This document shows positions 1 to 64,000 of a stretch of 64,000 nt of DNA, one piece after another. The notes under the pieces were generated by a model. The model did not search any database. It was not told the origin of the DNA and saw only the letters and a program-made list of their open reading frames with translations. The stretch lies in the NCBI GenBank assembly GCA_049320885.1, contig JBMORA010000035.1, positions 46,369-110,368 on the forward strand. The letters are read 5' to 3'. The position numbers and the translations under genes were made by a program. Numbering within the stretch: the first letter of the stretch is position 1; each line of letters begins with the position of its first letter. Origin of the DNA: Thermodesulfobacteriota bacterium (GTDB lineage: Bacteria; Desulfobacterota; Desulfobacteria; Desulfobacterales; SURF-7).

Positions 1-149
1 CGCTGGGCGATGTCCTCTTATTTACAATACAACCGCTTGGGACACAAGCGTGATTTTTGCCTGGCGGCGGGCCGGAGGCAGAACTGCTTCCGGGAAGATT
101 TCGTGCCCTGCAGCGGAGCGGGTGGCTGAAAAATCAGGCGGCCGCTCTT

Positions 150-1331
150 TCAATCCTTGCTTGCTCCCTGTGCATACCGCCCGTAACCTTCCTTTTCCAG
201 ATCCGCCTCCGGGATGAAGCGCAGGGCCGCCGAATTGATGCAGTAACGCAGACCCGTGGGTTCGGGGCCGTCGTCAAAGACATGGCCCAGATGGGAGTCC
301 CCGTACCGGCTGCGCACCTCGGTGCGGGTCATGAAGAGGCTCCGGTCGGTCTTTTCGATGATATAGTGCGCATCCAGCGGCCGGATGAAACTCGGCCAGC
401 CGGTGCCGGAATCGAATTTGTCGGCGGAATGGAACAGGGGTTCGCCGCTGACGATATCCACATAGATGCCGGGAGCGTGGTTTTCCCAATATTCGTTCTG
501 GAAGGGCGGCTCGGTGCCGTTTTTTCGGACCACCTGGTATTGCAGGGGCGTCAGGCGTCGGCGCAGGGTTTCGTCGTCCGGACGCTCATACGGCTTTTTT
601 TCGGCAGCGCGGATGTCCCTGTTTTCCCCTTCCTTCAAGGGGGCGGCGGCATCCGGGGCGGCGGTTTCCGGTCGCGGCCCGGGTTTCGCTTCATCCTTTT
701 CCTGCCAGACAGTTTCCAGAAACCGGTCGCGGCCGGAGTTGTAACGGTAAAAGCGGTAGCGGATGGGATTTTTCTTGTAGTAATCCTGGTGGTAGTCCTC
801 GGCCGGATAAAACCGCCCCAGGGGCAGGATTTCCGTTGCGATGGGCCGGTCGAAACGTCCGGAGGCGGCCAGTTTCCGTTTGGATTCCTCCGCCAGAAGG
901 CGTTCCTTGTCATCGGCGTAAAAAATCACGCTGCGATACTGGGCCCCCCGGTCCACGAACTGCCCGCCGGCGTCGGTGGGATCCACATGTTTCCAAAAAA
1001 CATCGAGCAGGCCGGCATAGTCGATTTTTGCCGGATCGTAGATCACCTGGATGGCTTCCACATGGCCGGTTACTCCCGAGGATACTTGTTCGTAAGTCGG
1101 ATCCGCGACCTGTCCGCCGGTGTAACCGGAAATGACCGCCGTCACTCCCGGCGCTTTTTCAAAATCCGATTCCGTGCACCAGAAACACCCGCCGGCGAAA
1201 ACGGCGGTCCGGGTTTCCGTGGCGCCGAATGCCGGTGCATCCGAATCGGCGAAAAGACCGAACCGGAAACGGTAGCCCGCGAGGAGACCCGCGGCCATCA
1301 GAATACTCAGGATGAGGGTTGTGTTTTTCAT
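150..1331 (-). CDS. msrAB: Peptide methionine sulfoxide reductase MsrA/MsrB fusion, probably exported
   Basis: FAGGCFWC MsrA motif; [11 protein letters not shown] and RYCINSAAL MsrB motifs; start placed at MKNTTLILS (hydrophobic leader). Confidence 0.93.
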
Positions 1332-1696
1332 GGTTTCCCCCTTTCGGATGGATTCGGGCCGGCGGTCATTCCGTCGGCATGAATCCGGTCGGGGCATTTT
1401 CCCCGGATGGTCGTCCCTGCTTACCGGATTATCATAAGCATCGAAACGGCCTTTGGGAAGATCCGGGGACTCGGCCTCGTTCCGCCATGGAATCCGTGGA
1501 TAATAAAATGAACCACGGATGTAATCAGATGGACACGGATGGATGACACCATGATTACGGAGACCAATGCGGGGAAACGATTGAAGGTCGAACGGGGGCA
1601 AGGCCCTGTCTGGACTCCCATCCGGAAGTCAAGAAAAGCGTGAACCGTTACGCTCCAGTTTTTCACCTTTTCCCAGGGCTGATCCCGGCAACTGGT

Positions 1697-4093
1697 TCAT
1701 GCCGGGTCCTCCGGGGCGGCGTTCCGGATTTCCCGGGCTTTTAAACGGCCCTGGATGTATTTTCCCAGGACCCAGACGGCCTGATCCGCGGAGCGGAAGA
1801 CGGGCAGGCCGCCGGACTGGAAGGCCTCGGCCAGGGGGTCGTACAGGGGGCCGCTGTCCACCACGATAATCAGGGGTTTGTCGGATCGTGCGGCCAGATG
1901 GATGATGTTGCGGGCCGGATTGCCGCCGTCCATCCCGGACGCCGCGGGCCGGAGAGTGTGCAGAAGGGGGGTCAGTGGCACCAGGGCCGCGATGACGGCG
2001 TCCACCGTCGGATCCTGGAGCAGGATTTCGATGACCGCTTCGTAAACCGTTTCGTCGGCCATGGGGGTGAGATCCAGGGGATTGTTCAGGTCCACCAGGG
2101 TGTCGAGATGGGCGTCCCGCAGGGTTTGCAGGAGTCGCTGCCGGGTGTCCGGGGTGAGCCCGGCCATTTCCAGGCGATAATCCTCGCCCAGAATGTTGTC
2201 GGCAATGCCCACGGATTCGTATCCCGCATTGCTCACCGCCGCCAGCCGGTTGCCGGATATGGTTTTACCGCCCAGGGCGGAGGAAAGCCGGAAAAGTCCC
2301 TCGAAGCCGGTGAAGGTGGTGGCCACCATGGCGCCGGCCTGGCGGACGCAGGCTTCGCAGACCATGTAATCGCTGGCCAGGGACGCGGTGTGGCTTGACA
2401 TGGCGGTTTTGCCTTCGGGCGTCCTGCCGGCCTTGTAGAAGATGACATCCTTGCCTTTCCGGACAGCCTCCCGGATGGCCCGCGCGAAATTCAGGCCGTC
2501 CAGATCCCGGAACCCTTCCATGTAAGAGGCCACGGTTTTAATGGAGTCGATGCGGTTGATGAACCGCAGCATGTCGCCGGCGGTCATGTCGATCTGATTG
2601 CCGATGGAAACGGCGTAGGCCGGGTCCAGAAAATTCAGCTTGCTCATGCGGGTGATCATGTAGGCGCCGCTTTGACTGATAAAGGCGCTGGTGCGCGGAT
2701 GGTCGCCGCGGTGCTTGGGCAGCTTGTCGTCGGGAATGAAAAACGTGTCGAATTTTCCTGGCTGGGAGAGAATGCCGAGGCTGTTGCCCCCCACAAAAAG
2801 GGGGCCGCCGCCGGGCTTGTTGCGGGCGGCGCGGATGTCCGTCTCGATTTCCAGGCTGCGTCCCGCGCTGCCTTTTTTTTCGCCCAGTCCACCGGGAATC
2901 AGCAAAACGGTTTCGGCCGCGTCCGTGTCGATGATGCGGCGTACCAGGTCCGGCACAGTATCGGCTTCCACCGCCAGAATCAGCAGGTCCGCCTTGGGGG
3001 CCAATTCCACAAGGGATGGAACCGTGGCAATGCCCTCAATCGGTTCGGCGGAGGGGTGGATGATCCGGAGGCCGGCCGGATCAAAGCCGTTTGCCAGAAT
3101 ATTCCGGAGGATGATGCGTCCCACATTCATGGATTTGCGGGAAACGCCGATCAGGGCGATCCGTTCGGGGTGCAGCAGGTTATGGATTTTGACAATCGGC
3201 CTTTCAACCGGCAACGGCTGGGGCTTGGAAAAGCGGCAACGGCCGTCCAGGGGCAGCATCAGGTAATCGGCGAAGGCGAAGGGGTTGATTTCCAGATCCT
3301 CGATGACGAATCCGGCCGCGGGATTCAGGGGTGAAAAATGATTTCCCAGGGCGATGAAGGCGGAAAAACATTCTTGCAACTGTTCGTCGGTCACCAGCCG
3401 GCGGTGTCCGCGGGTCAGCCCGGCCAGTTTCTTGTAGGAAATGGTGCGCTTGAAAAGGGGAAAAAACGCCTCGCCGCCAGTCATGACCGTGGAGGCCGTC
3501 GCGGCGGCCTGCCCTTTTTTCAGGCTTTCGGCGTAGAGCTCCGTGTCGGTGCCGCCCAGGCCGGCGGTGATGGTCATGCCGAATTCCCGGGTTCTTCTGA
3601 GGCTGACGATCAACTCGTTGCCGAATTCGTGGGAGACATCCGGAATATACTGGCAGATGAGCACGCCCTGGATATCCCGGGCGATGGCCGCGATCAAGTC
3701 TTCGCCCCGCAGATCCCGATAGATTTCCGGCGTTAGGGCGGGGTTGGTTTCCAGCATCCGGGCGAAGGCGGCCGGAACCTCATATAGCATGGCCCGGGTG
3801 GCCGAGAGGATTTTTTCCGGATCCTTCCGGGTGATGCGCACGCCGCCCACATCGCTTTTATGAGTGATGAACGGCGATACGATCTTGACGACGATATCCC
3901 CGCCCGGCAGGGAGTTCAGAATGTCCGGATTCAGACGCGCATCCCTGGCCAACAGCGAAAAACGGGGCAGGGTTTCGGCGCCGGACAGACGGATCAGTTC
4001 ATAGACTTCATGCTCATACAGAAAACTGCGGTTTTCCGTTTGCGCTTGGGAGAACAACCCGGCGATGGATTTCAAGTCGACATGGATGTCCAC
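1697..4093 (-). CDS. ADP-forming acetate/acyl-CoA ligase family protein (ATP-grasp plus CoA-binding domains)
   Basis: HKSDVGGV, ISQSGA, SHTASLAS and NNPLDLT motifs; GTG start with AGGAG upstream. Confidence 0.85.
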   Translation of the reverse strand: MDIHVDLKSIAGLFSQAQTENRSFLYEHEVYELIRLSGAETLPRFSLLARDARLNPDILNSLPGGDIVVKIVSPFITHKSDVGGVRITRKDPEKILSATRAMLYEVPAAFARMLETNPALTPEIYRDLRGEDLIAAIARDIQGVLICQYIPDVSHEFGNELIVSLRRTREFGMTITAGLGGTDTELYAESLKKGQAAATASTVMTGGEAFFPLFKRTISYKKLAGLTRGHRRLVTDEQLQECFSAFIALGNHFSPLNPAAGFVIEDLEINPFAFADYLMLPLDGRCRFSKPQPLPVERPIVKIHNLLHPERIALIGVSRKSMNVGRIILRNILANGFDPAGLRIIHPSAEPIEGIATVPSLVELAPKADLLILAVEADTVPDLVRRIIDTDAAETVLLIPGGLGEKKGSAGRSLEIETDIRAARNKPGGGPLFVGGNSLGILSQPGKFDTFFIPDDKLPKHRGDHPRTSAFISQSGAYMITRMSKLNFLDPAYAVSIGNQIDMTAGDMLRFINRIDSIKTVASYMEGFRDLDGLNFARAIREAVRKGKDVIFYKAGRTPEGKTAMSSHTASLASDYMVCEACVRQAGAMVATTFTGFEGLFRLSSALGGKTISGNRLAAVSNAGYESVGIADNILGEDYRLEMAGLTPDTRQRLLQTLRDAHLDTLVDLNNPLDLTPMADETVYEAVIEILLQDPTVDAVIAALVPLTPLLHTLRPAASGMDGGNPARNIIHLAARSDKPLIIVVDSGPLYDPLAEAFQSGGLPVFRSADQAVWVLGKYIQGRLKAREIRNAAPEDPA

Positions 4094-4242
4094 ATGTAAC
4101 TCCTGAATGAGGGGTTGTGGATGAATAGCCGTTTCAGTGTAGCAGGAGCGGTCTGGAATTTCAACGAAACATCGCAGCCAGTTGACTAAACAGACTCGCA
4201 TGTCGTACCATCGATTCTTTCAGAAAAGAAGAGGATCAACAG

Positions 4243-5700
4243 ATGCCCAAAGTCTTTTTGCATATTTTTGACACGATCCTCGGTTCCGTCCGTGAACCGT
4301 TGGTGGTGCTTGATTCGGATTTGAAAGTTGTCAGAGCCAACGATGCTTTTTATCAGACCTTCCACGTGAAACCTGAAAAGACGGAGGGGAAGATCATATA
4401 CGATCTCGGCAACCGACAATGGGACATACCCAAACTCAGGGAACTGCTCGAGAATATCCTGCCTCAGAATACGAAATTCAATGATTTTGAAGTGGAACAT
4501 ACCTTTGAAACCATCGGCCGAAAGATAATGCATCTGAATGCCAGACGGATTTACGGAAAGCTGAAGAAACCGCAGATGATCCTCCTGGCCATCGAGGATG
4601 TAACCGAACGCGAATATTATAAAAGGCATCTTGAGGAATTGGTTGAAGAACGAACGACTGAACTCAGGAGGTCAAGAGAAGCGGCGGAAACGGCGCTTGC
4701 AGAAATAAAGGATTTGAAAGAAAAGCTTGAAGCCGAAAGAACATATCTTCAGGAAGAAATCAAGCTGGAATACAACCATGAAAACATTATCGGTCAAAGC
4801 AACGAAATCAATTATGTGTTTTATAAGGTAGAGCAAATTGCGCGTACGGATACGAACGTGTTGGTTCTGGGCGAAACCGGAACCGGCAAAGAGCTGGTCG
4901 CACGGGCAATTCATGGCTTGAGCTCACGAAAAAATCGCGCTTTGGTCAAGATGAATTGCGCCACACTCCCATCAAATCTGATTGAAAGTGAGCTGTTTGG
5001 GCACGAGAAAGGCGCGTTCACCGGCGCCCAGGCAAGGCGGTTGGGGCGATTTGAGATTGCCCACGGTGCCACCTTGTTTCTCGATGAAATCGGCGAACTG
5101 CCGTTGGAATTGCAACCGAAGTTGCTCCAGGTAATTCAATGCGGTGAGTTCGAACGGTTGGGAAGCTCGGAAACGATCAAGGTAGATGTGCGAATCATCG
5201 CAGCCACAAATCGCCATCTGGAGGAAGAAGTCTGCATGGGGCGATTCCGGGAGGATCTCTGGTACCGGCTGAATGTGTTTCCAATTACGATGCCACCGCT
5301 CCGAAATCGGGTGGACGACATCCCCCTTCTGGTGAGGTTTTATGTTGATAAGATTTCAAAACGACTCGGCAAATCCATCCAGTTGATTCCAGCGGGCGTG
5401 ATGGGGGCGTTGCAGAATTATCATTGGCCCGGCAACGTTCGCGAACTGGAAAATGTTCTGGAGCGGGCGGTGATCAGTTCCTCGGGGACCAAACTGCGGC
5501 TGGTGGATGATCTTGAATTGCCCAACAGGAAATCGGCGTTGGCAGAACGGACCCTGCGGGAGGTCGAACGGGAATATATTATCCGTGTACTTGACCAGAC
5601 CCAATGGAAAATAAGCGGGAAAAAAAGCGCCGCCGAGATCCTCGGTCTTGACCGCAGCACCCTGCGCGCCCGGATGCGCAAGCTCGGTATTCAAAAATGA
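4243..5700 (+). CDS. PAS-domain sigma54-dependent transcriptional activator (bEBP, Fis-type HTH)
   Basis: GETGTGKE Walker [17 protein letters not shown] and C-terminal HTH. Confidence 0.93.
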
Positions 5701-5815
5701 AACCCGGCCGGAAAGCGCATTGCCCGCTCGTAAACCAGCAATGATATCCCGGCCCGGTTCGATGGTTCTTTTCACCGTAAACCGAATCTGACCCACCGAA
5801 ACCCAATCTCCGAAA

Positions 5816-5849
5816 CAAGGTCATATATGACCATTGGTTACATATGACC
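5816..5849. promoter_or_regulatory. Double palindrome GGTCATATATGACC, putative bEBP upstream activator site
   Basis: caaGGTCATATATGACCattGGTTACATATGACC, about 100 bp upstream of a sigma54-like motif; near-identical copy at 9755-9793. Confidence 0.65.
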
Positions 5850-5950
5850 CGGTCGATCAAGTTGTTTCTACCGGCCCCGCTGAAAACGAGAAAATGAATT
5901 GTTTATAGATATCAAAACGATGTTTTATCAAAACGATTATATTTAACATT

Positions 5951-5965
5951 CGGCATGAAGTTTGA
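5951..5965 (+). promoter_or_regulatory. Putative sigma54 -24/-12 promoter
   Basis: CGGCAT-gaagt-TTGA resembles TGGCAC-N5-TTGC; preceded by an AT-rich stretch. Confidence 0.55.
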
Positions 5966-6064
5966 TTACCTAAATGAATGACTGCATGCTGGTTATTGCA
6001 GGACTCGTTTTGTCGGCTCCACATGACTTATACTTTCGATCCGTGGGAGAAAAAGAGGTGCGCC

Positions 6065-6295
6065 ATGAAACAACTGATAGAAATCATTGCCCGAGAGCTG
6101 GTTGATGAACCGAATGTCGTATCTATTACAGAAGTTGGGGGGATGTACACATCCATTCTAGAGCTGCGGGTCGCAAAATCGGATATCGGCAAGATAATCG
6201 GCAAAAATGGTCGGACCGTCAGTGCGCTGCGGACCATCATCAGCGCTGTTTCTGCAAAAGGAAAAAAGCGCACGGTCCTTGAAATCCTTGAATAG
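6065..6295 (+). CDS. khpA: KH-domain RNA-binding protein (KhpA/UPF0109 family)
   Basis: DIGKIIGKNGRTVSALRTI KH motif, 76 aa. Confidence 0.85.
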   Translation: MKQLIEIIARELVDEPNVVSITEVGGMYTSILELRVAKSDIGKIIGKNGRTVSALRTIISAVSAKGKKRTVLEILE

Positions 6296-6329
6296 CGCAA
6301 ACATCCTGAAATACCGGGAGGTGGGAGCA

Positions 6330-6665
6330 ATGATCATCGTCAGAATTACAATGAGCGTACTTTCGGAAAAACAGAAAGAGCTGGTGCAGACCCTGCTCTC
6401 CATGATGGCGCCGTTGAAAGAAGAAGCCGGATGCCGGAGCTACGCCCTCTTTTGTGACATCGAGGATAAAAATCTGTTGACGCTTCTCGAAGAGTGGCGA
6501 ACAAGAAAAGAGCTGGATCATCACTTGCGATCTGAAATGTTCGGCGTTCTGCTGGGAACGAAGAGTCTTTTAAACGAACCGCATGGAATTCATATCTACA
6601 CCATTCAACAATCCGAAGGGGCGGAGGCCGTCCTGGCCGCGAGGGGCAAAAATATCGCCCCGTGA
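6330..6665 (+). CDS. Antibiotic biosynthesis monooxygenase (ABM) domain protein
   Basis: EAGCRSY...LLEEW...LDHHLRS pattern; GGAG RBS. Confidence 0.75.
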   Translation: MIIVRITMSVLSEKQKELVQTLLSMMAPLKEEAGCRSYALFCDIEDKNLLTLLEEWRTRKELDHHLRSEMFGVLLGTKSLLNEPHGIHIYTIQQSEGAEAVLAARGKNIAP

Positions 6666-6915
6666 TCCCATGGGCATTGAAAGGCAGGGGTCTGAATTCA
6701 ATCTCCACAAAACAACGAACCGCTGCCGGTACATCAATGAATAACGAGCAGATGGAAGATAAACGCAAAACAAAAAGCAGGCTGATCAGTGAGCGGAACC
6801 CTGCAATATGCGGCGTGCATTTGGATTTGGCCTTGGCGAGCCATCACGAACGGAATTTGTGCATTCATATTCATTCAGGAAGAATTTTCGCTCTGCTCCA
6901 TTTTCATTTTTCCTC

Positions 6916-7290
6916 TCATCCTTTAGAGTCCGAATACAGAAAACCGGCAGTCGCTTTTTCAAGAGTCTGAAAAGTTAATGGTTTCGACAATACCAGATCG
7001 ACATTTTCGTGTTTTGTTTTTCGCGATTCAAGGTCTTCAATCACACTGCCGGTTATCATGATCACCGGCGTATCCGGAGACTTTTGCTTTATACGTTTGG
7101 CTAGGATATACCCGTCCATCACCGGCATATACAAGTCCGTGGTTACAAGGTCGAATGGTGTTTGAGCAAACAGCCGCAACGCTTCCGACCCATTGAAGGC
7201 CGTCCTCACTTCATGCCCCATGTTACGGAGCATTTCAGACAGGACATCGCGCGATATTTGTTGATCATCCGTGACTAAAATGGTTGCCAT
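6916..7290 (-). CDS. Single-domain response regulator
   Basis: ILVTDD, TDLYMPVMDG, VIMITG and SKP motifs. Confidence 0.88.
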   Translation of the reverse strand: MATILVTDDQQISRDVLSEMLRNMGHEVRTAFNGSEALRLFAQTPFDLVTTDLYMPVMDGYILAKRIKQKSPDTPVIMITGSVIEDLESRKTKHENVDLVLSKPLTFQTLEKATAGFLYSDSKG

Positions 7291-7352
7291 TCGGGTCCCC
7301 TTTGTTTGTAACAGTAAGTAAACCGTGCGTCCGGCAGCGACATTCATTTGGC

Positions 7353-7730
7353 TCATCGGCACTCTAAAACCGGTAATTTTTCAAACAGGTCGATGCCGTC
7401 AAAGAGCAGCTCAATCGAACCGTCGCCCTTGGAATCATATAAATCCATGACGGATTCGGCGATTCTGATTGCATGGGGCGCGATGGGAAACAAGTTGCGG
7501 GTCCGCAGGGTCGCGACCAATGTCGCCATCCCCTCCCGAATGGAAGACAAAATAGCCGAACCTTCATACGTTTCTTCGCAGAGAAAAGAAAACGTTTCTT
7601 TGCACGCCATCGAAGAGCCTGTTTTCCTCAGCGCCCGTTGGATGATTGCATATTCTTTGATATTGAGCTTATTATTTAAACTTTCCCGGGAGATAAGAAA
7701 TTTTTGTCGCATGCATTTTCTCCGTTTCAT
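7353..7730 (-). CDS. Hypothetical protein
   Basis: ORF co-oriented within the groEL operon; start uncertain. Confidence 0.6.
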   Translation of the reverse strand: MKRRKCMRQKFLISRESLNNKLNIKEYAIIQRALRKTGSSMACKETFSFLCEETYEGSAILSSIREGMATLVATLRTRNLFPIAPHAIRIAESVMDLYDSKGDGSIELLFDGIDLFEKLPVLECR

Positions 7731-7752
7731 CCGGTTTCAATTGCAAATACGC

Positions 7753-7905
7753 TCATGGATTTTCGCCATCATCATGAGAAGGATTTGGTTCATCTTCCGG
7801 TTTTATGGTTTTACTATCCCGCTTGTTTTGTCGCTTTTGTTCTTTTTTTTCTTTTCTGGCCAGTTCTTTCTGGCGTTTTTTAAATTGAAAATTGGTTTTC
7901 GCCAA
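7753..7905 (-). CDS. Small lysine-rich protein, 50 aa (MAKTNFQFKKRQKELARKEKKEQKRQ...), absent from the ORF track
   Basis: TTG start with strong GGAGGAGG RBS; open frame to TGA at 7753; lies directly downstream of groEL. Confidence 0.65.
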   Translation of the reverse strand: MAKTNFQFKKRQKELARKEKKEQKRQNKRDSKTIKPEDEPNPSHDDGENP

Positions 7906-7956
7906 TGCTGCCCCTCCTCCGTTGGTTTTGTTGCCTGTAAAAATGGGCTGAACATT

Positions 7957-9630
<1,674 letters not shown>

Positions 9631-9647
9631 TCAGGCATTCTTTATAG

Positions 9648-9662
9648 TCAAGGTTTATGCCA
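9648..9662 (-). promoter_or_regulatory. Putative sigma54 -24/-12 promoter of the groEL operon
   Basis: Minus strand reads TGGCAT-aaacc-TTGA. Confidence 0.6.
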
Positions 9663-9754
9663 ATATGGGTACAACCGGCTTAATTAAAAAATTGTTATGA
9701 TATCAATATGTTTATTATTTGAAAGACGGTTGCCGGGAGAAGACGGGACACAAA

Positions 9755-9793
9755 GCAAGGTCATATATGACCATTGGTCATATATGACCTTGC
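9755..9793. promoter_or_regulatory. 39-bp inverted repeat made of two GGTCATATATGACC palindromes, putative bEBP site
   Basis: GCAAGGTCATATATGACCATTGGTCATATATGACCTTGC. Confidence 0.7.
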
Positions 9794-9890
9794 ATCGCCG
9801 ACAATTCTGATATTGGCGGCACTCAGCTTGAAATGATCACGAAACTCCTGAAAATATGTTGGCTCGGTTTTCCCGCCTTCACTGAGCGGG

Positions 9891-10100
9891 GTGGAACTCC
9901 AGCCGGAAATCGAGCAGCGGTATTTGAACGAGATCAAACTGTCCACCTGTCCTCAAATCATGCCAATCCGGGACGGTTATACGGCGCTGATAAATAAGGG
10001 TATGATTGAGATGACCATTCCCGACAACCCGAGGAGCCGGTTGCAGAAATACCGGCTTACCGAAAAAGGCAAGGCGCTCCTATCCGTCAAGGGAAGGTGA
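9891..10100 (+). pseudogene. C-terminal remnant of a Fic-like or ATP-binding regulator
   Basis: IEMTIPDNPRSRLQKYRLTEKG tail only. Confidence 0.55.
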
Positions 10101-10125
10101 CGAGGCAAACGAAACCCGTTTTTTT

Positions 10126-10179
10126 ATCTGTGTCCATCCGAGCAATCTGTGGATAAACCGCTTTTCCCGCCGGCGGCAG
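10126..10179 (-). repeat. Inverted half-copy of the ATCCACAGAT hairpin family
   Basis: Reverse complement resembles 30594-30650 (gcc.ccggcgggaaaagcgg.ttatccacagat...gacacagat). Confidence 0.75.
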
Positions 10180-10634
10180 AGAGATTGATCCAAAAGATTT
10201 TTTGAAGATGGTTTCCGTCCTGTGTCCGCAGCTGACACACCATTGTGATACAGATAAACACAATCGGATTTTTCAATCCCCGATGAAAAAAGTATAGCAT
10301 AAACAAATCAATGTATTATGGCGCTTTTTCATGGAAAAGACAATACAATTGAAATGTTAGGGTGATTGGTTCGAAAATGATGAATAAATAAATACTTATC
10401 GGTATTGACAAGCCGCTGGCTTTCAGGTTTAGATAAAAATCTTCTTAATATTGTTAAAGTCGGGCGTTCATTTCCATTGATTTTCAGAGGTTGGCCATCG
10501 GCGTGGCCTATCTGGTGAAGCTGGCCCTGGACGCTACGCCTCCGGATCAGATGACCCCCGAACTCCTGGACTTCAGCCACGGCATCTCCCTCGAGTTCGA
10601 CAAAGCGATCCACTTCGAGATGCTTGAAAAAGAC

Positions 10635-10669
10635 TATCCACAGATGATGCAGATTAACACAGATGAAAA
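10635..10669 (+). repeat. Left arm of the ATCCACAGAT hairpin family
   Basis: tatccacagatgatgcagattaacacagatgaaaa. Confidence 0.7.
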
Positions 10670-10735
10670 CCGTAACAATAAGCTGCGCGAATCTTCGAAA
10701 CCCGCAGATTCAAACCATTTTGTGGAGGTCAGTAA

Positions 10736-11770
10736 GTGAGCGGACTGAAAAAAAGCAATCCAGGCCCGGACTACACCCACCTCCTTGCAGAGGTGAAAGA
10801 GCGTGTTCGTTCGGCGCAATATGCCGCGTTGAAATCGGTCAATACCGAGTTGGTCGGGCTGTATTGGGACATCGGGCGGATGATCGTGGAACGCCAGACA
10901 GACGCCGAACATGGCACGGCCATAGCTGAACAGTTGGCCAAGGATCTGAGGACAGAATTTCCCGGAATCAGCGGTTTTTCCCGGCGCAATGTCTTTTATA
11001 TGCGGGAATTTTACCTGCTTTACCGCGACGATAAGCGAGTGCAACCACTGGTTGCACAAATCGGATGGACTCATAACCTGATGATTTTTCAGCGCTGTAA
11101 AGATCCTTTGGAGCGGGAATTTTATATCCGCATGACCCAAAAATTCGGCTGGTCCAAGAATGTTCTTATCCACCAGATCGACAACCAGAGCTATGAAAAA
11201 TCCCTGCTCGGCCAGACCAATTTCGATCAGGCGCTGACACCGGAACTGCGCGGTCAGGCCAAATTGGCGGTGAAGGATGAATATACCTTTGATTTTTTAG
11301 AATTGGGCGAGGAGCACAGCGAACGGGAGTTGGAACGGGCGCTGCTCGCCCGGATCGAAGACTTCCTAAGGGCCATGGGTGGTATGTTCGCCTTCATGGG
11401 CAGTCAATATCGGTTGGAGATCGATGGCGAGGAATTTTTTATCGATCTGCTGCTGTTTCACCGGCGGTTGCGCTGTCTGGTGGCCATTGAGTTGAAAATA
11501 GGGAAGTTCAGGCCGGAGTTTGTCGGCAAGATGCAGTTTTATTTGACCGCACTTGACCGACAGGTGAGGCATGAAGACGAAAATCTTTCTATCGGAATCA
11601 TTCTTTGCAAAGAAAAGAGCCGTACGATTGTCGAGTATGCCTTGCACGATGCACGCAAGCCCATTGGGGTGGCAACCTATAGAATCACCAAGACCTTGCC
11701 AAAGGAATTGAGAGGACAGTTGCCACTGCCGGAAGAGATTGCAGCCCTGCTGGAAGGGATTGAAGAATGA
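10736..11770 (+). CDS. DUF1016/YhcG-family PD-(D/E)XK nuclease
   Basis: LYWDIG, GFSRRN, KDEYTFDFL, IDLLLFH..LRCLVAIELK and IGIILC motifs. Confidence 0.9.
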   Translation: MSGLKKSNPGPDYTHLLAEVKERVRSAQYAALKSVNTELVGLYWDIGRMIVERQTDAEHGTAIAEQLAKDLRTEFPGISGFSRRNVFYMREFYLLYRDDKRVQPLVAQIGWTHNLMIFQRCKDPLEREFYIRMTQKFGWSKNVLIHQIDNQSYEKSLLGQTNFDQALTPELRGQAKLAVKDEYTFDFLELGEEHSERELERALLARIEDFLRAMGGMFAFMGSQYRLEIDGEEFFIDLLLFHRRLRCLVAIELKIGKFRPEFVGKMQFYLTALDRQVRHEDENLSIGIILCKEKSRTIVEYALHDARKPIGVATYRITKTLPKELRGQLPLPEEIAALLEGIEE

Positions 11771-12093
11771 GTGCATACCCCTCATTTGATCCGGGCACAG
11801 TTGAGGCCATTGCCAAGATGATAGGCGAAGGCTGGATCGCCGAAGAAGCCGTGGCCCTGGCCCTCTACTGTTTTCTCAAACACCCCGACATCTACGCCGA
11901 CACCGTCATCCGCGCTGCCAACACCAACACCAACGGCGACTCGGATTCCATTGCCTGCATCGCCGGGGGGATCAGTGGTGCGTATCTGGGGGTTGCGGCG
12001 ATTTCCGGTGAATGGGTCAGACGGGTTGAAAAGATGGAATACCTGGACACTTTGGCGATTCGACTGGTTGAAAAAAAAGAGTTCAAGGTTTGA
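11767..12093 (+). pseudogene. ADP-ribosylglycohydrolase C-terminal fragment, apparently fused to an unrelated N-terminus
   Basis: GDSDSIACIAGGISGAYLG motif; only 108 aa. Confidence 0.7.
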
Positions 12094-12114
12094 AAGTTCA
12101 AGGTTCAGGGTTGA
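12081..12114 (+). repeat. GTTCAAG heptamer run (left arm only)
   Basis: gttcaaggtttgaaagttcaaggttcagggttga. Confidence 0.65.
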
Positions 12115-12196
12115 AAAACAATCAGGTGGTTAAAAATCCGGTTTTATTTTGTAAAAATATATAGTATGGTATGTATAAATATATAATAAATACCTT

Positions 12197-13651
12197 TTGA
12201 GGTCTTTTTTGAAGGATTTTTTGGATCGCAGCGAGATCATCAATGTACTCACCGGGTTCAATCCCTGGTGGAGTGAGCGTCGCCTGGCAGTGCCCCCGTT
12301 TCGGCGTCTGGCCTTTGACGCCTGCCGGCGCTATCTGGAGGATACCAGCTTGCGCCGGGCCGTGCTCCTGTCCGGGCCGCGGCGGGTGGGCAAAACCACC
12401 GTGCTTCAGCAGATGGCCCAGGCATTGGCCCAAAAAGGAGACACCCCCAGAAGCATCCTCTATCTGAGCCTGGATCATCCCCTGTTGAAATTGCTGTCCC
12501 TCCGGGAGATCCTGGCGCTCTTTCACGAGAGCACCCATCCCGACGGCCAGCCGGCCACCCTGTTGCTCGATGAAGTCCAGTACGCCCCGCAATGGGAAAC
12601 CGAGATCAAGCTGCTCATCGATCACAAGCCCCAGTATCGCATCCTGGCTACCGGCTCCGCTTCGGTGGTCCACCAGGACCGCCTGGCGGAAAGCGGCGTG
12701 GGGCGCTGGATCACCGTTCCCATTCCCACCCTTTCCTTCTTTGAATTTGTCAGCATGCGCAACCAGCTGCCCGAGGGCCTTGCTCCGGATCTGCGGGTCA
12801 GCGCCATCTTCTCCTTTTCGTCCGGCGACCTGGCCGCCCTGGCAGCCCGAATGCGGCCCCTGCAGCCGCTTTTTCAACGCTATCTTCTGGTGGGAGGTTT
12901 CCCGGAAACCGCCAACCAGGAAAACATCGACCTGTGCCAGCGGCTGTTGCGGGAAGATGTGGTGGAACGGGTGCTGAAGCGGGACATGACGGCCCTCTTC
13001 GGGGTCCGAAATATCAACGATCTCGAAAAGCTCTTCATCTATCTGTGCCTGCATTCCGGCGGTATCCTGGCCCACCAGGCCTGCGCCCGGGATTTGGGCA
13101 CCACCACCACCACGGTGGCCAACCACCTGACCCTGCTGGAACAGGCCAATCTCATCTATCGCCTGCCGCCTTCCGGGCTGAGTGGCAAACGCATGCTCAA
13201 GGCCCGCAACAAATACTATCTGGTGGATGCGGCCCTGCGCAATGCCGTGCTCCTCAAAGGGGAAGAGATCTTCACCAGCCCCGAGGAGATGGGTACCATC
13301 GTTGCGACCACCGTGCTGCGCCACCTGTTTGTCTACTATTACCGGGACACGCCGGAGATCGTCTACTGGCGGGATGCCATAACCCAGAAGGAGGTGGACA
13401 TCATCGTGCGCAGCCCGGCATATGTGTTGCCGTTTGAAGTCAAATACAGCGCCAAACCGCAATTGGATGCAAAGAGCGGGCTGGGCATCTACTGCGCATC
13501 GGAAAACCCGAAGCAGGGGTATCTGGTGACCCAGCGGGATGCGGATTTTGCGGTTACCCGGTTGAAGGGTGTGGATACGACCTTTTTGAAGATTCCGGCG
13601 TATATTCTCTGTTATTTGTTGGGGCAGTCGGAGCGGTTGTTGTGGGGCTAA
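12197..13651 (+). CDS. AAA_14 plus DUF4143 ATPase
   Basis: GPRRVGKTT, LLDEVQY, ATGS, GGFPE, YWRD..QKEVD and PFEVK motifs. Confidence 0.88.
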   Translation: MRSFLKDFLDRSEIINVLTGFNPWWSERRLAVPPFRRLAFDACRRYLEDTSLRRAVLLSGPRRVGKTTVLQQMAQALAQKGDTPRSILYLSLDHPLLKLLSLREILALFHESTHPDGQPATLLLDEVQYAPQWETEIKLLIDHKPQYRILATGSASVVHQDRLAESGVGRWITVPIPTLSFFEFVSMRNQLPEGLAPDLRVSAIFSFSSGDLAALAARMRPLQPLFQRYLLVGGFPETANQENIDLCQRLLREDVVERVLKRDMTALFGVRNINDLEKLFIYLCLHSGGILAHQACARDLGTTTTTVANHLTLLEQANLIYRLPPSGLSGKRMLKARNKYYLVDAALRNAVLLKGEEIFTSPEEMGTIVATTVLRHLFVYYYRDTPEIVYWRDAITQKEVDIIVRSPAYVLPFEVKYSAKPQLDAKSGLGIYCASENPKQGYLVTQRDADFAVTRLKGVDTTFLKIPAYILCYLLGQSERLLWG

Positions 13652-13706
13652 ATAGAATCAATCCAATCCCGCCCGAACCTGGCGGATTCCATTGGCTGTA
13701 TTGCTG

Positions 13707-13843
13707 GTTCAAGGTTGAAAAGTTCAAGGTTCAAGGTTGCCAGGTTCAATGTATAAGGTTGGTTGTTACGGGGCTTTCAAACTTTGAACCTTGAACATTT
13801 GAACTTTGAACAGTCTTTACCTTTGAACCAGTTAACTTTGAAC
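13707..13843. repeat. Heptamer-based inverted repeat (GTTCAAG)n ... (CTTGAAC)n
   Basis: About 5 forward units followed by about 6 reverse-complement units; intergenic hairpin. Confidence 0.8.
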
Positions 13844-13866
13844 TTACTATCGTTGCAGTTTAAAAC

Positions 13867-14820
13867 ATGATCGAAGCCTATATTGAAAAATTCAAAAAGC
13901 TGCGGACTGACAGGAATCGAAAAATCTGGACGGAGCGCACTTCTTACCGCGCGCCCCACAAACCTTTCCTGCTGCTCTCGATCATGGATCTCATCAACCA
14001 GGGAGACATCACCGCCAATTTCATTGAACCGACCTTCGACCTGGTGGAGATGTTCAATACCTACTGGTCGGCCGTCATGCCGCCCGCAGCCTCCACCAGT
14101 ATGGCCTATCCGTTTTATCATATGCGCAGCGAAGGCTTCTGGAAGCTCGTACCGGACATCGACACCCCGGTTTATTCCGTCAGTAAATTGCGTGAGCACT
14201 ACCAGGGTGCCATCATCGACGAGACCCTGTTCCTACTCTTACAGCAGTCCGCCAGCCAGCACCAGCTGCGCACAGCCCTGATCACCACCTATTTCGCCCC
14301 GGACCTGCAGCCATTAGTCTTCGAACAGGGCGTAGTAAGCTACCAGGCCCATGCCTATGGCCAGGAACTGCTGCGGATTGCCGAGTCGGCAGCCGGTTTT
14401 GAAAAGACTGTGCCGCCGGCCCTCCAGGAACCGAAAGTCCGCGACCAGGCCTTCCGCAAGGTGATCGTATCCCTGTACAACCACCGCTGTGCCCTCTGCG
14501 GCATCCGCATGCTCACCCCCGAAGGCCATACCGTGGTGGAAGCCGCCCACATCGTCCCTTGGCATAAAAGCCAGGATGATCGGCCCAGCAATGGGCTTTC
14601 TCTCTGCCGCCTCTGCCACTGGTCTTTTGACGAGGGCCTCATGAGCGTTGGTAAAGAGTACGAAGTCCTGGTTTCCAAACGCGTCACTCTGGAAAACAAT
14701 TTTCCAGGGCATATGTTGACTCTTTCGGACCGACGGATCTTCCGTCCCGATGATCAAAAATATTGGCCGGATCAGGAGAATTTAAATTGGCATCGTCAGA
14801 AATTTTATGAAAGGTTGTAA
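13867..14820 (+). CDS. HNH endonuclease with an SBD-like N-terminus (putative phosphorothioate-dependent type IV restriction enzyme)
   Basis: [10 protein letters not shown] and YPFYHM..EGFW N-terminal motifs; CALCG...EAAHI...[17 protein letters not shown] domain. Confidence 0.75.
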
Positions 14821-14875
14821 AAATCCGGATCAGACGCTATCAATTCACGAGTGTCCAAGAGGGTTTGTGGCCCAT

Positions 14876-17260
14876 ATGGATAAAAAAAAGCTGAGTGAAC
14901 GCGACATCTGCACCAAATTCATCACCCCGGCTCTGGAACGCGCGGGTTGGGATATCAGCACCCAGGTTCGGGAAGAATTTCCCCTTACCAACGGGCGTAT
15001 CATCGTGCGTGGCAAGCTGTATACCCGCGCCAAGCACAAGCGCGCCGATTATGTCCTGTTTTACAAGCCGAATATTCCCATTGCCATTATCGAAGCCAAG
15101 GACAACAACCACACGGTTGGCGATGGCATGCAACAGGCCCTGGGCTATGCTGACATGCTGCAAGTGCCGTTTGTATTCAGCTCCAACGGCGATGGCTTTT
15201 TGTTTCACAACAGAATTGCCGCAGATGGCGTTATCGAGCGTGAGCTCTCACTTAACGAATTTCCCTCTGTGGAAACATTATGGCAACTATGGGGGCAACA
15301 TCGCGGGCTGAACGACCAGCAGAATGCGTTGGTCACGCAGGATTATTATAGCGACGTAAGCGGCAAGAACCCGCGCTATTACCAGTTATTGGCCATTAAC
15401 AAAACCATTGAGGCAATCGCTCAGGGGAAAAATCGTATTCTTCTGGTGATGGCAACCGGCACCGGCAAAACCTTCACCGCCTTTCAAATCATCTGGCGTT
15501 TATGGAAGTCCAGGGCAAAAAAACGAATCCTGTTTCTTGCCGACCGCAACATTTTGATCGACCAGACCATGACCAATGATTTCAAACCATTCGGTTCGGC
15601 CATGACCAAGATCCAGAAGCGGCAGACCAATAAGTCCTACGAGATTTACCTTTCCCTCTATCAGGCTGTTACCGGAAATGAGGAAGAGAAAAACATTTAT
15701 AAGCAGTTCAGCCCCGATTTTTTCGATCTGATCATTATTGATGAATGCCATCGGGGCAGTGCGGCCGCCGATTCGGCCTGGCGTGAAATCCTCGAATATT
15801 TCACCTCCGCCACCCAGATCGGTCTTACCGCCACCCCCAAGGAGACCAAAGAAGTTTCCAATATCGATTACTTTGGCGACCCCATCTATACTTACAGTCT
15901 TCGGCAGGGAATCGACGACGGTTTCCTTGCCCCTTATAAGGTCGTGCGCATCGATTTCGACCGGGATTTGACCGGCTGGCGACCCGACAAGGGCATGATC
16001 GACAAGTACGGCAACGAAATCGAGGACCGCATTTACAACCAAAAGGATTTCGACAAGACCCTGGTCCTTGAACAGCGCACCCAGTTGGTGGCCAAAAAGA
16101 TCACCGAATTCCTCAGGCAGACCAACCGCTTCGACAAAGCCATCGTCTTTTGCGAAAACATCGACCATGCCGAGCGCATGCGCCAGGCCCTGGTCAATGA
16201 AAACGCCGACCTGGTGGCGCAAAACAGCAAATACGTCATGCGCATCACCGGCGACAACGAGGAAGGCAAAGCCGAGCTCGATAACTTCATTTTTCCGGAG
16301 AGTAAATACCCGGTTATTGCCACCACTTCCAAGCTGATGACCACCGGCGTGGATGCTCAGACCTGCAAACTCATCGTGCTCGACCAGCGCATTCAGTCCA
16401 TGACCGAATTCAAGCAGATCATCGGGCGCGGCACCCGCATCAATGAAGACTACGGCAAGTACTATTTCACCATCATTGACTTTAAAAAGGCCACCGAGTT
16501 GTTTGCCGACCCTGATTTCGACGGTGATCCGGTCCAGATCTACGAACCCAAGGGGGATGAATCACCGGTGCCGCCGGATATTCCCGGCGAGGCCGAAAGT
16601 GGCAGCGGCGTCACCTACCCGGAACCAGGAGGCGAGCAGGATTGGACCGGCGTCGCCGAACCCGGCCCAGAAGAGGAGGGCGACGGAACTCGCCGTTACG
16701 TCGTGGCCAATGTCGAGGTCAAGGTTGCCGCCGAGCGCGTCCAGTATTTCGACGCCAACGGTAAACTGATCACCGAATCCCTCAAGGACTACACCCGCAA
16801 GGCCCTGGCTAGGGAATACGCCTCCCTCGACGATTTCCTCCGCCGCTGGACCAGCACCGAAAAGAAGCAGGCCATCATCGACGAACTCTCCGAACAGGGG
16901 GTGTTCTTCGATGCCCTTGCCGATGAGATCGGGCGGCAATCCGGCAAAGCATTCGATCCGTTCGATCTGGTCTGCCATGTCGCTTGGGATATGCCGCCTC
17001 TTACCCGCAAGGAACGGGCGGAACAGGTGAAGAAACGTAACTACTTCACCCAATACGGCGAGCAGGCCCGTCGCGTGCTGGAAGCGCTGCTCGACAAGTA
17101 CGCCGATGAAGGCGTGGCCCCCATCGAAGAGACGCAGATTCTCACCATTGCCCCTTTTACCAAATTCGGCACCCCGCTGGAAATTATCCGCGCCTTTGGG
17201 GGGCTGGATCAGTATCAGCAGGCTGTGCATGAGCTGGAGGATGCGCTTTATGCCGGATAA
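14876..17260 (+). CDS. hsdR: Type I restriction enzyme R subunit (EcoAI/EcoEI-like)
   Basis: ADYVL..IIEAK nuclease motif; [18 protein letters not shown] and QIIGRGTR helicase motifs. Confidence 0.95.
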
Positions 17261-17714
17261 ACAAACCTCACACGAAGGCACGAAAACACGAAGGGATAAA
17301 GAAGGGTTATCCAAGATCGTTGTGGATTGTGCATACCGGATGCATGTTGAGATCGGGCCGGGGTTGCTCGAGTCTGTTTATGAGGCGGTACTGGAGAAAC
17401 TGCTATTGGAGAAAGGTCTCAGGGTAAATCGACAAAAGTCCATACCGATTGAGGTGATGGGTCTTTCCATCCATGAAGGATTCAGGGCTGATCTGATCGT
17501 GGAGGATCTTCTGCTGATTGAGCTTAAATCAGTAGAAAAACTCGCCCCGGTTCATTCCAAACAAGTCCTGACCTACCTTCGGCTTCTCAATCTGCCTCTC
17601 GGACTCCTCCTCAACTTCGGCGCAGCCACGTTCAAAGAAGGCTGCAAGCGCATCGTCAACGGCAAACAGGACTTCGTGTCTTCGTGCCTTCGTGTGAACC
17701 AAAAAGGATACTAA
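17250..17714 (+). CDS. GxxExxY protein (PD-(D/E)XK-like, PDDEXK_3 family)
   Basis: [33 protein letters not shown] and GLLLNFG motifs; start overlaps the hsdR stop. Confidence 0.9.
17268..17697. repeat. 26-bp inverted repeats enclosing the GxxExxY gene body
   Basis: TCACACGAAGGCACGAAAACACGAAG (17268-17293) versus CTTCGTGTCTTCGTGCCTTCGTGTGA (17672-17697), 25/26 complementary. Confidence 0.92.
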
Positions 17715-17716
17715 TC

Positions 17717-19183
17717 ATGTCACTGACCAACCTGATCAAAACCATTCAGGACATCATGCGCAAGGATGTCGGCGTCGATGGCGACGCTCAGCGCATCAGC
17801 CAGATGGTCTGGCTGATTTTCCTGAAGATCTTCGACGACAAGGAGCAGGAGTGGCAGCTCACCGTGCCCGGCTACAAATCGCCGCTGCCCAGCCGTTTCC
17901 GCTGGTCCAGCTGGGCCAAGAACCCCGAGGGGATGACCGGCGAGGAATTGATCGACTTCGTCAACAATGACCTCTTCCCGGCGCTTAAAAAACTGGCCAT
18001 CACAGCCGGCGTGTCGACCCATGGCAAGGTGGTCGGTTCGGTGTTCGAGGACGCCTACAACTATATGAAATCAGGTCATCTCCTGCGCCAGGTGATCAAC
18101 ACCATCGAAGCGGATGTGGACTTCAACAAATCCAGCGACCGGCACCTGTTCAACGACATCTACGAAAAGATTCTTTCTGACCTGCAATCGGCCGGTAACG
18201 CAGGTGAATACTACACCCCCCGCGCCGTCACCCGGTTCATGGTCGACATGCTCGATCCTCGACTCGGGCAAACCATTCTCGACCCGGCCTGCGGCACCGG
18301 CGGCTTTCTGACCTGCGCCATCGAGCACCTGAACAAGCAGGTCAAAACCGCCGAGGACCGCAAGCGCCTGCAGGGGTGTATCCACGGCGTGGAGAAGAAA
18401 CCCCTGCCGCACATGCTGGCCATGACCAACATGATGCTGCACGGCATCGATGTGCCCACCAACGTCCACCACGACAACACCCTGAGCCGACCGCTGAAGG
18501 ATTACGGCCCCCGCGACCGGGTTGACCTGATCATCACCAACCCGCCCTTTGGCGGCATGGAAGAGGATGGAATCGAGAATAACTTCCCGCGCAAGTACCA
18601 GACCCGCGAGACCGCCGACCTCTTCATGGCGCTGATCATGCACCGCTTGAAGCACGATACCGGCAAGGCCGCCGTGGTTCTGCCCGACGGCTTTCTGTTC
18701 GGCGAGGGAACCAAAACCAATCTGAAGCGCGAATTGTTGGAGGAATTCAATCTGCACACCATCGTGCGCCTCCCCAAAGGCGTGTTCAGCCCCTATACCA
18801 GTATCGCCACCAACATCCTCTTTTTCGAAAAAGGCGATCCGACCAAGGAGGTCTGGTTCTTCGAGCACCCGTATCCTGAGGGCTACAAATCCTACTCCCG
18901 CTCCAAGCCCCTGACCATCGCCGAGTTCGATCTCGAAAAAGCCTGGTGGGGCGGAGCCGGGCGCAAGGGCCGCAAGACCACCGAACAGGCCTGGAAGGTT
19001 TCGGCCAAGGAACTGGCTGAACGCAACTACAACCTGGACTGCAAGAACCCGCACCAGGTGGAGGTCAACCACCGCGATCCGGAAGAGTTGATGGCCGAAT
19101 ACCGGCAGATCGTCCACCAGCTCGAAGCGGCGCAGGCAGCCTTGAAAGCCGAGTTGACGGCCTGCCTGGGGGGCAAGTCATGA
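17717..19183 (+). CDS. hsdM: Type I RM N6-adenine methyltransferase
   Basis: GEYYTPR, DPACGTGGFL and TNPPFG motifs. Confidence 0.95.
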   Translation: MSLTNLIKTIQDIMRKDVGVDGDAQRISQMVWLIFLKIFDDKEQEWQLTVPGYKSPLPSRFRWSSWAKNPEGMTGEELIDFVNNDLFPALKKLAITAGVSTHGKVVGSVFEDAYNYMKSGHLLRQVINTIEADVDFNKSSDRHLFNDIYEKILSDLQSAGNAGEYYTPRAVTRFMVDMLDPRLGQTILDPACGTGGFLTCAIEHLNKQVKTAEDRKRLQGCIHGVEKKPLPHMLAMTNMMLHGIDVPTNVHHDNTLSRPLKDYGPRDRVDLIITNPPFGGMEEDGIENNFPRKYQTRETADLFMALIMHRLKHDTGKAAVVLPDGFLFGEGTKTNLKRELLEEFNLHTIVRLPKGVFSPYTSIATNILFFEKGDPTKEVWFFEHPYPEGYKSYSRSKPLTIAEFDLEKAWWGGAGRKGRKTTEQAWKVSAKELAERNYNLDCKNPHQVEVNHRDPEELMAEYRQIVHQLEAAQAALKAELTACLGGKS

Positions 19184-20340
19184 GCGACGTGCAGTTGACA
19201 ACTCCGGAATACCGCGACTGGCTGAAGGAGATCAAGCAGCGATTGCGGCAGGCGCAGGTGAAGGCGGCGGTGCAGGTGAATACCGCCTTGCTGACCTTCT
19301 ACTGGGAGCTGGGCGCGGACATTGTGGAGCGCCAGAAATCGGCTCTATGGGGCAGCGGATTTCTGAAACAGTTGAGCGCCGACCTGATGGCGGAGTTTCC
19401 GGACATGAAGGGGTTTTCGCGGCGGAACCTTGAACAGATTCGCCGCTGGTATCTGTTTTATGCCGAAGGGATTACAAATTGCGCAACAAGCTGTGGCACA
19501 ATTGGGCAGCAAGCTGTTGTCCAATTACCGGAAAAGAGGGGAGAATCAATTGCGAAGCAGCCTGCTGCGCAATTGGCCGACAGTTCAGTTCCGTCACACC
19601 TCGTGGCCAAATTGGTTCAGATTCCCTGGTGGCATAATGTGGTGATTATCTCCAAATGCAAGGATGTGACCGAAGCGATTTACTATGTAAACAAGACCAT
19701 CGATCATAACTGGAGCCGGAATGTCCTGACCCACCAGATTGAGAGCGGTTTGTATGTGCGCGAGGGAAAGGCGGTCACCAATTTTGCACAGACCTTACCG
19801 GCTCCACAGTCGGATTTGGCGCAACAGTTGATGAAAGATCCCTACAATTTTGATTTTTTAACGCTGACCAAAGACTACAACGAACGGGAGCTTGAAAAGG
19901 CGCTGACTGACCATATCACCAAATTTCTTTTAGAGCTGGGTGCCGGTTTCGCCTATGTGGGACGCCAAAAAGAGTTGCAGGTGGGTGAGCGGGATTTCTT
20001 CCTCGATTTGCTATTTTACCACACCAAACTTCATTGCTATGTCGTCATTGAGCTCAAGACCGGCGAGTTTGAACCGGAGTATGCCGGTAAACTTAATTTT
20101 TATCTGAAGGCGGTGGATGAGCAGCTGCGCGGGGATCGGGATGAGCCGACCATTGGCATTCTGCTCTGCAAAACCCGAGATCGCGTCGTGGTGGAGTATG
20201 CGCTGAGTGACATTAGCAAACCCATGGGCGTTTCGGAATACCAGCTTACCCGCGCCCTGCCGGATAACCTGAAATCGAGCCTGCCCTCCATTGAGGAACT
20301 GGAAGCGGAGTTCGGCAACCCGGAGGGAGATGATGAATAA
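19180..20340 (+). CDS. Second DUF1016/YhcG-family nuclease, inside the hsd operon
   Basis: FYWELG, KDPYNFDFL and DLLFYH..LHCYVVIELK motifs; ATGA overlap with hsdM. Confidence 0.9.
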   Translation: MSDVQLTTPEYRDWLKEIKQRLRQAQVKAAVQVNTALLTFYWELGADIVERQKSALWGSGFLKQLSADLMAEFPDMKGFSRRNLEQIRRWYLFYAEGITNCATSCGTIGQQAVVQLPEKRGESIAKQPAAQLADSSVPSHLVAKLVQIPWWHNVVIISKCKDVTEAIYYVNKTIDHNWSRNVLTHQIESGLYVREGKAVTNFAQTLPAPQSDLAQQLMKDPYNFDFLTLTKDYNERELEKALTDHITKFLLELGAGFAYVGRQKELQVGERDFFLDLLFYHTKLHCYVVIELKTGEFEPEYAGKLNFYLKAVDEQLRGDRDEPTIGILLCKTRDRVVVEYALSDISKPMGVSEYQLTRALPDNLKSSLPSIEELEAEFGNPEGDDE

Positions 20341-20350
20341 CGGGATGGTC

Positions 20351-20527
20351 TCACACGAAGGCACGAAGACACGAAGTTTTGAAAACAGTCGTTATACCCG
20401 CGAAGGCGGGTACCCAGATTCGTGGCAACGATTTATCCAACGGCTTGCTGCACTATTTCCAATTATTCAGACCGGGAGGGGGGTATGACCAGTTCGTCCT
20501 CCTTCGTGCCTTCGTGTCTTCGTGTGA
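20351..20527. repeat. Gene-less copy of the CACGAAG inverted-repeat element, with a nested REP-like hairpin
   Basis: Arms at 20351-20376 and 20502-20527; internal TACCCGC-GAAG-GCGGGTA at about 20395-20412. Confidence 0.9.
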
Positions 20528-22527
20528 GCGATCTGCTGGAACAGCATTTCGACACCGCCTTTGCCGCGCCTGCCGGTATCGCCAAACTGCGCGAGTTGAT
20601 CTTGACCCTCGCCATGCAGGGCAAGCTGGTGGAACAGGACCCGAACGACCCACCCGCCAGCGAGTTGCTGAAGGAGATCGAAGCCGAAAAACAGCAGCTT
20701 GTGAAAGCGGGCAAGATTAAAAAGCCCAAGCCGCTGCCGCCCATTAAGCCGGAGGAAGTGCCCTACGAACTGCCGGAGGGATGGGAGTGGGCGAGGCTCG
20801 GTGAAATAACTGAATACAACGGTCGAAAAAATATCTCGGGCGATGAGATAGCCCCCGATACATGGTTGCTTGATCTCGAAGACATTGAAAAGGGAACTTC
20901 TCGTATTCTGTTCCGAGCAAAGTTTTCAGAGCGCCAATCAAAATCTACGAAATCAACCTTTCAGAAAGGTGATGTGCTTTATGGCAAACTTCGTCCCTAT
21001 CTCGACAAGGTTGTGGTAGCAGATGCTGATGGAGTTTGCACGACTGAGATTGTGCCCATCGTTCCGTTTAACGGAATACATTCTGAATTTCTCAGGTGGT
21101 TACTAAAGCGCCCTGCATTTATAACCCATGTTAACTCTCTCATGTATGGCGTCAAAATGCCCAGGCTTGGCACAGATGATGCTTTAACGAGTATTCACCC
21201 GCTTCCCCCCCTCCCCGAACAACACCGCATCGTCGCCCGCATCAACCAGTTGATGACCCGTTGTGATGAGTTGGAAAAGCTGCACAAACAGCGGGAGGAG
21301 AAGCGGCTGGCCGTCCACGCCGCCGCCATCAAGCAACTGCTCGACCCGCCGGACCTGTCTGCCGGCCAGGCAGGCGGCTCGGCCTGGGACTTTATCCAAC
21401 AGCACTTCGACGACCTCTACACCGTCAAGGAAAACGTCGCCGAACTGCGCAAGGCCATCCTCCAACTCGCCGTAATGGGCCGCCTCGTTCCCCCTGCCTG
21501 CCGGCAGGCAGGCAAGACCCCAACGACCCTCCCACCACCAGAACCTGGATCATGGTGGGTGTACGTTATTGAGTGCGAAAATGGATCATTCTATAAAGGT
21601 TTTACAGAAGATCTTCCGCGTCGCTGGCGGCAACATCTATCAGGTACTGCGAGCGAATGGACAAAAAAGCATCCACCCAAACAGGTTTACTACTGGGAAA
21701 AATGTTTTTCAAAAGAAGCAGCCATTAAGCGGGAAGACTATTTGAAATCAGGCTTTGGTCGAGAATGGTTCAAGCGCGAGGTGGTTGATAATCAAAAAGC
21801 ATGGCAGACCGCCAGCGAACTGCTCAAAGAGATCGAAGCCGAAAAACAGCGACTGATGAAGGCAGGTAAAATCAAGAAGCCCAAGCCCGTACCGCCCATC
21901 AAGCCGGAGGAAGTGCCCTACCAACTGCCGCAGGGCTGGGAGTGGGTGCGATTTGGAAAAGTTGCGAGCAACCGACTAGGAAAAATGCTCGATAAATCTA
22001 AGAATCGAGGTAACCCAAAACCATATTTGAGAAATACCAATGTTCAATGGCATCAGTTTGTTCTTGATGATGTCAAAGAGATGAAATTCGAAGATGAAGA
22101 GCTTGATGAATTTCGTGTACTTCCCGGTGACCTTCTAATATGCGAAGGTGGTGAACCCGGTCGCTGTGCAATATGGCGCGATTCAGAGGTAGAAATCTAT
22201 TTCCAGAAAGCCATACATAGAGCGAGGCCGTTTTCGTGCGTTACTTCTGAGTATCTGCAAGTTTGCCTTACAAACGATGGGGGTAACGGTCAGTTGGAAA
22301 AGTATTTCACTGGGGCAACAATCAAGCATTTCCCTGGTGACAAGCTTAATGGGTATGTCATTCCTCTACCACCTCTTCCCGAACAACACCGCATCGTCGC
22401 CCGCATCGATCAGTTGATGGCCCTGTGCGACACACTCGACCAGCAGATCGACGCTGCCACCGGCAAAAAGACCGAACTGCTGGACGCCGTGATGGCCCGC
22501 CTGTCGGCAGACACGGCCCAGGTATAA
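20485..22527 (+). CDS. hsdS: Type I RM specificity subunit with an in-frame GIY-YIG nuclease domain between the two TRDs
   Basis: Duplicated ASELLKEIEAEK...PEEVPY.LP.GWEW and PLPPLPEQHRIVARI conserved regions; two lower-GC TRDs; insert WWVYVIEC..SFYKGFT...REDYLKSGFGREW. Confidence 0.92.
   Translation: MTSSSSFVPSCLRVSDLLEQHFDTAFAAPAGIAKLRELILTLAMQGKLVEQDPNDPPASELLKEIEAEKQQLVKAGKIKKPKPLPPIKPEEVPYELPEGWEWARLGEITEYNGRKNISGDEIAPDTWLLDLEDIEKGTSRILFRAKFSERQSKSTKSTFQKGDVLYGKLRPYLDKVVVADADGVCTTEIVPIVPFNGIHSEFLRWLLKRPAFITHVNSLMYGVKMPRLGTDDALTSIHPLPPLPEQHRIVARINQLMTRCDELEKLHKQREEKRLAVHAAAIKQLLDPPDLSAGQAGGSAWDFIQQHFDDLYTVKENVAELRKAILQLAVMGRLVPPACRQAGKTPTTLPPPEPGSWWVYVIECENGSFYKGFTEDLPRRWRQHLSGTASEWTKKHPPKQVYYWEKCFSKEAAIKREDYLKSGFGREWFKREVVDNQKAWQTASELLKEIEAEKQRLMKAGKIKKPKPVPPIKPEEVPYQLPQGWEWVRFGKVASNRLGKMLDKSKNRGNPKPYLRNTNVQWHQFVLDDVKEMKFEDEELDEFRVLPGDLLICEGGEPGRCAIWRDSEVEIYFQKAIHRARPFSCVTSEYLQVCLTNDGGNGQLEKYFTGATIKHFPGDKLNGYVIPLPPLPEQHRIVARIDQLMALCDTLDQQIDAATGKKTELLDAVMARLSADTAQV
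21354..21374. repeat. 21-nt intragenic palindrome CCTGTCTGCCGGCCAGGCAGG
   Basis: In frame in hsdS (LSAGQAG); removal gives P-D-G-S-A-W. Confidence 0.8.
21493..21512. repeat. 20-nt perfect palindrome CCTGCCTGCCGGCAGGCAGG
   Basis: Removal restores RLVP-QDPNDPP, matching KLVE-QDPNDPP in the first HsdS repeat. Confidence 0.9.
21534..21810 (+). other. 277-nt insert encoding a GIY-YIG (YhbQ/SLX1-like) nuclease domain
   Basis: Sits between GACCCTCCC and GCCAGCGAA, whose equivalents are contiguous in the first HsdS repeat; VYVI...FYKG, R..QH and E..LK residues. Confidence 0.85.
22496..22516. repeat. 21-nt degenerate palindrome CCCGCCTGTCGGCAGACACGG
   Basis: In frame at the hsdS C-terminus; removal gives AVMAQV*. 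Confidence 0.7.
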
Positions 22528-22536
22528 GGAGATGCC

Positions 22537-22653
22537 ATGCGCCTGACATCACTTTATATCGGCCAGTACAAGAACCTTCGGGATTTTTCTCTGAGGTTCG
22601 ACCTGCCGGCCGGGCAGGCGGGCGGCAGCAACTTTATCGATGTCTTTGTCGGC
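22537..22653 (+). pseudogene. N-terminal remnant of an AAA/ABC-type ATPase following hsdS
   Basis: MRLTSLYIGQYKNLRDF...IDVFVG, truncated at the expected Walker A and fused to a NERD-gene fragment; AGGAG RBS. Confidence 0.7.
22602..22622. repeat. 21-nt palindrome CCTGCCGGCCGGGCAGGCGGG
   Basis: In frame in the ATPase remnant (LPAGQAG); removal gives F-D-G-S. Confidence 0.78.
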
Positions 22654-22897
22654 AATACCGTCGGCCTGATGTGGTTTAATGAGAGCGGACACTGAGTCAA
22701 GCGTGGTTTTTTAATCGGCTTAGAAACATAGACAAAACAGAAGGTTTTTGTTATCTGGCACGGCAACTAGCCGGAAAGGTTATTTGCGAGAATGGGCTAT
22801 AGGTGCTCGTCGGAGCAAATAAACTTTCCGGCGGGTCCCAGGATTCGGCTTGGATAGCGGATATGTTTCGGGAGCTATTACGCAGACGAGGTGTTCA

Positions 22898-23200
22898 ATG
22901 GGTGAAAAGAAGCAGCGAAAAGATTACACGGATGAATTTAAACTGGATGCCGTCAAGCTAGTTATCGAACAAGGGTACTCCACCCCTGAGGTTGGCCGGC
23001 GGCTGGGGATCAATCATACCAACGTCTCAAGATGGGTTCGGGAATATCATGCAAAGATAGGTGTCCCTTCCAAAAGTTCAGGTGCTGTCCAGGAACTGGA
23101 GGAGGAGGTAAAACGCCTCAGAAAAGAAAACAAACGCCTTTTGATGGAGCGAGAAATCTTAAAAAAGGCGGCGGCCTTCTTTGCGAACGAATCGAACTGA
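22898..23200 (+). CDS. IS3 transposase OrfA
   Basis: YTDEFKLDAV HTH; EREILKKAAAFF. Confidence 0.9.
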   Translation: MGEKKQRKDYTDEFKLDAVKLVIEQGYSTPEVGRRLGINHTNVSRWVREYHAKIGVPSKSSGAVQELEEEVKRLRKENKRLLMEREILKKAAAFFANESN

Positions 23201-24068
23201 GGTTCGATTTTATCCGGCAGCAAATGAAGGCCTATCCCGTAACCGTCTTATGTTCGGTGATGCGGGTTAGCCGGGGTGGGTTCTATGGCTATCTGAAACG
23301 ATTCAATGCTGGGAAGAATCGTCCAGAAGAGACCGAATTGGGGAAGCGAATCAAAGAAATATTCAACGATCACAAAAACTGCTACGGATCCCGACGGATC
23401 GCAAGGCAATTAAGGGATGAAGGCCAGCCGGTGGGCCGATATAAAGTGCGACGGATCATGCGCCAGTTGTGGGGCTGAAGGCAAAAACTCCCAAGCGGTT
23501 CAAGCTGACGACCGACAGCCGACATTCGTTCCCGGTGGCGCCCAATACCCTGAATCGGAAATTCACGGTTGATGCTCCGAACAAGGTCTGGACGGCGGAT
23601 ATCACCTATGTATGGACCTTTGAAGGTTGGTTATACCTGGCGGTTGTCATGGACCTGTATTCCCGCCGGATTGTCGGGTGGGCCATGAGTGAAAGAATGC
23701 AGAAGCAGCTTGTGCTGGATGCCCTGGCCATGGCGTATTGGCAGCGGAAGCCCTCAAAGGGTCTTTTGCATCATTCGGATCGCGGAAGTCAGTATGCCTG
23801 CCATGAATACAGGAAGCGGCTTAAAGGCTATGGCATGGAGGCCAGCATGAGCAGAAAGGGAAACTGCTGGGATAATTCACCAATGGAACGCTTTTTCCGC
23901 TCCTTGAAATCAGAACGGTTGACCGCTTGCCGTTTTGTGTCACGGAATGAAGCAAAAATGGAAATACTGGACTATATTACATTCTATAACAGCATTCGGC
24001 TTCATTCGACATTGGGGTACGTATCTCCGATGGCTTATGAGAAAAAACAGTACTTAAAGGTGGCTTGA
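23197..24068 (+). pseudogene. IS3 transposase OrfB, broken by an extra frameshift at about 23470
   Basis: YGSRRI...RIMRQL|GLKAK split across two frames. Confidence 0.82.
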
Positions 24069-24101
24069 TTTTGTGTCCGTTTTTCCTTGACCATTACAGC
24101 C

Positions 24102-24253
24102 TGGTTGTTTTTGGAGTGAAGGACTCGGGGCTTGAGCAGATCGTCGCGGCTGATCCGCATCAGTTCCGGCTCAATATGGGGGGCGTGACCGAGAACCGGA
24201 AAAATTCATACCAGCAGGCCCGGGAATATTTCTACCAGTTGATGAACCGCATC
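24102..24253 (+). pseudogene. Degenerate internal fragment of the NERD gene (the IS3 target)
   Basis: Near-identical to 25299-25451; its left part ggcaataccgtcggcc precedes the IS. Confidence 0.8.
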
Positions 24254-24392
24254 CACAATCACAAACCGAATCAGAGTCAGACTTACCCGCAATGCTCGGG
24301 TCCGTGGAATTATGGAGGCCGTGACGAATGCATGATACGACCAAGCCATTGATGGTTAGCGAGGATAGTGTTTCATATGGGGGGGAAAAGCC

Positions 24393-24980
24393 ATGATGAC
24401 CCTTCGGCTTTTCTCCGGGAAATTTGAATCCGTGCCGGCCGCCACATCCTGGTACTTGGCAGACCTTGGCGAGGCGCGTGGCAAACAGGAATTGTTTACC
24501 CGTCAATCGCCGCAGCGTCTCAAGGCTTTGCGGGAGCACGCCCTCATTGAAAGCGCCGTATCATCCAACCGGATCGAGGGCGTGGAGGTCGAGCAATCCC
24601 GAATCGCCACCATCGTCTTCGGCCAGCCGCTTCTGCGGGACCGTGATGAGGAGGAAGTCCGGGGATACCGGCAGGCCCTGACCTGGATTCATGAGCAAGG
24701 GGCGAAAATCCCGATATCGGAAGAGACCGTTTTACAGCTCCATCATATGACACGCGGGGAAATCTGGGATGCCGGAAAATACAAAAATAAAGACGGCGAC
24801 ATTATCGAAAAGTTTCCGGATGGCAGGTCGCGGGTCCGCTTCAAAACCGTTCCGGCGAAAGACACGCCGAGTTTCATGAAGGATCTGGTCGAGTTGTACG
24901 ACGATGCCATCGAGGATCGCAAAGTCCCGCCGCTTGTCCTTTTAGCCGCCCTCAACCTCGATTGGGGCGGCAAGTGTTGA
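24393..24980 (+). pseudogene. Fic-family protein, N-terminal part, truncated before the catalytic motif
   Basis: SSNRIEG, EVRGYRQAL and LQLH motifs; ends AALNLD with no HPFxDGNGR. Confidence 0.75.
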
Positions 24981-25127
24981 AGATGCAATCCGAAAAAGGG
25001 AAGTCGTGATCCCTGTGGCGAAATAATGCATCAGAATGGATGGCAGACGGGCCGGGATAACAGGTCAACTTTATAGAAAATGGAACTAAAACAGGGACTG
25101 ATTTGTATGTGCTATTGAGGTGCGCGT

Positions 25128-25616
25128 ATGGCCCAAATGATTCCGCCTGATGTTGAGACCTTCACAACCGATGGCGAAAGGCAGTTCTACCGATTTTTGG
25201 AAGCGGTCGCCAAGCCGGATTCGAATTTTATCGCCTGGTATACGCCGAACATTGACGGGAAGGAGCCGGATTTCGTTCTTTTCGGCAATACTGTCGGCCT
25301 GGTTGTTTTTGAAGTGAAGGACTGGGGGCTTGAGCAGATCGTCGCGGCTGATAAGCATCAGTTCCGGCTCATTATGGGGGGCGTGACCGAGAACCGAAAA
25401 AATCCTTACCGGCAGGCCCGGGAATATTTTTACCAGCTGATGAACCGCATCGAGCAGGACGGGCGGCTGGTATCGCAGGAGCCGGGACATCATGGCAAGC
25501 TCCGGATACCGATCACCTGCGGCGTCATCTTTCCCAACATCAATAAATACGAGTATTCCCAAAAAGGCTTGGACATAAAAATTGCCCATTATTCACTATT
25601 CGAATCAGGAGAATAG
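25128..25616 (+). pseudogene. Truncated duplicate of the NERD-helicase N-terminus
   Basis: Near-identical to 30809-31256, then diverges and stops. Confidence 0.85.
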
Positions 25617-27104
25617 ATGATGGATCGCTTTGATCTTCTCAGTTTTGATGAAGGGAAAACCCTGGAATTCAAGCGGGACCTCTCGTCACCCAAAGCATTC
25701 TTGAAGACACTGGTGGCTTTTGCTAACACGGCGGGCGGTAAAATCATCATCGGCGTGGAGGACAAGACGCGCCGGCCTGTTGGTGTGCAGCATCCCCTGG
25801 ATGAAGAGGAAAAATTGTGTAATCTGATCGCCGATTCCATTAGTCCACGCCTGGTGCCCAATGTGGAAATGGTAACGGTGGACAACAAGACCCTCCTGAT
25901 CGCCGAAGTCTTCTTAAGCAATTCACGGCCCCATTGGCTCAAAGCGGAAGGACCGGAAAACGGCGTCTATGTCCGACTCGGTTCCACCAACCGCCAGGCG
26001 GACCGGGAACTCATCGCGGAGTTGCGTCGGTCGGTGGAAGGGGTTGCTTTTGATGAAATGCCGTTGCCGGAAATGTCCGTTGACGATCTGGATTTGGCCG
26101 CCGCCCGGAAAGTATTCCAGGGGCGCCGCAAACTGGATAAGCAAGAATTGCTGACACTGAAATTGCTGCGTAAAGACCAGGGGAAACTAGTCCCGACCAA
26201 GGGCGCTGTGCTTTTATTCGGAAAAGAGCGCGTTTTCCATTTCCCGGATTCCTGGGTGTAGTGCGGCCGCTTTATCGGCCGGGACAAAACTGATATCTTC
26301 GATCATATTGATTTGGACGAGCCCTTGCCGCAACTGGTGGAGAGCATCCTGTTGTTTCTGAAAAAGCATGCCATGCGCGGTGCCGATTTCTCCGAAATTC
26401 GGCGGAAGGATGTCTGGAGTATCCCCCTCGGGATTCTGCGGGAGGCGGTGATCAATGCCCTGGTGCATGCTGACTATTCCCAGCGCGGCGCTCCGATCCG
26501 CATCGCCTTTTACGATGACCGCATTGAAATCGAAAACCCGGGGATCCTGATGCCGGGCATGACCATCGAGGATATGAAGCAGGGGGTCTCCAAGATCCGC
26601 AATCCGGTGATCGCCAGGGTTTTCCGAGAACTGAAACTCATTGAACAATGGGGCAGCGGCGTGCGCAATATCCTCCGGGTCGCCCAGGAACAAAACCTGC
26701 CGGAGCCCATTTACGAAGAAATCGGCATGCGGCTTCGTTTGAGCGTGTTCCTTGCAGAACCGCAGGTTCTTTCCAAAATTCAGGCCGGGTCCAGGTCCAT
26801 AACTGTCCAAAAGAGTCTTGAGGAAACCAAGGGGGGGGTGCCAAATCAAGAGCAGTGGGCTAAACGGTGGGGTGAAAAGTGGGGTAAAAAGTGGGGTGAA
26901 ACCATGATGGCCAAGCGGCTTACGATTGCTCGCGCCATGCAGCGCAATCCGCGCATTTCAACCTCGGAGCTGGCCGCACACTTGGATATGGGAACTACTG
27001 GTGTGGAGAAGCATTTAAAAATATTGCGTGAAAATGGATGTATCCGACGGATCGGTCCAGCCAAGGGCGGTCGCTGGGAAGTGTTGGAAGACGGGGATGA
27101 ATAA
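25617..27104 (+). pseudogene. AlbA_2 (Schlafen-like) + HATPase_c_4 + HTH protein interrupted by an in-frame TAG at 26259-26261
   Basis: EGKTLEFK, AFANTAGG, REAVINALVHADY and RIEIENPG motifs; both ORFs are in the same frame (WV*CGRF). Confidence 0.85.
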
Positions 27105-27492
27105 AGAGACTACCGAGCTAAAGCGGTTTATCCACAGATTACGCGATTTCTTGCGATTTCTTGTCGGACCAAGTAGAACCATTGACTATCAATTGGTTAG
27201 GATAAAAATCAGACCATTTTGGGGTCTTAGAACGATGTTTTTGGGGTCGAAAAGGGCGGTTTAAGGAACGCGAGGGCTGAAACTGTGTTTGGCGAAAATG
27301 TAACGATCAGCTAAAACGCCTGAAATAGGACGGGGATGCCTTGCTGTTCGACTTGAAATATAGCGTTGGACCGCTGAAAAATACGGAATCAGGTTCCATG
27401 GATTATCAGGCGCTCAAAAAACTGATACAGGAAGTCAAAACCGACCGGCTGGAAATTGCCAGTCCCGGCGGTCTTCGGTTCAGGTCTACCGA

Positions 27493-27962
27493 AGACTTAC
27501 CCGCAATGCTCGGGTCCGTGGAATTATGGAGGCCGTGACGAATGCACGATACGAACAAGCCATTGATGGTTAGCGAGGATAGTGTTTCATATGGGGGGGG
27601 AAAGCCATGATGACCCTTCGGCTTTTCTCCGGGAAATTTGAATCCGTGCCGGCCGCCACATCCTGGTACTTGGCAGACCTTGGCGAGGCGCGTGGCAAAC
27701 AGGAATTGTTTACCCGTCAATCGCCGAAGCGTCTCAAGGCTTTGCGGGAGCACGCCCTCATTGAAAGCGCCGTATCATCCAACCGGATCGAGGGCGTGGA
27801 GGTCGAGCAATCCCGAATCGCCACCATCGTCTTCGGCCAGCCGCTTCTGCGGGACCGTGATGAGGAGGAAGTCCGGGGATACCGGCAGGCCCTGACCTGG
27901 ATTCATGAGCAAGGGGCGAAAATCCCGATATCGGAAGAGACCGTTTTACAGCTCCATCATAT
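27493..27962 (+). repeat. 470-bp direct duplicate of 24279-24748 (Fic upstream region and 5' half)
   Basis: Near-identical by direct comparison. Confidence 0.92.
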
Positions 27963-28247
27963 ATTCTTTCCATCATCAAGATGGCCTATCGGGAATTCGA
28001 GCAAGGCCTCGGCCAACTCCAGAGCCCCAAGGGTGAGAAAACGAGTCTCGTTCTTCATGCTATCGACAGTGCTCTCGGTTCTTTCAGCGTGACGGAAATT
28101 CAGAACAAGTGCCCGAACGTCAGCGTGGATATGGTCCGCCGGGTGCTGAAGAACCTGCGGGCAAAAAATCAGGTTGAGTGCCTTGGCCGCGGCCAGAATG
28201 CCCGTTGGCAAAAAGCCGCCAAGTGGCAATTGGGTAATGTCGATTGA
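27607..28247 (+). pseudogene. Second Fic copy: N-terminus joined out of frame to a C-terminal HTH-like part, catalytic core missing
   Basis: Junction at about 27960; AYREFE...GRGQNARW tail. Confidence 0.72.
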
Positions 28248-28424
28248 ATTGGGTAATGAACTGGGTAATGTGATTTCTTGTCTGATTTCTTGTCGAGGCA
28301 ACAGTAAGAATTTATAGGAAATGAATGATAAATCAGAGCCGTTTTTTATGCTTAGAAACACCATTTTGGGGGTGAAAAGAGCTGTTTAAGGAGGGAAGGG
28401 GGGGGGCAAAGCGGAAAGATTGGT

Positions 28425-28569
28425 TCACGCGAAGACGCGAAGAGCGCGAAGGGAAAAGCGGTTTAACCACGGATTACACGGATTGCACGGATGAAAAACC
28501 AAAAGATGGTTTTTTGCCTCCGGCAGGAAAAAACTTGCTTCTCTTCGCGCTCATCGCGGCTTCGCGTGA
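28425..28569. repeat. CGCGAAG variant of the inverted-repeat element, with a nested CCACGGAT arm and a GCCTCCGGC mini-hairpin
   Basis: tcacgcgaagacgcgaagagcgcgaag ... cttcgcgctcatcgcggcttcgcgtga. Confidence 0.85.
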
Positions 28570-28752
28570 GATAGATCTATTTTTTCAGTGAAGCATTCAC
28601 TGGATGCTCCTGTCGCCGGAATTGAAACACACAGTTTAAAAAGTGAGAAATTGCCGTTAAAATTTATGCAAAATCAAATAAAAATAAACAAATGGTTTGC
28701 GAAAAGCGAAAAAAGCATATATAAATAATGCAAAAACATAATTGTATAAACC

Positions 28753-29535
28753 ATGCCATCCCGAACCGAAAAAAAACTGGAACAAAGCCTGCCCGAAGGG
28801 CAAGTGGTGAACCGCGCCTGGCTCAAGGCGCGTGGATTCAACCGGCCCAGGGTGGATTATGCCTTGCGGGCCGGCAAACTGGAAGCCATAGCCCACGGGG
28901 TATACCGAAGGCCAGGACCGCCACTCAAGTGGGAGCATGTGGTCTATTCGCTGAACGAGATGGGCTGCCCGGTGCATGTGGGTGGCCGCAGTGCTTTGGA
29001 ATTGCAGGGGATGGCCCATTACCTGCCGCTGGGTGGCACGCAGCGCATCGACCTTTACGGCACCGCCAAGGTGCCCGGCTGGGCATGCGATTTGTCGGCC
29101 CCGTACACATTCGTGGTCCATTCCCGGCGTTTTTTCAAGAAGCTCCCGGAGGCGGCGCTGTACAACCGGCCGTTCGGTTCCTGGGACTGGCCCATTCCGT
29201 ACAGCACTCCGGAGCTGGCCCTGCTGGAGCTTTTAGCCGGTGTCCGGGAGGCGACGGATTTTTCCATGGCCGATAAATTTTTTGAAAGTGCTGCCAATTT
29301 GCGGCCGGAATTGCTCGATGACTTGCTGGGTTCCTGCACCCAGGTGAAAGCCAAACGCCTTTTCCTGTGGTTCAGCGATCGTCACGGCCATGCCTGGCGT
29401 CAACGGCTCGAAACCAGAGATATTGAACTGGGCCGGGGCAAGCGCATGCTGGTCAAGAGTGGGGCGTATGACGCAGTCTATCAGATAACCGTTCCCAAGG
29501 ACATGGCCGGTGGAAGTGAACAGTCCCTATATTGA
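28753..29535 (+). CDS. abiEi: Type IV TA / AbiE antitoxin (AbiEi_3-like)
   Basis: HVGGRSALELQG.AHYL, STPELALLE and QVKAKRLFL motifs; overlaps the downstream nucleotidyltransferase. Confidence 0.85.
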   Translation: MPSRTEKKLEQSLPEGQVVNRAWLKARGFNRPRVDYALRAGKLEAIAHGVYRRPGPPLKWEHVVYSLNEMGCPVHVGGRSALELQGMAHYLPLGGTQRIDLYGTAKVPGWACDLSAPYTFVVHSRRFFKKLPEAALYNRPFGSWDWPIPYSTPELALLELLAGVREATDFSMADKFFESAANLRPELLDDLLGSCTQVKAKRLFLWFSDRHGHAWRQRLETRDIELGRGKRMLVKSGAYDAVYQITVPKDMAGGSEQSLY

Positions 29536-30427
29536 ACAGGTCCGTCTGTTGATCAAGCTGATGCCCAGTGTGGCCAGGCAACCCTGTTTTGCCTTAAAAG
29601 GCGGGACGGCCATCAATCTGTTTCTGAGAGACACGCCACGGCTATCGGTGGATATCGACCTGGCTTATCTACCAATAGCGGATCGCGAGAGCAGCCTGGC
29701 GGGAATCGATGCGGCACTCGGAGCAATAGCGGAAGATATAGAAAGATATATACCGCGTACCCAGGTCAAGTCGTCTACCCTGAAAGGCACAGGCATGCGC
29801 TTCAAGCTATTGGTCATGCAAGCGGAAGCAAGTGTCAAGATAGAAGTGACGCCAGTGTTGCGGGGCACTGTCTATCCGGTTGAAAGCCGCCGGCTAGCGG
29901 AAAGAACGGAAAAGGCTTTTGGTTTTGCCGAAATGCAACTGCTCAGTTTTGAGGATATCTACGCCGGGAAAATCTGTGCGGCTCTGGACAGGCAACATCC
30001 GCGGGATCTGTATGATGTGCATTGGCTGTTGCAGAATGAGGGAATTGGTGAGCGATTGAAGAACGCCTTCCTGGTGTACTTGATGGGCCATAATCGGCCT
30101 ATGGCAGAGCTGTTGGCGCCCCAGCCACAAGATATTACATCACTTTACCGGGCTGAATTTACGGGATTGGCTTACGAACCGCTGGAACTTGAAAGATTGC
30201 AGGAGACCCTGCCGAATTTGGTTGCCCTCCTTCATAGGGTTTTGAGCGATGATGACAAGCAGTTCCTGCTGGCGCTCAAACAGGGAACGCAGGATTGGCA
30301 AAAATTCCCATTGCCGGAAGTGGAACGGCTGCCGGCCATCCAATGGAAGATCCAGAATTTAGCGCGCATGAACCCCAGCAAACGTCGTCAGGCAATAACG
30401 AAGCTGGGAAATATCTTGTTCGGGTAG
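29510..30427 (+). CDS. abiEii: AbiEii/AbiGii nucleotidyltransferase toxin
   Basis: LKGGTAINLF, RLSVDIDL and KICAALDRQHPRDLYD motifs. Confidence 0.9.
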   Translation: MEVNSPYIEQVRLLIKLMPSVARQPCFALKGGTAINLFLRDTPRLSVDIDLAYLPIADRESSLAGIDAALGAIAEDIERYIPRTQVKSSTLKGTGMRFKLLVMQAEASVKIEVTPVLRGTVYPVESRRLAERTEKAFGFAEMQLLSFEDIYAGKICAALDRQHPRDLYDVHWLLQNEGIGERLKNAFLVYLMGHNRPMAELLAPQPQDITSLYRAEFTGLAYEPLELERLQETLPNLVALLHRVLSDDDKQFLLALKQGTQDWQKFPLPEVERLPAIQWKIQNLARMNPSKRRQAITKLGNILFG

Positions 30428-30619
30428 TATCATTGCGTCATTGTGTTCGGTTGGTCGGTTGTCGGTTGGGGACGGACGAATGTAACACCATAACTTCATA
30501 GAAAATGAATGGGAAAATATATCCGTTTTCAGTGCTTAGAACCACCATTGCGGGGTTGAAAAGGGTGGTTTAAGAAAGAGTGGATCAATATAGTTTTGCC
30601 TCCGGCGGGAAAAGCGGGT

Positions 30620-30742
30620 TATCCACAGATGACACAGATTGACACAGATTAAAAACAAAAAAGAAGGGTTCTTTTGCCTCCGGCAGGGAAAAGGATATCA
30701 TTTTTTTCAGTTATCTGTGTAAATCGGTGTAATCGGTGGATA
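30620..30742. repeat. 123-bp intergenic hairpin element (ATCCACAGAT family), copy 1
   Basis: tatccacagatgacacagattgacacagat ... atctgtgtaaatcggtgtaatcggtggata, with central ttttgcctccggcagggaaaa. Confidence 0.88.
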
Positions 30743-30808
30743 TAAAAAAACATGCCTCCTAAAATGTAAAGAAGCAAATGAAGGTACTGCAACGAATAAG
30801 GCGCGCAT

Positions 30809-32680
30809 ATGGCACAAATGATCCCACCCGATGTTGAAACCTTCACGACCGAAGGCGAAAAGCAGTTCTACCGGTTCCTGGAAAATGTCGGCAAGCCGGA
30901 TTCGAATTTTATCGCCTGGTATACGCCGAACATCGATGGGAAGGAGCCGGATTTCGTGCTTTTCGGCAGTACCGTCGGCCTGCTTGTTTTTGAAGTGAAG
31001 GACTGGGGGCTTGAGCAGATCGTCGCGGCTGATAAGCATCAGTTCCGGCTCATTATGGGGGGCGTGACCGAGAACCGGAAAAATCCTTACCGGCAGGCCC
31101 GGGAATATTTCTACCAGCTGATGAACCGCATCGAGCAGGACGGGCGGCTTGTCTCGCAGGAGCCGGGACATCACGGCAAACCCCGCATACCGATCACCTG
31201 CGGCGTCATCTTTCCCAACATCAATAAATACGAGTATTCCCAAAAAGGCCTGGACAACATCATCGGCGCGACCAAGATCCTCTTCTGGGACGATCTGCAC
31301 ACCGCCTCGGATATTTGCACGGATCCGTCCGGCAAATGTTTCCAGGATGCCCTGGAAAACATGTTCGAGCATCGATTCCGTTTTTCCGTCACGGTCAAGG
31401 AACTGGATCACCTGAAACAGCTGATTTTTCCCCTGGTGAAAATCGAATTGCCGGAACGGAAGGGGCAGGACACGTTTCAGCACCATCTGAACCGGCTCAA
31501 ATCGATTGATCACCATCAAGAAGCCCTGGCCCGCAGGTTCGACGGCGGCCACCGGATCATCAGCGGACCTTCGGGCAGCGGGAAAACCCTCATTCTGGTC
31601 CATAAGGCCGCGTTCCTGAAACAATACAATCCCGCGATACATCGCCTATTGTTCGTCTGCTACAACATCACGCTTGTGAATTATATCCGGCGGCTGCTGG
31701 CGGCCAAGGGCGTGCCCCTGGGGAAAAACGGCGTTGATGTTTGTCACATCTTCGAGCTTTGTTCCCTAATCGTCGGTGAATCCGTTCCGTATGAAAACGA
31801 GGATGCCGATTATTACGATCTGGTTGTCCAGGAAGCGCTGGCCAGGGTGGCGACTTGCGGAATCCGCTATGACGCCATCCTGGTGGACGAAGGCCAGGAC
31901 ATGTCCGGCGATATGTACCGGGTCATTACGGCTCTTCTCAATCCGCAGACCAATCACCTGACCATCGTGCATGATGAAAACCAGAACATCTATCGAAAAA
32001 GCCATACGTGGAAAGATGTCGGTGTCCATGCCCGCGGGCGTGTTCACCGGATTTCCTATATTTACCGGAACACCATGGAAATAACGAATTTCGCCGCGCG
32101 GTTTTTGGACGCCTCGCCGGTGGACGGCCAGGGGGGCAACCGCGGGCAACTGGAATTGTTTCCGGATTTTTTTGATTTTCATGGACCCGAGCCCGAGCTG
32201 ATCCCATGCGGCGGGCTGGAACCGCTGCTGAATGTTATCGCCGGCAAGATCGACACATTGAGCCGTCACAACGGCCTGCCGTTCTCGGAGATCGCCGTGC
32301 TGTATTCCATGAAAACTCCCGGACGCCTCAATGGTGTCAACCTGCCCCTGGCGATCCGGGAACGCCTCGAAGGCGCCGGCATCTTGTGCACCTGGACGAC
32401 CGAGAATTACCAGGCCAAACGATCCTATGATATCACGACCGACAGCGTCAGCATCAGCACCATTCACAGCGCCAAGGGATTGGATTATGCCTGTGTCTTT
32501 CTTGTCGGGCTGGATTTTATCGAAACAGAGCGATGGTCCGAGGAGCAGATCCAAAAACTGACCTATGTGGGCATCACCCGGGCGCGCTACCAATTATTCA
32601 TTCCCTTTATCGATGAATGCGAATTGATCCGGAACCTTTTGAAAGCGAAAAAAGATGGAGGTCAATCAAGATATTCTTAA
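30809..32680 (+). CDS. NERD nuclease plus UvrD-like SF1 helicase
   Basis: EPDFV...FEVKDW, GPSGSGKT, DEGQD, YRNT, STIHSAKGLD and YVGITRAR motifs. Confidence 0.88.
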   Translation: MAQMIPPDVETFTTEGEKQFYRFLENVGKPDSNFIAWYTPNIDGKEPDFVLFGSTVGLLVFEVKDWGLEQIVAADKHQFRLIMGGVTENRKNPYRQAREYFYQLMNRIEQDGRLVSQEPGHHGKPRIPITCGVIFPNINKYEYSQKGLDNIIGATKILFWDDLHTASDICTDPSGKCFQDALENMFEHRFRFSVTVKELDHLKQLIFPLVKIELPERKGQDTFQHHLNRLKSIDHHQEALARRFDGGHRIISGPSGSGKTLILVHKAAFLKQYNPAIHRLLFVCYNITLVNYIRRLLAAKGVPLGKNGVDVCHIFELCSLIVGESVPYENEDADYYDLVVQEALARVATCGIRYDAILVDEGQDMSGDMYRVITALLNPQTNHLTIVHDENQNIYRKSHTWKDVGVHARGRVHRISYIYRNTMEITNFAARFLDASPVDGQGGNRGQLELFPDFFDFHGPEPELIPCGGLEPLLNVIAGKIDTLSRHNGLPFSEIAVLYSMKTPGRLNGVNLPLAIRERLEGAGILCTWTTENYQAKRSYDITTDSVSISTIHSAKGLDYACVFLVGLDFIETERWSEEQIQKLTYVGITRARYQLFIPFIDECELIRNLLKAKKDGGQSRYS

Positions 32681-32715
32681 GAAACGGAGTGCGGTTACCG
32701 GTGGCCAGGACGGTT

Positions 32716-32838
32716 TATCCACAGATTACACAGATGGACACAGATGAAAAACGAAAAAAGTTGCATTATTCTGCCTCCGGCAGGAAAAGAATATCATTTT
32801 TTTCAGTTATCTGTGTAAATCGGCGTAATCGGCGGATA
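32716..32838. repeat. 123-bp hairpin element, copy 2
   Basis: Same arms and central ctgcctccggcagg. Confidence 0.88.
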
Positions 32839-32992
32839 GAAAAAAGTATGCCTTATAAAATTATCTGTGACCGTATCTGACACACCAATCTGATATTGAA
32901 TGACGGTATTCGGCATTGGGGCGGTACTGGGCTGAACCGAGATACCAGGCCGATTTTCCCACCCATGATGATCGAAACCGAAAGGGAGGTAA

Positions 32993-33931
32993 ATGTCAGA
33001 TTATATTTTCAAGCATGTCACGGACAAAATCCTTGCGCAACTTGAAAAAGGGAACGTCGTTTGGAAAAAACCATGGACCAGCAACGGGCTGCCGAGGAAC
33101 CTCATTTCCAAACGCCCTTACAGCGGTATCAACTGGCTGCTGTTGGCAATGGCGGGGTTTGCATCACCTTTTTGGGCCACAAAAGAAGCGGTAGGTAAAT
33201 TGGGAGGGAGGGTTCGTCCTGGTGAGTTGCCTGAGTTTGTCTTTTTCTGGAAGATTCAAAATTTGGAACGCCCCGAGGGGGAGGAAGGAGACCAGAGCCA
33301 CCAGTCGCGTATTAGCATTTTTTACAAGGCTTACCAACTCTATAACGTGGAGCAGTGCGAAGGCATCGAGAAAAGGGTTCCCCCCTTTGTGCACCATGAT
33401 TTCGACCCGATCGACAAATGCGAAAAGATTGTGAAAGATATGCCAGCCTGCCCGAAAATCTCCTATGGGGTTCCGGATCCTTACTACACCTCATTGATGG
33501 ACGAGGTGAAAATGCCCTCTCGGAAACTTTTCAGTGATACGGGGGAATTTTACTCGGCACTCTTTCACGAAATCGTGCACAGCACCGGCCACGAGCGCCG
33601 CCTCGGCCGCCACGGGCGGATGCGCGAGAAGTTTGACAGCCATGAGCATAGGTACTCCCACGAGGAACTGGTGGCTGAGATCGGTTCCGGATTTTTGTGC
33701 GCCCATGCGGGAATCGAAAACCACGTGTTAGAGAATTCCGGCGCCTATATCCAACATTGGATAAAACGTTTTGAAAATAGGCAGCGGATGTTTTTTTTCG
33801 CTGCGGCGCAGGCGCAAAGTGCGGTGAATTACATTCTTGGTCTGGGGAAAACAGGTTATCCACAGATTACACAGATGGACACAGATGAAAAACAAGAAGG
33901 CCAGCATATTTTGCCCCCGGCAGGGAAATAA
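32993..33931 (+). CDS. ardC: ArdC-family antirestriction protein (ssDNA-binding plus zincin domains)
   Basis: WKKPW, RPYSGINWLLL, FHEIVHSTGH..RL and YSHEELVAEIGS motifs; GGAGGT RBS. Confidence 0.88.
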   Translation: MSDYIFKHVTDKILAQLEKGNVVWKKPWTSNGLPRNLISKRPYSGINWLLLAMAGFASPFWATKEAVGKLGGRVRPGELPEFVFFWKIQNLERPEGEEGDQSHQSRISIFYKAYQLYNVEQCEGIEKRVPPFVHHDFDPIDKCEKIVKDMPACPKISYGVPDPYYTSLMDEVKMPSRKLFSDTGEFYSALFHEIVHSTGHERRLGRHGRMREKFDSHEHRYSHEELVAEIGSGFLCAHAGIENHVLENSGAYIQHWIKRFENRQRMFFFAAAQAQSAVNYILGLGKTGYPQITQMDTDEKQEGQHILPPAGK

Positions 33932-33980
33932 TTGTTTTATTTTTTTAATTATCTGCGTGAATCGGCGTAATCGGCGGATA
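33857..33980. repeat. 124-bp hairpin element, copy 3, overlapping the ardC 3' end
   Basis: Same arms; translated as YPQITQMDTDEK...PPAGK*. Confidence 0.88.
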
Positions 33981-33990
33981 GAAAAAAAGC

Positions 33991-35637
33991 ATGCGTCATA
34001 GAATCATCTGTGATCGTATCGGATCAACAACGGAAGGCGGACATGGCAGAGCTGAAAAAATGCATGGAACAGCAGCAAGAGGAATCCTGCACCATCCAAT
34101 GCGCCATCAATCTTTCCATGCTGTTCGATTCATCGGTGCAACGAAAACGCTTCAACCAGAAAAAGAACTATCCGAAGAACGACGGGCAGTGAAAGAATTC
34201 ATCACCCGTGATCCCCTGTTGAGCCGCTTCGTGTCCAAGGTATTTCTCTTCGAAGATATTCCTGCCGCAGACCGCAAACCGGATGATATCTATCTGCATG
34301 AGGTCGAGCAGTGCGATATTTACCTTGCGATCCTGGGCAAACAATACGGGTGGAAAGGCGTGGATGGTAAATCCCCGACGGAACTGGAATTTGAACAAGC
34401 CACCCGAACCCATCGGGAGCGCCTCGTCTTTGTGAAAGGAGACGATGACAAATCCCGCGAACCGGAAATGGCAAAACTGGTGAACAAAGCGGGCCGACAG
34501 GTCACGCGGCGGCGTTTTTCCGATACACCCGGCCTGATCCGTGAGGTCTATGCCAGCTTGATAGAATGCCTGGAGGGCAGGGGGGATTTCCGATCAACAC
34601 CCTTTGACGACAGCGTTTGTGACGGGGCGACCCTCCAGGATATCGACACTGCGGAAGTCGACGCTTTTGTCGAAACCGCCGAAGCCGCCGGCCGGTTGAG
34701 CCTCAAAGGCGCGCGCACACCCAAAGCGGTCCTGCAGCATTTCAATCTCCTTCGGGACGGCCGGCCCACCAACGCCGCCATGCTGCTTTTCGGGAAGCGG
34801 CCAGAGGTGTTTTTCAACAACGCCCAAGTGCATTGTTTTCATTTCCTTGGAACGGAAAAACGCAAGCCCATTGCCTCCCAGCAGCCATATTCCGGCAGAT
34901 TGCGGGAAGTCATCGACCAGGCCGTGGAGTTCGTTCTCGGCAAGATCGACCGCAGCGTGGGAACCCGCGCCATGGGAGTGCAAGCGCCGGTCAAGTTCGA
35001 GATTCCCCGCCCGGTCATCACCGAAGCCATTGTCAACGCAGTCGCCCATCGGAACTACCGTCATAATGGCTTCGTCCAGGTAATCGTGTTTGCCGACCGC
35101 ATCGAGGTGTGGAACCCGGGAGAACTCCCGCCAGGATTGACCCCCGCGCTGTTGCGGGAGCCCCATGGCCCCATACCGCGCAACCCCTTGATCGCCGAGC
35201 CGTTGTTCCGGGTGAAATACGTAGAGAAAGCCGGCACCGGCACAACGGATATGATCGCCGATTGCCGGGAAGCGGGACTTCCGGAGCCGGACTTCGGACA
35301 GCGCGGCCCCCATTTTGTGGTTACCATCTGGCGGGACTGGCTGACGGAGGATGTCATTGGTTCATTAGGACTCAACGATCGCCAACAAAGGGTTTTAATT
35401 CACCTCAAGGTCCGTGGACGGATCGGAAACACTGAATACCAGACATTGGTTGGTGTATCCAAACGTACGGCGCATCGAGACCTTATTGAACTTGTGGAGA
35501 AGGGAATTGTAGAAAAGGTTGGTACTACAGGCAAGGGAACCGTATATATCTTGCGAAAAGGGGCCCAAAAGGGGCCAGAGGGGCCAACTGAATCCAAAGA
35601 TGTCAAAGGGGCCACAAAGGGGTCAAAGGGGTCATAA
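33991..35637 (+). CDS. DUF4062 + HATPase_c_4-type ATP-binding + wHTH protein; 5' end uncertain, possibly chimeric
   Basis: FLFED.PA, SPTELEFEQA, EAIVNAVAHRNY, RIEVWNPG and EKAGTG motifs. Confidence 0.75.
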   Translation: MRHRIICDRIGSTTEGGHGRAEKMHGTAARGILHHPMRHQSFHAVRFIGATKTLQPEKELSEERRAVKEFITRDPLLSRFVSKVFLFEDIPAADRKPDDIYLHEVEQCDIYLAILGKQYGWKGVDGKSPTELEFEQATRTHRERLVFVKGDDDKSREPEMAKLVNKAGRQVTRRRFSDTPGLIREVYASLIECLEGRGDFRSTPFDDSVCDGATLQDIDTAEVDAFVETAEAAGRLSLKGARTPKAVLQHFNLLRDGRPTNAAMLLFGKRPEVFFNNAQVHCFHFLGTEKRKPIASQQPYSGRLREVIDQAVEFVLGKIDRSVGTRAMGVQAPVKFEIPRPVITEAIVNAVAHRNYRHNGFVQVIVFADRIEVWNPGELPPGLTPALLREPHGPIPRNPLIAEPLFRVKYVEKAGTGTTDMIADCREAGLPEPDFGQRGPHFVVTIWRDWLTEDVIGSLGLNDRQQRVLIHLKVRGRIGNTEYQTLVGVSKRTAHRDLIELVEKGIVEKVGTTGKGTVYILRKGAQKGPEGPTESKDVKGATKGSKGS

Positions 35638-36193
35638 GTAGGGCAGACCATGGCTTTCATCTCTCATTGAGGCGATTATCGACCCCAGCTTCTCCGGCCG
35701 CCACGAGGATTAGATTCACGATTTTAGAAATAAATATGGACGTTGACAATCGATTCTTTTTTTGTGTCGTACCCAAAGGTGGAGTGAGACCAATGCTAGC
35801 AAGCGTCCTTGACCCATCCTTCGATCACTGGAAAGATATTTGACAACGATATAGAATTATTATAATTTGGTGCATACTATTTCGATGCGCGTTTTGTTTT
35901 GGTTGGTGATCAAAGCGTTCTATTTCGTCTGTTTTTTATAATTCATCGGTGTTCCGAATAAAAATCAACGAATAGATCTGATTTCAGATTATTCCGTCCG
36001 CCTCTCTTTCTCCAGATACCTATTCGAATTAGAACGTTATGCCTGGAGCCGCTTGGGGGGGTGTTCATCGGATTGATGTCAAGTCTCTTGAGAGAGAAAA
36101 AATGATTCGTTCTGATTTGAAAGAATTTTGACACGAAACGAACTGGCCGCAACCATCCGGATTGTTCTCGACCGACAAGCGCGAGGTTAATTC

Positions 36194-37660
36194 ATGGCGA
36201 ACGTACTGATCATCGATGACGACCCCACCATCCAGGCCCTCCTGAGCGCCCATGTGGAAGACAGCGAGAATACACCGTTTGTTGCAGGTTCCTTGCATGA
36301 GGCGCTGCGGATTGCCGCTGCCCATGAATTTGATCTCGTCTTTCTGGATGTGCGCCTTCCCGATGGGAATGGGCTGGAAGCATTGCCCCGGTTTCGTCAG
36401 CTTTCCGGGCAACCCGAAGTCATCATCATAACGGCTGTGGGCGACGCCGCGGGCGCGGAACTGGCCATCCGCTCCGGAGCCTGGAATTACATTCAGAAGC
36501 CGGCGACGCGGCATGAGATCAGCCTGCAGATCACCCGCGCCCTGCAATATCGGGAAAAACATCCCAGAGAGCAGGCCGTCGCCTTGAAGCGGGAAAGCAT
36601 CGTCGGCAGCAGTCCGCAGCTGACAGCGGCATTGGATCTTGTGGCCCAGTCGGCAAGAAGTGAAGCCAATGTCCTGATCACGGGAGAAACCGGCACGGGC
36701 AAGGAGCTTTTTGCCCAGACCATCCATCGCAACAGCTTGCGGGCAGACAAGCCTTTTGTCATCGTCGACTGCACGGCACTGCCCGAAACCTTGATTGAAA
36801 GCCTCCTGTTCGGCCATACCAAAGGCGCCTTTACCAATGCCGACCGGGACAAGTCCGGTTTGATCGAGCGCGCTGACAAGGGAACACTTTTTTTGGATGA
36901 GATCGGCGAATTGCCGTTGACGACCCAAAAGGCTTTCTTGCGGGTGTTGCAGGAGCGGACCTTCATGCCGGTGGGTGGCAGTCGGGAGATGAAAAGTGAT
37001 TTTCGATTGATTGCGGCGACCAACCGGGATCTGTCCAACATGGTTACAGCGAACACGTTTCGAAAAGATCTGTTGTTTCGGATCAAAACATTTCACGTCG
37101 AATTGCCGCCGCTGCGGGAGCGGAGGAACGATATCAAGGAAATCGCGCAGCATTTCGTGACCGCCATTTGTGAACGCCATCGCTTACAGGTGAAAGGATT
37201 TACATCCGATTTCATGGGCGTACTGGAGTCATACAATTGGCCTGGAAATGTGCGGGAACTGTATCATACCCTGGAAAAGGCCATCCTGACCGACCCGGGC
37301 AACCCGACGCTTTTCCCGGCCCACCTGCCCCAGGAAGTGCGGATTCACCATGCCCAAAAAGAGATGCAAATGAAGCGTGGTGACCTGCAGACCGGAGATC
37401 GGGCCGGGGAGCATGCGCCGTCCCCCGATTCGCGTTCAGGCGCGGTACCGGCCGAAAAAGAACCGCTGTTTGGCGAAGTGATACCGCCCTTGCGGGAATA
37501 TCGGCAGGAGGTCATCCAGGATGCGGAACGGCGATATATGGCGCATCTTTTGCGAAGAGTCGGCCAGGATATTAAAACGGCCATCGAGGTCGCCGGTGTC
37601 GGCCAAGCCCGTTTTTACGCCCTGTTGAAAAAGTACCGCCTTTCCCGCAAAAACAACTGA
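36194..37660 (+). CDS. NtrC-family sigma54 response regulator
   Basis: REC domain, [14 protein letters not shown] and WPGNVREL. Confidence 0.92.
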   Translation: MANVLIIDDDPTIQALLSAHVEDSENTPFVAGSLHEALRIAAAHEFDLVFLDVRLPDGNGLEALPRFRQLSGQPEVIIITAVGDAAGAELAIRSGAWNYIQKPATRHEISLQITRALQYREKHPREQAVALKRESIVGSSPQLTAALDLVAQSARSEANVLITGETGTGKELFAQTIHRNSLRADKPFVIVDCTALPETLIESLLFGHTKGAFTNADRDKSGLIERADKGTLFLDEIGELPLTTQKAFLRVLQERTFMPVGGSREMKSDFRLIAATNRDLSNMVTANTFRKDLLFRIKTFHVELPPLRERRNDIKEIAQHFVTAICERHRLQVKGFTSDFMGVLESYNWPGNVRELYHTLEKAILTDPGNPTLFPAHLPQEVRIHHAQKEMQMKRGDLQTGDRAGEHAPSPDSRSGAVPAEKEPLFGEVIPPLREYRQEVIQDAERRYMAHLLRRVGQDIKTAIEVAGVGQARFYALLKKYRLSRKNN

Positions 37661-37717
37661 ATCGACATTTCCATTGAATCGGTTCAATGGAAACATACGC
37701 GATAAAGGAATACAAGC

Positions 37718-40700
37718 ATGCGTAGATTTTTTCAGTTCGCCCTGCCGGCGCTCATGAGCGTTGTGTTGTTCGGTGCCACGGTATTCATTTTCATTCTGCC
37801 AAGAATGGAAGAGGCCATCATGGCCAAAAAGCGAGAAACCGTCCGGGAACTGGTCCGGACGGTGGTGGACCTTCTGAAAACCTATCAGGCGAATGTGGAA
37901 AGCGGAGGTATTGACCTTGGCGAGGCCCAGCAACGAGCATTGGCCCGCATCCAGTGCCTCCGGTACGGACCGGAGATGAAAGATTATTTTTGGATCAATG
38001 ATTTGACCCCGCGGATGCTGGTGCATCCCTACCGGTCAGACCTGAACAGGCAGGATCTGCGGAATGTAACGGATCCAAATGGGAAAAAACTGTTTGTCGC
38101 AATGGTCCAACAAGCCACCGCGCAGGGCGGTGGGTTTGTCGAATACCTGTGGCAACACCATGACAACCCCAACAAAATCGTCCCCAAAGTTTCCTATGTG
38201 GCGTTATTCAAACCCTGGGGATGGATCATTGGCTCCGGACTCTATTATGACGATGTCCGTCAAGAAATCGCCAAAATTACAAGGAATCTCGTCCTGGTAG
38301 GCATTGGCGTTCTGATGTTGGGCTCGCTTCTCAGTGCCTATCTTGCCTTCCGCGGCATGAGCGTCATGAAGGAGAATCAACGGATGATGGCCTCGCTGCG
38401 TCACAGTGAGGCAAAATTCCGGGGCATCAGTTCCAGTGCCCACGATGGGATCATCATGATCGATTCCAACGGATTGGTGAATTTCTGGAATCCGGCGGCG
38501 GAAAAAATATTCGGTTATCGTGAAGACGAAATTATGGGGCGTGATTTGCATAAGCTGCTGGCGTCAGGGAACCAATACCAGAAATATGCCAGTGTGATCA
38601 AAAGGTTTCGCGCCGACGGAACCGGCGATGCCATCGGCAAAACCATCGAGCTGTTGGCCCTGCACAAAGAGGGTAAGGAAATCCCCATAGAACTGAGTGT
38701 GTCTGCGCTTTCTTTCGAGAATAAATGGCATGCGGTGGGGGTGGTCCGGGATATCTCCGAAAAGAAAAAAGCTGCGGCCAGTCTGCAGGAAAGTGAGACC
38801 AAATATCGTTCCCTTTTCGAGTCGACCCATGACATCATCTTTTTAATCAAAGGGGATCGGATCGTCGACTGCAATGCCCGGGCAATGGAATTCTTCCAAA
38901 TCGAAAAGGAAAAGATCCTCGGCAGGACACCGATGGAATTGTCGCCGCCGTATCAGGCAGATGGGGAGCTGACAGCTGCGGTGGGCCGGCGTTATTTCGA
39001 CCTGGTAATGCAGGGAGAGCCCCAGCATTTCGAATGGACCCATCGGCGCAATGATGGGGAACTCGTTGACACGGACGTGGTATTGAAAAAAATTACCATG
39101 CTGGGTGAAGACTTGCTGTTAGGCGTCAGCCGGGATATTACGGATCGCAAAAAAATGGCGCTGGAGCGCGAAAGGACGGCATCCCTCTTGGTGGCGGCCA
39201 TTGAACAGGCCCAGGCGGGCGTTATCATTGTCGACGCATCTGATGGCAGGTTGCTGCACGTAAACAAGGCGGCGCTGCAAATGCTGGGAGAGACACCAGA
39301 GCTGCTGAATCCGGATCGCAAGCGGCTGGCCCGTGCCTCCTGGCGGATCCTGGATACGAATGGTCATATGGTGGATATTGAAAACCAGCCCCTGCGGCTG
39401 GCGTATTCCAAGGGCGTGGTGACCGCCAACCAGACCTATCTCATCGAGCGATCGGATAAAACGAGGATTTGGATCGAAGTCAACGCTTCGCCGGTACGCG
39501 ACAAGAGCGGCCATATCATCTATGGTGTCGTTTTTTTCACCGACATCAGCGAGCGCATCCAGACGGAGGTGGCGCTTCGCCGTCTCAACCAATTTCAGGA
39601 AAGCATCATCGAGAACGCCAACGTCTGGATGACGGTGCATGACCCGGGCGGGAATGCCATCCTCTGGAACAAGGCTGCCGAAACGATCAGCGGTTATGAG
39701 CGCACCAGTGTGATCGGCGGCAGTGACATCTGGACGCGGCTGTATCCCGCTGAAACGGAGCGAAACCGCGTACTGAAAATCATAACGGAAGTCATTCGAT
39801 CGGGGTGCGCCGTCAGCGGAGATGAAACCGACATCCGTTGTCATGATGGCAGAATAAAAACGATTTCATGGCATATCAGACGGTTGGGAGATGAAGGCAG
39901 CAGCCAGCCGGAAGCCTTGTGTCTGGGATATGATGTCACCGAAACCAAGCACCTTCAGAACCAGCTCGTCCAGACCCAGAAATTGGAGGCGGTGGGGACA
40001 TTGGCAGCGGGCATTGCCCACGACTTTAACAATATCCTCTGGGGAATCCTCGGGTTCAGCGAATTGGCGTTGGGACAAATCAAGACGAATCCGGAAAAAG
40101 CCCTCAACAGCGTCCGGCAGGTCCTTGAAGCCGGCAACCGCGCCAAATACATGGTGCAGCAGATCCTTCAGTTCAGCCGTCAGTCGGAAATCGCCATTGG
40201 GCCGCTTGACGTGACAAGTATCCTGAAAGAGGTTACCAAACTGTTGAAAGCCACGGTCCCGGCCAATTATGAAATCCGGTTGGCGTTGTCCAACAATGTG
40301 GGCTGGGTGCACGCGGATCCCACCCAGCTCCACCAGGTGATCATGAACCTTGCCACCAACGCCTATCATGCCATGCAGCCCTTTGACAAAGGGGTGTTGT
40401 CTTTCTCGCTGGATATGCTGGAAACGGATTTCCCCATCAATTGTCAGGACCAGAACCTGCCGGCAGGGAAGTATGTTCGTCTTCAGATTGCAGACACCGG
40501 GACAGGCATCGACCCGGAAAACTTCGATAAAATATTCGACCCGTATTTCACGACGAAAAAACAAAGTGAAGGCACAGGTCTGGGGCTGGCCGTGTCCTAT
40601 GGCATCATCAAAGCCCACCATGGCGGCATCCAGGTGGACAGCCGCAAAGGGGAAGGCACCTGCTTTTCGATTTACCTGCCCGCCCGGCGCGATGCGGCCG

Positions 40701-41113
40701 TGGAAGTCATTCTGCATAAAGAAGAAAGCAGGGGCGGTACCGAGCATATCTTATGTGTCGATGATGAAAAGCCGCTGACCAAGATGACCGAAGACATGCT
40801 CAAGAGAATGGGATATACCGTAACCGCTTTTTGCAGCAGTCCGGAAGCCCTGGATTATTTCACAAGTCATGCCGAGGAGTTCGACCTGGTGATCACCGAC
40901 CAGGCCATGCCGAAAATGACCGGCCTGGCACTGGCGGCGAAAATCAAGGCCATCCATCCCCGGACCCCCATCATTCTGTGCACCGGTTTCAGTGAGCACA
41001 TCACGGCGGAAAACCTGGAACGCAGCGGAATTTCCATGATTTTGAAAAAACCAGTAACCGGAAACGATCTGTCGTTGTCGATCCGCAAGATATTGGACGA
41101 AAACAAAATATAA
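37718..41113 (+). CDS. Hybrid sensor histidine kinase (Cache, multiple PAS, HisKA, HATPase, REC)
   Basis: YFWIND Cache motif, AHDFNNIL, NLATNA, FTTK..GTGLGL and C-terminal REC. Confidence 0.93.
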   Translation: MRRFFQFALPALMSVVLFGATVFIFILPRMEEAIMAKKRETVRELVRTVVDLLKTYQANVESGGIDLGEAQQRALARIQCLRYGPEMKDYFWINDLTPRMLVHPYRSDLNRQDLRNVTDPNGKKLFVAMVQQATAQGGGFVEYLWQHHDNPNKIVPKVSYVALFKPWGWIIGSGLYYDDVRQEIAKITRNLVLVGIGVLMLGSLLSAYLAFRGMSVMKENQRMMASLRHSEAKFRGISSSAHDGIIMIDSNGLVNFWNPAAEKIFGYREDEIMGRDLHKLLASGNQYQKYASVIKRFRADGTGDAIGKTIELLALHKEGKEIPIELSVSALSFENKWHAVGVVRDISEKKKAAASLQESETKYRSLFESTHDIIFLIKGDRIVDCNARAMEFFQIEKEKILGRTPMELSPPYQADGELTAAVGRRYFDLVMQGEPQHFEWTHRRNDGELVDTDVVLKKITMLGEDLLLGVSRDITDRKKMALERERTASLLVAAIEQAQAGVIIVDASDGRLLHVNKAALQMLGETPELLNPDRKRLARASWRILDTNGHMVDIENQPLRLAYSKGVVTANQTYLIERSDKTRIWIEVNASPVRDKSGHIIYGVVFFTDISERIQTEVALRRLNQFQESIIENANVWMTVHDPGGNAILWNKAAETISGYERTSVIGGSDIWTRLYPAETERNRVLKIITEVIRSGCAVSGDETDIRCHDGRIKTISWHIRRLGDEGSSQPEALCLGYDVTETKHLQNQLVQTQKLEAVGTLAAGIAHDFNNILWGILGFSELALGQIKTNPEKALNSVRQVLEAGNRAKYMVQQILQFSRQSEIAIGPLDVTSILKEVTKLLKATVPANYEIRLALSNNVGWVHADPTQLHQVIMNLATNAYHAMQPFDKGVLSFSLDMLETDFPINCQDQNLPAGKYVRLQIADTGTGIDPENFDKIFDPYFTTKKQSEGTGLGLAVSYGIIKAHHGGIQVDSRKGEGTCFSIYLPARRDAAVEVILHKEESRGGTEHILCVDDEKPLTKMTEDMLKRMGYTVTAFCSSPEALDYFTSHAEEFDLVITDQAMPKMTGLALAAKIKAIHPRTPIILCTGFSEHITAENLERSGISMILKKPVTGNDLSLSIRKILDENKI

Positions 41114-41337
41114 TCAATAAATGGCCAATATCCCCGAAGCTGGTCATACGCCTCGCCAAGGGGTTGCTTGCCTGCCAGGATAACCGAACACGATCCGCTT
41201 TCGTTTGGGGCGGAGTCGCTGCGCCTTCCATTTTTCCACTCAAAATGGAAATTCTATTTTTTGTGGGGAAATGCCAATGACGCTTCGTTGCACAGAACAC
41301 CTCACGAAAATATCCATCCATTAAAAAATAAAAGTAA

Positions 41338-41382
41338 AATCAATATATTATAAAATTTTCCTCCTGTTGGCACTCCTCTTGC
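41338..41382 (+). promoter_or_regulatory. sigma54 promoter with IHF site upstream of the MCP gene
   Basis: TGGCAC-tcctc-TTGC at 41368-41382 (consensus); AATCAAtataTTA at 41338-41350 fits WATCAANNNNTTR. Confidence 0.8.
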
Positions 41383-41504
41383 GAAGGCCTGATAGTGTCC
41401 GACAAACACCGGCGGTGAAAGCAGGTCAAGGCAGGAAAACAGAGCGTAACGGATTTAGATTAGAACAACAATAACGCAACCCCCAAATAAAGGAGTGCAG
41501 CAAC

Positions 41505-43649
41505 ATGAGAACATTTGGAATCGGTAAGAAAATGATGCTGGGCGGACTTTCCATTGTCATTATTCCGCTGGTTGTCGTGGGCTTCTATTCGATTTTAAAG
41601 GCTTCCAACGGATTACAGACGCTGGCGGAGGAACGGGCTGCCATGACCGCCGCAACCCTCGCCAAAATGACGGAACTGGCCTTGAACGAGGAGACCAAGC
41701 TGATCAGGGAAATCGCTTTGGATTCTCATGTCGTGCAAGCGGCGGCATTCAAAGACAGCCAAGATGCCATAGCGGCTGCCAATGAATTGCTTTCGAAGAA
41801 GCTGGCGGTATTGGGGGATACTTATGAAGAGATTTTTGCAATCGATGAAAAGGGCATCGTTTTCAGTGACAGCGCAGACGGGAAAATGGCTGGCATGAGT
41901 CTGGGCGACCGGGCGTATTTCCAGACAGCTTTACAAGGAGCGGCGGTCGTCAGCGATGCCTTGAAATCCAAAGTGACGGGGGCGCCGATTGTGGTCGTCG
42001 CAGCCCCCATACTGGATCCAGCCGGAAAGATCTGCGGGGTTGCCGGAACTTCCCTCAAGATCGATTTTCTCATCGAAAAAATCGTTTCCACCAGGATCGG
42101 TGAAACCGGCTACCCCTTTATGGTGAATAAGGACGGACTCACCATCGCCCATCCCAAAAAAGAATATATCCTGGATTTGAATCTGCGGGATGACACCCAG
42201 AGCCAGATGGAAACCATCATGCGCCGGATGCTGCAGGGAGAAAAAGGCGTGGAGCATTATGTTTTCAACAATACTCCGAAAATCGCCGGTTTCGCCCCAG
42301 TGGCCATCACCAACTGGAGTCTTGCCGTGACCCAGGATGAAGCGGAATTCATGCAAGCGGTTCATACGATTCGAAACGGCATCCTCCTCGTGGGCTTCAT
42401 CTCGTTGACTCTGGCGACTGTTCTGGTGCTCAGTTTTTCCCGGAGTATATCCCAACCCCTTGTCAAAGCGGCTTCCGTGGCCAATGCCATTGCCGTGGGG
42501 GATTTGTCGAAACGCGTGAATTACACCTCGCGGGATGAGGTCGGTTCGTTGTCGCAATCACTGGACAAGATGGCGGTCAGTTTGGAGCAAAAGGCGAAAT
42601 TGGCCCAGACAATTGCCGCCGGCGATTTGACTTCCGATGTACCCATCGCTTCGGAAACCGATATCCTCGGGAAAGCCCTCCAGAAAATGGTGCTGAACCT
42701 GAACGATGTGTTGGGGGATGTCAACAGTGCTTCCATGCAAGTTTCCGCAGGAACTAGTCAGGTATCGGAATCCAGTCAATCGCTTTCCCAGGGCGCCACC
42801 GAGCAGGCGTCCTCGCTGGAAGAAATCACCAGCTCGGTGACAGAACTGGCCAGCCAGACCAAATCCAATGCCGAGAACGCCTCACAGGCCAACCAACTGG
42901 CAGTTACCGCCCGGAATACCGCGGATAAAGGCAATACCCACATGCAGGGCATGGTGGCAGCCATGACCGACATCGCCGGATCCAGCAAGGAAATCGCCAA
43001 AATCATCAAAGCGATCGATGACATTGCCTTTCAAACCAATCTGCTGGCGCTGAATGCGGCGGTTGAGGCAGCGCGGGCTGGAAAACACGGCAAGGGATTT
43101 GCGGTGGTCGCCCAGGAAGTGCGCAATCTGGCCTGGCGAAGCGCCAAGGCCGCTCAGGAAACCACCGAGCTCATTGAGGGTGCCGTTAAAAAGGTCGAAA
43201 ATGGAACAGAGATTGTCAATCAAACCGCAGCGGCCCTGAACGAAATCGTTTCGGGCGCCACAAAGGTCGCCGATCTGGTGGCCGAAATCGCCTCGGCCAG
43301 CAATGAGCAGGCCCAAGGCATCAGCCAGATCAATCAGGCCCTTTCGCAAGTCGACCAGGTAACCCAGTCGAACACGGCCAATGCGGAAGAAACCGCGGCA
43401 GCGGCCGAGGAACTGTCCGGTCAGGCTGTCCAGTTGCAACAGCTGGTGTCGCGATTCAAGCTGAACAGCGCAAAATCCTTGGCATATAGCGAACGGGCAG
43501 CCCTGCCGGAATCCAATCAGACCCAAACCCGCCGAAAAAAAACAGGTGCCATCGCTTGGGGGGAAAACAATGATATGGGCCGCAACGACAAGGTGGTTGA
43601 TCCGGCGATGGTCATTGCATTGGATGAAAGCGAATTCGGCCGGTATTAA
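41505..43649 (+). CDS. Methyl-accepting chemotaxis protein (dCache, HAMP)
   Basis: IAFQTNLLALNAAVEAARAG hairpin; two TM segments. Confidence 0.95.
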   Translation: MRTFGIGKKMMLGGLSIVIIPLVVVGFYSILKASNGLQTLAEERAAMTAATLAKMTELALNEETKLIREIALDSHVVQAAAFKDSQDAIAAANELLSKKLAVLGDTYEEIFAIDEKGIVFSDSADGKMAGMSLGDRAYFQTALQGAAVVSDALKSKVTGAPIVVVAAPILDPAGKICGVAGTSLKIDFLIEKIVSTRIGETGYPFMVNKDGLTIAHPKKEYILDLNLRDDTQSQMETIMRRMLQGEKGVEHYVFNNTPKIAGFAPVAITNWSLAVTQDEAEFMQAVHTIRNGILLVGFISLTLATVLVLSFSRSISQPLVKAASVANAIAVGDLSKRVNYTSRDEVGSLSQSLDKMAVSLEQKAKLAQTIAAGDLTSDVPIASETDILGKALQKMVLNLNDVLGDVNSASMQVSAGTSQVSESSQSLSQGATEQASSLEEITSSVTELASQTKSNAENASQANQLAVTARNTADKGNTHMQGMVAAMTDIAGSSKEIAKIIKAIDDIAFQTNLLALNAAVEAARAGKHGKGFAVVAQEVRNLAWRSAKAAQETTELIEGAVKKVENGTEIVNQTAAALNEIVSGATKVADLVAEIASASNEQAQGISQINQALSQVDQVTQSNTANAEETAAAAEELSGQAVQLQQLVSRFKLNSAKSLAYSERAALPESNQTQTRRKKTGAIAWGENNDMGRNDKVVDPAMVIALDESEFGRY

Positions 43650-43664
43650 TCGAGAAGGAGATCG

Positions 43665-44147
43665 ATGATGAAAAACGCACGACTTGATGCAATTGATATT
43701 GAAATCGACGAAGAAGCAGACGACACCAATGAGAACCGGTTTTTAACTTTCAGACTGGAAGATGAGGAATACGGCCTTGAGATCAATTATGTAAAAGAAG
43801 TGGTGGGGCTTCAAAAAATCACCGCCATACCGGATGTACCAGAGTATATCAAAGGGGTCCTCAATCTCAGGGGCCAGGTAATTCCGATTATGGACGCCCG
43901 AGCCCGTTTCAACCTGAGCGAAAAGGCCTATAACGATAGAACCTGCGTCGTGGTGATCGATGTGGACATGACCCCCCTGGGCCTGATCGTCGATGAAGTC
44001 AAAGATGTATTGGAAATACCCGCGGAAAAAATATCGGCGCCGCCGAGAATGCAGCAGACGGAAGCAAACCATTTTATCCGTGGCTTGGGCAGACACGATG
44101 ATGCGGTAAAAATTCTTTTGGATGCGAGGACACTGTTTGACCTATGA
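43665..44147 (+). CDS. cheW: Chemotaxis coupling protein CheW
   Basis: FLTF.L..EEYG, GVLNLRGQVIPI and GLIVDEV motifs. Confidence 0.92.
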   Translation: MMKNARLDAIDIEIDEEADDTNENRFLTFRLEDEEYGLEINYVKEVVGLQKITAIPDVPEYIKGVLNLRGQVIPIMDARARFNLSEKAYNDRTCVVVIDVDMTPLGLIVDEVKDVLEIPAEKISAPPRMQQTEANHFIRGLGRHDDAVKILLDARTLFDL

Positions 44148-44290
44148 CTTCACGAGGCTGCCAGCTGATGAACAAGTCATTGCAATTGCCAGTCACTGAT
44201 TTACCAATAGCTTGACGCGCAATTAAAAACCATTGATTTCATGAATGCGGAAACGTGATTGGGCATAGGTCATCGATAGGAAATTTGGCT

Positions 44291-44767
44291 ATGAAAATAA
44301 TAGCTTTTAGTGAGACAGCCGACGCGCCTTTTTTCGGGATTTTAAAAACGTTTGAGCGTGCTGATAAATGCCAGGTGTTACGTTTTTGTACGGCAAAGGA
44401 TTTTAAGGAGGCGGTTCGAACAAACATTGCTCCCAAACCAGTTATCCTTTTTTCGGCTGTAGAAAGGTCACAGTTTCGCCATCTTCAGGATATCAGAGAT
44501 TATTTATTCGACTCCATCCTATTGCTGATCGTACCAAATGAAGAGCATTACCAAAGTTTTCAAAAAGAGAGTGCCATTTATCCACGGTATGTATTTTACA
44601 AAGAAGATGAACAGCAACTGTTACCGTCGGTGCTGACCAAATTGGGAGAAAAGATAGCAATTTCACAGATAGAACAATCATCTTGCATACCTGAAAAAAA
44701 GAGGTGGTCATTTGACACCAAGAAAAATTCCGATGACTCAGAAATTATACGAGATACTCAAGCGTAG
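44291..44767 (+). CDS. Hypothetical protein, AT-rich
   Basis: Open ORF with no recognised motif; start uncertain. Confidence 0.45.
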   Translation: MKIIAFSETADAPFFGILKTFERADKCQVLRFCTAKDFKEAVRTNIAPKPVILFSAVERSQFRHLQDIRDYLFDSILLLIVPNEEHYQSFQKESAIYPRYVFYKEDEQQLLPSVLTKLGEKIAISQIEQSSCIPEKKRWSFDTKKNSDDSEIIRDTQA

Positions 44768-44871
44768 GCAGGAAAACAGCGAAAGCGATAAGCCTTGGGT
44801 ATTCTGGCATCGGTTCTACAGCCAGAAAAAAAGTCTCACACGGAGTCTCACACAGCAAAATAAAATAGAAA

Positions 44872-44900
44872 GGGGATAACTTCCTGTATCAGTTATCCCC
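44872..44900 (-). terminator. Stem-loop downstream of tRNA-Ala
   Basis: GGGGATAACT-N9-AGTTATCCCC followed by a T-rich tract on the minus strand. Confidence 0.6.
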
Positions 44901-44920
44901 CACTATTCATTAAGTATTTT

Positions 44921-44996
44921 TGGTGGAGCTGAGGGGGATCGAACCCCTGGCCTCATGACTGCCAGTCATGCGCTCTCCCAGCTGAGCTACAGCCCC
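44921..44996 (-). tRNA. tRNA-Ala(GGC)
   Basis: GGGGCTGTAGCTCAGCTGGGAGAGCGCATGACTGGCAGTCATGAGGCCAGGGGTTCGATCCCCCTCAGCTCCACCA; 76 nt with encoded CCA. Confidence 0.97.
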
Positions 44997-45183
44997 AGAA
45001 AACCCCAAAAAAAGACAAAAGACGATTAGCAGAAAACCGCGGCCAGTGTCAACAATAAATTTTATCTGTTTTCAGAGAAATGATTGACAAAAGCCGGGAG
45101 AAAAAATAATAGATTAATTCCTTTGAACCATCTGCATGCGCCAGTGGGTTTGACCAAATTTTCATAGCAAGGGAGTTGCATTT

Positions 45184-47082
45184 ATGATGCTCAGAAACAT
45201 GCGGAAAAACGCCTCCTCATGGGTGATTAAAATTCTGTTAAGCCTTATCGTTCTCGCCTTTATATTCACGGGCGTGGGCACCTATCAAGCGGAGAAAGCC
45301 AACCGGCTCGGTCTTGTCAACGGTGAGACGCTTCTGGTTTCCGAATACCGCGACACCTACCAGAATCTGATCGAACAGCTGCGCCAGCGCTATGGTAACA
45401 ACCTGAACAGCGAGATGCTCGAAATGCTGCAGGTGAAGAAACAGGCGCTCGATAGGCTCATCGGACAAAAACTGATCCTGCAGGAAGCCCAAAAACGTGG
45501 TTTGATCGTCGGGGATGAAGAACTGGCCGAAACCATCCGCGGCATGGGTATTTTCAACGAAGCGGGGGAATTCAGCCAGAAACGCTACGACCGGATGTTG
45601 AGTCGGGTGCAAATGTCGCCGGAAATTTTCGAAACCAAGCAACGGGAGGCGATGCTCGCCGATAAACTGCAGACCCTGATCACCGACAATGTCAAGGTAA
45701 CGGAAAAGGAAGCCCATGAATGGTTCAACTGGTTGAATGCCGAGGTGAACCTCGATGTCGTGAGTTTCCAGCCGGATCAATACAAGGATATCGTCCCCGC
45801 CGAGGAAGAAATCAACAATTATTACAAAACCAACAAGGAGAAATATAAAACCGATTCCATGGTCAAGGCCGGGTATATCCGGTTCGCCGCCAAAGATTAT
45901 CTGGATAAGGTTTCCGTTTCCGAGGCGGAACTGAAGGATTACTATACCGAAAACCGGAAACGGTACGAAACTCCCAAAACCGTCGAGGCCCGCCATATCC
46001 TGCTGCGGCTTGATGCCAACGCGCCCGCGGCCCTGGTGGAGGAAAAACGGGCCAAAGCCCAGGAAATCGCCAATCAGGCCCGACAGCCCGGCCAGGATTT
46101 CGCCAAGCTGGCCAGGGAATTCACCGAGGAGCCGAATAAGGAAAACGGCGGCTTCCTGAAGGCGTTCCGGCGCGAGGAGATGGTGGCGCCTTTTTCCGAT
46201 AAGGCATTTTCCATGCAGGTAGACGAGATCAGTGACCCGGTGAGAACCCAGTTCGGGTGGCATGTCATCAAGGTGGAAAAAATCAATGAGAAATCGGAAA
46301 AAACCTTCGAGGCGGTCCAGGAGGAGATCCGAAAAACCGTGACGGATGAAAAAGCCAAAGCCCTGGCCTATGAGGAGGCTGAAGCGGTTTTTGAGATATC
46401 CATTGAAGGGGATGATCTGGAGCAAAGCGCCAAGGAACGGAGCCTGGCGTTGTCCACCACGGACTATTTCACGGCGGCCGGTCCCAAGGAAGGGGTTCCC
46501 GACCGGTTGAAATTCGCCCGGGCGGCGTTCGATCTGCCGGAAAAGGGCATCAGCGATGTATTGGAGTTGCAGGACGGTTATTATATTCTTCAGGTCCAGG
46601 AAAAGGTTCCCTCCAAGACAGCGGAATATGCTGATGTCAAGGAAACAGTGACGGCGGATTTAAAGAAGGAGTTGCAGGACGCCAAGGCTTCCGCTGAAGC
46701 GGATCAATTCTTCCAGGCCTTGACGGCTGAGCCGGGATCCTTTGCGGCCGAGAGCGGAAAACGGGGCCTGGAGGTGATCAGCACCGGCTTTTTCAAGCGT
46801 GAGGGAACGATCCCGCGCATCGGCATGGAGGAAAGCCTGGCGGAGGCCGCTTTCAACCTGTCCGCGGAGGAACCGCGACCGAAACAGGTCATCCGTGGTC
46901 AGATGGGGTATTACATCATTCAGTTGAAGGAACGCAGAATATCCGATACCATGAAATTCGACGCGGAGAAAAAAAAGCTGATGGCGCAACTGACGGTGCA
47001 GAAAAAAAATCAGCGCTTCAGCAAATGGCTGGCGCAACTGCGCGAAAAAAGTGACATCACCATTCAGGAAGGCTTATTGTAA
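45184..47082 (+). CDS. ppiD: PpiD/SurA-N periplasmic folding chaperone
   Basis: N-terminal TM segment; ARHILL and PVRTQFGWHVIKV parvulin domain. Confidence 0.88.
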   Translation: MMLRNMRKNASSWVIKILLSLIVLAFIFTGVGTYQAEKANRLGLVNGETLLVSEYRDTYQNLIEQLRQRYGNNLNSEMLEMLQVKKQALDRLIGQKLILQEAQKRGLIVGDEELAETIRGMGIFNEAGEFSQKRYDRMLSRVQMSPEIFETKQREAMLADKLQTLITDNVKVTEKEAHEWFNWLNAEVNLDVVSFQPDQYKDIVPAEEEINNYYKTNKEKYKTDSMVKAGYIRFAAKDYLDKVSVSEAELKDYYTENRKRYETPKTVEARHILLRLDANAPAALVEEKRAKAQEIANQARQPGQDFAKLAREFTEEPNKENGGFLKAFRREEMVAPFSDKAFSMQVDEISDPVRTQFGWHVIKVEKINEKSEKTFEAVQEEIRKTVTDEKAKALAYEEAEAVFEISIEGDDLEQSAKERSLALSTTDYFTAAGPKEGVPDRLKFARAAFDLPEKGISDVLELQDGYYILQVQEKVPSKTAEYADVKETVTADLKKELQDAKASAEADQFFQALTAEPGSFAAESGKRGLEVISTGFFKREGTIPRIGMEESLAEAAFNLSAEEPRPKQVIRGQMGYYIIQLKERRISDTMKFDAEKKKLMAQLTVQKKNQRFSKWLAQLREKSDITIQEGLL

Positions 47083-47130
47083 TTGAAAACCGGGCCGGCC
47101 CAGGACAAGTCGGCCGGCCATGGGGGAACG

Positions 47131-47367
47131 ATGGGCAAAGACGGGTTCCATACGGGCGACTTTTTGCAGTATAAAAAATGTCCGGAATGTTATACGAAAT
47201 TGCCGATGAATGCCCAGAAATGCCACTCCTGCAATCAGAAGGTGGGGGAAATCGACAAGTTCGGATTTGCCAAGAAGCCGTTTAACTGGGTTGGATACGG
47301 CTCTGCTCTGGTGCTGTGGATCGCATTCGGGTATTTTTTCTGGTGGGCTTTTTTAAAGGACCAATAA
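47131..47367 (+). CDS. Small zinc-ribbon membrane protein
   Basis: CPEC...CHSC and a C-terminal TM helix. Confidence 0.6.
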   Translation: MGKDGFHTGDFLQYKKCPECYTKLPMNAQKCHSCNQKVGEIDKFGFAKKPFNWVGYGSALVLWIAFGYFFWWAFLKDQ

Positions 47368-47372
47368 GCCCG

Positions 47373-48041
47373 TCAGCCGGCGATCATTGCCCGCATGATA
47401 TCTCCCGCTTTTTCGGCGTGGTCGGCGACGGTGCCGACTATTTCGGCGAACCGGATCATGTAAAACAAATCCGTGGCTTCCAGATTGAGGGTGAAGATTT
47501 TCTGTTTCAGGAGATTTTCGGCACGATCCGCCTCGTGTTCTTTCAGCCGGAGGTTACGGATCCGGTCGATGACGGTGCCGCGCTGTTTCGCCGTGGGTTT
47601 GCGGAAAAATCTCCGCGCTTCGTCCACCATTTCCACCAGTTCCTCGATGGGCTCGATGACGGCATCCACCAGCAGATTGGTTTCCTTGGTCAGAATCGCC
47701 GGGATGCCGGCCGTCGGGCGGTAGGAAAGCCAGGCCAGGGATTCTTCCACCGCGTTCAGGATATGGTCCTGCTCTCCCAGGTACATGAAAATCTGAAATT
47801 TATCAAAGGGCATTAAAAACTGTCTGGACATGCGGGTGCGGACCCGTCGCTTGATGATGTCCGCTTCGTTCTCCAGATTGACAACCTCCTTGCGATGCTC
47901 CTCGAAGGATTGACATTGCTGGTTCAGATGGCATTCGATGGCCTGCTGGAAGGCCCAGGTGCATTCTTTTACTTTTTCGGCATGCTCCTGGATGCCGTCC
48001 AAAGGGGATCGCATGAAAAGAGGTAAGAATGGTATCCGCAT
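47373..48041 (-). CDS. DUF47/PhoU-like phosphate transport regulator
   Basis: LENEADIIK, EHEAD and ADHAE motifs. Confidence 0.85.
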   Translation of the reverse strand: MRIPFLPLFMRSPLDGIQEHAEKVKECTWAFQQAIECHLNQQCQSFEEHRKEVVNLENEADIIKRRVRTRMSRQFLMPFDKFQIFMYLGEQDHILNAVEESLAWLSYRPTAGIPAILTKETNLLVDAVIEPIEELVEMVDEARRFFRKPTAKQRGTVIDRIRNLRLKEHEADRAENLLKQKIFTLNLEATDLFYMIRFAEIVGTVADHAEKAGDIMRAMIAG

Positions 48042-48148
48042 TTCCGGCTCCTGTTTTACATGAATCAAATGAATCAATCGTCAATGGCTGTCGGTCTTCC
48101 ATGTGGCGAACAGTGAATACGAGTCAGGATGAAGAGGGGGAATTGCCG

Positions 48149-48556
48149 TCAGGAATCGTCTGTCTGCTGATTGCGTTTGTTCCAGCGCTCGATTTTGTCG
48201 AACCCGTCCAGGGCGGCCCGAAACAGGATTTTCAGATCCACCGGTTTGGTGAAATAATCGTCGAAACCAGCCGCCCGGCAATCGGAAAATTCGTAGCGCG
48301 AGGCGTATCCGGTAACGGCGTATATGATCGCCATGGGGTTTTGTTTGCGAATCCTGCGGCATAACTCCAGCCCGTCCATTTTGGGCAATTTCAGATCCAG
48401 GAACATGACCGGATATTTCTCCCGATCCAGAATCGCCAGCGCCTCTTCGGCGCTTTGGGCGCGACGCACCGTATAGCCAGCCCGATTGAAACCATTTTTG
48501 AACAGATCGATGATCATGTCATCGTCATCGACGATCAATATGTTTCTGCTCACCAT
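48149..48556 (-). CDS. Single-domain response regulator
   Basis: ILIVDDD, LDLKLPKMDG and TKP motifs. Confidence 0.9.
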   Translation of the reverse strand: MVSRNILIVDDDDMIIDLFKNGFNRAGYTVRRAQSAEEALAILDREKYPVMFLDLKLPKMDGLELCRRIRKQNPMAIIYAVTGYASRYEFSDCRAAGFDDYFTKPVDLKILFRAALDGFDKIERWNKRNQQTDDS

Positions 48557-48817
48557 GGAGTATCCCCTGCTTCATTCCGAATGCTCAACGACCTCTCCCT
48601 GATAAGGCCAGGCTTCAGATCAGGCCGCAATACGAAAGAAAACGCTCTTCCACCGTCGCCGACGTTCCGGTCGCACACCAGCTCGGAAAGGGGCTGATGA
48701 ATTTCAACCAGTTTCCATGGTCTCGTTATATAACCAATCATTTTGCGAATTTCAAATCAATTCCGCTAGGATTCATCCATCTTGCGGAAGAGTTCCGCTG
48801 CTTGTCGCATCGCGATC

Positions 48818-50335
48818 CTAGAGACGCCTGACCGGCCCCACGGCGGTAACATACAGTAACGCCGAATTCTGCCGTAAACCCAGCAGGGTGCGCGCCTCGC
48901 CGTCATAGAAGGCGCCGATTCCGCAGCATCCCAATCCGAGGGCCGTGGCGCTCAGGTGGATGATCTGTCCCAGCCGTCCCGCCGTCATCATGGCGTGCCG
49001 GTATCCCCTGGGGCCGCGGGAATGATGGAGGAAATCCAGATCAGCCATGAACAGAAACAAAAGCGCCGAATTGGACAACCATTCCTGATCCAGACAGACC
49101 GCGGCCATTTCCCGGATCCGTTGGCCTTCCCGGACCAGTCCGATTCTCCGCTGATCCGGGTCCAGCAAATACAGACCCGGGGGGACATGTTCAACAGCGC
49201 CGGAAAAAAAACCGACCCGGATGGGGGGCTCGGGATTGTTATCCCCGATTTCCGACCGTCGCAATACATCCGCCGGCAGCTCCAACAGGCTGTCAAAAGC
49301 GGTTTCCGGCAATTCCTGATTCACGAAATTTCGTCTGGAACGACGCGTAAATACGATTTCCGGATACGGTATTGCCGCGGTCCTCTCGCCATTCCGGGTG
49401 ATTGCCCGATACCGGCGGGGTTCGATTCCGAGTTCATGCCGGGTTTCCGGTTTTCCCGCATCGGCCGGCACGGGCGGTATTCCGGCGCGGTGGAGCTGCT
49501 CGATTTCGGGATAATCGACCTCCCGCAGGCAAACCGGGGCTGCGGTCGGAATATCGTTTTCACCGTTCACCGGCGTCACAGGGGCGGCGGCGGGGGGCGA
49601 CTTCCCGCCGTATACATGAAAACAGGCGAGACAAACCTCCCGGCGGCCGTCTATCCCCATGAATGACTCCAATTCCCGATCGTTGAAATCATAGCCGAAG
49701 GAGAAATCCAGGGCCAGGGACCTGGCGGCAAGGATCATATTTTCCAGCAGATGCCCGGCATCCAGCAGGACATAGCGATAGGCCCTGGAACGGTACTTCC
49801 AGGCGCTTCGATAGATGATCCCGGTGAGCAGAAAGGAGGCGGCGAGCCGTTCCGTGTCCCCGGGCGCTGCGGCGCGGTCCAGGAGGTTCGCGGGCCCTAT
49901 TTGTCGCAATGGGATCAGGTTCCCGCCGGTGATATCATAATGGTAGAGACCCGATTCCAGGCCGGCTACCGACGAAGCGGCCAGATAGATTTCCGCGGGA
50001 TACAGGGCTCCGGCGGAAGGCACGCTCCGATAATAAAAATCCTGTCCGGGGCGGCCCACCCGGGCGGTGAGGCAGCAGGCCTGCCGAAGGAACGAACCCA
50101 CAACGGCCAAGTTCACATTTTCCATGGAAGCCGCCATTGTCCGCCGGTTGGAAAGCGTCCAGAGATTTTGTTCCCCGGTGAGTTCCGCCGCGGGCAGCTT
50201 CAGCGGCCGGATACCGGGATAACGCTTGTACACGTCCGGTTGGTCGGACCAGTCCAGATAATGGCCCTGCATGGCGTTGCGATCGTATTCGGTGGACCGG
50301 TGATAGGTGGTCGCGGGTTGGATGCGGCTGGTCAT
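48818..50335 (-). CDS. SagB/ThcOx-family tandem nitroreductase
   Basis: RSVPSAGALYP, RAYRYVLLDAGH, RRSRRNF and GIGAFYD motifs. Confidence 0.88.
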   Translation of the reverse strand: MTSRIQPATTYHRSTEYDRNAMQGHYLDWSDQPDVYKRYPGIRPLKLPAAELTGEQNLWTLSNRRTMAASMENVNLAVVGSFLRQACCLTARVGRPGQDFYYRSVPSAGALYPAEIYLAASSVAGLESGLYHYDITGGNLIPLRQIGPANLLDRAAAPGDTERLAASFLLTGIIYRSAWKYRSRAYRYVLLDAGHLLENMILAARSLALDFSFGYDFNDRELESFMGIDGRREVCLACFHVYGGKSPPAAAPVTPVNGENDIPTAAPVCLREVDYPEIEQLHRAGIPPVPADAGKPETRHELGIEPRRYRAITRNGERTAAIPYPEIVFTRRSRRNFVNQELPETAFDSLLELPADVLRRSEIGDNNPEPPIRVGFFSGAVEHVPPGLYLLDPDQRRIGLVREGQRIREMAAVCLDQEWLSNSALLFLFMADLDFLHHSRGPRGYRHAMMTAGRLGQIIHLSATALGLGCCGIGAFYDGEARTLLGLRQNSALLYVTAVGPVRRL

Positions 50336-50524
50336 CGACGTCAACTCCCAAGGCGTGCAGGCGGATGCCCGATGATGAAAAAACTGGCTGAATTGTGAAT
50401 AAGATAATGCTACAGAAGATAAGATGCAAGCCGAAGAAACCATCGGCTTCGGGACGGCCGGATCGCGCTGTTGAAAACCGGATGGTTTTTCCGGTAATCA
50501 TGAAGGGATAAAAAAGAGGAGCGG

Positions 50525-51151
50525 ATGATGCACATGGGGATGATCGAGTTGCGGGTCGGGCTGCCGGAGTGGGTTGATGAATGGCTGAAAGGCGTCCCGA
50601 AGTCAGGCGGCGGTGTGGAAGACAACATGCGCCTGGTGGTGGAGCTGGCGCGGGAAAATGTCCGGCACGGGCTCGGCGGACCTTTCGCGGCGGCGGTTTT
50701 CGCCGAGGACGGACAACTCGTTTCCGTGGGGATCAACCGGGTGGTGGCTGAGCATTGTTCCATCCTGCACGCCGAGATCATTGCCCTGGCCCTGGCCCAG
50801 AAGCGTCTGGGACGCTACGACCTGAGCGATGGCGGTTTAAGGCGCTATGAGCTGTTTGCCTCCACGGAACCTTGCGCCATGTGCTTCGGGGCCGTTCCCT
50901 GGTCGGGGGTTTCTACGCTGGCATGCGGCGCCCGGGATGAGGATGCGCGCAGGATCGGGTTCGATGAGGGACCGAAGACGGAACAGTGGGCCGAGGCCCT
51001 CCGGCAACGCGGAATCAGGGTGATCCGGGATGTATTGCGGGATGAAGCCAGGCAGGTGCTGGAAGACTACCTCGCGGCGGGAGGGGTCGTTTATAATTCA
51101 GGACTGCCGACACTTCAGGAATCAGCAACCAGCAATCAGAATTCAGGATAA
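50525..51151 (+). CDS. Nucleoside/guanine deaminase family protein
   Basis: GGPF, HAE and EPCAMC motifs. Confidence 0.88.
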   Translation: MMHMGMIELRVGLPEWVDEWLKGVPKSGGGVEDNMRLVVELARENVRHGLGGPFAAAVFAEDGQLVSVGINRVVAEHCSILHAEIIALALAQKRLGRYDLSDGGLRRYELFASTEPCAMCFGAVPWSGVSTLACGARDEDARRIGFDEGPKTEQWAEALRQRGIRVIRDVLRDEARQVLEDYLAAGGVVYNSGLPTLQESATSNQNSG

Positions 51152-51157
51152 AAATTA

Positions 51158-52510
51158 TCAGGTTATTTCATTTTCCGGAAGCTGGTTTTCGATGCATTTC
51201 CGGATGGCGGCATATACATCCGGGTGGTTTGCCAGGTGGAAGTGATTCATCCCGCCGAAAACCATGTTCATGGCGAACGGGAACCGGCGGCCGACGAATG
51301 CTGTTCCGGCCGCGCTTTCCGGTCTCACCACCAGATCTCCCAGCAGCCGTCCCATGGGATGATCGGCGTCACGGGTGACCGTCGCGCCTAAAAAATAGTA
51401 AGCCACGCCGTCCACGAACGGGGCTTCGCAGCGCTGGTTTTCCAGCAACCGGTCCGGGTCCCTGTCCGCCCATTCCTCATCGATGGTATAGCCGAATCGC
51501 AAATCCTTGATTCCGGAACTTCGCGTATCCAGAAGCTCTCCGGGCACCTGGGTGCCAGCGGTATCGAATACCTGCAACAAATTACTTACCACATTGGCCG
51601 CCTTTTCCAGCGGCGCTCCGAGATTGGGAGAGCCGAGAGAAAAAATACGGCTCAGCCGGCTCATCCAGGGTTCCTGCCCGGCGGCGCCATGGCAGGCCGC
51701 GCTGCGGGCCACAAGGCCGCCCATGCTGTGACCGATGAGAATGATTTCCGTAAGTTCCGCGGGATACGCTTCCAAAATCCGGGTCAGCAGCGATGAGAGC
51801 AGCCGGCCGTTTTCCGAAATGTGTCTTCCCGTGTTGTAGCGGACGTACAAAGGCGTTATGCCGAGATCGCGTTCCAGCAGGACGCCGAAATTGACGGCCG
51901 CGTCTCCGTAAAACCGCTGGGCCGACAGGCTCCAGGACCATTCGGTGCAGCCAAGCCCGTGAACAAACACACAGATTCTGGGGCCGGCTTCGGGAAGGGC
52001 TCGTCTCAGGGCTTTCGGTTCGACAGGCAGGATATTCCCCTGGTGCCGGAGCGTCATTCCCAGATCGAGGGCATTGTTCCGGTTGTGCAGGTAATCCCCA
52101 TAAAAGGCGTTCAGGGCGCTTTCGCCATGGTCCGCCAGCCATGACCATGTGCCGGCCGCATCCGAGCGGACGGGCGTTCCCGGGTCAAGGGTCCGGCGCA
52201 TTTGTCGGGCGACGGACTCGCTGGCCAATACCTGGAAAGCGGCGTTCAGCGCCTGCCGCACGCCGCGATTCACGGTCCGGATGGTGCCGTACACCCCTTC
52301 GGCGGTTTTGTCGTGGGCGGTCTGAAGGGCCGACCCCGGAGTGGATAAAGGCTCGACAGGGGCAAAGCGGCGCGTGGTCCTTTCAGAAACCGACAGGTGG
52401 GTGCGTTCGACCAGGTTCGTAACCTCCTCGACGACATCGAAGACCAGATCCTTCAATCCTTCCAGACGGGGCATGGCCTTTCCTGTTTCGCCTTTTCGAT
52501 CCTGTTTCAT
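51158..52510 (-). CDS. Alpha/beta hydrolase (PGAP1-like lipase)
   Basis: FVHGL, GHSMGG, LGSP..GAPLE and GDLVV motifs. Confidence 0.85.
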   Translation of the reverse strand: MKQDRKGETGKAMPRLEGLKDLVFDVVEEVTNLVERTHLSVSERTTRRFAPVEPLSTPGSALQTAHDKTAEGVYGTIRTVNRGVRQALNAAFQVLASESVARQMRRTLDPGTPVRSDAAGTWSWLADHGESALNAFYGDYLHNRNNALDLGMTLRHQGNILPVEPKALRRALPEAGPRICVFVHGLGCTEWSWSLSAQRFYGDAAVNFGVLLERDLGITPLYVRYNTGRHISENGRLLSSLLTRILEAYPAELTEIILIGHSMGGLVARSAACHGAAGQEPWMSRLSRIFSLGSPNLGAPLEKAANVVSNLLQVFDTAGTQVPGELLDTRSSGIKDLRFGYTIDEEWADRDPDRLLENQRCEAPFVDGVAYYFLGATVTRDADHPMGRLLGDLVVRPESAAGTAFVGRRFPFAMNMVFGGMNHFHLANHPDVYAAIRKCIENQLPENEIT

Positions 52511-52863
52511 TCGCTTTCCTCTCGCCGGATACCGGTCTGATCGAATGGAGTGCCTTGAAAACCATCATGCGCGCGGCCGCCAAAGGGGCCTTGCCTGAAA
52601 AACAATGGGAGTGTATGCCACGCCGTCCGGGATTGCAAGCACCATCTGTCGCGGCGAATGAAATCACGGCAAACCCGCCGGCCAGGGCCGGGCCGGGGAC
52701 ATGGGGGGTAGGGGCAATAACCGTGTTGACAGTCCGCAACCTTTGGATTATGCTCAATTTCCGGAGTCAGATGGGGCGTCGCGGCCGGCGGGGCGCCGCT
52801 CCTCCATCAATCGCGGATGATCGCAGGAAAATCACGCCTCTCGAATGGAAGGAAACAACTTTG

Positions 52864-53634
52864 ATGATATGGTTGCGAAAACTAGGGATCGTCGTTCTGT
52901 TGTTCGGGGTGCCGGCATTCTTCGCCTGCAGCAGTGATGACGCCGAAGTCACCGGTTGGACCACGGATCAACAGGGGGGGATCACCGGGATCTGGGATTC
53001 GGAAGAGACCGTTTCCGGCAATTGCGCCGGAGAGCAATATCCATTCACAATTTATGATACCTATCAGGTGGAGCAGTCCGGAAGCAGTCTGACGGTGAGG
53101 ATTCAATCCAAATCCGCCGAGGTTTCCGGCACCATCAATGGCAACTGGATCACCTGGAAAGGTTCCTTTCCCGCTGACGGGGGAACCTTGTCGATTGATT
53201 TTTCCGGCACCCTGGTTTCCGAAAACCGGATTTCCGGAACAGCCACATGGGAATGGGCCGGAAACGGCACCAGCTGCAACGGGACAACCCAGATCACGGC
53301 ATCCCGGGAGGAACAGGCCGGCCAATGGGATGCGAGCGGCTGGTGGCAGGGCTCCTGGGCCAGCGGATTGTTCGGTATCAAGGGCGGTTTCACCGCGGCC
53401 ATCACCCAGCAGGGGGCCACATTGACCGGAACCATCAACGTGCCCGATATCGGGATCGAAAATGAGCCCCTGAAAGGCACCGCCTCCGGGAGCAGCATCG
53501 TCTTCGGCGATGTCAACGACCGGATCATTTTCAGCGGCGAACTCAGCGGCACGACAACCGCCGCGGGGACGTACCGGTATCCCGGCATTCTGGACAGCGG
53601 CACCTGGAACGCCGTCCGGACCGGTTCCAACTGA
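52864..53634 (+). CDS. Putative lipoprotein, beta-rich
   Basis: Signal peptide ending FFAC; Gly/Thr/Trp-rich repeats. Confidence 0.65.
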   Translation: MIWLRKLGIVVLLFGVPAFFACSSDDAEVTGWTTDQQGGITGIWDSEETVSGNCAGEQYPFTIYDTYQVEQSGSSLTVRIQSKSAEVSGTINGNWITWKGSFPADGGTLSIDFSGTLVSENRISGTATWEWAGNGTSCNGTTQITASREEQAGQWDASGWWQGSWASGLFGIKGGFTAAITQQGATLTGTINVPDIGIENEPLKGTASGSSIVFGDVNDRIIFSGELSGTTTAAGTYRYPGILDSGTWNAVRTGSN

Positions 53635-53695
53635 CAAGGGAACGTCATTCCTGGTTCGTAATGCCGGGTTCGTGATTGTTTTTTCTGAGGTGTGC

Positions 53696-54193
53696 GTGAG
53701 GGTTGGATGGAAACAGTTCCTGTTCCCGGAGGTCACAAAAGGCCTGGCCATACGCGCTTTTCTGACCGCCGCGCTGGCTTACCTCTTTTTCGCTTTTGTC
53801 TGCATCCCCATGCGGGTCAGCGGACGCAGCATGGAGCCGTTGTATCACGGCGGCCAGTTTCTCTTCTGCTGGGCACCGTCCTATTGGTTGTCGGAACCCC
53901 GGCGTTTTGACGTGGTTTTCGTGCAGATGACCGGCAGACAGGTGGTGCTTCTCAAACGCGTCGCCGCATTGGCCGGCGAAACCGTCGGTTTTCAAAACGG
54001 GGCGCTGATGGTGGATGGCCGGCGGGTGGAAGAAGCCCACGTGAAATTCAAGGGGAATTGGAATTTGCCCGGACGCAAGGTGAAACCGGGCAATGTATAT
54101 GTCATCGGGGACAACCGGGCCGTATCCATGGACGTGCATGTCTTCGGGCAGACCCCGACCAATCGAATTCTGGGAACACCATTGTCATGGTAA
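53696..54193 (+). CDS. lepB: Signal peptidase I
   Basis: GRSMEP, LKRV and IGDNR motifs. Confidence 0.8.
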   Translation: MRVGWKQFLFPEVTKGLAIRAFLTAALAYLFFAFVCIPMRVSGRSMEPLYHGGQFLFCWAPSYWLSEPRRFDVVFVQMTGRQVVLLKRVAALAGETVGFQNGALMVDGRRVEEAHVKFKGNWNLPGRKVKPGNVYVIGDNRAVSMDVHVFGQTPTNRILGTPLSW

Positions 54194-54687
54194 GCAAAAG
54201 AACCATTCGTTTTGTTTTGCTGCTCGCGGGCGTCGCCGCGGTGATCGTTTATCTGGTGGTCTTCAGCGCGGAGAATCAGGTGCGGCGCGTCATTACAAAA
54301 GCCTGCGGGCTGGTTGCAAGAAATGCCAATGACCAGCCCCTGGCCCTGGCGGCCAGAACCAACCAGCTCAAGGCGTATCTGGATGATGAACTGCAAATCC
54401 ATATTCCGTCCTATCGGTTCCAGGGCCTGTATGCCAGGCAGGATATCGCCGCCAGTCTGCTGGCCGCTTTTTCCCATGCCGAGGTGATTTCCGTAACGGT
54501 TTTCGATCTGACCGTGGAGGTGTTGCCGGATGGGGAGGCCACAGCCGGTTTCACCGCCGAGATTTCCCGAAAGCTCCGGGACCAGGTCATGGAGACGGAC
54601 TACCTGCAGCTCTCCTGCCGATTGCGGAAGCCGTCGGATGACTGGGTGTTGTATCAGGTGGAGGTTGTCGAGGCGCTGGAGAAATGA
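54187..54687 (+). CDS. Membrane-anchored hypothetical protein
   Basis: N-terminal TM segment; overlaps the signal peptidase stop. Confidence 0.6.
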   Translation: MVSKRTIRFVLLLAGVAAVIVYLVVFSAENQVRRVITKACGLVARNANDQPLALAARTNQLKAYLDDELQIHIPSYRFQGLYARQDIAASLLAAFSHAEVISVTVFDLTVEVLPDGEATAGFTAEISRKLRDQVMETDYLQLSCRLRKPSDDWVLYQVEVVEALEK

Positions 54688-54708
54688 TCACCCGACAAGG
54701 AGGATGAC

Positions 54709-56091
54709 ATGGAAAAACAAGTAAATTCCGGAAGGCGCCGAATCCCCGGAAGAGGCATCGACCGGCGGGAATTCATCCGGCTTTCTTCCCTGGCGGCCAT
54801 GGGCGCGGCGGCCATGCCCGGGATGTTCGGTTGCGCCGCCTATCAGCCGCCGCAGGATTGCCGGTCCCGGATCACCCGGACAGGCGCCGGCTTCCAGCGG
54901 AAACCGTTTGAACCGGCGGCCCTGGGTTCCGTGAAAGCCCGCAACCGGTTCATCCGCTCGGCCACAACCCTGGGCCTGGCCCTGCCGAACGGCCGGCCTT
55001 CTCCGGAACTGGCGGATGTCTATACGGAATTGTGTGAAGGCGGGGTCGGGGCCATTATCACGGACGCTGCCGCGATCCGGCAAAGCGGGAAACTGGGGAC
55101 GCCGTATTGTCTGGTGTTCGAGGCGGATGACGCTGTCGCGGATTTCCGCATTCTCACCGAAAGGGCCCATGCCCACAATACCCCCATCCTTCTGCAGATC
55201 GCCCACGGCGGACGCCAGACCCGGCGGGCGTACACAGGCACGGCGCCGGTGGCCCCCTCGCCCGTTGCGGACAGCTATTACAACGAAGAAACCCCCCGGG
55301 AACTCACCGACCTGGAGATCCGCCAGATCATCAGCGATTTTGTCGCCGCCATCGTCCGCGCCCGGAAGGCGGGTTTCGACGGCGTCCAGTTACATGGAGC
55401 CCACGGATACCTGCTGTCCGGATTCCTGTCCCCCGCCACCAATCGCCGCACGGATCAATGGGGTGGATCCACGGAAAACCGGTTTCGCATCGTCGCGGAA
55501 ATTTTCCGCAGCGCCCGGAAGCAGGTCGGCGATTATCCCATCCTGATCAAGATGAACGCATATGATCATCAGGCCGACGGTCTGCGGGTGGAAGAGGCGG
55601 GCCGCATCGCGGTCCTGCTCCAGGAAGCGGGTTGCGACGCCGTCGAGGTGTCCTGCGGCATGGCGTGTGACGGCTTTTCCACCATCCGCGTGGCGGAAAT
55701 TCCCTCGGAAGCGGTGCTCGCCTTCAGCTTTCAATACAAGGACAAACCCTACCTGGTCAAGCAGCTCCTGCCCCTGGTCGCCCCCCTGATGGTCGACCGG
55801 CCGGAGCCGCTGCTCAATTACAATGTCTGTGCCACCGCCGATATCAAGCGGCAGGTCTCGATCCCGGTGATCACCGTGGGGGGGATCCGGCAACTCCGCG
55901 ACATCGAAGGAATCATCGGCGGGAATATGGCCGATTTTGTCGCCATGGGCCGTCCGTTCATCATCGAACCGGACATCGTCAACCGTTTCCGGGACGAGAG
56001 CGCGGCGGAATCTTCCTGCATCAACTGCGGGTATTGCCTCCTGGCCATCGAGCAGGGCGCCACCCGCTGTTTTCACGGCGAGATATCCTGA
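54709..56091 (+). CDS. NADH:flavin oxidoreductase (Old Yellow Enzyme family) with a twin-arginine leader
   Basis: NRFIRSAT, QIAHGG, GVQLHGAHGYLL and NRRTDQWGGS motifs; DRREFI leader. Confidence 0.9.
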   Translation: MEKQVNSGRRRIPGRGIDRREFIRLSSLAAMGAAAMPGMFGCAAYQPPQDCRSRITRTGAGFQRKPFEPAALGSVKARNRFIRSATTLGLALPNGRPSPELADVYTELCEGGVGAIITDAAAIRQSGKLGTPYCLVFEADDAVADFRILTERAHAHNTPILLQIAHGGRQTRRAYTGTAPVAPSPVADSYYNEETPRELTDLEIRQIISDFVAAIVRARKAGFDGVQLHGAHGYLLSGFLSPATNRRTDQWGGSTENRFRIVAEIFRSARKQVGDYPILIKMNAYDHQADGLRVEEAGRIAVLLQEAGCDAVEVSCGMACDGFSTIRVAEIPSEAVLAFSFQYKDKPYLVKQLLPLVAPLMVDRPEPLLNYNVCATADIKRQVSIPVITVGGIRQLRDIEGIIGGNMADFVAMGRPFIIEPDIVNRFRDESAAESSCINCGYCLLAIEQGATRCFHGEIS

Positions 56092-56100
56092 ACACCCGCC

Positions 56101-56598
56101 TCAGGCGGCGACGGCTTCGGCCTTGAGGATGACCACCGGTTCGAGGGGGACGTCATCGTGCATTCCGCGCCGCCCGGTGGCCACGGTTTTGATTTGATCC
56201 ACCACTTCCCGGCCCTGGGTCACCTTGCCGAAGACCGCATAACCCCAGCCCTGGGGATTTTTGGCGCGGTGGTTGAGGAAATCGTTCCGGCTGACGTTGA
56301 TGAAAAACTGGGCCGTGGCGCTGTGGGGATCCATGGTGCGCGCCATGGCGATGGTGTAAGCGTCGTTGGCCAGGCCGTTGTCCGCCTCGTTTTCCACCGG
56401 CTCCAGGGTCGATTTTTCCTTCATGGAAGCGGTCATGCCGCCGCCCTGGATCATGAATCCGTCGATGACCCGGTGAAAAATGGTGCCGTCGTAATGTCCG
56501 GAATTCACGTATTCCAGGAAATTGGCCACGGTTTTCGGCGCTTTGTCCGCATACAGTTCAATCCGGATTTCTCCCATGCTGGTTTCCAATTTTACCAC
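56101..56598 (-). CDS. ppiB: Cyclophilin-type peptidyl-prolyl isomerase
   Basis: [19 protein letters not shown] and QFFIN motifs. Confidence 0.92.
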
Positions 56599-56647
56599 GT
56601 TTTTTCTCCTCGATGCATTTTTGCTGTGAACCTGCCGGCTTCGGCGA

Positions 56648-57937
56648 TCAGGCCCCGGCGTTGTGCAGGTTCATGTCGGTTTCCGAGGTGGAGTCCGGAA
56701 GGGGTTTTTCGATTTCCACCTCGATGATGTGCTTGTTGTCGGCCTTGGTGATGCGGTAAGTTGTGTCCCGGATGTTCAATTCCTCACCGGATTCCGGAAT
56801 ACGCCGGAGGTGGGACAGAATATATCCGGAAATGGTTTCATAATCTTCCTCTTCACTGATGCCGAGATCCAGTTTCTCGTTGATTTCCTCTATTTCCGTT
56901 TCCCCGCGGACGATGCTCCGGCGGTCGTCGATCCGGCGGATCATGATCTGTTCCTTGTCGGTTTCGTCATAGATATCCCCGACGATTTCTTCCAGGATGT
57001 CCTCGATGGTGATCAGCCCGCTGATCCCGCCGTGTTCGTCCGCCACCATGGCGATGTGGACCTTGGCTTTCTGGAACTCCTTGAGGAGATCGTCCAGCAG
57101 CATGGTTTCGGGGATGAACATGGCCGGCCGCACGAGATCCTTCACCCGCCGGTCCTCGAAACCGGAAAGGGCGGCCTTGAGAACATCCTTGGTATACAGA
57201 ATCCCGACGATGTTGTCGTGTTTGCCTTCGAAAGCCGGGACCCGGGAAAACCCCTTGTTGACGATATCGTCCGCGACGTCGCAAAGGGTGGCCTCGGCGT
57301 CCACCAGGAACATCTTGGTGCGGTCCACCATGATTTCATACGCTTCCAGATCGCTGAAGCGGAAAATGTTGTGAATCATGATGCGCTCGTCCTCTTCGAC
57401 TTCGCCGGCTTCCTCGCCCAGATTCACGACCGTTTTGATTTCCTCTTCCGTGATGATCTGGCCGATGTGGTCTTCAAACGGTTTGGACATGAGCCGCGTG
57501 ACCCATTCCAGGAGGATGATGGCGGGGAAAAACAATACCTGGATGGCCCGGATGATCGGCGCAGCGGCGACGGCGATCTGTTCGTTCTTGGAGAAAGCGA
57601 TGTTTTTGGGGACGATCTCGCCGAAAATCAGAATGACCAGGGTCATGACGCCGACGACGATGCCGATGGCGTTGGAGTGGAATATGGAAATGGCGACGGA
57701 AGTGGCGATGGACGAGGCTGCGATGTTGACGAGGTTGTTGCCGATGAGAATGGTGATGATCAGGCGTTTGGGGTTTTCCTTCAGGGATTGGACCCGTTTT
57801 ATGCCGCGGCGTTCCTGCTCGATGAGGTGTTGAATCCGGATTTTGGAAAGGGAAACGAAGGCGGTTTCCGTGGCCGAGAAAAAAGCCGAAAACACCAGGC
57901 ACGCAATTAACAGGAAAGTTTGATCAACGATGTCCAT
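56648..57937 (-). CDS. Hemolysin-family CNNM/CBS/CorC protein
   Basis: [19 protein letters not shown] and [19 protein letters not shown] motifs. Confidence 0.92.
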
Positions 57938-58125
57938 ATGGTATCAATATTCGGATGCAAAACGTATAAAAGATACATATGACCGAAACCGTTTTCAGTG
58001 TCAAGTTCGAATCCACGGAGGGAAAGGACGGATACCGGTTGCCGCGGGATGGGCGGGCGCCGCCGGTTGTTCCTGGCGGGATGGTATCCGGGGCCGGATA
58101 GCCGGGATGAAAAAAATCGGTAAAT

Positions 58126-58159
58126 TTGTCTTGACAACTTAACAAGTATGGGTGTACCT
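58126..58159 (+). promoter_or_regulatory. Putative promoter with an overlapping GntR-type operator
   Basis: TTGACA -35 box inside the near-palindrome TTGTCTTGACAA. Confidence 0.45.
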
Positions 58160-58207
58160 ACGAACCAGGCAAGAACAGTCAGCGGCAAAGCTGATGAAAG
58201 GACCGTG

Positions 58208-58963
58208 ATGGAACCCCGTGACACCCAGCAACTCAATGTGGATTCGCCCCTGCCGTTGTATCATCAATTGGCCGAGGTGATTCTTTCCCGCATTCGTTCC
58301 GGGGAATATCCCTCCGGTTCCCGGATACCCTCCGAGAACCGTCTGGCGGCGGATTTCGCCATCGGGCGGCCGACGGCCCGCCAGGCCACGGACCTGCTGG
58401 TGCGGAAGCGTGTGCTGGTCCGCCGGAGGGGGGCCGGCACCTTTGTGCAGGAAAGCCCTCCCCGGGAAGTGGATCTGTTTTCCCTGGCCGGCACCATCTC
58501 CTGTTTCCGGGACAAGGGGCTTCCCGTATCCACCCGTATCCTGGAAAAACCCCAGCTGCGCGCCAAGGATTCGGGGGAGGAAAATCCGTTTGCCGGCGGA
58601 CCGGCTTACTACCTGTCCCGCCTCACCCTGGTGGAGGACCAGCCGGTGCTGCTGGAGGAAATCCACCTGCATCCAACGCTGTTCACCGGCATCGATCGTC
58701 TGGATCTCGCCGGGATGTCCCTTTCCCGGGTGGTGGAGGAGCAGTATTTCATGCGGCCGTCGGGCGGCACCCAGCATTTTCGCATCGGCCGGCCGGAAGG
58801 CCCCCGGGCCCGGTTGCTGGAGATCGCAGCGGATACGCCCATTCTGGTGGTGGACCGGTTTCTGCATTTCAAGCAAATCCGCCGGGCCATCTACGCGCGG
58901 CTTTACTGCCGCACGGACCGGTTTGTTTTTTCCCAGCAGTTAGGAGGAATGGATCATGAATAA
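58208..58963 (+). CDS. GntR/HutC-family regulator (UTRA domain)
   Basis: PLYHQL, IPSE..LA, T.RQA and GAGTFV motifs. Confidence 0.9.
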   Translation: MEPRDTQQLNVDSPLPLYHQLAEVILSRIRSGEYPSGSRIPSENRLAADFAIGRPTARQATDLLVRKRVLVRRRGAGTFVQESPPREVDLFSLAGTISCFRDKGLPVSTRILEKPQLRAKDSGEENPFAGGPAYYLSRLTLVEDQPVLLEEIHLHPTLFTGIDRLDLAGMSLSRVVEEQYFMRPSGGTQHFRIGRPEGPRARLLEIAADTPILVVDRFLHFKQIRRAIYARLYCRTDRFVFSQQLGGMDHE

Positions 58964-60182
58964 CCGAGGATATTACGATCAATTCGGCGGCGCCTATCTG
59001 CCGGAAATTCTCACCGCCACCTTCGACGATCTCGAGGCGGCGTTTGAGGCCGCCAAGACCGATCCGGATTTCTGGCGGGAATACGTCGAGCTGATGGGCA
59101 CGTATTCCTGCCGCCCCACGCCCCTGACCCTGGCCGACAATCTGACCCGGCATTTCGGCGGCGCCAGAATCTATATCAAGCGGGAGGACCTGAATCATAC
59201 CGGCGCCCACAAGGCCAACAACGTCATGGGGCAGGGGCTGTTGGTCAAGCGCATGGGCAAGACCCGGGTGATCGCCGAGACCGGTGCCGGCCAGCACGGG
59301 GTGGCGACCGCCACCATGGCCGCCAAATTCGGGTTCCAATGCACCATCTATATGGGCGAGGTGGATGTAGAGCGCCAGCGGCCCAATGTGTTCTGGATGG
59401 AACGGCTGGGCGCCGAGGTGGTCCCCGTCCGGGAGGGGACGCGCATTCTGAAGGACGCCATCAACGAAGCTTTCCGGGACTGGGTCGGCAACATGGACAC
59501 CACCCACTATGTGCTGGGAACCGCCTGCGGACCCCATCCGTTTCCGGAGATGGTGACGTATTTCCAGTCCATTATCGGCAAGGAGGCCCGGCGCCAGGTG
59601 CTGGCGGCCACGGGAAAACTGCCGGCCCGGGTGTATGCCTGCGTGGGCGGCGGCTCCAACGCCATGGGGATTTTCAGCGGATTCCTGGAGGACCCGGTGG
59701 AACTCGTGGGCGTGGAGGCGGGCGGCCTGGGCCGCGAATCCGGCCGGCACGCCTCGCGGTTGGCCTATCCGGACGCCTTCATCGGCGTGGCCCAGGGATA
59801 CAAGACTTATTTCCTGCAGGATGAGGATGGCCAGATGCGGGAAACCCACAGCGTGGCGGCGGGTCTTGACTATGTCGGGGTTTCGCCCATCCTGGCCCAT
59901 CTGAAGGAACGGGGGCGGGTGCGGTTTGCGGCCGCCACGGACAGGGAAGTGGTCGAGGCCCTGGCCCTCACCATCCGCAAGGAGGGGCTGATTCCGGCCC
60001 TGGAATCGGCCCATGCCTTTGTCCAGGCCTTCAAGGAGGCGCCCGGACTGACGCCGGAGGATGTCATCCTGATCAACCAGTCCGGCCGGGGGGACAAGGA
60101 CATTTTCACCATTGCCGACGCCTTCGGCGATCCCGCCTGGAGGGCGTTCATCCAGGAAAAAGCGGAGGCCTACCATGCTTGA
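58956..60182 (+). CDS. trpB: Tryptophan synthase beta subunit
   Basis: KREDLNHTGAHK, ETGAGQHG and CVGGGSNA motifs. Confidence 0.96.
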   Translation: MNNRGYYDQFGGAYLPEILTATFDDLEAAFEAAKTDPDFWREYVELMGTYSCRPTPLTLADNLTRHFGGARIYIKREDLNHTGAHKANNVMGQGLLVKRMGKTRVIAETGAGQHGVATATMAAKFGFQCTIYMGEVDVERQRPNVFWMERLGAEVVPVREGTRILKDAINEAFRDWVGNMDTTHYVLGTACGPHPFPEMVTYFQSIIGKEARRQVLAATGKLPARVYACVGGGSNAMGIFSGFLEDPVELVGVEAGGLGRESGRHASRLAYPDAFIGVAQGYKTYFLQDEDGQMRETHSVAAGLDYVGVSPILAHLKERGRVRFAAATDREVVEALALTIRKEGLIPALESAHAFVQAFKEAPGLTPEDVILINQSGRGDKDIFTIADAFGDPAWRAFIQEKAEAYHA

Positions 60183-60939
60183 AGCCTATATCCGGGAACA
60201 GCGCCGGAAAAAAGACATCCTGCTCATGACCCATATCGTATTGGGCTACCCCAGTTTCGAAGCCTCTTTCGAGATCATCCGCTCCATGGCGGCGGCCGGA
60301 GTGGATTTGATGGAGCTGCAGATCCCGTTTTCCGAGCCCATTGCCGACGGGCCGGTGATCCTGCACGCCAACCAGAAAGCCCTGGCGGCCGGCGCGAAGG
60401 TGCGGCAATGCCTCGACTTTGCGGCCGAGGCGGCCAAGGCCGTGGACATTCCGCTGCTTTTCATGAGCTACTACAATATCCTGTTTCGCTACGGGGTTCC
60501 GGAATTCGTTGCCGCCATGTCATCAGCCGGCTTGAAAGGCGCCATCGTGCCGGATCTGCCGCCGGAGGAAGCCGCCGAATATGTCGCCGCCATGGAGGCC
60601 CGGTCCCTGGCGCCGATTTTCATCTTTGCCCCGACGACGCCCCCGGAGCGGATGCGGATGATCGCCGCCGTGGCCCGGGGCTTTGTCTACTGCGTGGCCC
60701 GCAAAGGGGTTACCGGCGCCGAGACCGCCTTTTCCCGGGAGCTGTCGGCCTATCTGGCCCGTTGCCGGGAAGCCACGAACCTGCCCCTGGCCCTGGGGTT
60801 CGGGGTCAAGGACAAGCAGGACGTGGATTTCCTCAAGGGCAAGGCGGATATCGCCGTGGTGGGCTCCGAGACCATCCGGCTGATCGACCGGGAGGGCGTG
60901 GCCGCGGTTGGGCCGTTCATCCGGGGGTTGCGGGCATGA
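60175..60939 (+). CDS. trpA: Tryptophan synthase alpha subunit
   Basis: PFSEPIADGPVI, VPDLPPEE, GVTG and GFGV motifs. Confidence 0.94.
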   Translation: MLEAYIREQRRKKDILLMTHIVLGYPSFEASFEIIRSMAAAGVDLMELQIPFSEPIADGPVILHANQKALAAGAKVRQCLDFAAEAAKAVDIPLLFMSYYNILFRYGVPEFVAAMSSAGLKGAIVPDLPPEEAAEYVAAMEARSLAPIFIFAPTTPPERMRMIAAVARGFVYCVARKGVTGAETAFSRELSAYLARCREATNLPLALGFGVKDKQDVDFLKGKADIAVVGSETIRLIDREGVAAVGPFIRGLRA

Positions 60940-61012
60940 ACGCTAATCGTAAGAAGCAATGGGTTTGACCTGATTTAAGTTAAAAAATTAAGGGCGTCCC
61001 CAATTTACGATT

Positions 61013-61330
61013 TCAATGGATTCTCGATGCGCACCCCCGGATAATCTGCCCATCATTGAGATCCTCCGTCCATAAGATGTCGCAATGGGTGCTTTCGGCG
61101 GCCACGATTATCAGGGCATCCCAAAACGACAGCCGGTTGATGATGGAACAATCAATGGCGTCCCTGATGAGCGCGGGGTTGATCAGCACCGTTTCAAACC
61201 GTTCCAAAGCCCTAAGAATATCCTTTATGATAAGGGGGTCCGCCCCGAGTTTGTTCGTAGCGGCGACGTAAAATTCCTGCATAACCTGGGTGGAGATGAC
61301 CCCACGTCTATTGCTGGCGAGACTTTTCAT
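61013..61330 (-). pseudogene. PIN-domain (VapC-like) toxin fragment
   Basis: ISTQVMQEF, SFWDALI and LWTEDLNDGQ motifs; N-terminal DTN motif missing. Confidence 0.75.
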
Positions 61331-61439
61331 CAGAACATGTTGTACTATGCTTTGATGTCGAGATCATCGATCACCATTGAGGAGCTGCCGAATTATAGAC
61401 CCGACAAACCCAATATGGTCTGAATAAAATCATGGGGTT

Positions 61440-61730
61440 CTAATAAAAAACAAAAGACAGGCCTTTATTCTTTATCGCTGAAAAATGATTGCGGTCCGTG
61501 GTATGGATTTCGTTGCACCCGGCCTGCATGAACGTGGCCAATATCATCGCATCGACATGGGGAACCATTCTGCCGGCTTTCAAAGAAGCCGCCTTTTCCA
61601 CGATGAGCCGGTTCACCTCGACCACCCGAGCGGAAAAGGCGATGTTATCCACCATTTCTTTGCCGATATCCGATTGTCCGGTCCGAAAGGCGATATACAG
61701 CAATTCTCCCAGGGTCAACACTGAAACCAC
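61440..61730 (-). pseudogene. Second PIN-domain fragment
   Basis: SVLTLGEL, DAMILAT and TTD..HF motifs; N-terminus missing. Confidence 0.7.
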
Positions 61731-61913
61731 TGGTGCGTTTTGTGTTGCATCCCATCATCCGGAGTCGTTACCGTGGCATCCGTCCATTCAAAAGGCACCT
61801 ATATTCTCATCCTGCAACTGGAAAACGATCAACGAATCCGAATCGGCAGGCTGGGACGGTTCGAATTTCAAAAGGGCTGGTATGCGTATGTCGGTAGCGC
61901 CTTCGGCCCGGGC
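61567..61913 (+). repeat. 347-bp direct repeat, copy 1 (copy 2 at 62671-63017)
   Basis: Near-identical by direct comparison; flanks the Y1 element. Confidence 0.93.
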
Positions 61914-62670
61914 TGCCGGGTGCCGGGGTCGCACCAAGTTAACATCTTGATTTAAAATTTTAATTGGATTATGAGAGCCTTGATTTCATAGCGATAATGC
62001 ATTTTTTACCCCCAAAAAGATCGATATTGAGGAGTTTTTGTGGCGCGTGCTTATCGACATTACATTCCCGGACATATCTGGTATATCACCCATCAGTCTA
62101 CGCATTGGGCTTCGACTTGACAAGTCGATGGCATAAGCGGGAATTCTTGTTGAAATTCTCAAAGGACCGCCACCGATGGCTTCAATGGCGCTATGAAGCG
62201 AGAAAACGATACGGACTGAAAATTCTGGATTATACGGTGACATCCAATCACGGCGGCTATAATGAGATACAGGTGCCCCGGAAAAAATGTGTTCTGATTG
62301 ATTATGAAGAGGTTCGGAGATTGACCGGATTTACGGATTTTTCGAATTTACAAATCGCGCATCGCAAATGGGTGAACGCAGCGGTATCCAATTCAGACCT
62401 GCAGAGGGAATCGATGTGGATGCAATCAATCGCCGTTGGCAGCCGATCTTTTATGGCATTGATAAAGAAAAAAATGAATTTCCTGGCAATCGGACGTTCC
62501 ATCCGGCAAGCTGAAAATTGTTCCGAGTTACGTGAAGACGAGGGTTTCTATAATTGCTTTTTTGGGGTCAAAAACAGCGATATTGGCCCAAAAAATACAT
62601 ATTGCTGGAACATTAATCCTGAAATATCTTCCTGTTAACTTGGTGCGACCCGGATCCAAACCCGGATCCA
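61914..62670 (+). mobile_element. Internally deleted Y1/HUH (RAYT-like) transposase element with 19-bp terminal inverted repeats
   Basis: Perfect IR GGGTCGCACCAAGTTAACA (61926-61944) / TGTTAACTTGGTGCGACCC (62633-62651); ORF ...KRYGLKILDYTVTSNH then jumps to GGYNEIQ. Confidence 0.78.
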
Positions 62671-62843
62671 ATTCTGCCGGCTTTCAAAGAAGCCGCCTTT
62701 TCCACGATGAGCCGGTTCACCTCGACCACCCGAGCGGAAAAGGCGATGTTATCCACCATTTCTTTGCCGATATCCGATTGTCCGGTCCGAAAGGCGATAT
62801 ACAGCAATTCTCCCAGGGTCAACACTGAAACCACTGGTGCGTT

Positions 62844-63317
62844 TTGTGTTGCATCCCATCATCCGGAGTCGTTACCGTGGCATCCGTCCATTCAAAAGGC
62901 ACCTATATTCTCATCCTGCAACTGGAAAACGATCAACGAATCCGAATCGGCAGGCTGGGCCGGTTCGAATTTCAAAAGGGCTGGTATGCGTATGTCGGTA
63001 GCGCCTTCGGCCCGGGCGGCTTGACGGCCAGAATCGGCCATCACCTGAAAAAAGCGGTAAAACCCCACTGGCACATCGATTATCTGCGCAAATCAACCGA
63101 AATCCGTGAAGTCTGGGTTTGCGAACAGGAGCGATGGGAGCATACCATTGCCGGCTTGTTGTTGAAGCTGGAGGGCGCCTCTGTTCCGGCGCCGGGATTC
63201 GGCAGTTCCGATTGCAGATGTCAAAGCCACCTCGTGCATTTCCGGGAATATCCCGACGTGGGTGAACTGAAAAATGAGAATGAATGTGCGATGGGGTCAT
63301 TAAAACTTGCATTTTAA
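62844..63317 (+). CDS. DUF123-type GIY-YIG nuclease; a truncated copy lies at 61740-61913
   Basis: KGTYIL, YAYVGSAFGPGGL, HWHIDYL and GFGSSDCRC.SHL motifs; start uncertain. Confidence 0.8.
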   Translation: MCCIPSSGVVTVASVHSKGTYILILQLENDQRIRIGRLGRFEFQKGWYAYVGSAFGPGGLTARIGHHLKKAVKPHWHIDYLRKSTEIREVWVCEQERWEHTIAGLLLKLEGASVPAPGFGSSDCRCQSHLVHFREYPDVGELKNENECAMGSLKLAF

Positions 63318-63374
63318 GCTGATGGATCGCAATAAGTTTTACCAGTAAGAACCAAAAGTAAAAGAGAGGTTGCC

Positions 63375-63641
63375 ATGTCCGATGTCGAAACAACAAAGAT
63401 GTCTTCCAAAGGGCAGGTCGTCATTCCCGAGGCCATACGGAAAAAATTACAATTAAAGTCCGGTTCCCAATTCATTGTTGTTGCTGAAAAGGATGTTGTT
63501 ATTTTAAAAAATATCACGCCTCCATCAATCGACGAATTCGATGGACTCATTGTCGAAGCCCAGAAGAAAGCGAAAATGGCTGGACTGAAAAAATCTGATA
63601 TACGAGATGCGATTTCAAAGGTTCGCGGGAAGAAGAAATGA
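63375..63641 (+). CDS. AbrB/MazE/SpoVT-family antitoxin
   Basis: TKMSSKGQVVIPEAIRKKL. Confidence 0.88.
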   Translation: MSDVETTKMSSKGQVVIPEAIRKKLQLKSGSQFIVVAEKDVVILKNITPPSIDEFDGLIVEAQKKAKMAGLKKSDIRDAISKVRGKKK

Positions 63642-63834
63642 AAGTTATCCTTGATACGAACGTTTTCATATCAGGAATATACTTCAGCGGTTTGCCATCA
63701 ATAATTCTTAAAGAATGAGCAAACAAGAGATTCCAACTTATCCTTTCACAACGAATTATCAATGAATACCGACATGTTGCTTATGAGTTGGCAGATAAAT
63801 ACCCATCGATCCAAATATCGCCAATCATCGAATT
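63638..63834 (+). pseudogene. PIN-family toxin with an internal TGA, truncated by a transposase fragment
   Basis: MKVILDTNVFISG; stop at 63716-63718; ATGA overlap with the antitoxin. Confidence 0.78.
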
Positions 63835-64000
63835 GGAGATTGGCCGGATTTACGGATTTTTCGAATTTTCAAATCGCGCATCGCAAATGGGTGAACGCGG
63901 CGGTATCCAATTCAGACCTGCAGAGGGAATCGATGTGGACGCAATCAATCGCCGTTGGCAGCCGATCTTTTATGGAGTTGATAAAGAAAAAAATGAATTC
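63835..64000 (+). mobile_element. Second partial copy of the Y1 element, running off the window
   Basis: Near-identical to 62316-62480. Confidence 0.85.

Follow-up and report, generated by a model that had tools for sequence, protein, structure and literature searches.

How did four related hairpins of 20–21 nt come to be embedded in coding sequence around a GIY-YIG nuclease domain, and is this nuclease involved in their spread? The question is raised by a type I restriction-modification locus in a 64,000-nt stretch of Thermodesulfobacteriota DNA (hereafter, the window), for which the initial annotation proposed a minimal mobile or REP-like hairpin, spread locally or recognized by the nuclease.

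Four insertions in a type I restriction-modification operon

All four strings are present at the positions given in Table 1. They had been described as palindromes and are indeed related hairpins, but only the copy at site 2 is its own reverse complement; the other three are imperfect 21-nt hairpins with hairpin energies of -4.0 to -6.2 kcal/mol, compared with -8.0 kcal/mol for the perfect 20-mer. Similarly, all four had been placed inside ORFs, and three do lie in an intact reading frame, that of hsdS, whereas the fourth is in a truncated ATPase gene of 52 codons, the rest of which is absent elsewhere in the assembly; this copy departs from the family at third codon positions. Given that the 5.61-Mb host genome contains 88 matches to the 20-mer within 4 edits, 0.02 would be expected in the 1,269-bp span where the four are seen. 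The exact 20-mer occurs only once in the host genome, which rules out the suggested REP-like family in this host. An assembly artefact is also rejected because contigs from sequencing run X1, which may be the source sample, span each insert with zero letter differences, and because 30 proteins in the database contain the unit as well. A contig from another run, X3, carries a variant at site 1 and an empty site 2.

Table 1. Features of the hsd locus, with positions counted from the first nucleotide of the window
Feature	Coordinates	Strand	Remarks
hsdR (EcoAI-like)	14807-17260	+	same type I operon as hsdS
GxxExxY (PD-(D/E)XK) gene between inverted repeats	17268..17698	+	another small nuclease cassette of the operon, unrelated to the first
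hsdM	about 17717-19183	+	same type I operon as hsdS
GxxExxY-type inverted repeats without a GxxExxY gene	20350..20528	.	NTS-like hairpin inside, 20390-20417
hsdS, type I specificity subunit, 680 aa	20485..22527	+	uninterrupted frame; contains three palindromes and the GIY-YIG cassette
21-nt palindrome variant, site 1	21354..21374	+	in frame; contributes LSAGQAG; GA^C junction; loop accepts other inserts also
Perfect 20-nt palindrome, site 2	21493..21512	+	encodes PACRQAG; frame-shifting, offset by the 277-nt cassette 14 nt downstream
Eroded GIY-YIG cassette, 277 nt	about 21527..21803	+	arms decayed; catalytic residues intact; ends approximate
21-nt palindrome variant, site 3	22496..22516	+	in frame; contributes RLSADTA, 3 codons upstream of the hsdS stop
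Stub of AAA_15-type ATPase gene	22537..22695	+	homology stops near 22655, at the Walker A motif
21-nt palindrome variant, site 4	22602..22622	+	in frame in the ATPase stub; contributes LPAGQAG; GA^C junction
IS3-type element after the ATPase stub	22667..24098	+	family from ORF layout and ends; ends approximate

The homologs of the interrupted genes were examined for the corresponding empty sites. Site 1 was read by pattern in 92 of 122 HsdS rows, the other 30 being unread, and is empty, with a PDGSAW-like short spacer, in 76 of these 92; seven extra residues are present in 13 rows (the window and 12 others) and other lengths in three. The 12 other HsdS lack the nuclease and carry diverged 7-residue inserts (RSAQKAG, QSAHKAG, PSAHLSG, KSADSAA or LSVAQTG), so that this loop may either have gained inserts repeatedly or have kept one old insert; 63 of the 122 rows were usable in the HsdS tree that bears on their origin. 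At site 2, the empty state, an 8-residue PQDPNDPP-like spacer, is seen in 182 repeat matches from 118 nuclease-free HsdS. The C-terminus of HsdS (site 3) is mostly AVMAQV-like, with a similar extension in six nuclease-free HsdS, and none of the 85 ATPase homologs has an insert at site 4 (83 read by pattern and two by eye). The empty states that had been postulated for three of the sites are confirmed by the HsdS alignment and the ATPase homologs. The possibility that the peptides are ancestral is rejected at all four sites through these empty homologs, related diverged inserts being present at sites 1 and 3. On this comparison, the four palindromes are true insertions.

A GIY-YIG cassette with palindromic ends

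The domain initially placed at 21534-21810 matches PF01541 (E 1e-15, 58 bits against a cut-off of 22.6), but it is internal to HsdS, and the cassette boundaries, set by alignment with an intact relative, are at about 21527-21803. It contains the full set of Tyr, Tyr, Gly, Arg, His and Glu residues, which we take to be catalytic, and has a GC content of 45%, compared with about 60% in the conserved parts of hsdS. In a relative (G056), a 282-nt unit with palindrome arms at both ends occupies the same hsdS spacer, and its removal restores QDPDDEPAS. All nine cassettes for which DNA was measured have a length of 279 or 282 nt, palindrome arms and no target duplication; GA precedes six of them and C follows eight, the resulting GA^C junction being that of window sites 1 and 4. 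Two loci beyond these nine (L357 and L304), with altered cassette ends, gave no match. The terminal inverted repeats are CCTGCCTGC...GGCAGGCAGG, and the frame reads LPAP...RQAG with neither a start nor a stop codon; the cassette can therefore be expressed only as an internal domain of a gene that it has entered in frame. As judged from these alignments, the cassette is a unit of 279 or 282 nt with short inverted-repeat ends and a host-dependent GIY-YIG frame.

The 20-mer consists of the right-terminal 10 nt of the cassette followed by their reverse complement, and hence is an ends-only derivative. The tie between the palindromes and a small GIY-YIG nuclease is thus closer than originally proposed: by sequence, the palindrome is the cassette's own terminal sequence, with 21-nt variants that persist in genes.

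Among the best 150 of 5,945 representatives, both arm peptides are present in 70, and in 111 more than 40 aa separate the GIY-YIG domain from either end of the protein. In a Pfam scan of 124 of these 150, picked by length and appearance, PF01541 is the sole Pfam family inside the cassette, with no DDE, HUH, serine or tyrosine recombinase, and the cassette splits six Pfam domains in two. The hosts include HsdS (at several positions), HsdR, HsdM, DUF1156, NOV_C, SNF2, trigger factor, QueC, MsrB, NUDIX, TfoX, an alkyltransferase, a hexose dehydratase and an AddB-like nuclease; HsdS accounts for 84 of the first 96 hosts scanned, a share biased by the HsdS-borne query. The family is patchily distributed: it occurs in 8 genomes of the order (401 examined) and in three from the phylum of G655 (also 401), one of which has free-standing copies. 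It was not found in plasmids or in the viral contigs searched. A metagenome scan yielded 13 distant relatives of the nuclease, none with palindromes. The nearest solved relatives by sequence are the UPF0213 proteins BH0048 (PDB 1zg2, E 4e-10) and EF2693 (1ywl, E 5e-8), which, unlike the embedded window domain, are free-standing and outside the cassette architecture.

PF01420 matches HsdS in two stretches, indicative of two target-recognition domains joined by conserved helices, as in type I HsdS. The AlphaFold model of the 680-aa protein, built with an alignment, has a mean pLDDT of 88.8, and type I S subunits (7vru, 1yf2, 3okg) are its top Foldseek hits; both recognition domains and the nuclease (residues 344-421) fold as separate units, and the palindrome peptides sit in linkers of lower confidence. 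This separate fold in the model, the retention of the catalytic residues despite the erosion of the arms and the (query-biased) predominance of HsdS among the hosts would all fit domestication, i.e., retention of the fusion for additional nicking or cutting by the type I enzyme, with the palindromes as neutral relics. Nevertheless, the same domain occurs in metabolic and chaperone proteins, its distribution is patchy, the invariant palindrome peptide (see below) would be left unexplained, and a comparable insert in HsdR was judged probably unimportant for protein function by the authors who described it (Dunin-Horkawicz, Feder, Bujnicki, 2006, PMC1564403). We consider domestication very improbable.

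The palindrome in other genomes

The exact 23-nt pattern is present in at least 121 stretches, and the matches listed come from Bacteroidota, Patescibacteria, Omnitrophota, Planctomycetia, Nitrospirae, Elusimicrobia and other taxa; within the host's phylum, it is found in 23 of 251 genomes, with 0 for reversed-pattern controls. The complete genome G096 contains about 90 near-exact copies along with a tRNA-linked GIY-YIG gene. In genes of the latter type, the palindrome is located 10-22 nt upstream of the start codon, within a duplicated 5' part of the tRNA. Searching viral contigs for gapped arms yielded 25 loci, mostly chance matches, 0 of them with GIY-YIG.

The insertion is precise. At 51 of 54 palindrome sites, the flanks share a direct repeat of 0-1 nt, palindrome-bearing and intact tRNA copies differ by exactly 20 nt and, together with the nine cassettes, these junctions bear out the proposal of insertion without target duplication. 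The further proposal that copies are retained where they preserve the frame also holds: frame-shifting 20-mers are depleted in long reading frames, both in G096 (0 of 24, compared with 214 of 489 random positions) and in a second test (7 of 73 compared with 431 of 830), whereas 3 of 7 21-mers are in Pfam-matching frames. In GC-rich viral loci, the frame test distinguished the two lengths poorly (18 of 25 compared with 22 of 39). The few 20-mers that survive inside genes such as dnaG are presumably accommodated by an adjacent 1-nt change.

The similarity of the arms and the palindrome in sequence, GA^C junctions and reading phase could also be accounted for if each palindrome were the scar left when replication slippage between the arms removed the interior of a full cassette, in which case only the full cassette would move, and intermediates with a length of 26-30 nt do exist (L291, L154). 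However, a plain arm-to-arm join would yield 19 nt rather than 20, and the presence of about 90 copies in one 2.5-Mb genome, some nested in other repeats or in tandem, fits independent mobility better, which makes such an origin of the palindromes quite unlikely.

The window lineage and the excess of nearby copies

In a tree of the nuclease domains (FastTree, 85 columns), the window domain belongs to a clade with a support of 99 that is nested in the cassette clade (support 99); L144, which we take to be Ssn-like, falls outside the latter. The Y, Y, G, R, H and E residues are conserved in 41-42 of 42 PACRQAG-preceded domains. The window lineage, defined by a C-terminal motif alone, comprises 20 distinct rows that are not independent (two more being unparsable), with a core identity from 59% (median 70%), and includes Rubritalea tangerina and a Bacteroidales bacterium; its nuclease occupies the first, middle or last HsdS repeat. 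The palindrome peptide [PH][AV][CG]RQAG is kept in 20 of 20 rows, whereas the following seven residues take 15 forms; its A/V position corresponds to the palindrome family's own C/T variant, and conservation at synonymous sites refers to the window DNA, the other members having been compared as protein. Extra palindrome peptides, at differing sites, are present in 10 of the 20 rows, compared with 0 of 118 nuclease-free HsdS and 1 of 60 hosts of intact cassettes, under a pattern that overlooks the 12 diverged site-1 inserts and six C-terminal extensions in nuclease-free HsdS. By sequence comparison, the window locus adds to the family an eroded, frame-compensated lineage with a conserved upstream palindrome and an excess of nearby copies.

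The suggestion of local spread is partly upheld: the copies are clustered in the window and, window included, 5 of 15 cassette loci have an extra palindrome copy within 1.5 kb, in genomes with very few copies. For example, in G276, the sole copy in the genome is 43 nt after the nuclease, inside an NOV_C domain, with the frame open across both, a mirror of the window arrangement; in G1025, the sole 21-mer is about 690 nt from the nuclease; and in G150, the nearby copy is one of five. Two relatives of one cassette-bearing HsdM carry one extra copy each, at different sites that are empty in the other. Most copies, however, are elsewhere, without an adjoining GIY-YIG, and the expected association of palindromes with GIY-YIG genes is not borne out: such genes were found in the examined flanks of 1 of 71 viral loci and 6 of 121 listed genome loci, 41 of the latter having 300-nt flanks only. 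No extra copy is present within 1.5 kb at 10 of the 14 other cassette loci, the 20-mer is absent from 4 of 5 cassette-bearing genomes tested, and the high-copy genomes G174 and G234 lack a top-scoring nuclease. Co-occurrence by genome is weak (6 of 22 compared with 21 of 228, p=0.02, with a cut-off picked post hoc and kinship uncorrected).

These observations have to be weighed against mobilization in trans, whereby another enzyme, a free tRNA-linked GIY-YIG protein or an HUH transposase, inserted the palindromes into a tolerant island while the hsd operon resided in a palindrome-rich host, so that the HsdS-borne nuclease would be a passenger and the cluster would reflect the history of the island. 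The contrast between the single exact copy in the present host and the palindrome-rich G096, the remoteness of most copies from any GIY-YIG, the additional presence of GxxExxY repeats and an NTS-like hairpin in the operon, and the unrelated inserts that site 1 takes in other HsdS are compatible with such a history. Yet undegraded palindrome peptides are found in 0 of 118 close HsdS that lack the nuclease, compared with extra ones in 10 of 20 rows of the window lineage; the HsdM relatives acquired copies at different, mutually empty sites; and the arms belong to the cassette itself. Accordingly, we regard mobilization in trans as rather unlikely, albeit the most serious of the alternatives.

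A possible mechanism and its implications

Given the shared ends, we consider it probable that the palindromes and the nuclease constitute one selfish DNA family, consisting of a nuclease-only mobile cassette and an ends-only derivative. At the window locus, a cassette would have entered the conserved QDPND^EPAS spacer of hsdS, a 20-mer would have landed 14 nt upstream of it, a 1-nt change at the left end of the cassette would have balanced the frame, and the arms would have eroded afterward. The junctions are read from the window sequence itself, whereas the order of cassette, 20-mer, 1-nt change and erosion is one that we infer. The 20-nt copy and the 277-nt cassette sum to 297 nt, and the hsdS frame therefore stays open: two selfish inserts cancel each other's frameshift. 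Since HsdS is needed for restriction as well as methylation, a transient frameshift of its gene is plausible.

By analogy with SsnA, the GIY-YIG domain would bind the hairpin on single-stranded DNA and nick beside it, after which host repair enzymes would join a hairpin-ended piece into the nick or gap, precisely and without duplication. Joining would be more frequent near the nuclease's own gene, and selection would retain only the frame-preserving copies, in loops. To our knowledge, no bacterial GIY-YIG enzyme joins DNA, and recognition and nicking by the domain combined with joining by host repair appears to be the most likely mechanism. The compared sequences show that the palindrome and the cassette have their ends in common, that insertion is precise, that copies are filtered by frame, that the active site is intact and that there is a local excess of copies; that the GIY-YIG nuclease mobilizes the palindromes is what we infer from this. 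More tentatively, these elements might represent a transposase-free class of bacterial mobile DNA, in which a GIY-YIG domain of 80 residues, translated only as part of host proteins, moves both the cassette and a 20-21-nt hairpin. The nuclease of the window lineage, having lost its own ends, would then keep the upstream palindrome as a substrate and seed palindromes into its own gene and neighbors, adding 7-residue peptides.

If so, few coding mobile units would be as small as the cassette, and few non-autonomous ones as small as the 20-mer. The match between the palindromes and the cassette ends points to a form of mobile DNA, so far little known, through which bacterial proteins gain peptides. 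Such elements would account for stray peptides that are seen repeatedly (PACRQAG, LPAGKAG, LSADRQ) and for what is annotated as HsdS-GIY-YIG fusions. A 92-residue domain, a 20-nt substrate and known empty sites offer a direct test of hairpin-repeat spread, and the family may supply a single-stranded DNA nuclease with a specificity unlike that of Ssn.

Comparison with known systems

Like the cassette, inteins and homing endonuclease genes insert a nuclease into conserved host-gene sites with the reading frame preserved. An intein has a splicing domain, an N-terminal Cys or Ser and a C-terminal His-Asn. The cassette reads LPAP...RQAG, is filled by the GIY-YIG domain with neither a splicing domain nor terminal splicing residues, and occupies many unrelated sites with inverted-repeat ends; an intein is therefore ruled out.

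Insertion sequences and their MITEs offer a closer parallel in that a full and a short form (here, the cassette and the 20-mer) share terminal inverted repeats, MITEs being non-autonomous inverted-repeat derivatives of an autonomous element (PMC10969869). However, MITEs are 50-500 bp long and moved by a transposase (PMC10969869), in contrast to 20-21 nt and a nuclease-only partner, and the cassette family has neither a target-site duplication nor a known transposase. Rickettsia palindromic elements also put in-frame peptides into unrelated proteins but are about 150 bp long (PMC10969869), compared with the 20-21-nt palindrome unit.

A GIY-YIG insert in HsdR MCA0838 has been described as a unique insertion (Dunin-Horkawicz, Feder, Bujnicki, 2006, PMC1564403); that description, as far as it covers the insert, does not mention DNA ends, palindromes or spread. 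In the literature covered, from which subscription journals were mostly absent, we found no description of the cassette or the 20-mer; the supplements of PMC11893778 could list such proteins.

REP/REPIN-RAYT systems and TIRtrons share with the present family a short palindrome, an enzyme gene bounded by related repeats and some intragenic copies (Di Nocera et al., 2013, PMC3733652). The RAYT enzyme is an HUH tyrosine transposase, whereas a GIY-YIG domain is enclosed here, and the main text of that paper does not contain the word GIY (PMC3733652). The window palindrome lacks a GTAG or CGTC tag. The high-copy, mostly extragenic habit of REP is seen in G096, with 0 of the 24 copies examined in long frames, but not in the host with its one exact copy.

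The pairing of a small GIY-YIG domain with a short hairpin repeat, which the initial annotation likened to REP/RAYT with a different enzyme class, is not new in kind because Ssn/NTS already has it (Chenal et al., 2025, PMC11893778). SsnA, a GIY-YIG protein (residues Y6/Y17/E64), binds a single-stranded DNA hairpin and cuts a few nucleotides upstream; the NTS-ssnA-NTS arrangement resembles an insertion sequence and has been likened to REP systems, mobility being put forward there as a hypothesis only (PMC11893778). However, Ssn proteins (cd10448) are free and single-domain whereas the window nuclease is an internal domain of a 680-aa HsdS, and the Ssn repeats flank the gene and are rarely intragenic (2% in N. 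meningitidis; PMC11893778) whereas here the arms supply the opening and closing codons of an intragenic unit that lacks a start. A search for the SRM motif, run with no positive control, gave 0 matches in the flanks of the window cassette (500 nt and 5 kb) and of nine others (500 nt), and the NTS-like hairpin at 20390 does not fit the SRM pattern. The cassette family departs from these systems in their defining features (free protein, SRM flanks, HUH enzyme); on the best reading, it works like Ssn/NTS or RAYT/REP but is a member of neither.

GIY-YIG inserts and palindromes within coding sequences

Locus L304 (G276:C112:80431-80720) is the mirror case of the hsdS arrangement in the window: a GIY-YIG insert with different ends is followed by a perfect 20-mer, both lying within a NOV_C domain in an open frame of 1251 codons. 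Three proteins (P0250, P0238 and P0257) have two matching stretches each, and in P0250 a single hsdS site holds two cassettes, head to tail.

Among the HsdS proteins, two display further ways to balance the palindrome frameshift: the first repeat of P0006 reads PACRQAG-KTPT, with the nuclease absent there, and in P0013, PACRQAG is followed by the unshifted QDPN. Palindromes are also contained in open housekeeping genes, namely those for DnaG (L118:2501), a tRNA-editing domain (L189:398), UDP-GlcNAc 2-epimerase (L344) and a radical SAM protein (L346).

Free-standing and tandem GIY-YIG genes

At five loci (L111, L129, L106, L289 and L292), a free GIY-YIG gene is flanked by an intact tRNA and a duplicated tRNA 5' part that is split by the palindrome. 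In L367 (G1088:C1:24971-25528), GIY-YIG copies are arranged in tandem with a period of 315 nt, and in front of every copy lies a tRNA-like fragment that carries a palindrome. In L362 (G655:C297), an integrase gene is apparently interrupted by a free GIY-YIG gene that belongs to another sub-clade and is bounded by the repeats CCCCGT...ACGGGG. The host genome encodes a second GIY-YIG gene (L257); no palindrome was found beside it.

Features of the hsd operon surroundings and the second host GIY-YIG gene
Feature	Location	Remark
GxxExxY nuclease gene	window 17268-17698	between 27-nt inverted repeats
Empty pair of GxxExxY inverted repeats	window 20350-20528	ahead of hsdS
NTS-like hairpin	window 20390-20417	inside the empty repeats; at most two mismatches to relaxed NTS pattern
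Fic-like gene fragment	window 24358-24539 and 27572-27753	start duplicated (MMTLRLFSGKFES...)
HNH, YhcG/DUF1016, NERD, split AlbA_2/ATPase, AbiE-like pair	window 13867-14820, 19180-20340, 25128-27104, 28753-30427	flanking hsd operon
Second GIY-YIG gene of host genome (L257)	G000:C53:55456-55689	free-standing, LKS.SGR type

Defence island and a parallel repeat system

The hsd operon is flanked by several genes, including a pair that we take to be AbiE-like. Both copies of the Fic-like fragment are apparently truncated, a probable sign of decay in the defence island. In other HsdS (P0096, P0141 and L011), site 1 is occupied by the GxxExxY-repeat peptides LRAFAPSRE and LRAFVPSCE. The NTS-like hairpin has just two further copies genome-wide under the relaxed NTS pattern, both on contig C13. 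The GxxExxY repeats, with and without the gene, are a parallel full/empty system, the enzyme of which is PD-(D/E)XK.

Follow-up and report, generated by a model that had tools for sequence, protein, structure and literature searches.

Homing endonuclease genes and inteins place a selfish nuclease within a conserved gene, at a loop that is itself conserved, and use gene conversion to spread, and Rickettsia palindromic elements are palindromes that enter coding sequences without breaking the frame and are translated with them; we know of no nuclease partner for the latter. Small GIY-YIG nucleases paired with a cognate DNA hairpin have been described as the Ssn family (SsnA, cd10448; NTS/SRM hairpins; Chenal et al. 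2025, PMC11893778), for which the accessible text reports that SsnA, a free-standing protein of 94 aa, cuts single-stranded DNA next to its hairpin, that the repeats are rarely located in genes (2%), and that the layout can be likened to a mobile element. Neither 'fusion' nor 'in-frame' occurs in the main text of that paper; its supplements may list the GIY-YIG group studied here. REP/RAYT REPtrons and TIRtrons, as presented in the accessible text of Di Nocera et al. 2013 (PMC3733652), combine short palindromes, some of which lie inside genes, with an enzyme gene that has copies of these repeats on both sides, and have autonomous and non-autonomous forms; neither 'CCTGCC' nor 'GIY' occurs in that text. 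Phase-variable hsdS genes (NgoAV and others; available part of PMC7383803) carry a frame-changing feature between two target-recognition domains, by which a full or a half HsdS is possible. A GIY-YIG gene in a type I locus is mentioned in the available part of PMC9881135 only as a separate gene. In the literature covered, which included few subscription papers and PMC11893778 without its supplements, no description of the hairpin or of HsdS-GIY-YIG fusions was found.

The window analyzed here, a 64,000-nt stretch of contig JBMORA010000035.1 from a Thermodesulfobacteriota bacterium (coordinates below are positions within it), contains a type I locus in which hsdR, a PDDEXK_3 gene, hsdM, and yhcG lie upstream of an hsdS gene with a double insert. 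The relevant features are as follows.

14807..17260, + strand: hsdR of the same type I system, with an EcoEI_R_C domain
17684..19183, + strand: hsdM of the same type I system (Pfam/ORF annotation)
20422..22527, + strand: hsdS open reading frame in a type IB-like order, 701 aa from GTG, with the cassette in the second conserved repeat
20485, + strand: ATG, the likely start of hsdS, giving 680 aa; the reading frame is open for all 701 codons
20626..20667, + strand: first conserved repeat of hsdS, empty (LVE-QDPNDPP-ASEL), an internal control and possible homing target
21354..21374, + strand: family hairpin no. 2, 21 nt, in frame (LSAGQAG); L023, an empty relative, is without the hairpin and reads KQLLDTPNGSAWDF
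21493..21512, no strand: perfect palindrome of 20 nt, CCTGCCTGCCGGCAGGCAGG, between LVP and Q, without target duplication
21513..21533, + strand: linker of 21 nt, CAAGACCCCAACGACCCTCCC, host-derived; its QDPNDPP codons are out of frame and give KTPTTLP
21534..21810, + strand: GIY-YIG insert of 277 nt (core 21544-21804), without its own start or stop codon
21928..22452, + strand: second target-recognition domain, in frame (Pfam Methylase_S, residues 503-677)
22602..22622, + strand: hairpin no. 3, 21 nt, more degenerate, FDLPAGQAGGSNF, inside the next small open reading frame

Re-reading of the sequence confirmed the arrangement proposed in the initial annotation, namely a palindrome, 21 out-of-frame host bases, a 277-nt insert, and an open reading frame of 701 codons. 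As had also been claimed, the HsdS frame depended on both inserts (20 + 277 = 297 nt): deleting the palindrome alone yielded 376 aa, ending in QDPNDPPTTRTWIMVGVRY followed by a stop, and deleting both inserts yielded 602 aa containing QDPNDPPASELL. Host sequence restarted at GCCAGC (21811), right after the 277-nt insert, and the site read LVPQDPNDPPAS in the empty relatives L198, L023, and L018; empty hsdS alleles were common. In Pfam, the product showed Methylase_S (two stretches) and GIY-YIG (residues 378-445, E 3e-14), the predicted junction peptide of the fusion being PACRQAGKTPTTLP, and it had the two target-recognition domains with conserved repeats and the adjoining hsdR and hsdM of a type I specificity subunit. 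An Rfam scan of 13000-35000 gave 0 matches. An assembly error at the junctions was ruled out by a 955-nt Logan contig from run X1, which spanned 21453-22407 with both junctions and had 0 differences; this is a check of the assembly, as X1 may be the source sample and hence no independent isolate. Another X1 contig of 244 nt with an empty site, LVPQNPNDPPAS, was considered as a product of precise excision and rejected (13 differences in 140 nt); it is absent from G000 and belongs to another hsdS. In an AlphaFold2 model of the full fusion (mean pLDDT, 80.5), the inserts lay in a loop that is coil in repeat 1 too, and the two-domain architecture was undisturbed. By this model, the gene is likely to yield a folded HsdS-GIY-YIG fusion. 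HsdS probably still recognizes an asymmetric two-part site.

We consider it probable that the palindrome and the GIY-YIG segment are two parts of one widespread selfish hairpin-nuclease cassette, a passenger that spreads between conserved HsdS repeats. The cassette occupied the QDPND loop of a conserved HsdS repeat, without start or stop codon and with the frame kept open. Its domain scored 53.3 bits against the Pfam GIY-YIG cut-off of 22.6, was modeled alone with a pLDDT of 95, and had UPF0213 proteins and Slx1 as its nearest solved structures. The active-site Tyr, Tyr, Gly, Arg, His, and Glu were all present in the window domain and invariant across 23 aligned sequences, and all six were kept in 133 of 138 proteins. 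In a DNA-level comparison of cassettes with the offset order (hairpin, linker, nuclease) at LVP, which comprised three distinct sequences (window, L080, and L082), pN was 0.24-0.31 and pS was 0.79-1.0, and the three palindromes were identical (20/20) despite the divergence of the nuclease. By these substitution rates, the cassette nuclease is under purifying selection, a result that fits host benefit equally well. The same values bear on the idea of an inert relic, an old insertion carried along when target-recognition domains are shuffled in the ordinary way; recombination is known to occur at conserved HsdS repeats (available part of PMC3874165), which could explain spread between repeats, but pN far below pS, the retained active site (133/138 proteins), a hairpin that is identical across distant hosts, and the local seeding of hairpins render this quite improbable.

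The nuclease segment is probably flanked by a duplication of 8-9 nt, as judged from aligned copies. In the window, the putative duplication was decayed (21528-21536 vs 21805-21813, 5/9 alike), it was exact in L082 (8/8 identical, GAACCCGC), and the protein data for P0254 were compatible with an 8-9-nt duplication around the nuclease segment. The last linker codons are probably its left copy; given this putative flanking duplication, 21534 is only one placement of the insert edge, and the 277 nt can shift by a few bases in either direction.

In a protein search that used residues 345-500 as the query, 1030 of the 1230 candidates had E <= 0.001. Of these, 120 were listed; every one carried GIY-YIG, and 119 also carried Methylase_S. 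A PACRQAG-type peptide after G.LV. and before the GIY motif was present in 119/120 listed homologues, the remaining one being a doubled variant, although the list is biased toward the window layout because the query held PACRQAG. With respect to the earlier proposal that two mutually compensating insertions had made a nuclease-armed specificity subunit, the fusion as likely product held up (AlphaFold2, 80.5), whereas a private pair of accidents did not, the layout being shared by 119/120 listed homologues. Among these homologues, the cassette varied in position (N-terminal, middle, or C-terminal repeat, in different HsdS types), and its carriers included Hoylesella timonensis, Rubritalea tangerina, and a Planctomycetales bacterium. 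The offset order was also found at other sites in HsdS (AEGR/DP, CPD/GVE, and FTD/AWE) and in HsdR (FMAW/KSADG), and a further homologue search returned filled alleles only. Seventeen other family genomes searched at E 1e-8 contained no cassette copy, with one weak match (L065) that is an SsnA-like gene. In species-representative genomes, the offset cassette was rare, a point against the selfish-cassette reading: a junction-pattern search of 152 such genomes of G418's family gave 0 matches, and, among 14 genome loci, the offset cassette was present only in the genome from which the window comes. Viral contigs contained 40 stretches with the palindrome, none recognized as hsdS, and one match to the junction pattern, outside hsdS, and a GIY alignment search of these contigs found none; plasmid searches returned distant free-standing GIY-YIG genes and distant HsdS only.

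When the GIY domain alone was used as the query and the best 150 representatives were inspected, most were in-frame inserts bounded by LPA at one side (left) and by RQAG at the other, each of which is one half of the palindrome. A metagenome scan for the GIY motif identified 354 relatives, of which the best 80 by similarity to the window domain were kept, a choice that favors intact copies; removal of 25 with identical junctions and addition of 12 genome loci gave a set of 67 loci. The domain was in frame with the host on both sides in 65 of the 67 loci (set from the best 80 of 354), the exceptions being L071 with an internal stop and L073 with its own start. Elements bounded by CCTGCCTG...CAGGCAGG, here called arm-type, accounted for 53 members of this set from the best 80 of 354 and were mostly 282 nt long; as parsed, 49/53 were a multiple of 3 and 4/53 were not, and 50/53 shared the same codon phase. 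A whole hairpin upstream, as in the window, was present in 9/67 loci (set from the best 80 of 354), and an arm-type GIY-YIG lay in frame at LVPQ..D/E without an upstream palindrome in 15/67 unique DNA loci (from the best 80 of 354).

A domain tree built from 73 columns and 78 of the 170 dereplicated rows separated 24 dereplicated window-type GIY domains from all other rows by a single branch (90/68; recovered in 92% of bootstrap trees), although these 24 lie in three HsdS repeat positions; on 73 columns, the 90/68 values give this clade moderate support. The sampled arm-type rows, all but P0148, formed a separate group (99/97), so that two lineages have entered the HsdS loop. The outer group consisted of free-standing GIY-YIG genes adjacent to tRNA copies, and the tRNA-linked L012, L020, and L060 showed a clean 20-nt palindrome insertion, a short target piece, and then the nuclease, which is the order of the window. 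With a root among the free-standing genes, the offset layout would predate the arm type. The alternative that the window cassette is a decayed arm-type element with a later palindrome was considered less likely, given that the arm type belongs to the other clade (99/97) and that offset forms are basal when the tree is rooted on tRNA-linked genes.

A scan of 38 host proteins, picked as likely non-HsdS or as controls, placed related domains in HsdR, HsdM, DrmD-like helicases, and a DUF1156 protein, and in the housekeeping proteins Ogt, QueC, MsrB, a Nudix protein, trigger factor, TfoX, and a sugar dehydratase. These housekeeping hosts argue against a domesticated, nuclease-armed HsdS, in which the host would keep the GIY-YIG domain and the type I complex would deliver extra cutting of invading DNA. 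Such domestication would account for the conserved active site, the strong concentration in hsdS and other defense genes, and a fusion that folds without disturbing the two-domain architecture, but empty hsdS alleles are common, and a host benefit leaves the unchanged hairpin DNA and the nearby extra hairpins unexplained; we regard it as unlikely. The nuclease-armed subunit of the initial annotation, if read as an adaptation of the host, has a lower probability in view of the related domains in Ogt, QueC, MsrB, Nudix, trigger factor, TfoX, HsdR, and HsdM.

The hairpin itself belongs to a family whose members occur with and without the nuclease. The ends of the window palindrome were the same as those of the arm-type GIY-YIG element, and its stability as single-stranded DNA was -8.0 kcal/mol. 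One perfect 20-nt palindrome was present in the window vs 0.06 in 100 shuffles, but 108 occurred in the genome, and the palindrome therefore counts via its family rather than its length. A strict scan of the 5.6-Mb genome found only two family hairpins, both inside this hsdS. Distant family hairpins (20 in total) were found in 17/67 GIY loci (set drawn from the best 80 of 354) vs 0 in the HsdS-only control loci (n = 12, from other taxa and not taxon-matched), and the rate in shuffled sequences was 0.037 per 100 kb; extra family hairpins cluster near the nuclease gene. Stand-alone hairpins within open reading frames were mostly 21, 27, or 30 nt long. In P0003 (PACRQAGKTPT/DEPAS) and P0011 (LVP-TCLPAGR-QIVAEG), the palindrome lay at LVP/Q with one extra base and without a GIY-YIG domain there, and each protein had a full cassette in another repeat. 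Hairpins of 21, 27, and 30 nt and 20-nt copies compensated by one base are expected if the hairpin is translated through and an open frame is selected; as far as these reading frames indicate, frame compensation does not need the nuclease.

These compensated copies and the 15/67 palindrome-less in-frame loci (from the best 80 of 354), which represent the sister lineage, do not favor the other reading of the initial annotation, in which gain and loss of the hairpin would alternately produce the complete fusion and a half-HsdS that recognizes a symmetric site; homologous fusions in frame without the palindrome, which it had named as pointing to a different junction history, exist. Deletion of the 20 nt would leave a natural one-domain half, and half-HsdS proteins have precedents in switching by repeat tracts (available part of PMC7383803) and in truncated EcoDXXI and EcoR124I (available part of PMC3874165). 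However, no allele that had lost only the palindrome, and hence the frame, was present in the 67 loci (from the best 80 of 354), 75 shorter proteins, or contigs of runs X1-X4, with the proviso that contigs drop rare variants and that protein searches cannot see frameshifted alleles. Moreover, the junction lacked a long simple repeat or flanking direct repeats that could make the loss reversible, no length variants of it were seen in the run contigs or compared loci, and in the many relatives with the cassette in the N-terminal repeat, loss would leave no target-recognition domain at all. We assign such a switch a very slight probability, the lowest of the readings considered. Among the 75 shorter proteins, one ambiguous row, P0308, ended QDPKDEP...WMIYVLE and is possibly a broken palindrome-less fusion.

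The linker between hairpin and nuclease followed the host family in many cases. The window linker retained 7/7 host codons, matching the PP variant of its family, and the K....NP linkers among the homologues listed (98 in 8 forms) were compatible with QDPNDEP in the host frame in 97/98 cases, against a full chance fit to QDPND of 27 of about 20,000 random 5-mers. Residue changes among the 98 comprised four second-base types, silent in the host frame, vs one first-base type, a comparison from protein data, in which fusion-silent changes are invisible. In P0010, the linker KLQAK corresponds to QIASE in the host frame, and the protein's own empty repeat is QIAAEG. The 7/7 match, the 97/98 compatible listed linkers, and the bias toward second-base changes would be consistent with dual decoding in some lineages, including that of the window, by which the hairpin and nuclease segment would be removed or skipped, the linker read as QDPNDPP, and a native HsdS made beside the fusion; the skipped product would contain RLVPQDPNDPPAS, distinct from KLVEQDPND of repeat 1. 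Against this, many linkers have drifted, and QDPND is lost from their host frame (KTSDS, RISDT, KTPEE, and KSLEN; the DNA of L080 encodes QDPERV), stand-alone hairpins mostly of 21, 27, or 30 nt and compensated 20-nt copies at LVP/Q look as if translated through, and recombinational overwriting explains a host-matching linker more simply. A skipped sequence need not keep the frame, and the frame kept in 65/67 loci (from the best 80 of 354) speaks against a translational bypass or intron. Dual decoding is therefore very improbable. In P0008 and P0114, the linker was read in frame. Collectively, host-matching and drifted linkers fit occasional overwriting during recombination, or repeated insertion, rather than universal skipping.

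A selfish hairpin-nuclease cassette, the reading we prefer, could operate as follows. The domain would be made as a passenger inside HsdS, bind its own hairpin in single-stranded DNA, and nick a short distance away, by analogy with Ssn nucleases; through recombination, the nick might help the cassette to be copied into HsdS repeats that are still empty, and it might also seed hairpins; the short linker that separates the hairpin from the nuclease may sometimes be overwritten with the sequence of the new host. Palindromic loops in heteroduplex DNA resist mismatch repair, which would keep both inserts while the linker is corrected. As a 20-nt hairpin shifts the frame, the only versions to survive would have either a base that compensates or a nuclease segment of length 3n+1; since survival needs an open frame, the sum 20 + 277 = 297 would reflect a selection filter on a mobile element, not a switch.

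The locus points to a very small mobile element, consisting of a start-less nuclease of ~90 residues that is expressed inside host proteins and a 20-30-nt hairpin that lands nearby. If the enzyme moves or seeds the hairpin, a mover could be named for a class of in-gene palindromes, the Ssn idea would be widened to a second GIY-YIG group, and a new enzyme-hairpin pair would become available for single-stranded DNA tools. The HsdS loop tolerates a whole domain and has been hit independently by two element lineages, and annotated HsdS-nuclease fusions may be passengers rather than new defense enzymes. The offset layout with its host-following linker offers a direct footprint for working out the insertion mechanism. 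Dual decoding, if true, would be a recoding or splicing event with two gaps, for which bacteria offer no known parallel.

Compared with homing endonucleases and inteins, no intron or intein splicing features were seen, and the window domain appears to stay in the mature protein; compared with Rickettsia palindromic elements, which are much longer, the hairpin has a nuclease beside it. The cassette shares with phase-variable hsdS a frame-changing feature between two target-recognition domains, but the latter depends on long slippery tracts that vary between strains (available part of PMC7383803), and the longest tracts at the window junction are C5 and (GGCA)3. With REPtrons and TIRtrons, it shares the association of in-gene palindromes with an enzyme; the REPtron enzyme is an HUH tyrosine transposase (accessible text of PMC3733652), whereas that of the window is GIY-YIG and its palindrome has no GTAG or CGTC tag. 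With the Ssn family, it shares a small GIY-YIG domain tied to a DNA hairpin, and Y7, Y17, and E64 of the window domain match Y6, Y17, and E64 of SsnA, whose mutation abolishes cutting by SsnA (accessible text of PMC11893778). In contrast to free-standing SsnA, the window domain is internal to an HsdS of 680-701 aa and has no start or stop, its hairpin sequence is unrelated, the published degenerate SRM pattern had no match within the window, and identity to the SsnA-like protein of L016 was 29%. The offset layout, the linker that follows the host family, and the probable 8-9-nt duplications are new in this comparison. The cassette works like an Ssn-hairpin pair or a REPtron, yet it falls outside both families by those membership tests that could be run for them.

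The same 20-nt palindrome that lies within hsdS of the window also occurs beside free-standing GIY-YIG genes. Upstream of such a gene, a partial tRNA copy carries a clean insertion of the palindrome in loci L012, L020, L060, L006, and L009, and a downstream, palindrome-free tRNA copy is present in L012, L020, and L060, with the tRNA label for the copies in all of these loci having been assigned by eye. Among carriers of the domain, two GIY-YIG inserts were found within one HsdS protein (P0121 and locus L104), the arm pair was duplicated and internally deleted in the HsdS P0131, and the DUF1156 protein P0174 combined a GIY-YIG insert with a DUF559 domain.

Further repeats and elements were located in the window as follows.

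17267-17294 and 17672-17697: second inverted-repeat family (CACGAAGGCACGAAGACACGAAG and complement), flanking the PDDEXK_3 gene
20350-20376 and 20501-20528: same family, flanking a 125-nt spacer
20390-20420: hairpin ATACCCGCGAAGGCGGGTACCC
22537-22694: short ORF, MRLTSLYIGQYKNL..., in which a hairpin sits in frame
about 22660-24100: putative insertion element with two overlapping transposase frames
10120-10178, 10635-10678, 27116-27150, 28451-28485, 30607-30765, 32703-32861, and 33844-34003: third repeat family (TATCCACAGATTACACAGAT and complement)
24099-25451, 27493-27792, and 30799-31132: duplicated gene fragments
28753-30427: type IV toxin-antitoxin pair AbiEi/AbiEii, part of the defence island that holds the type I system

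The CACGAAGGCACGAAGACACGAAG inverted repeats bracketing the PDDEXK_3 gene possibly constitute, together with it, a parallel nuclease-repeat element. The 125-nt spacer contains no gene and overlaps the hsdS start (FVPSCLRV), and the same repeat arm is also present in frame within hsdS (FVPSCET) of L014 and of L198, a relative with an empty cassette site. The third family occurs in many copies in both orientations, and several gene fragments of 155-300 nt each, including one from a NERD-domain gene, are duplicated. The short ORF downstream of hsdS is truncated by the putative insertion element, which resembles the IS3 type.

The hairpin upstream of the hsdS ORF did not match the SRM pattern published for the Ssn family; it resembles the GTCATTCCCGCG...GCGGGAATCC repeats adjoining genes in L016 and L065 that are similar to SsnA, the free-standing GIY-YIG nuclease paired with a DNA hairpin.
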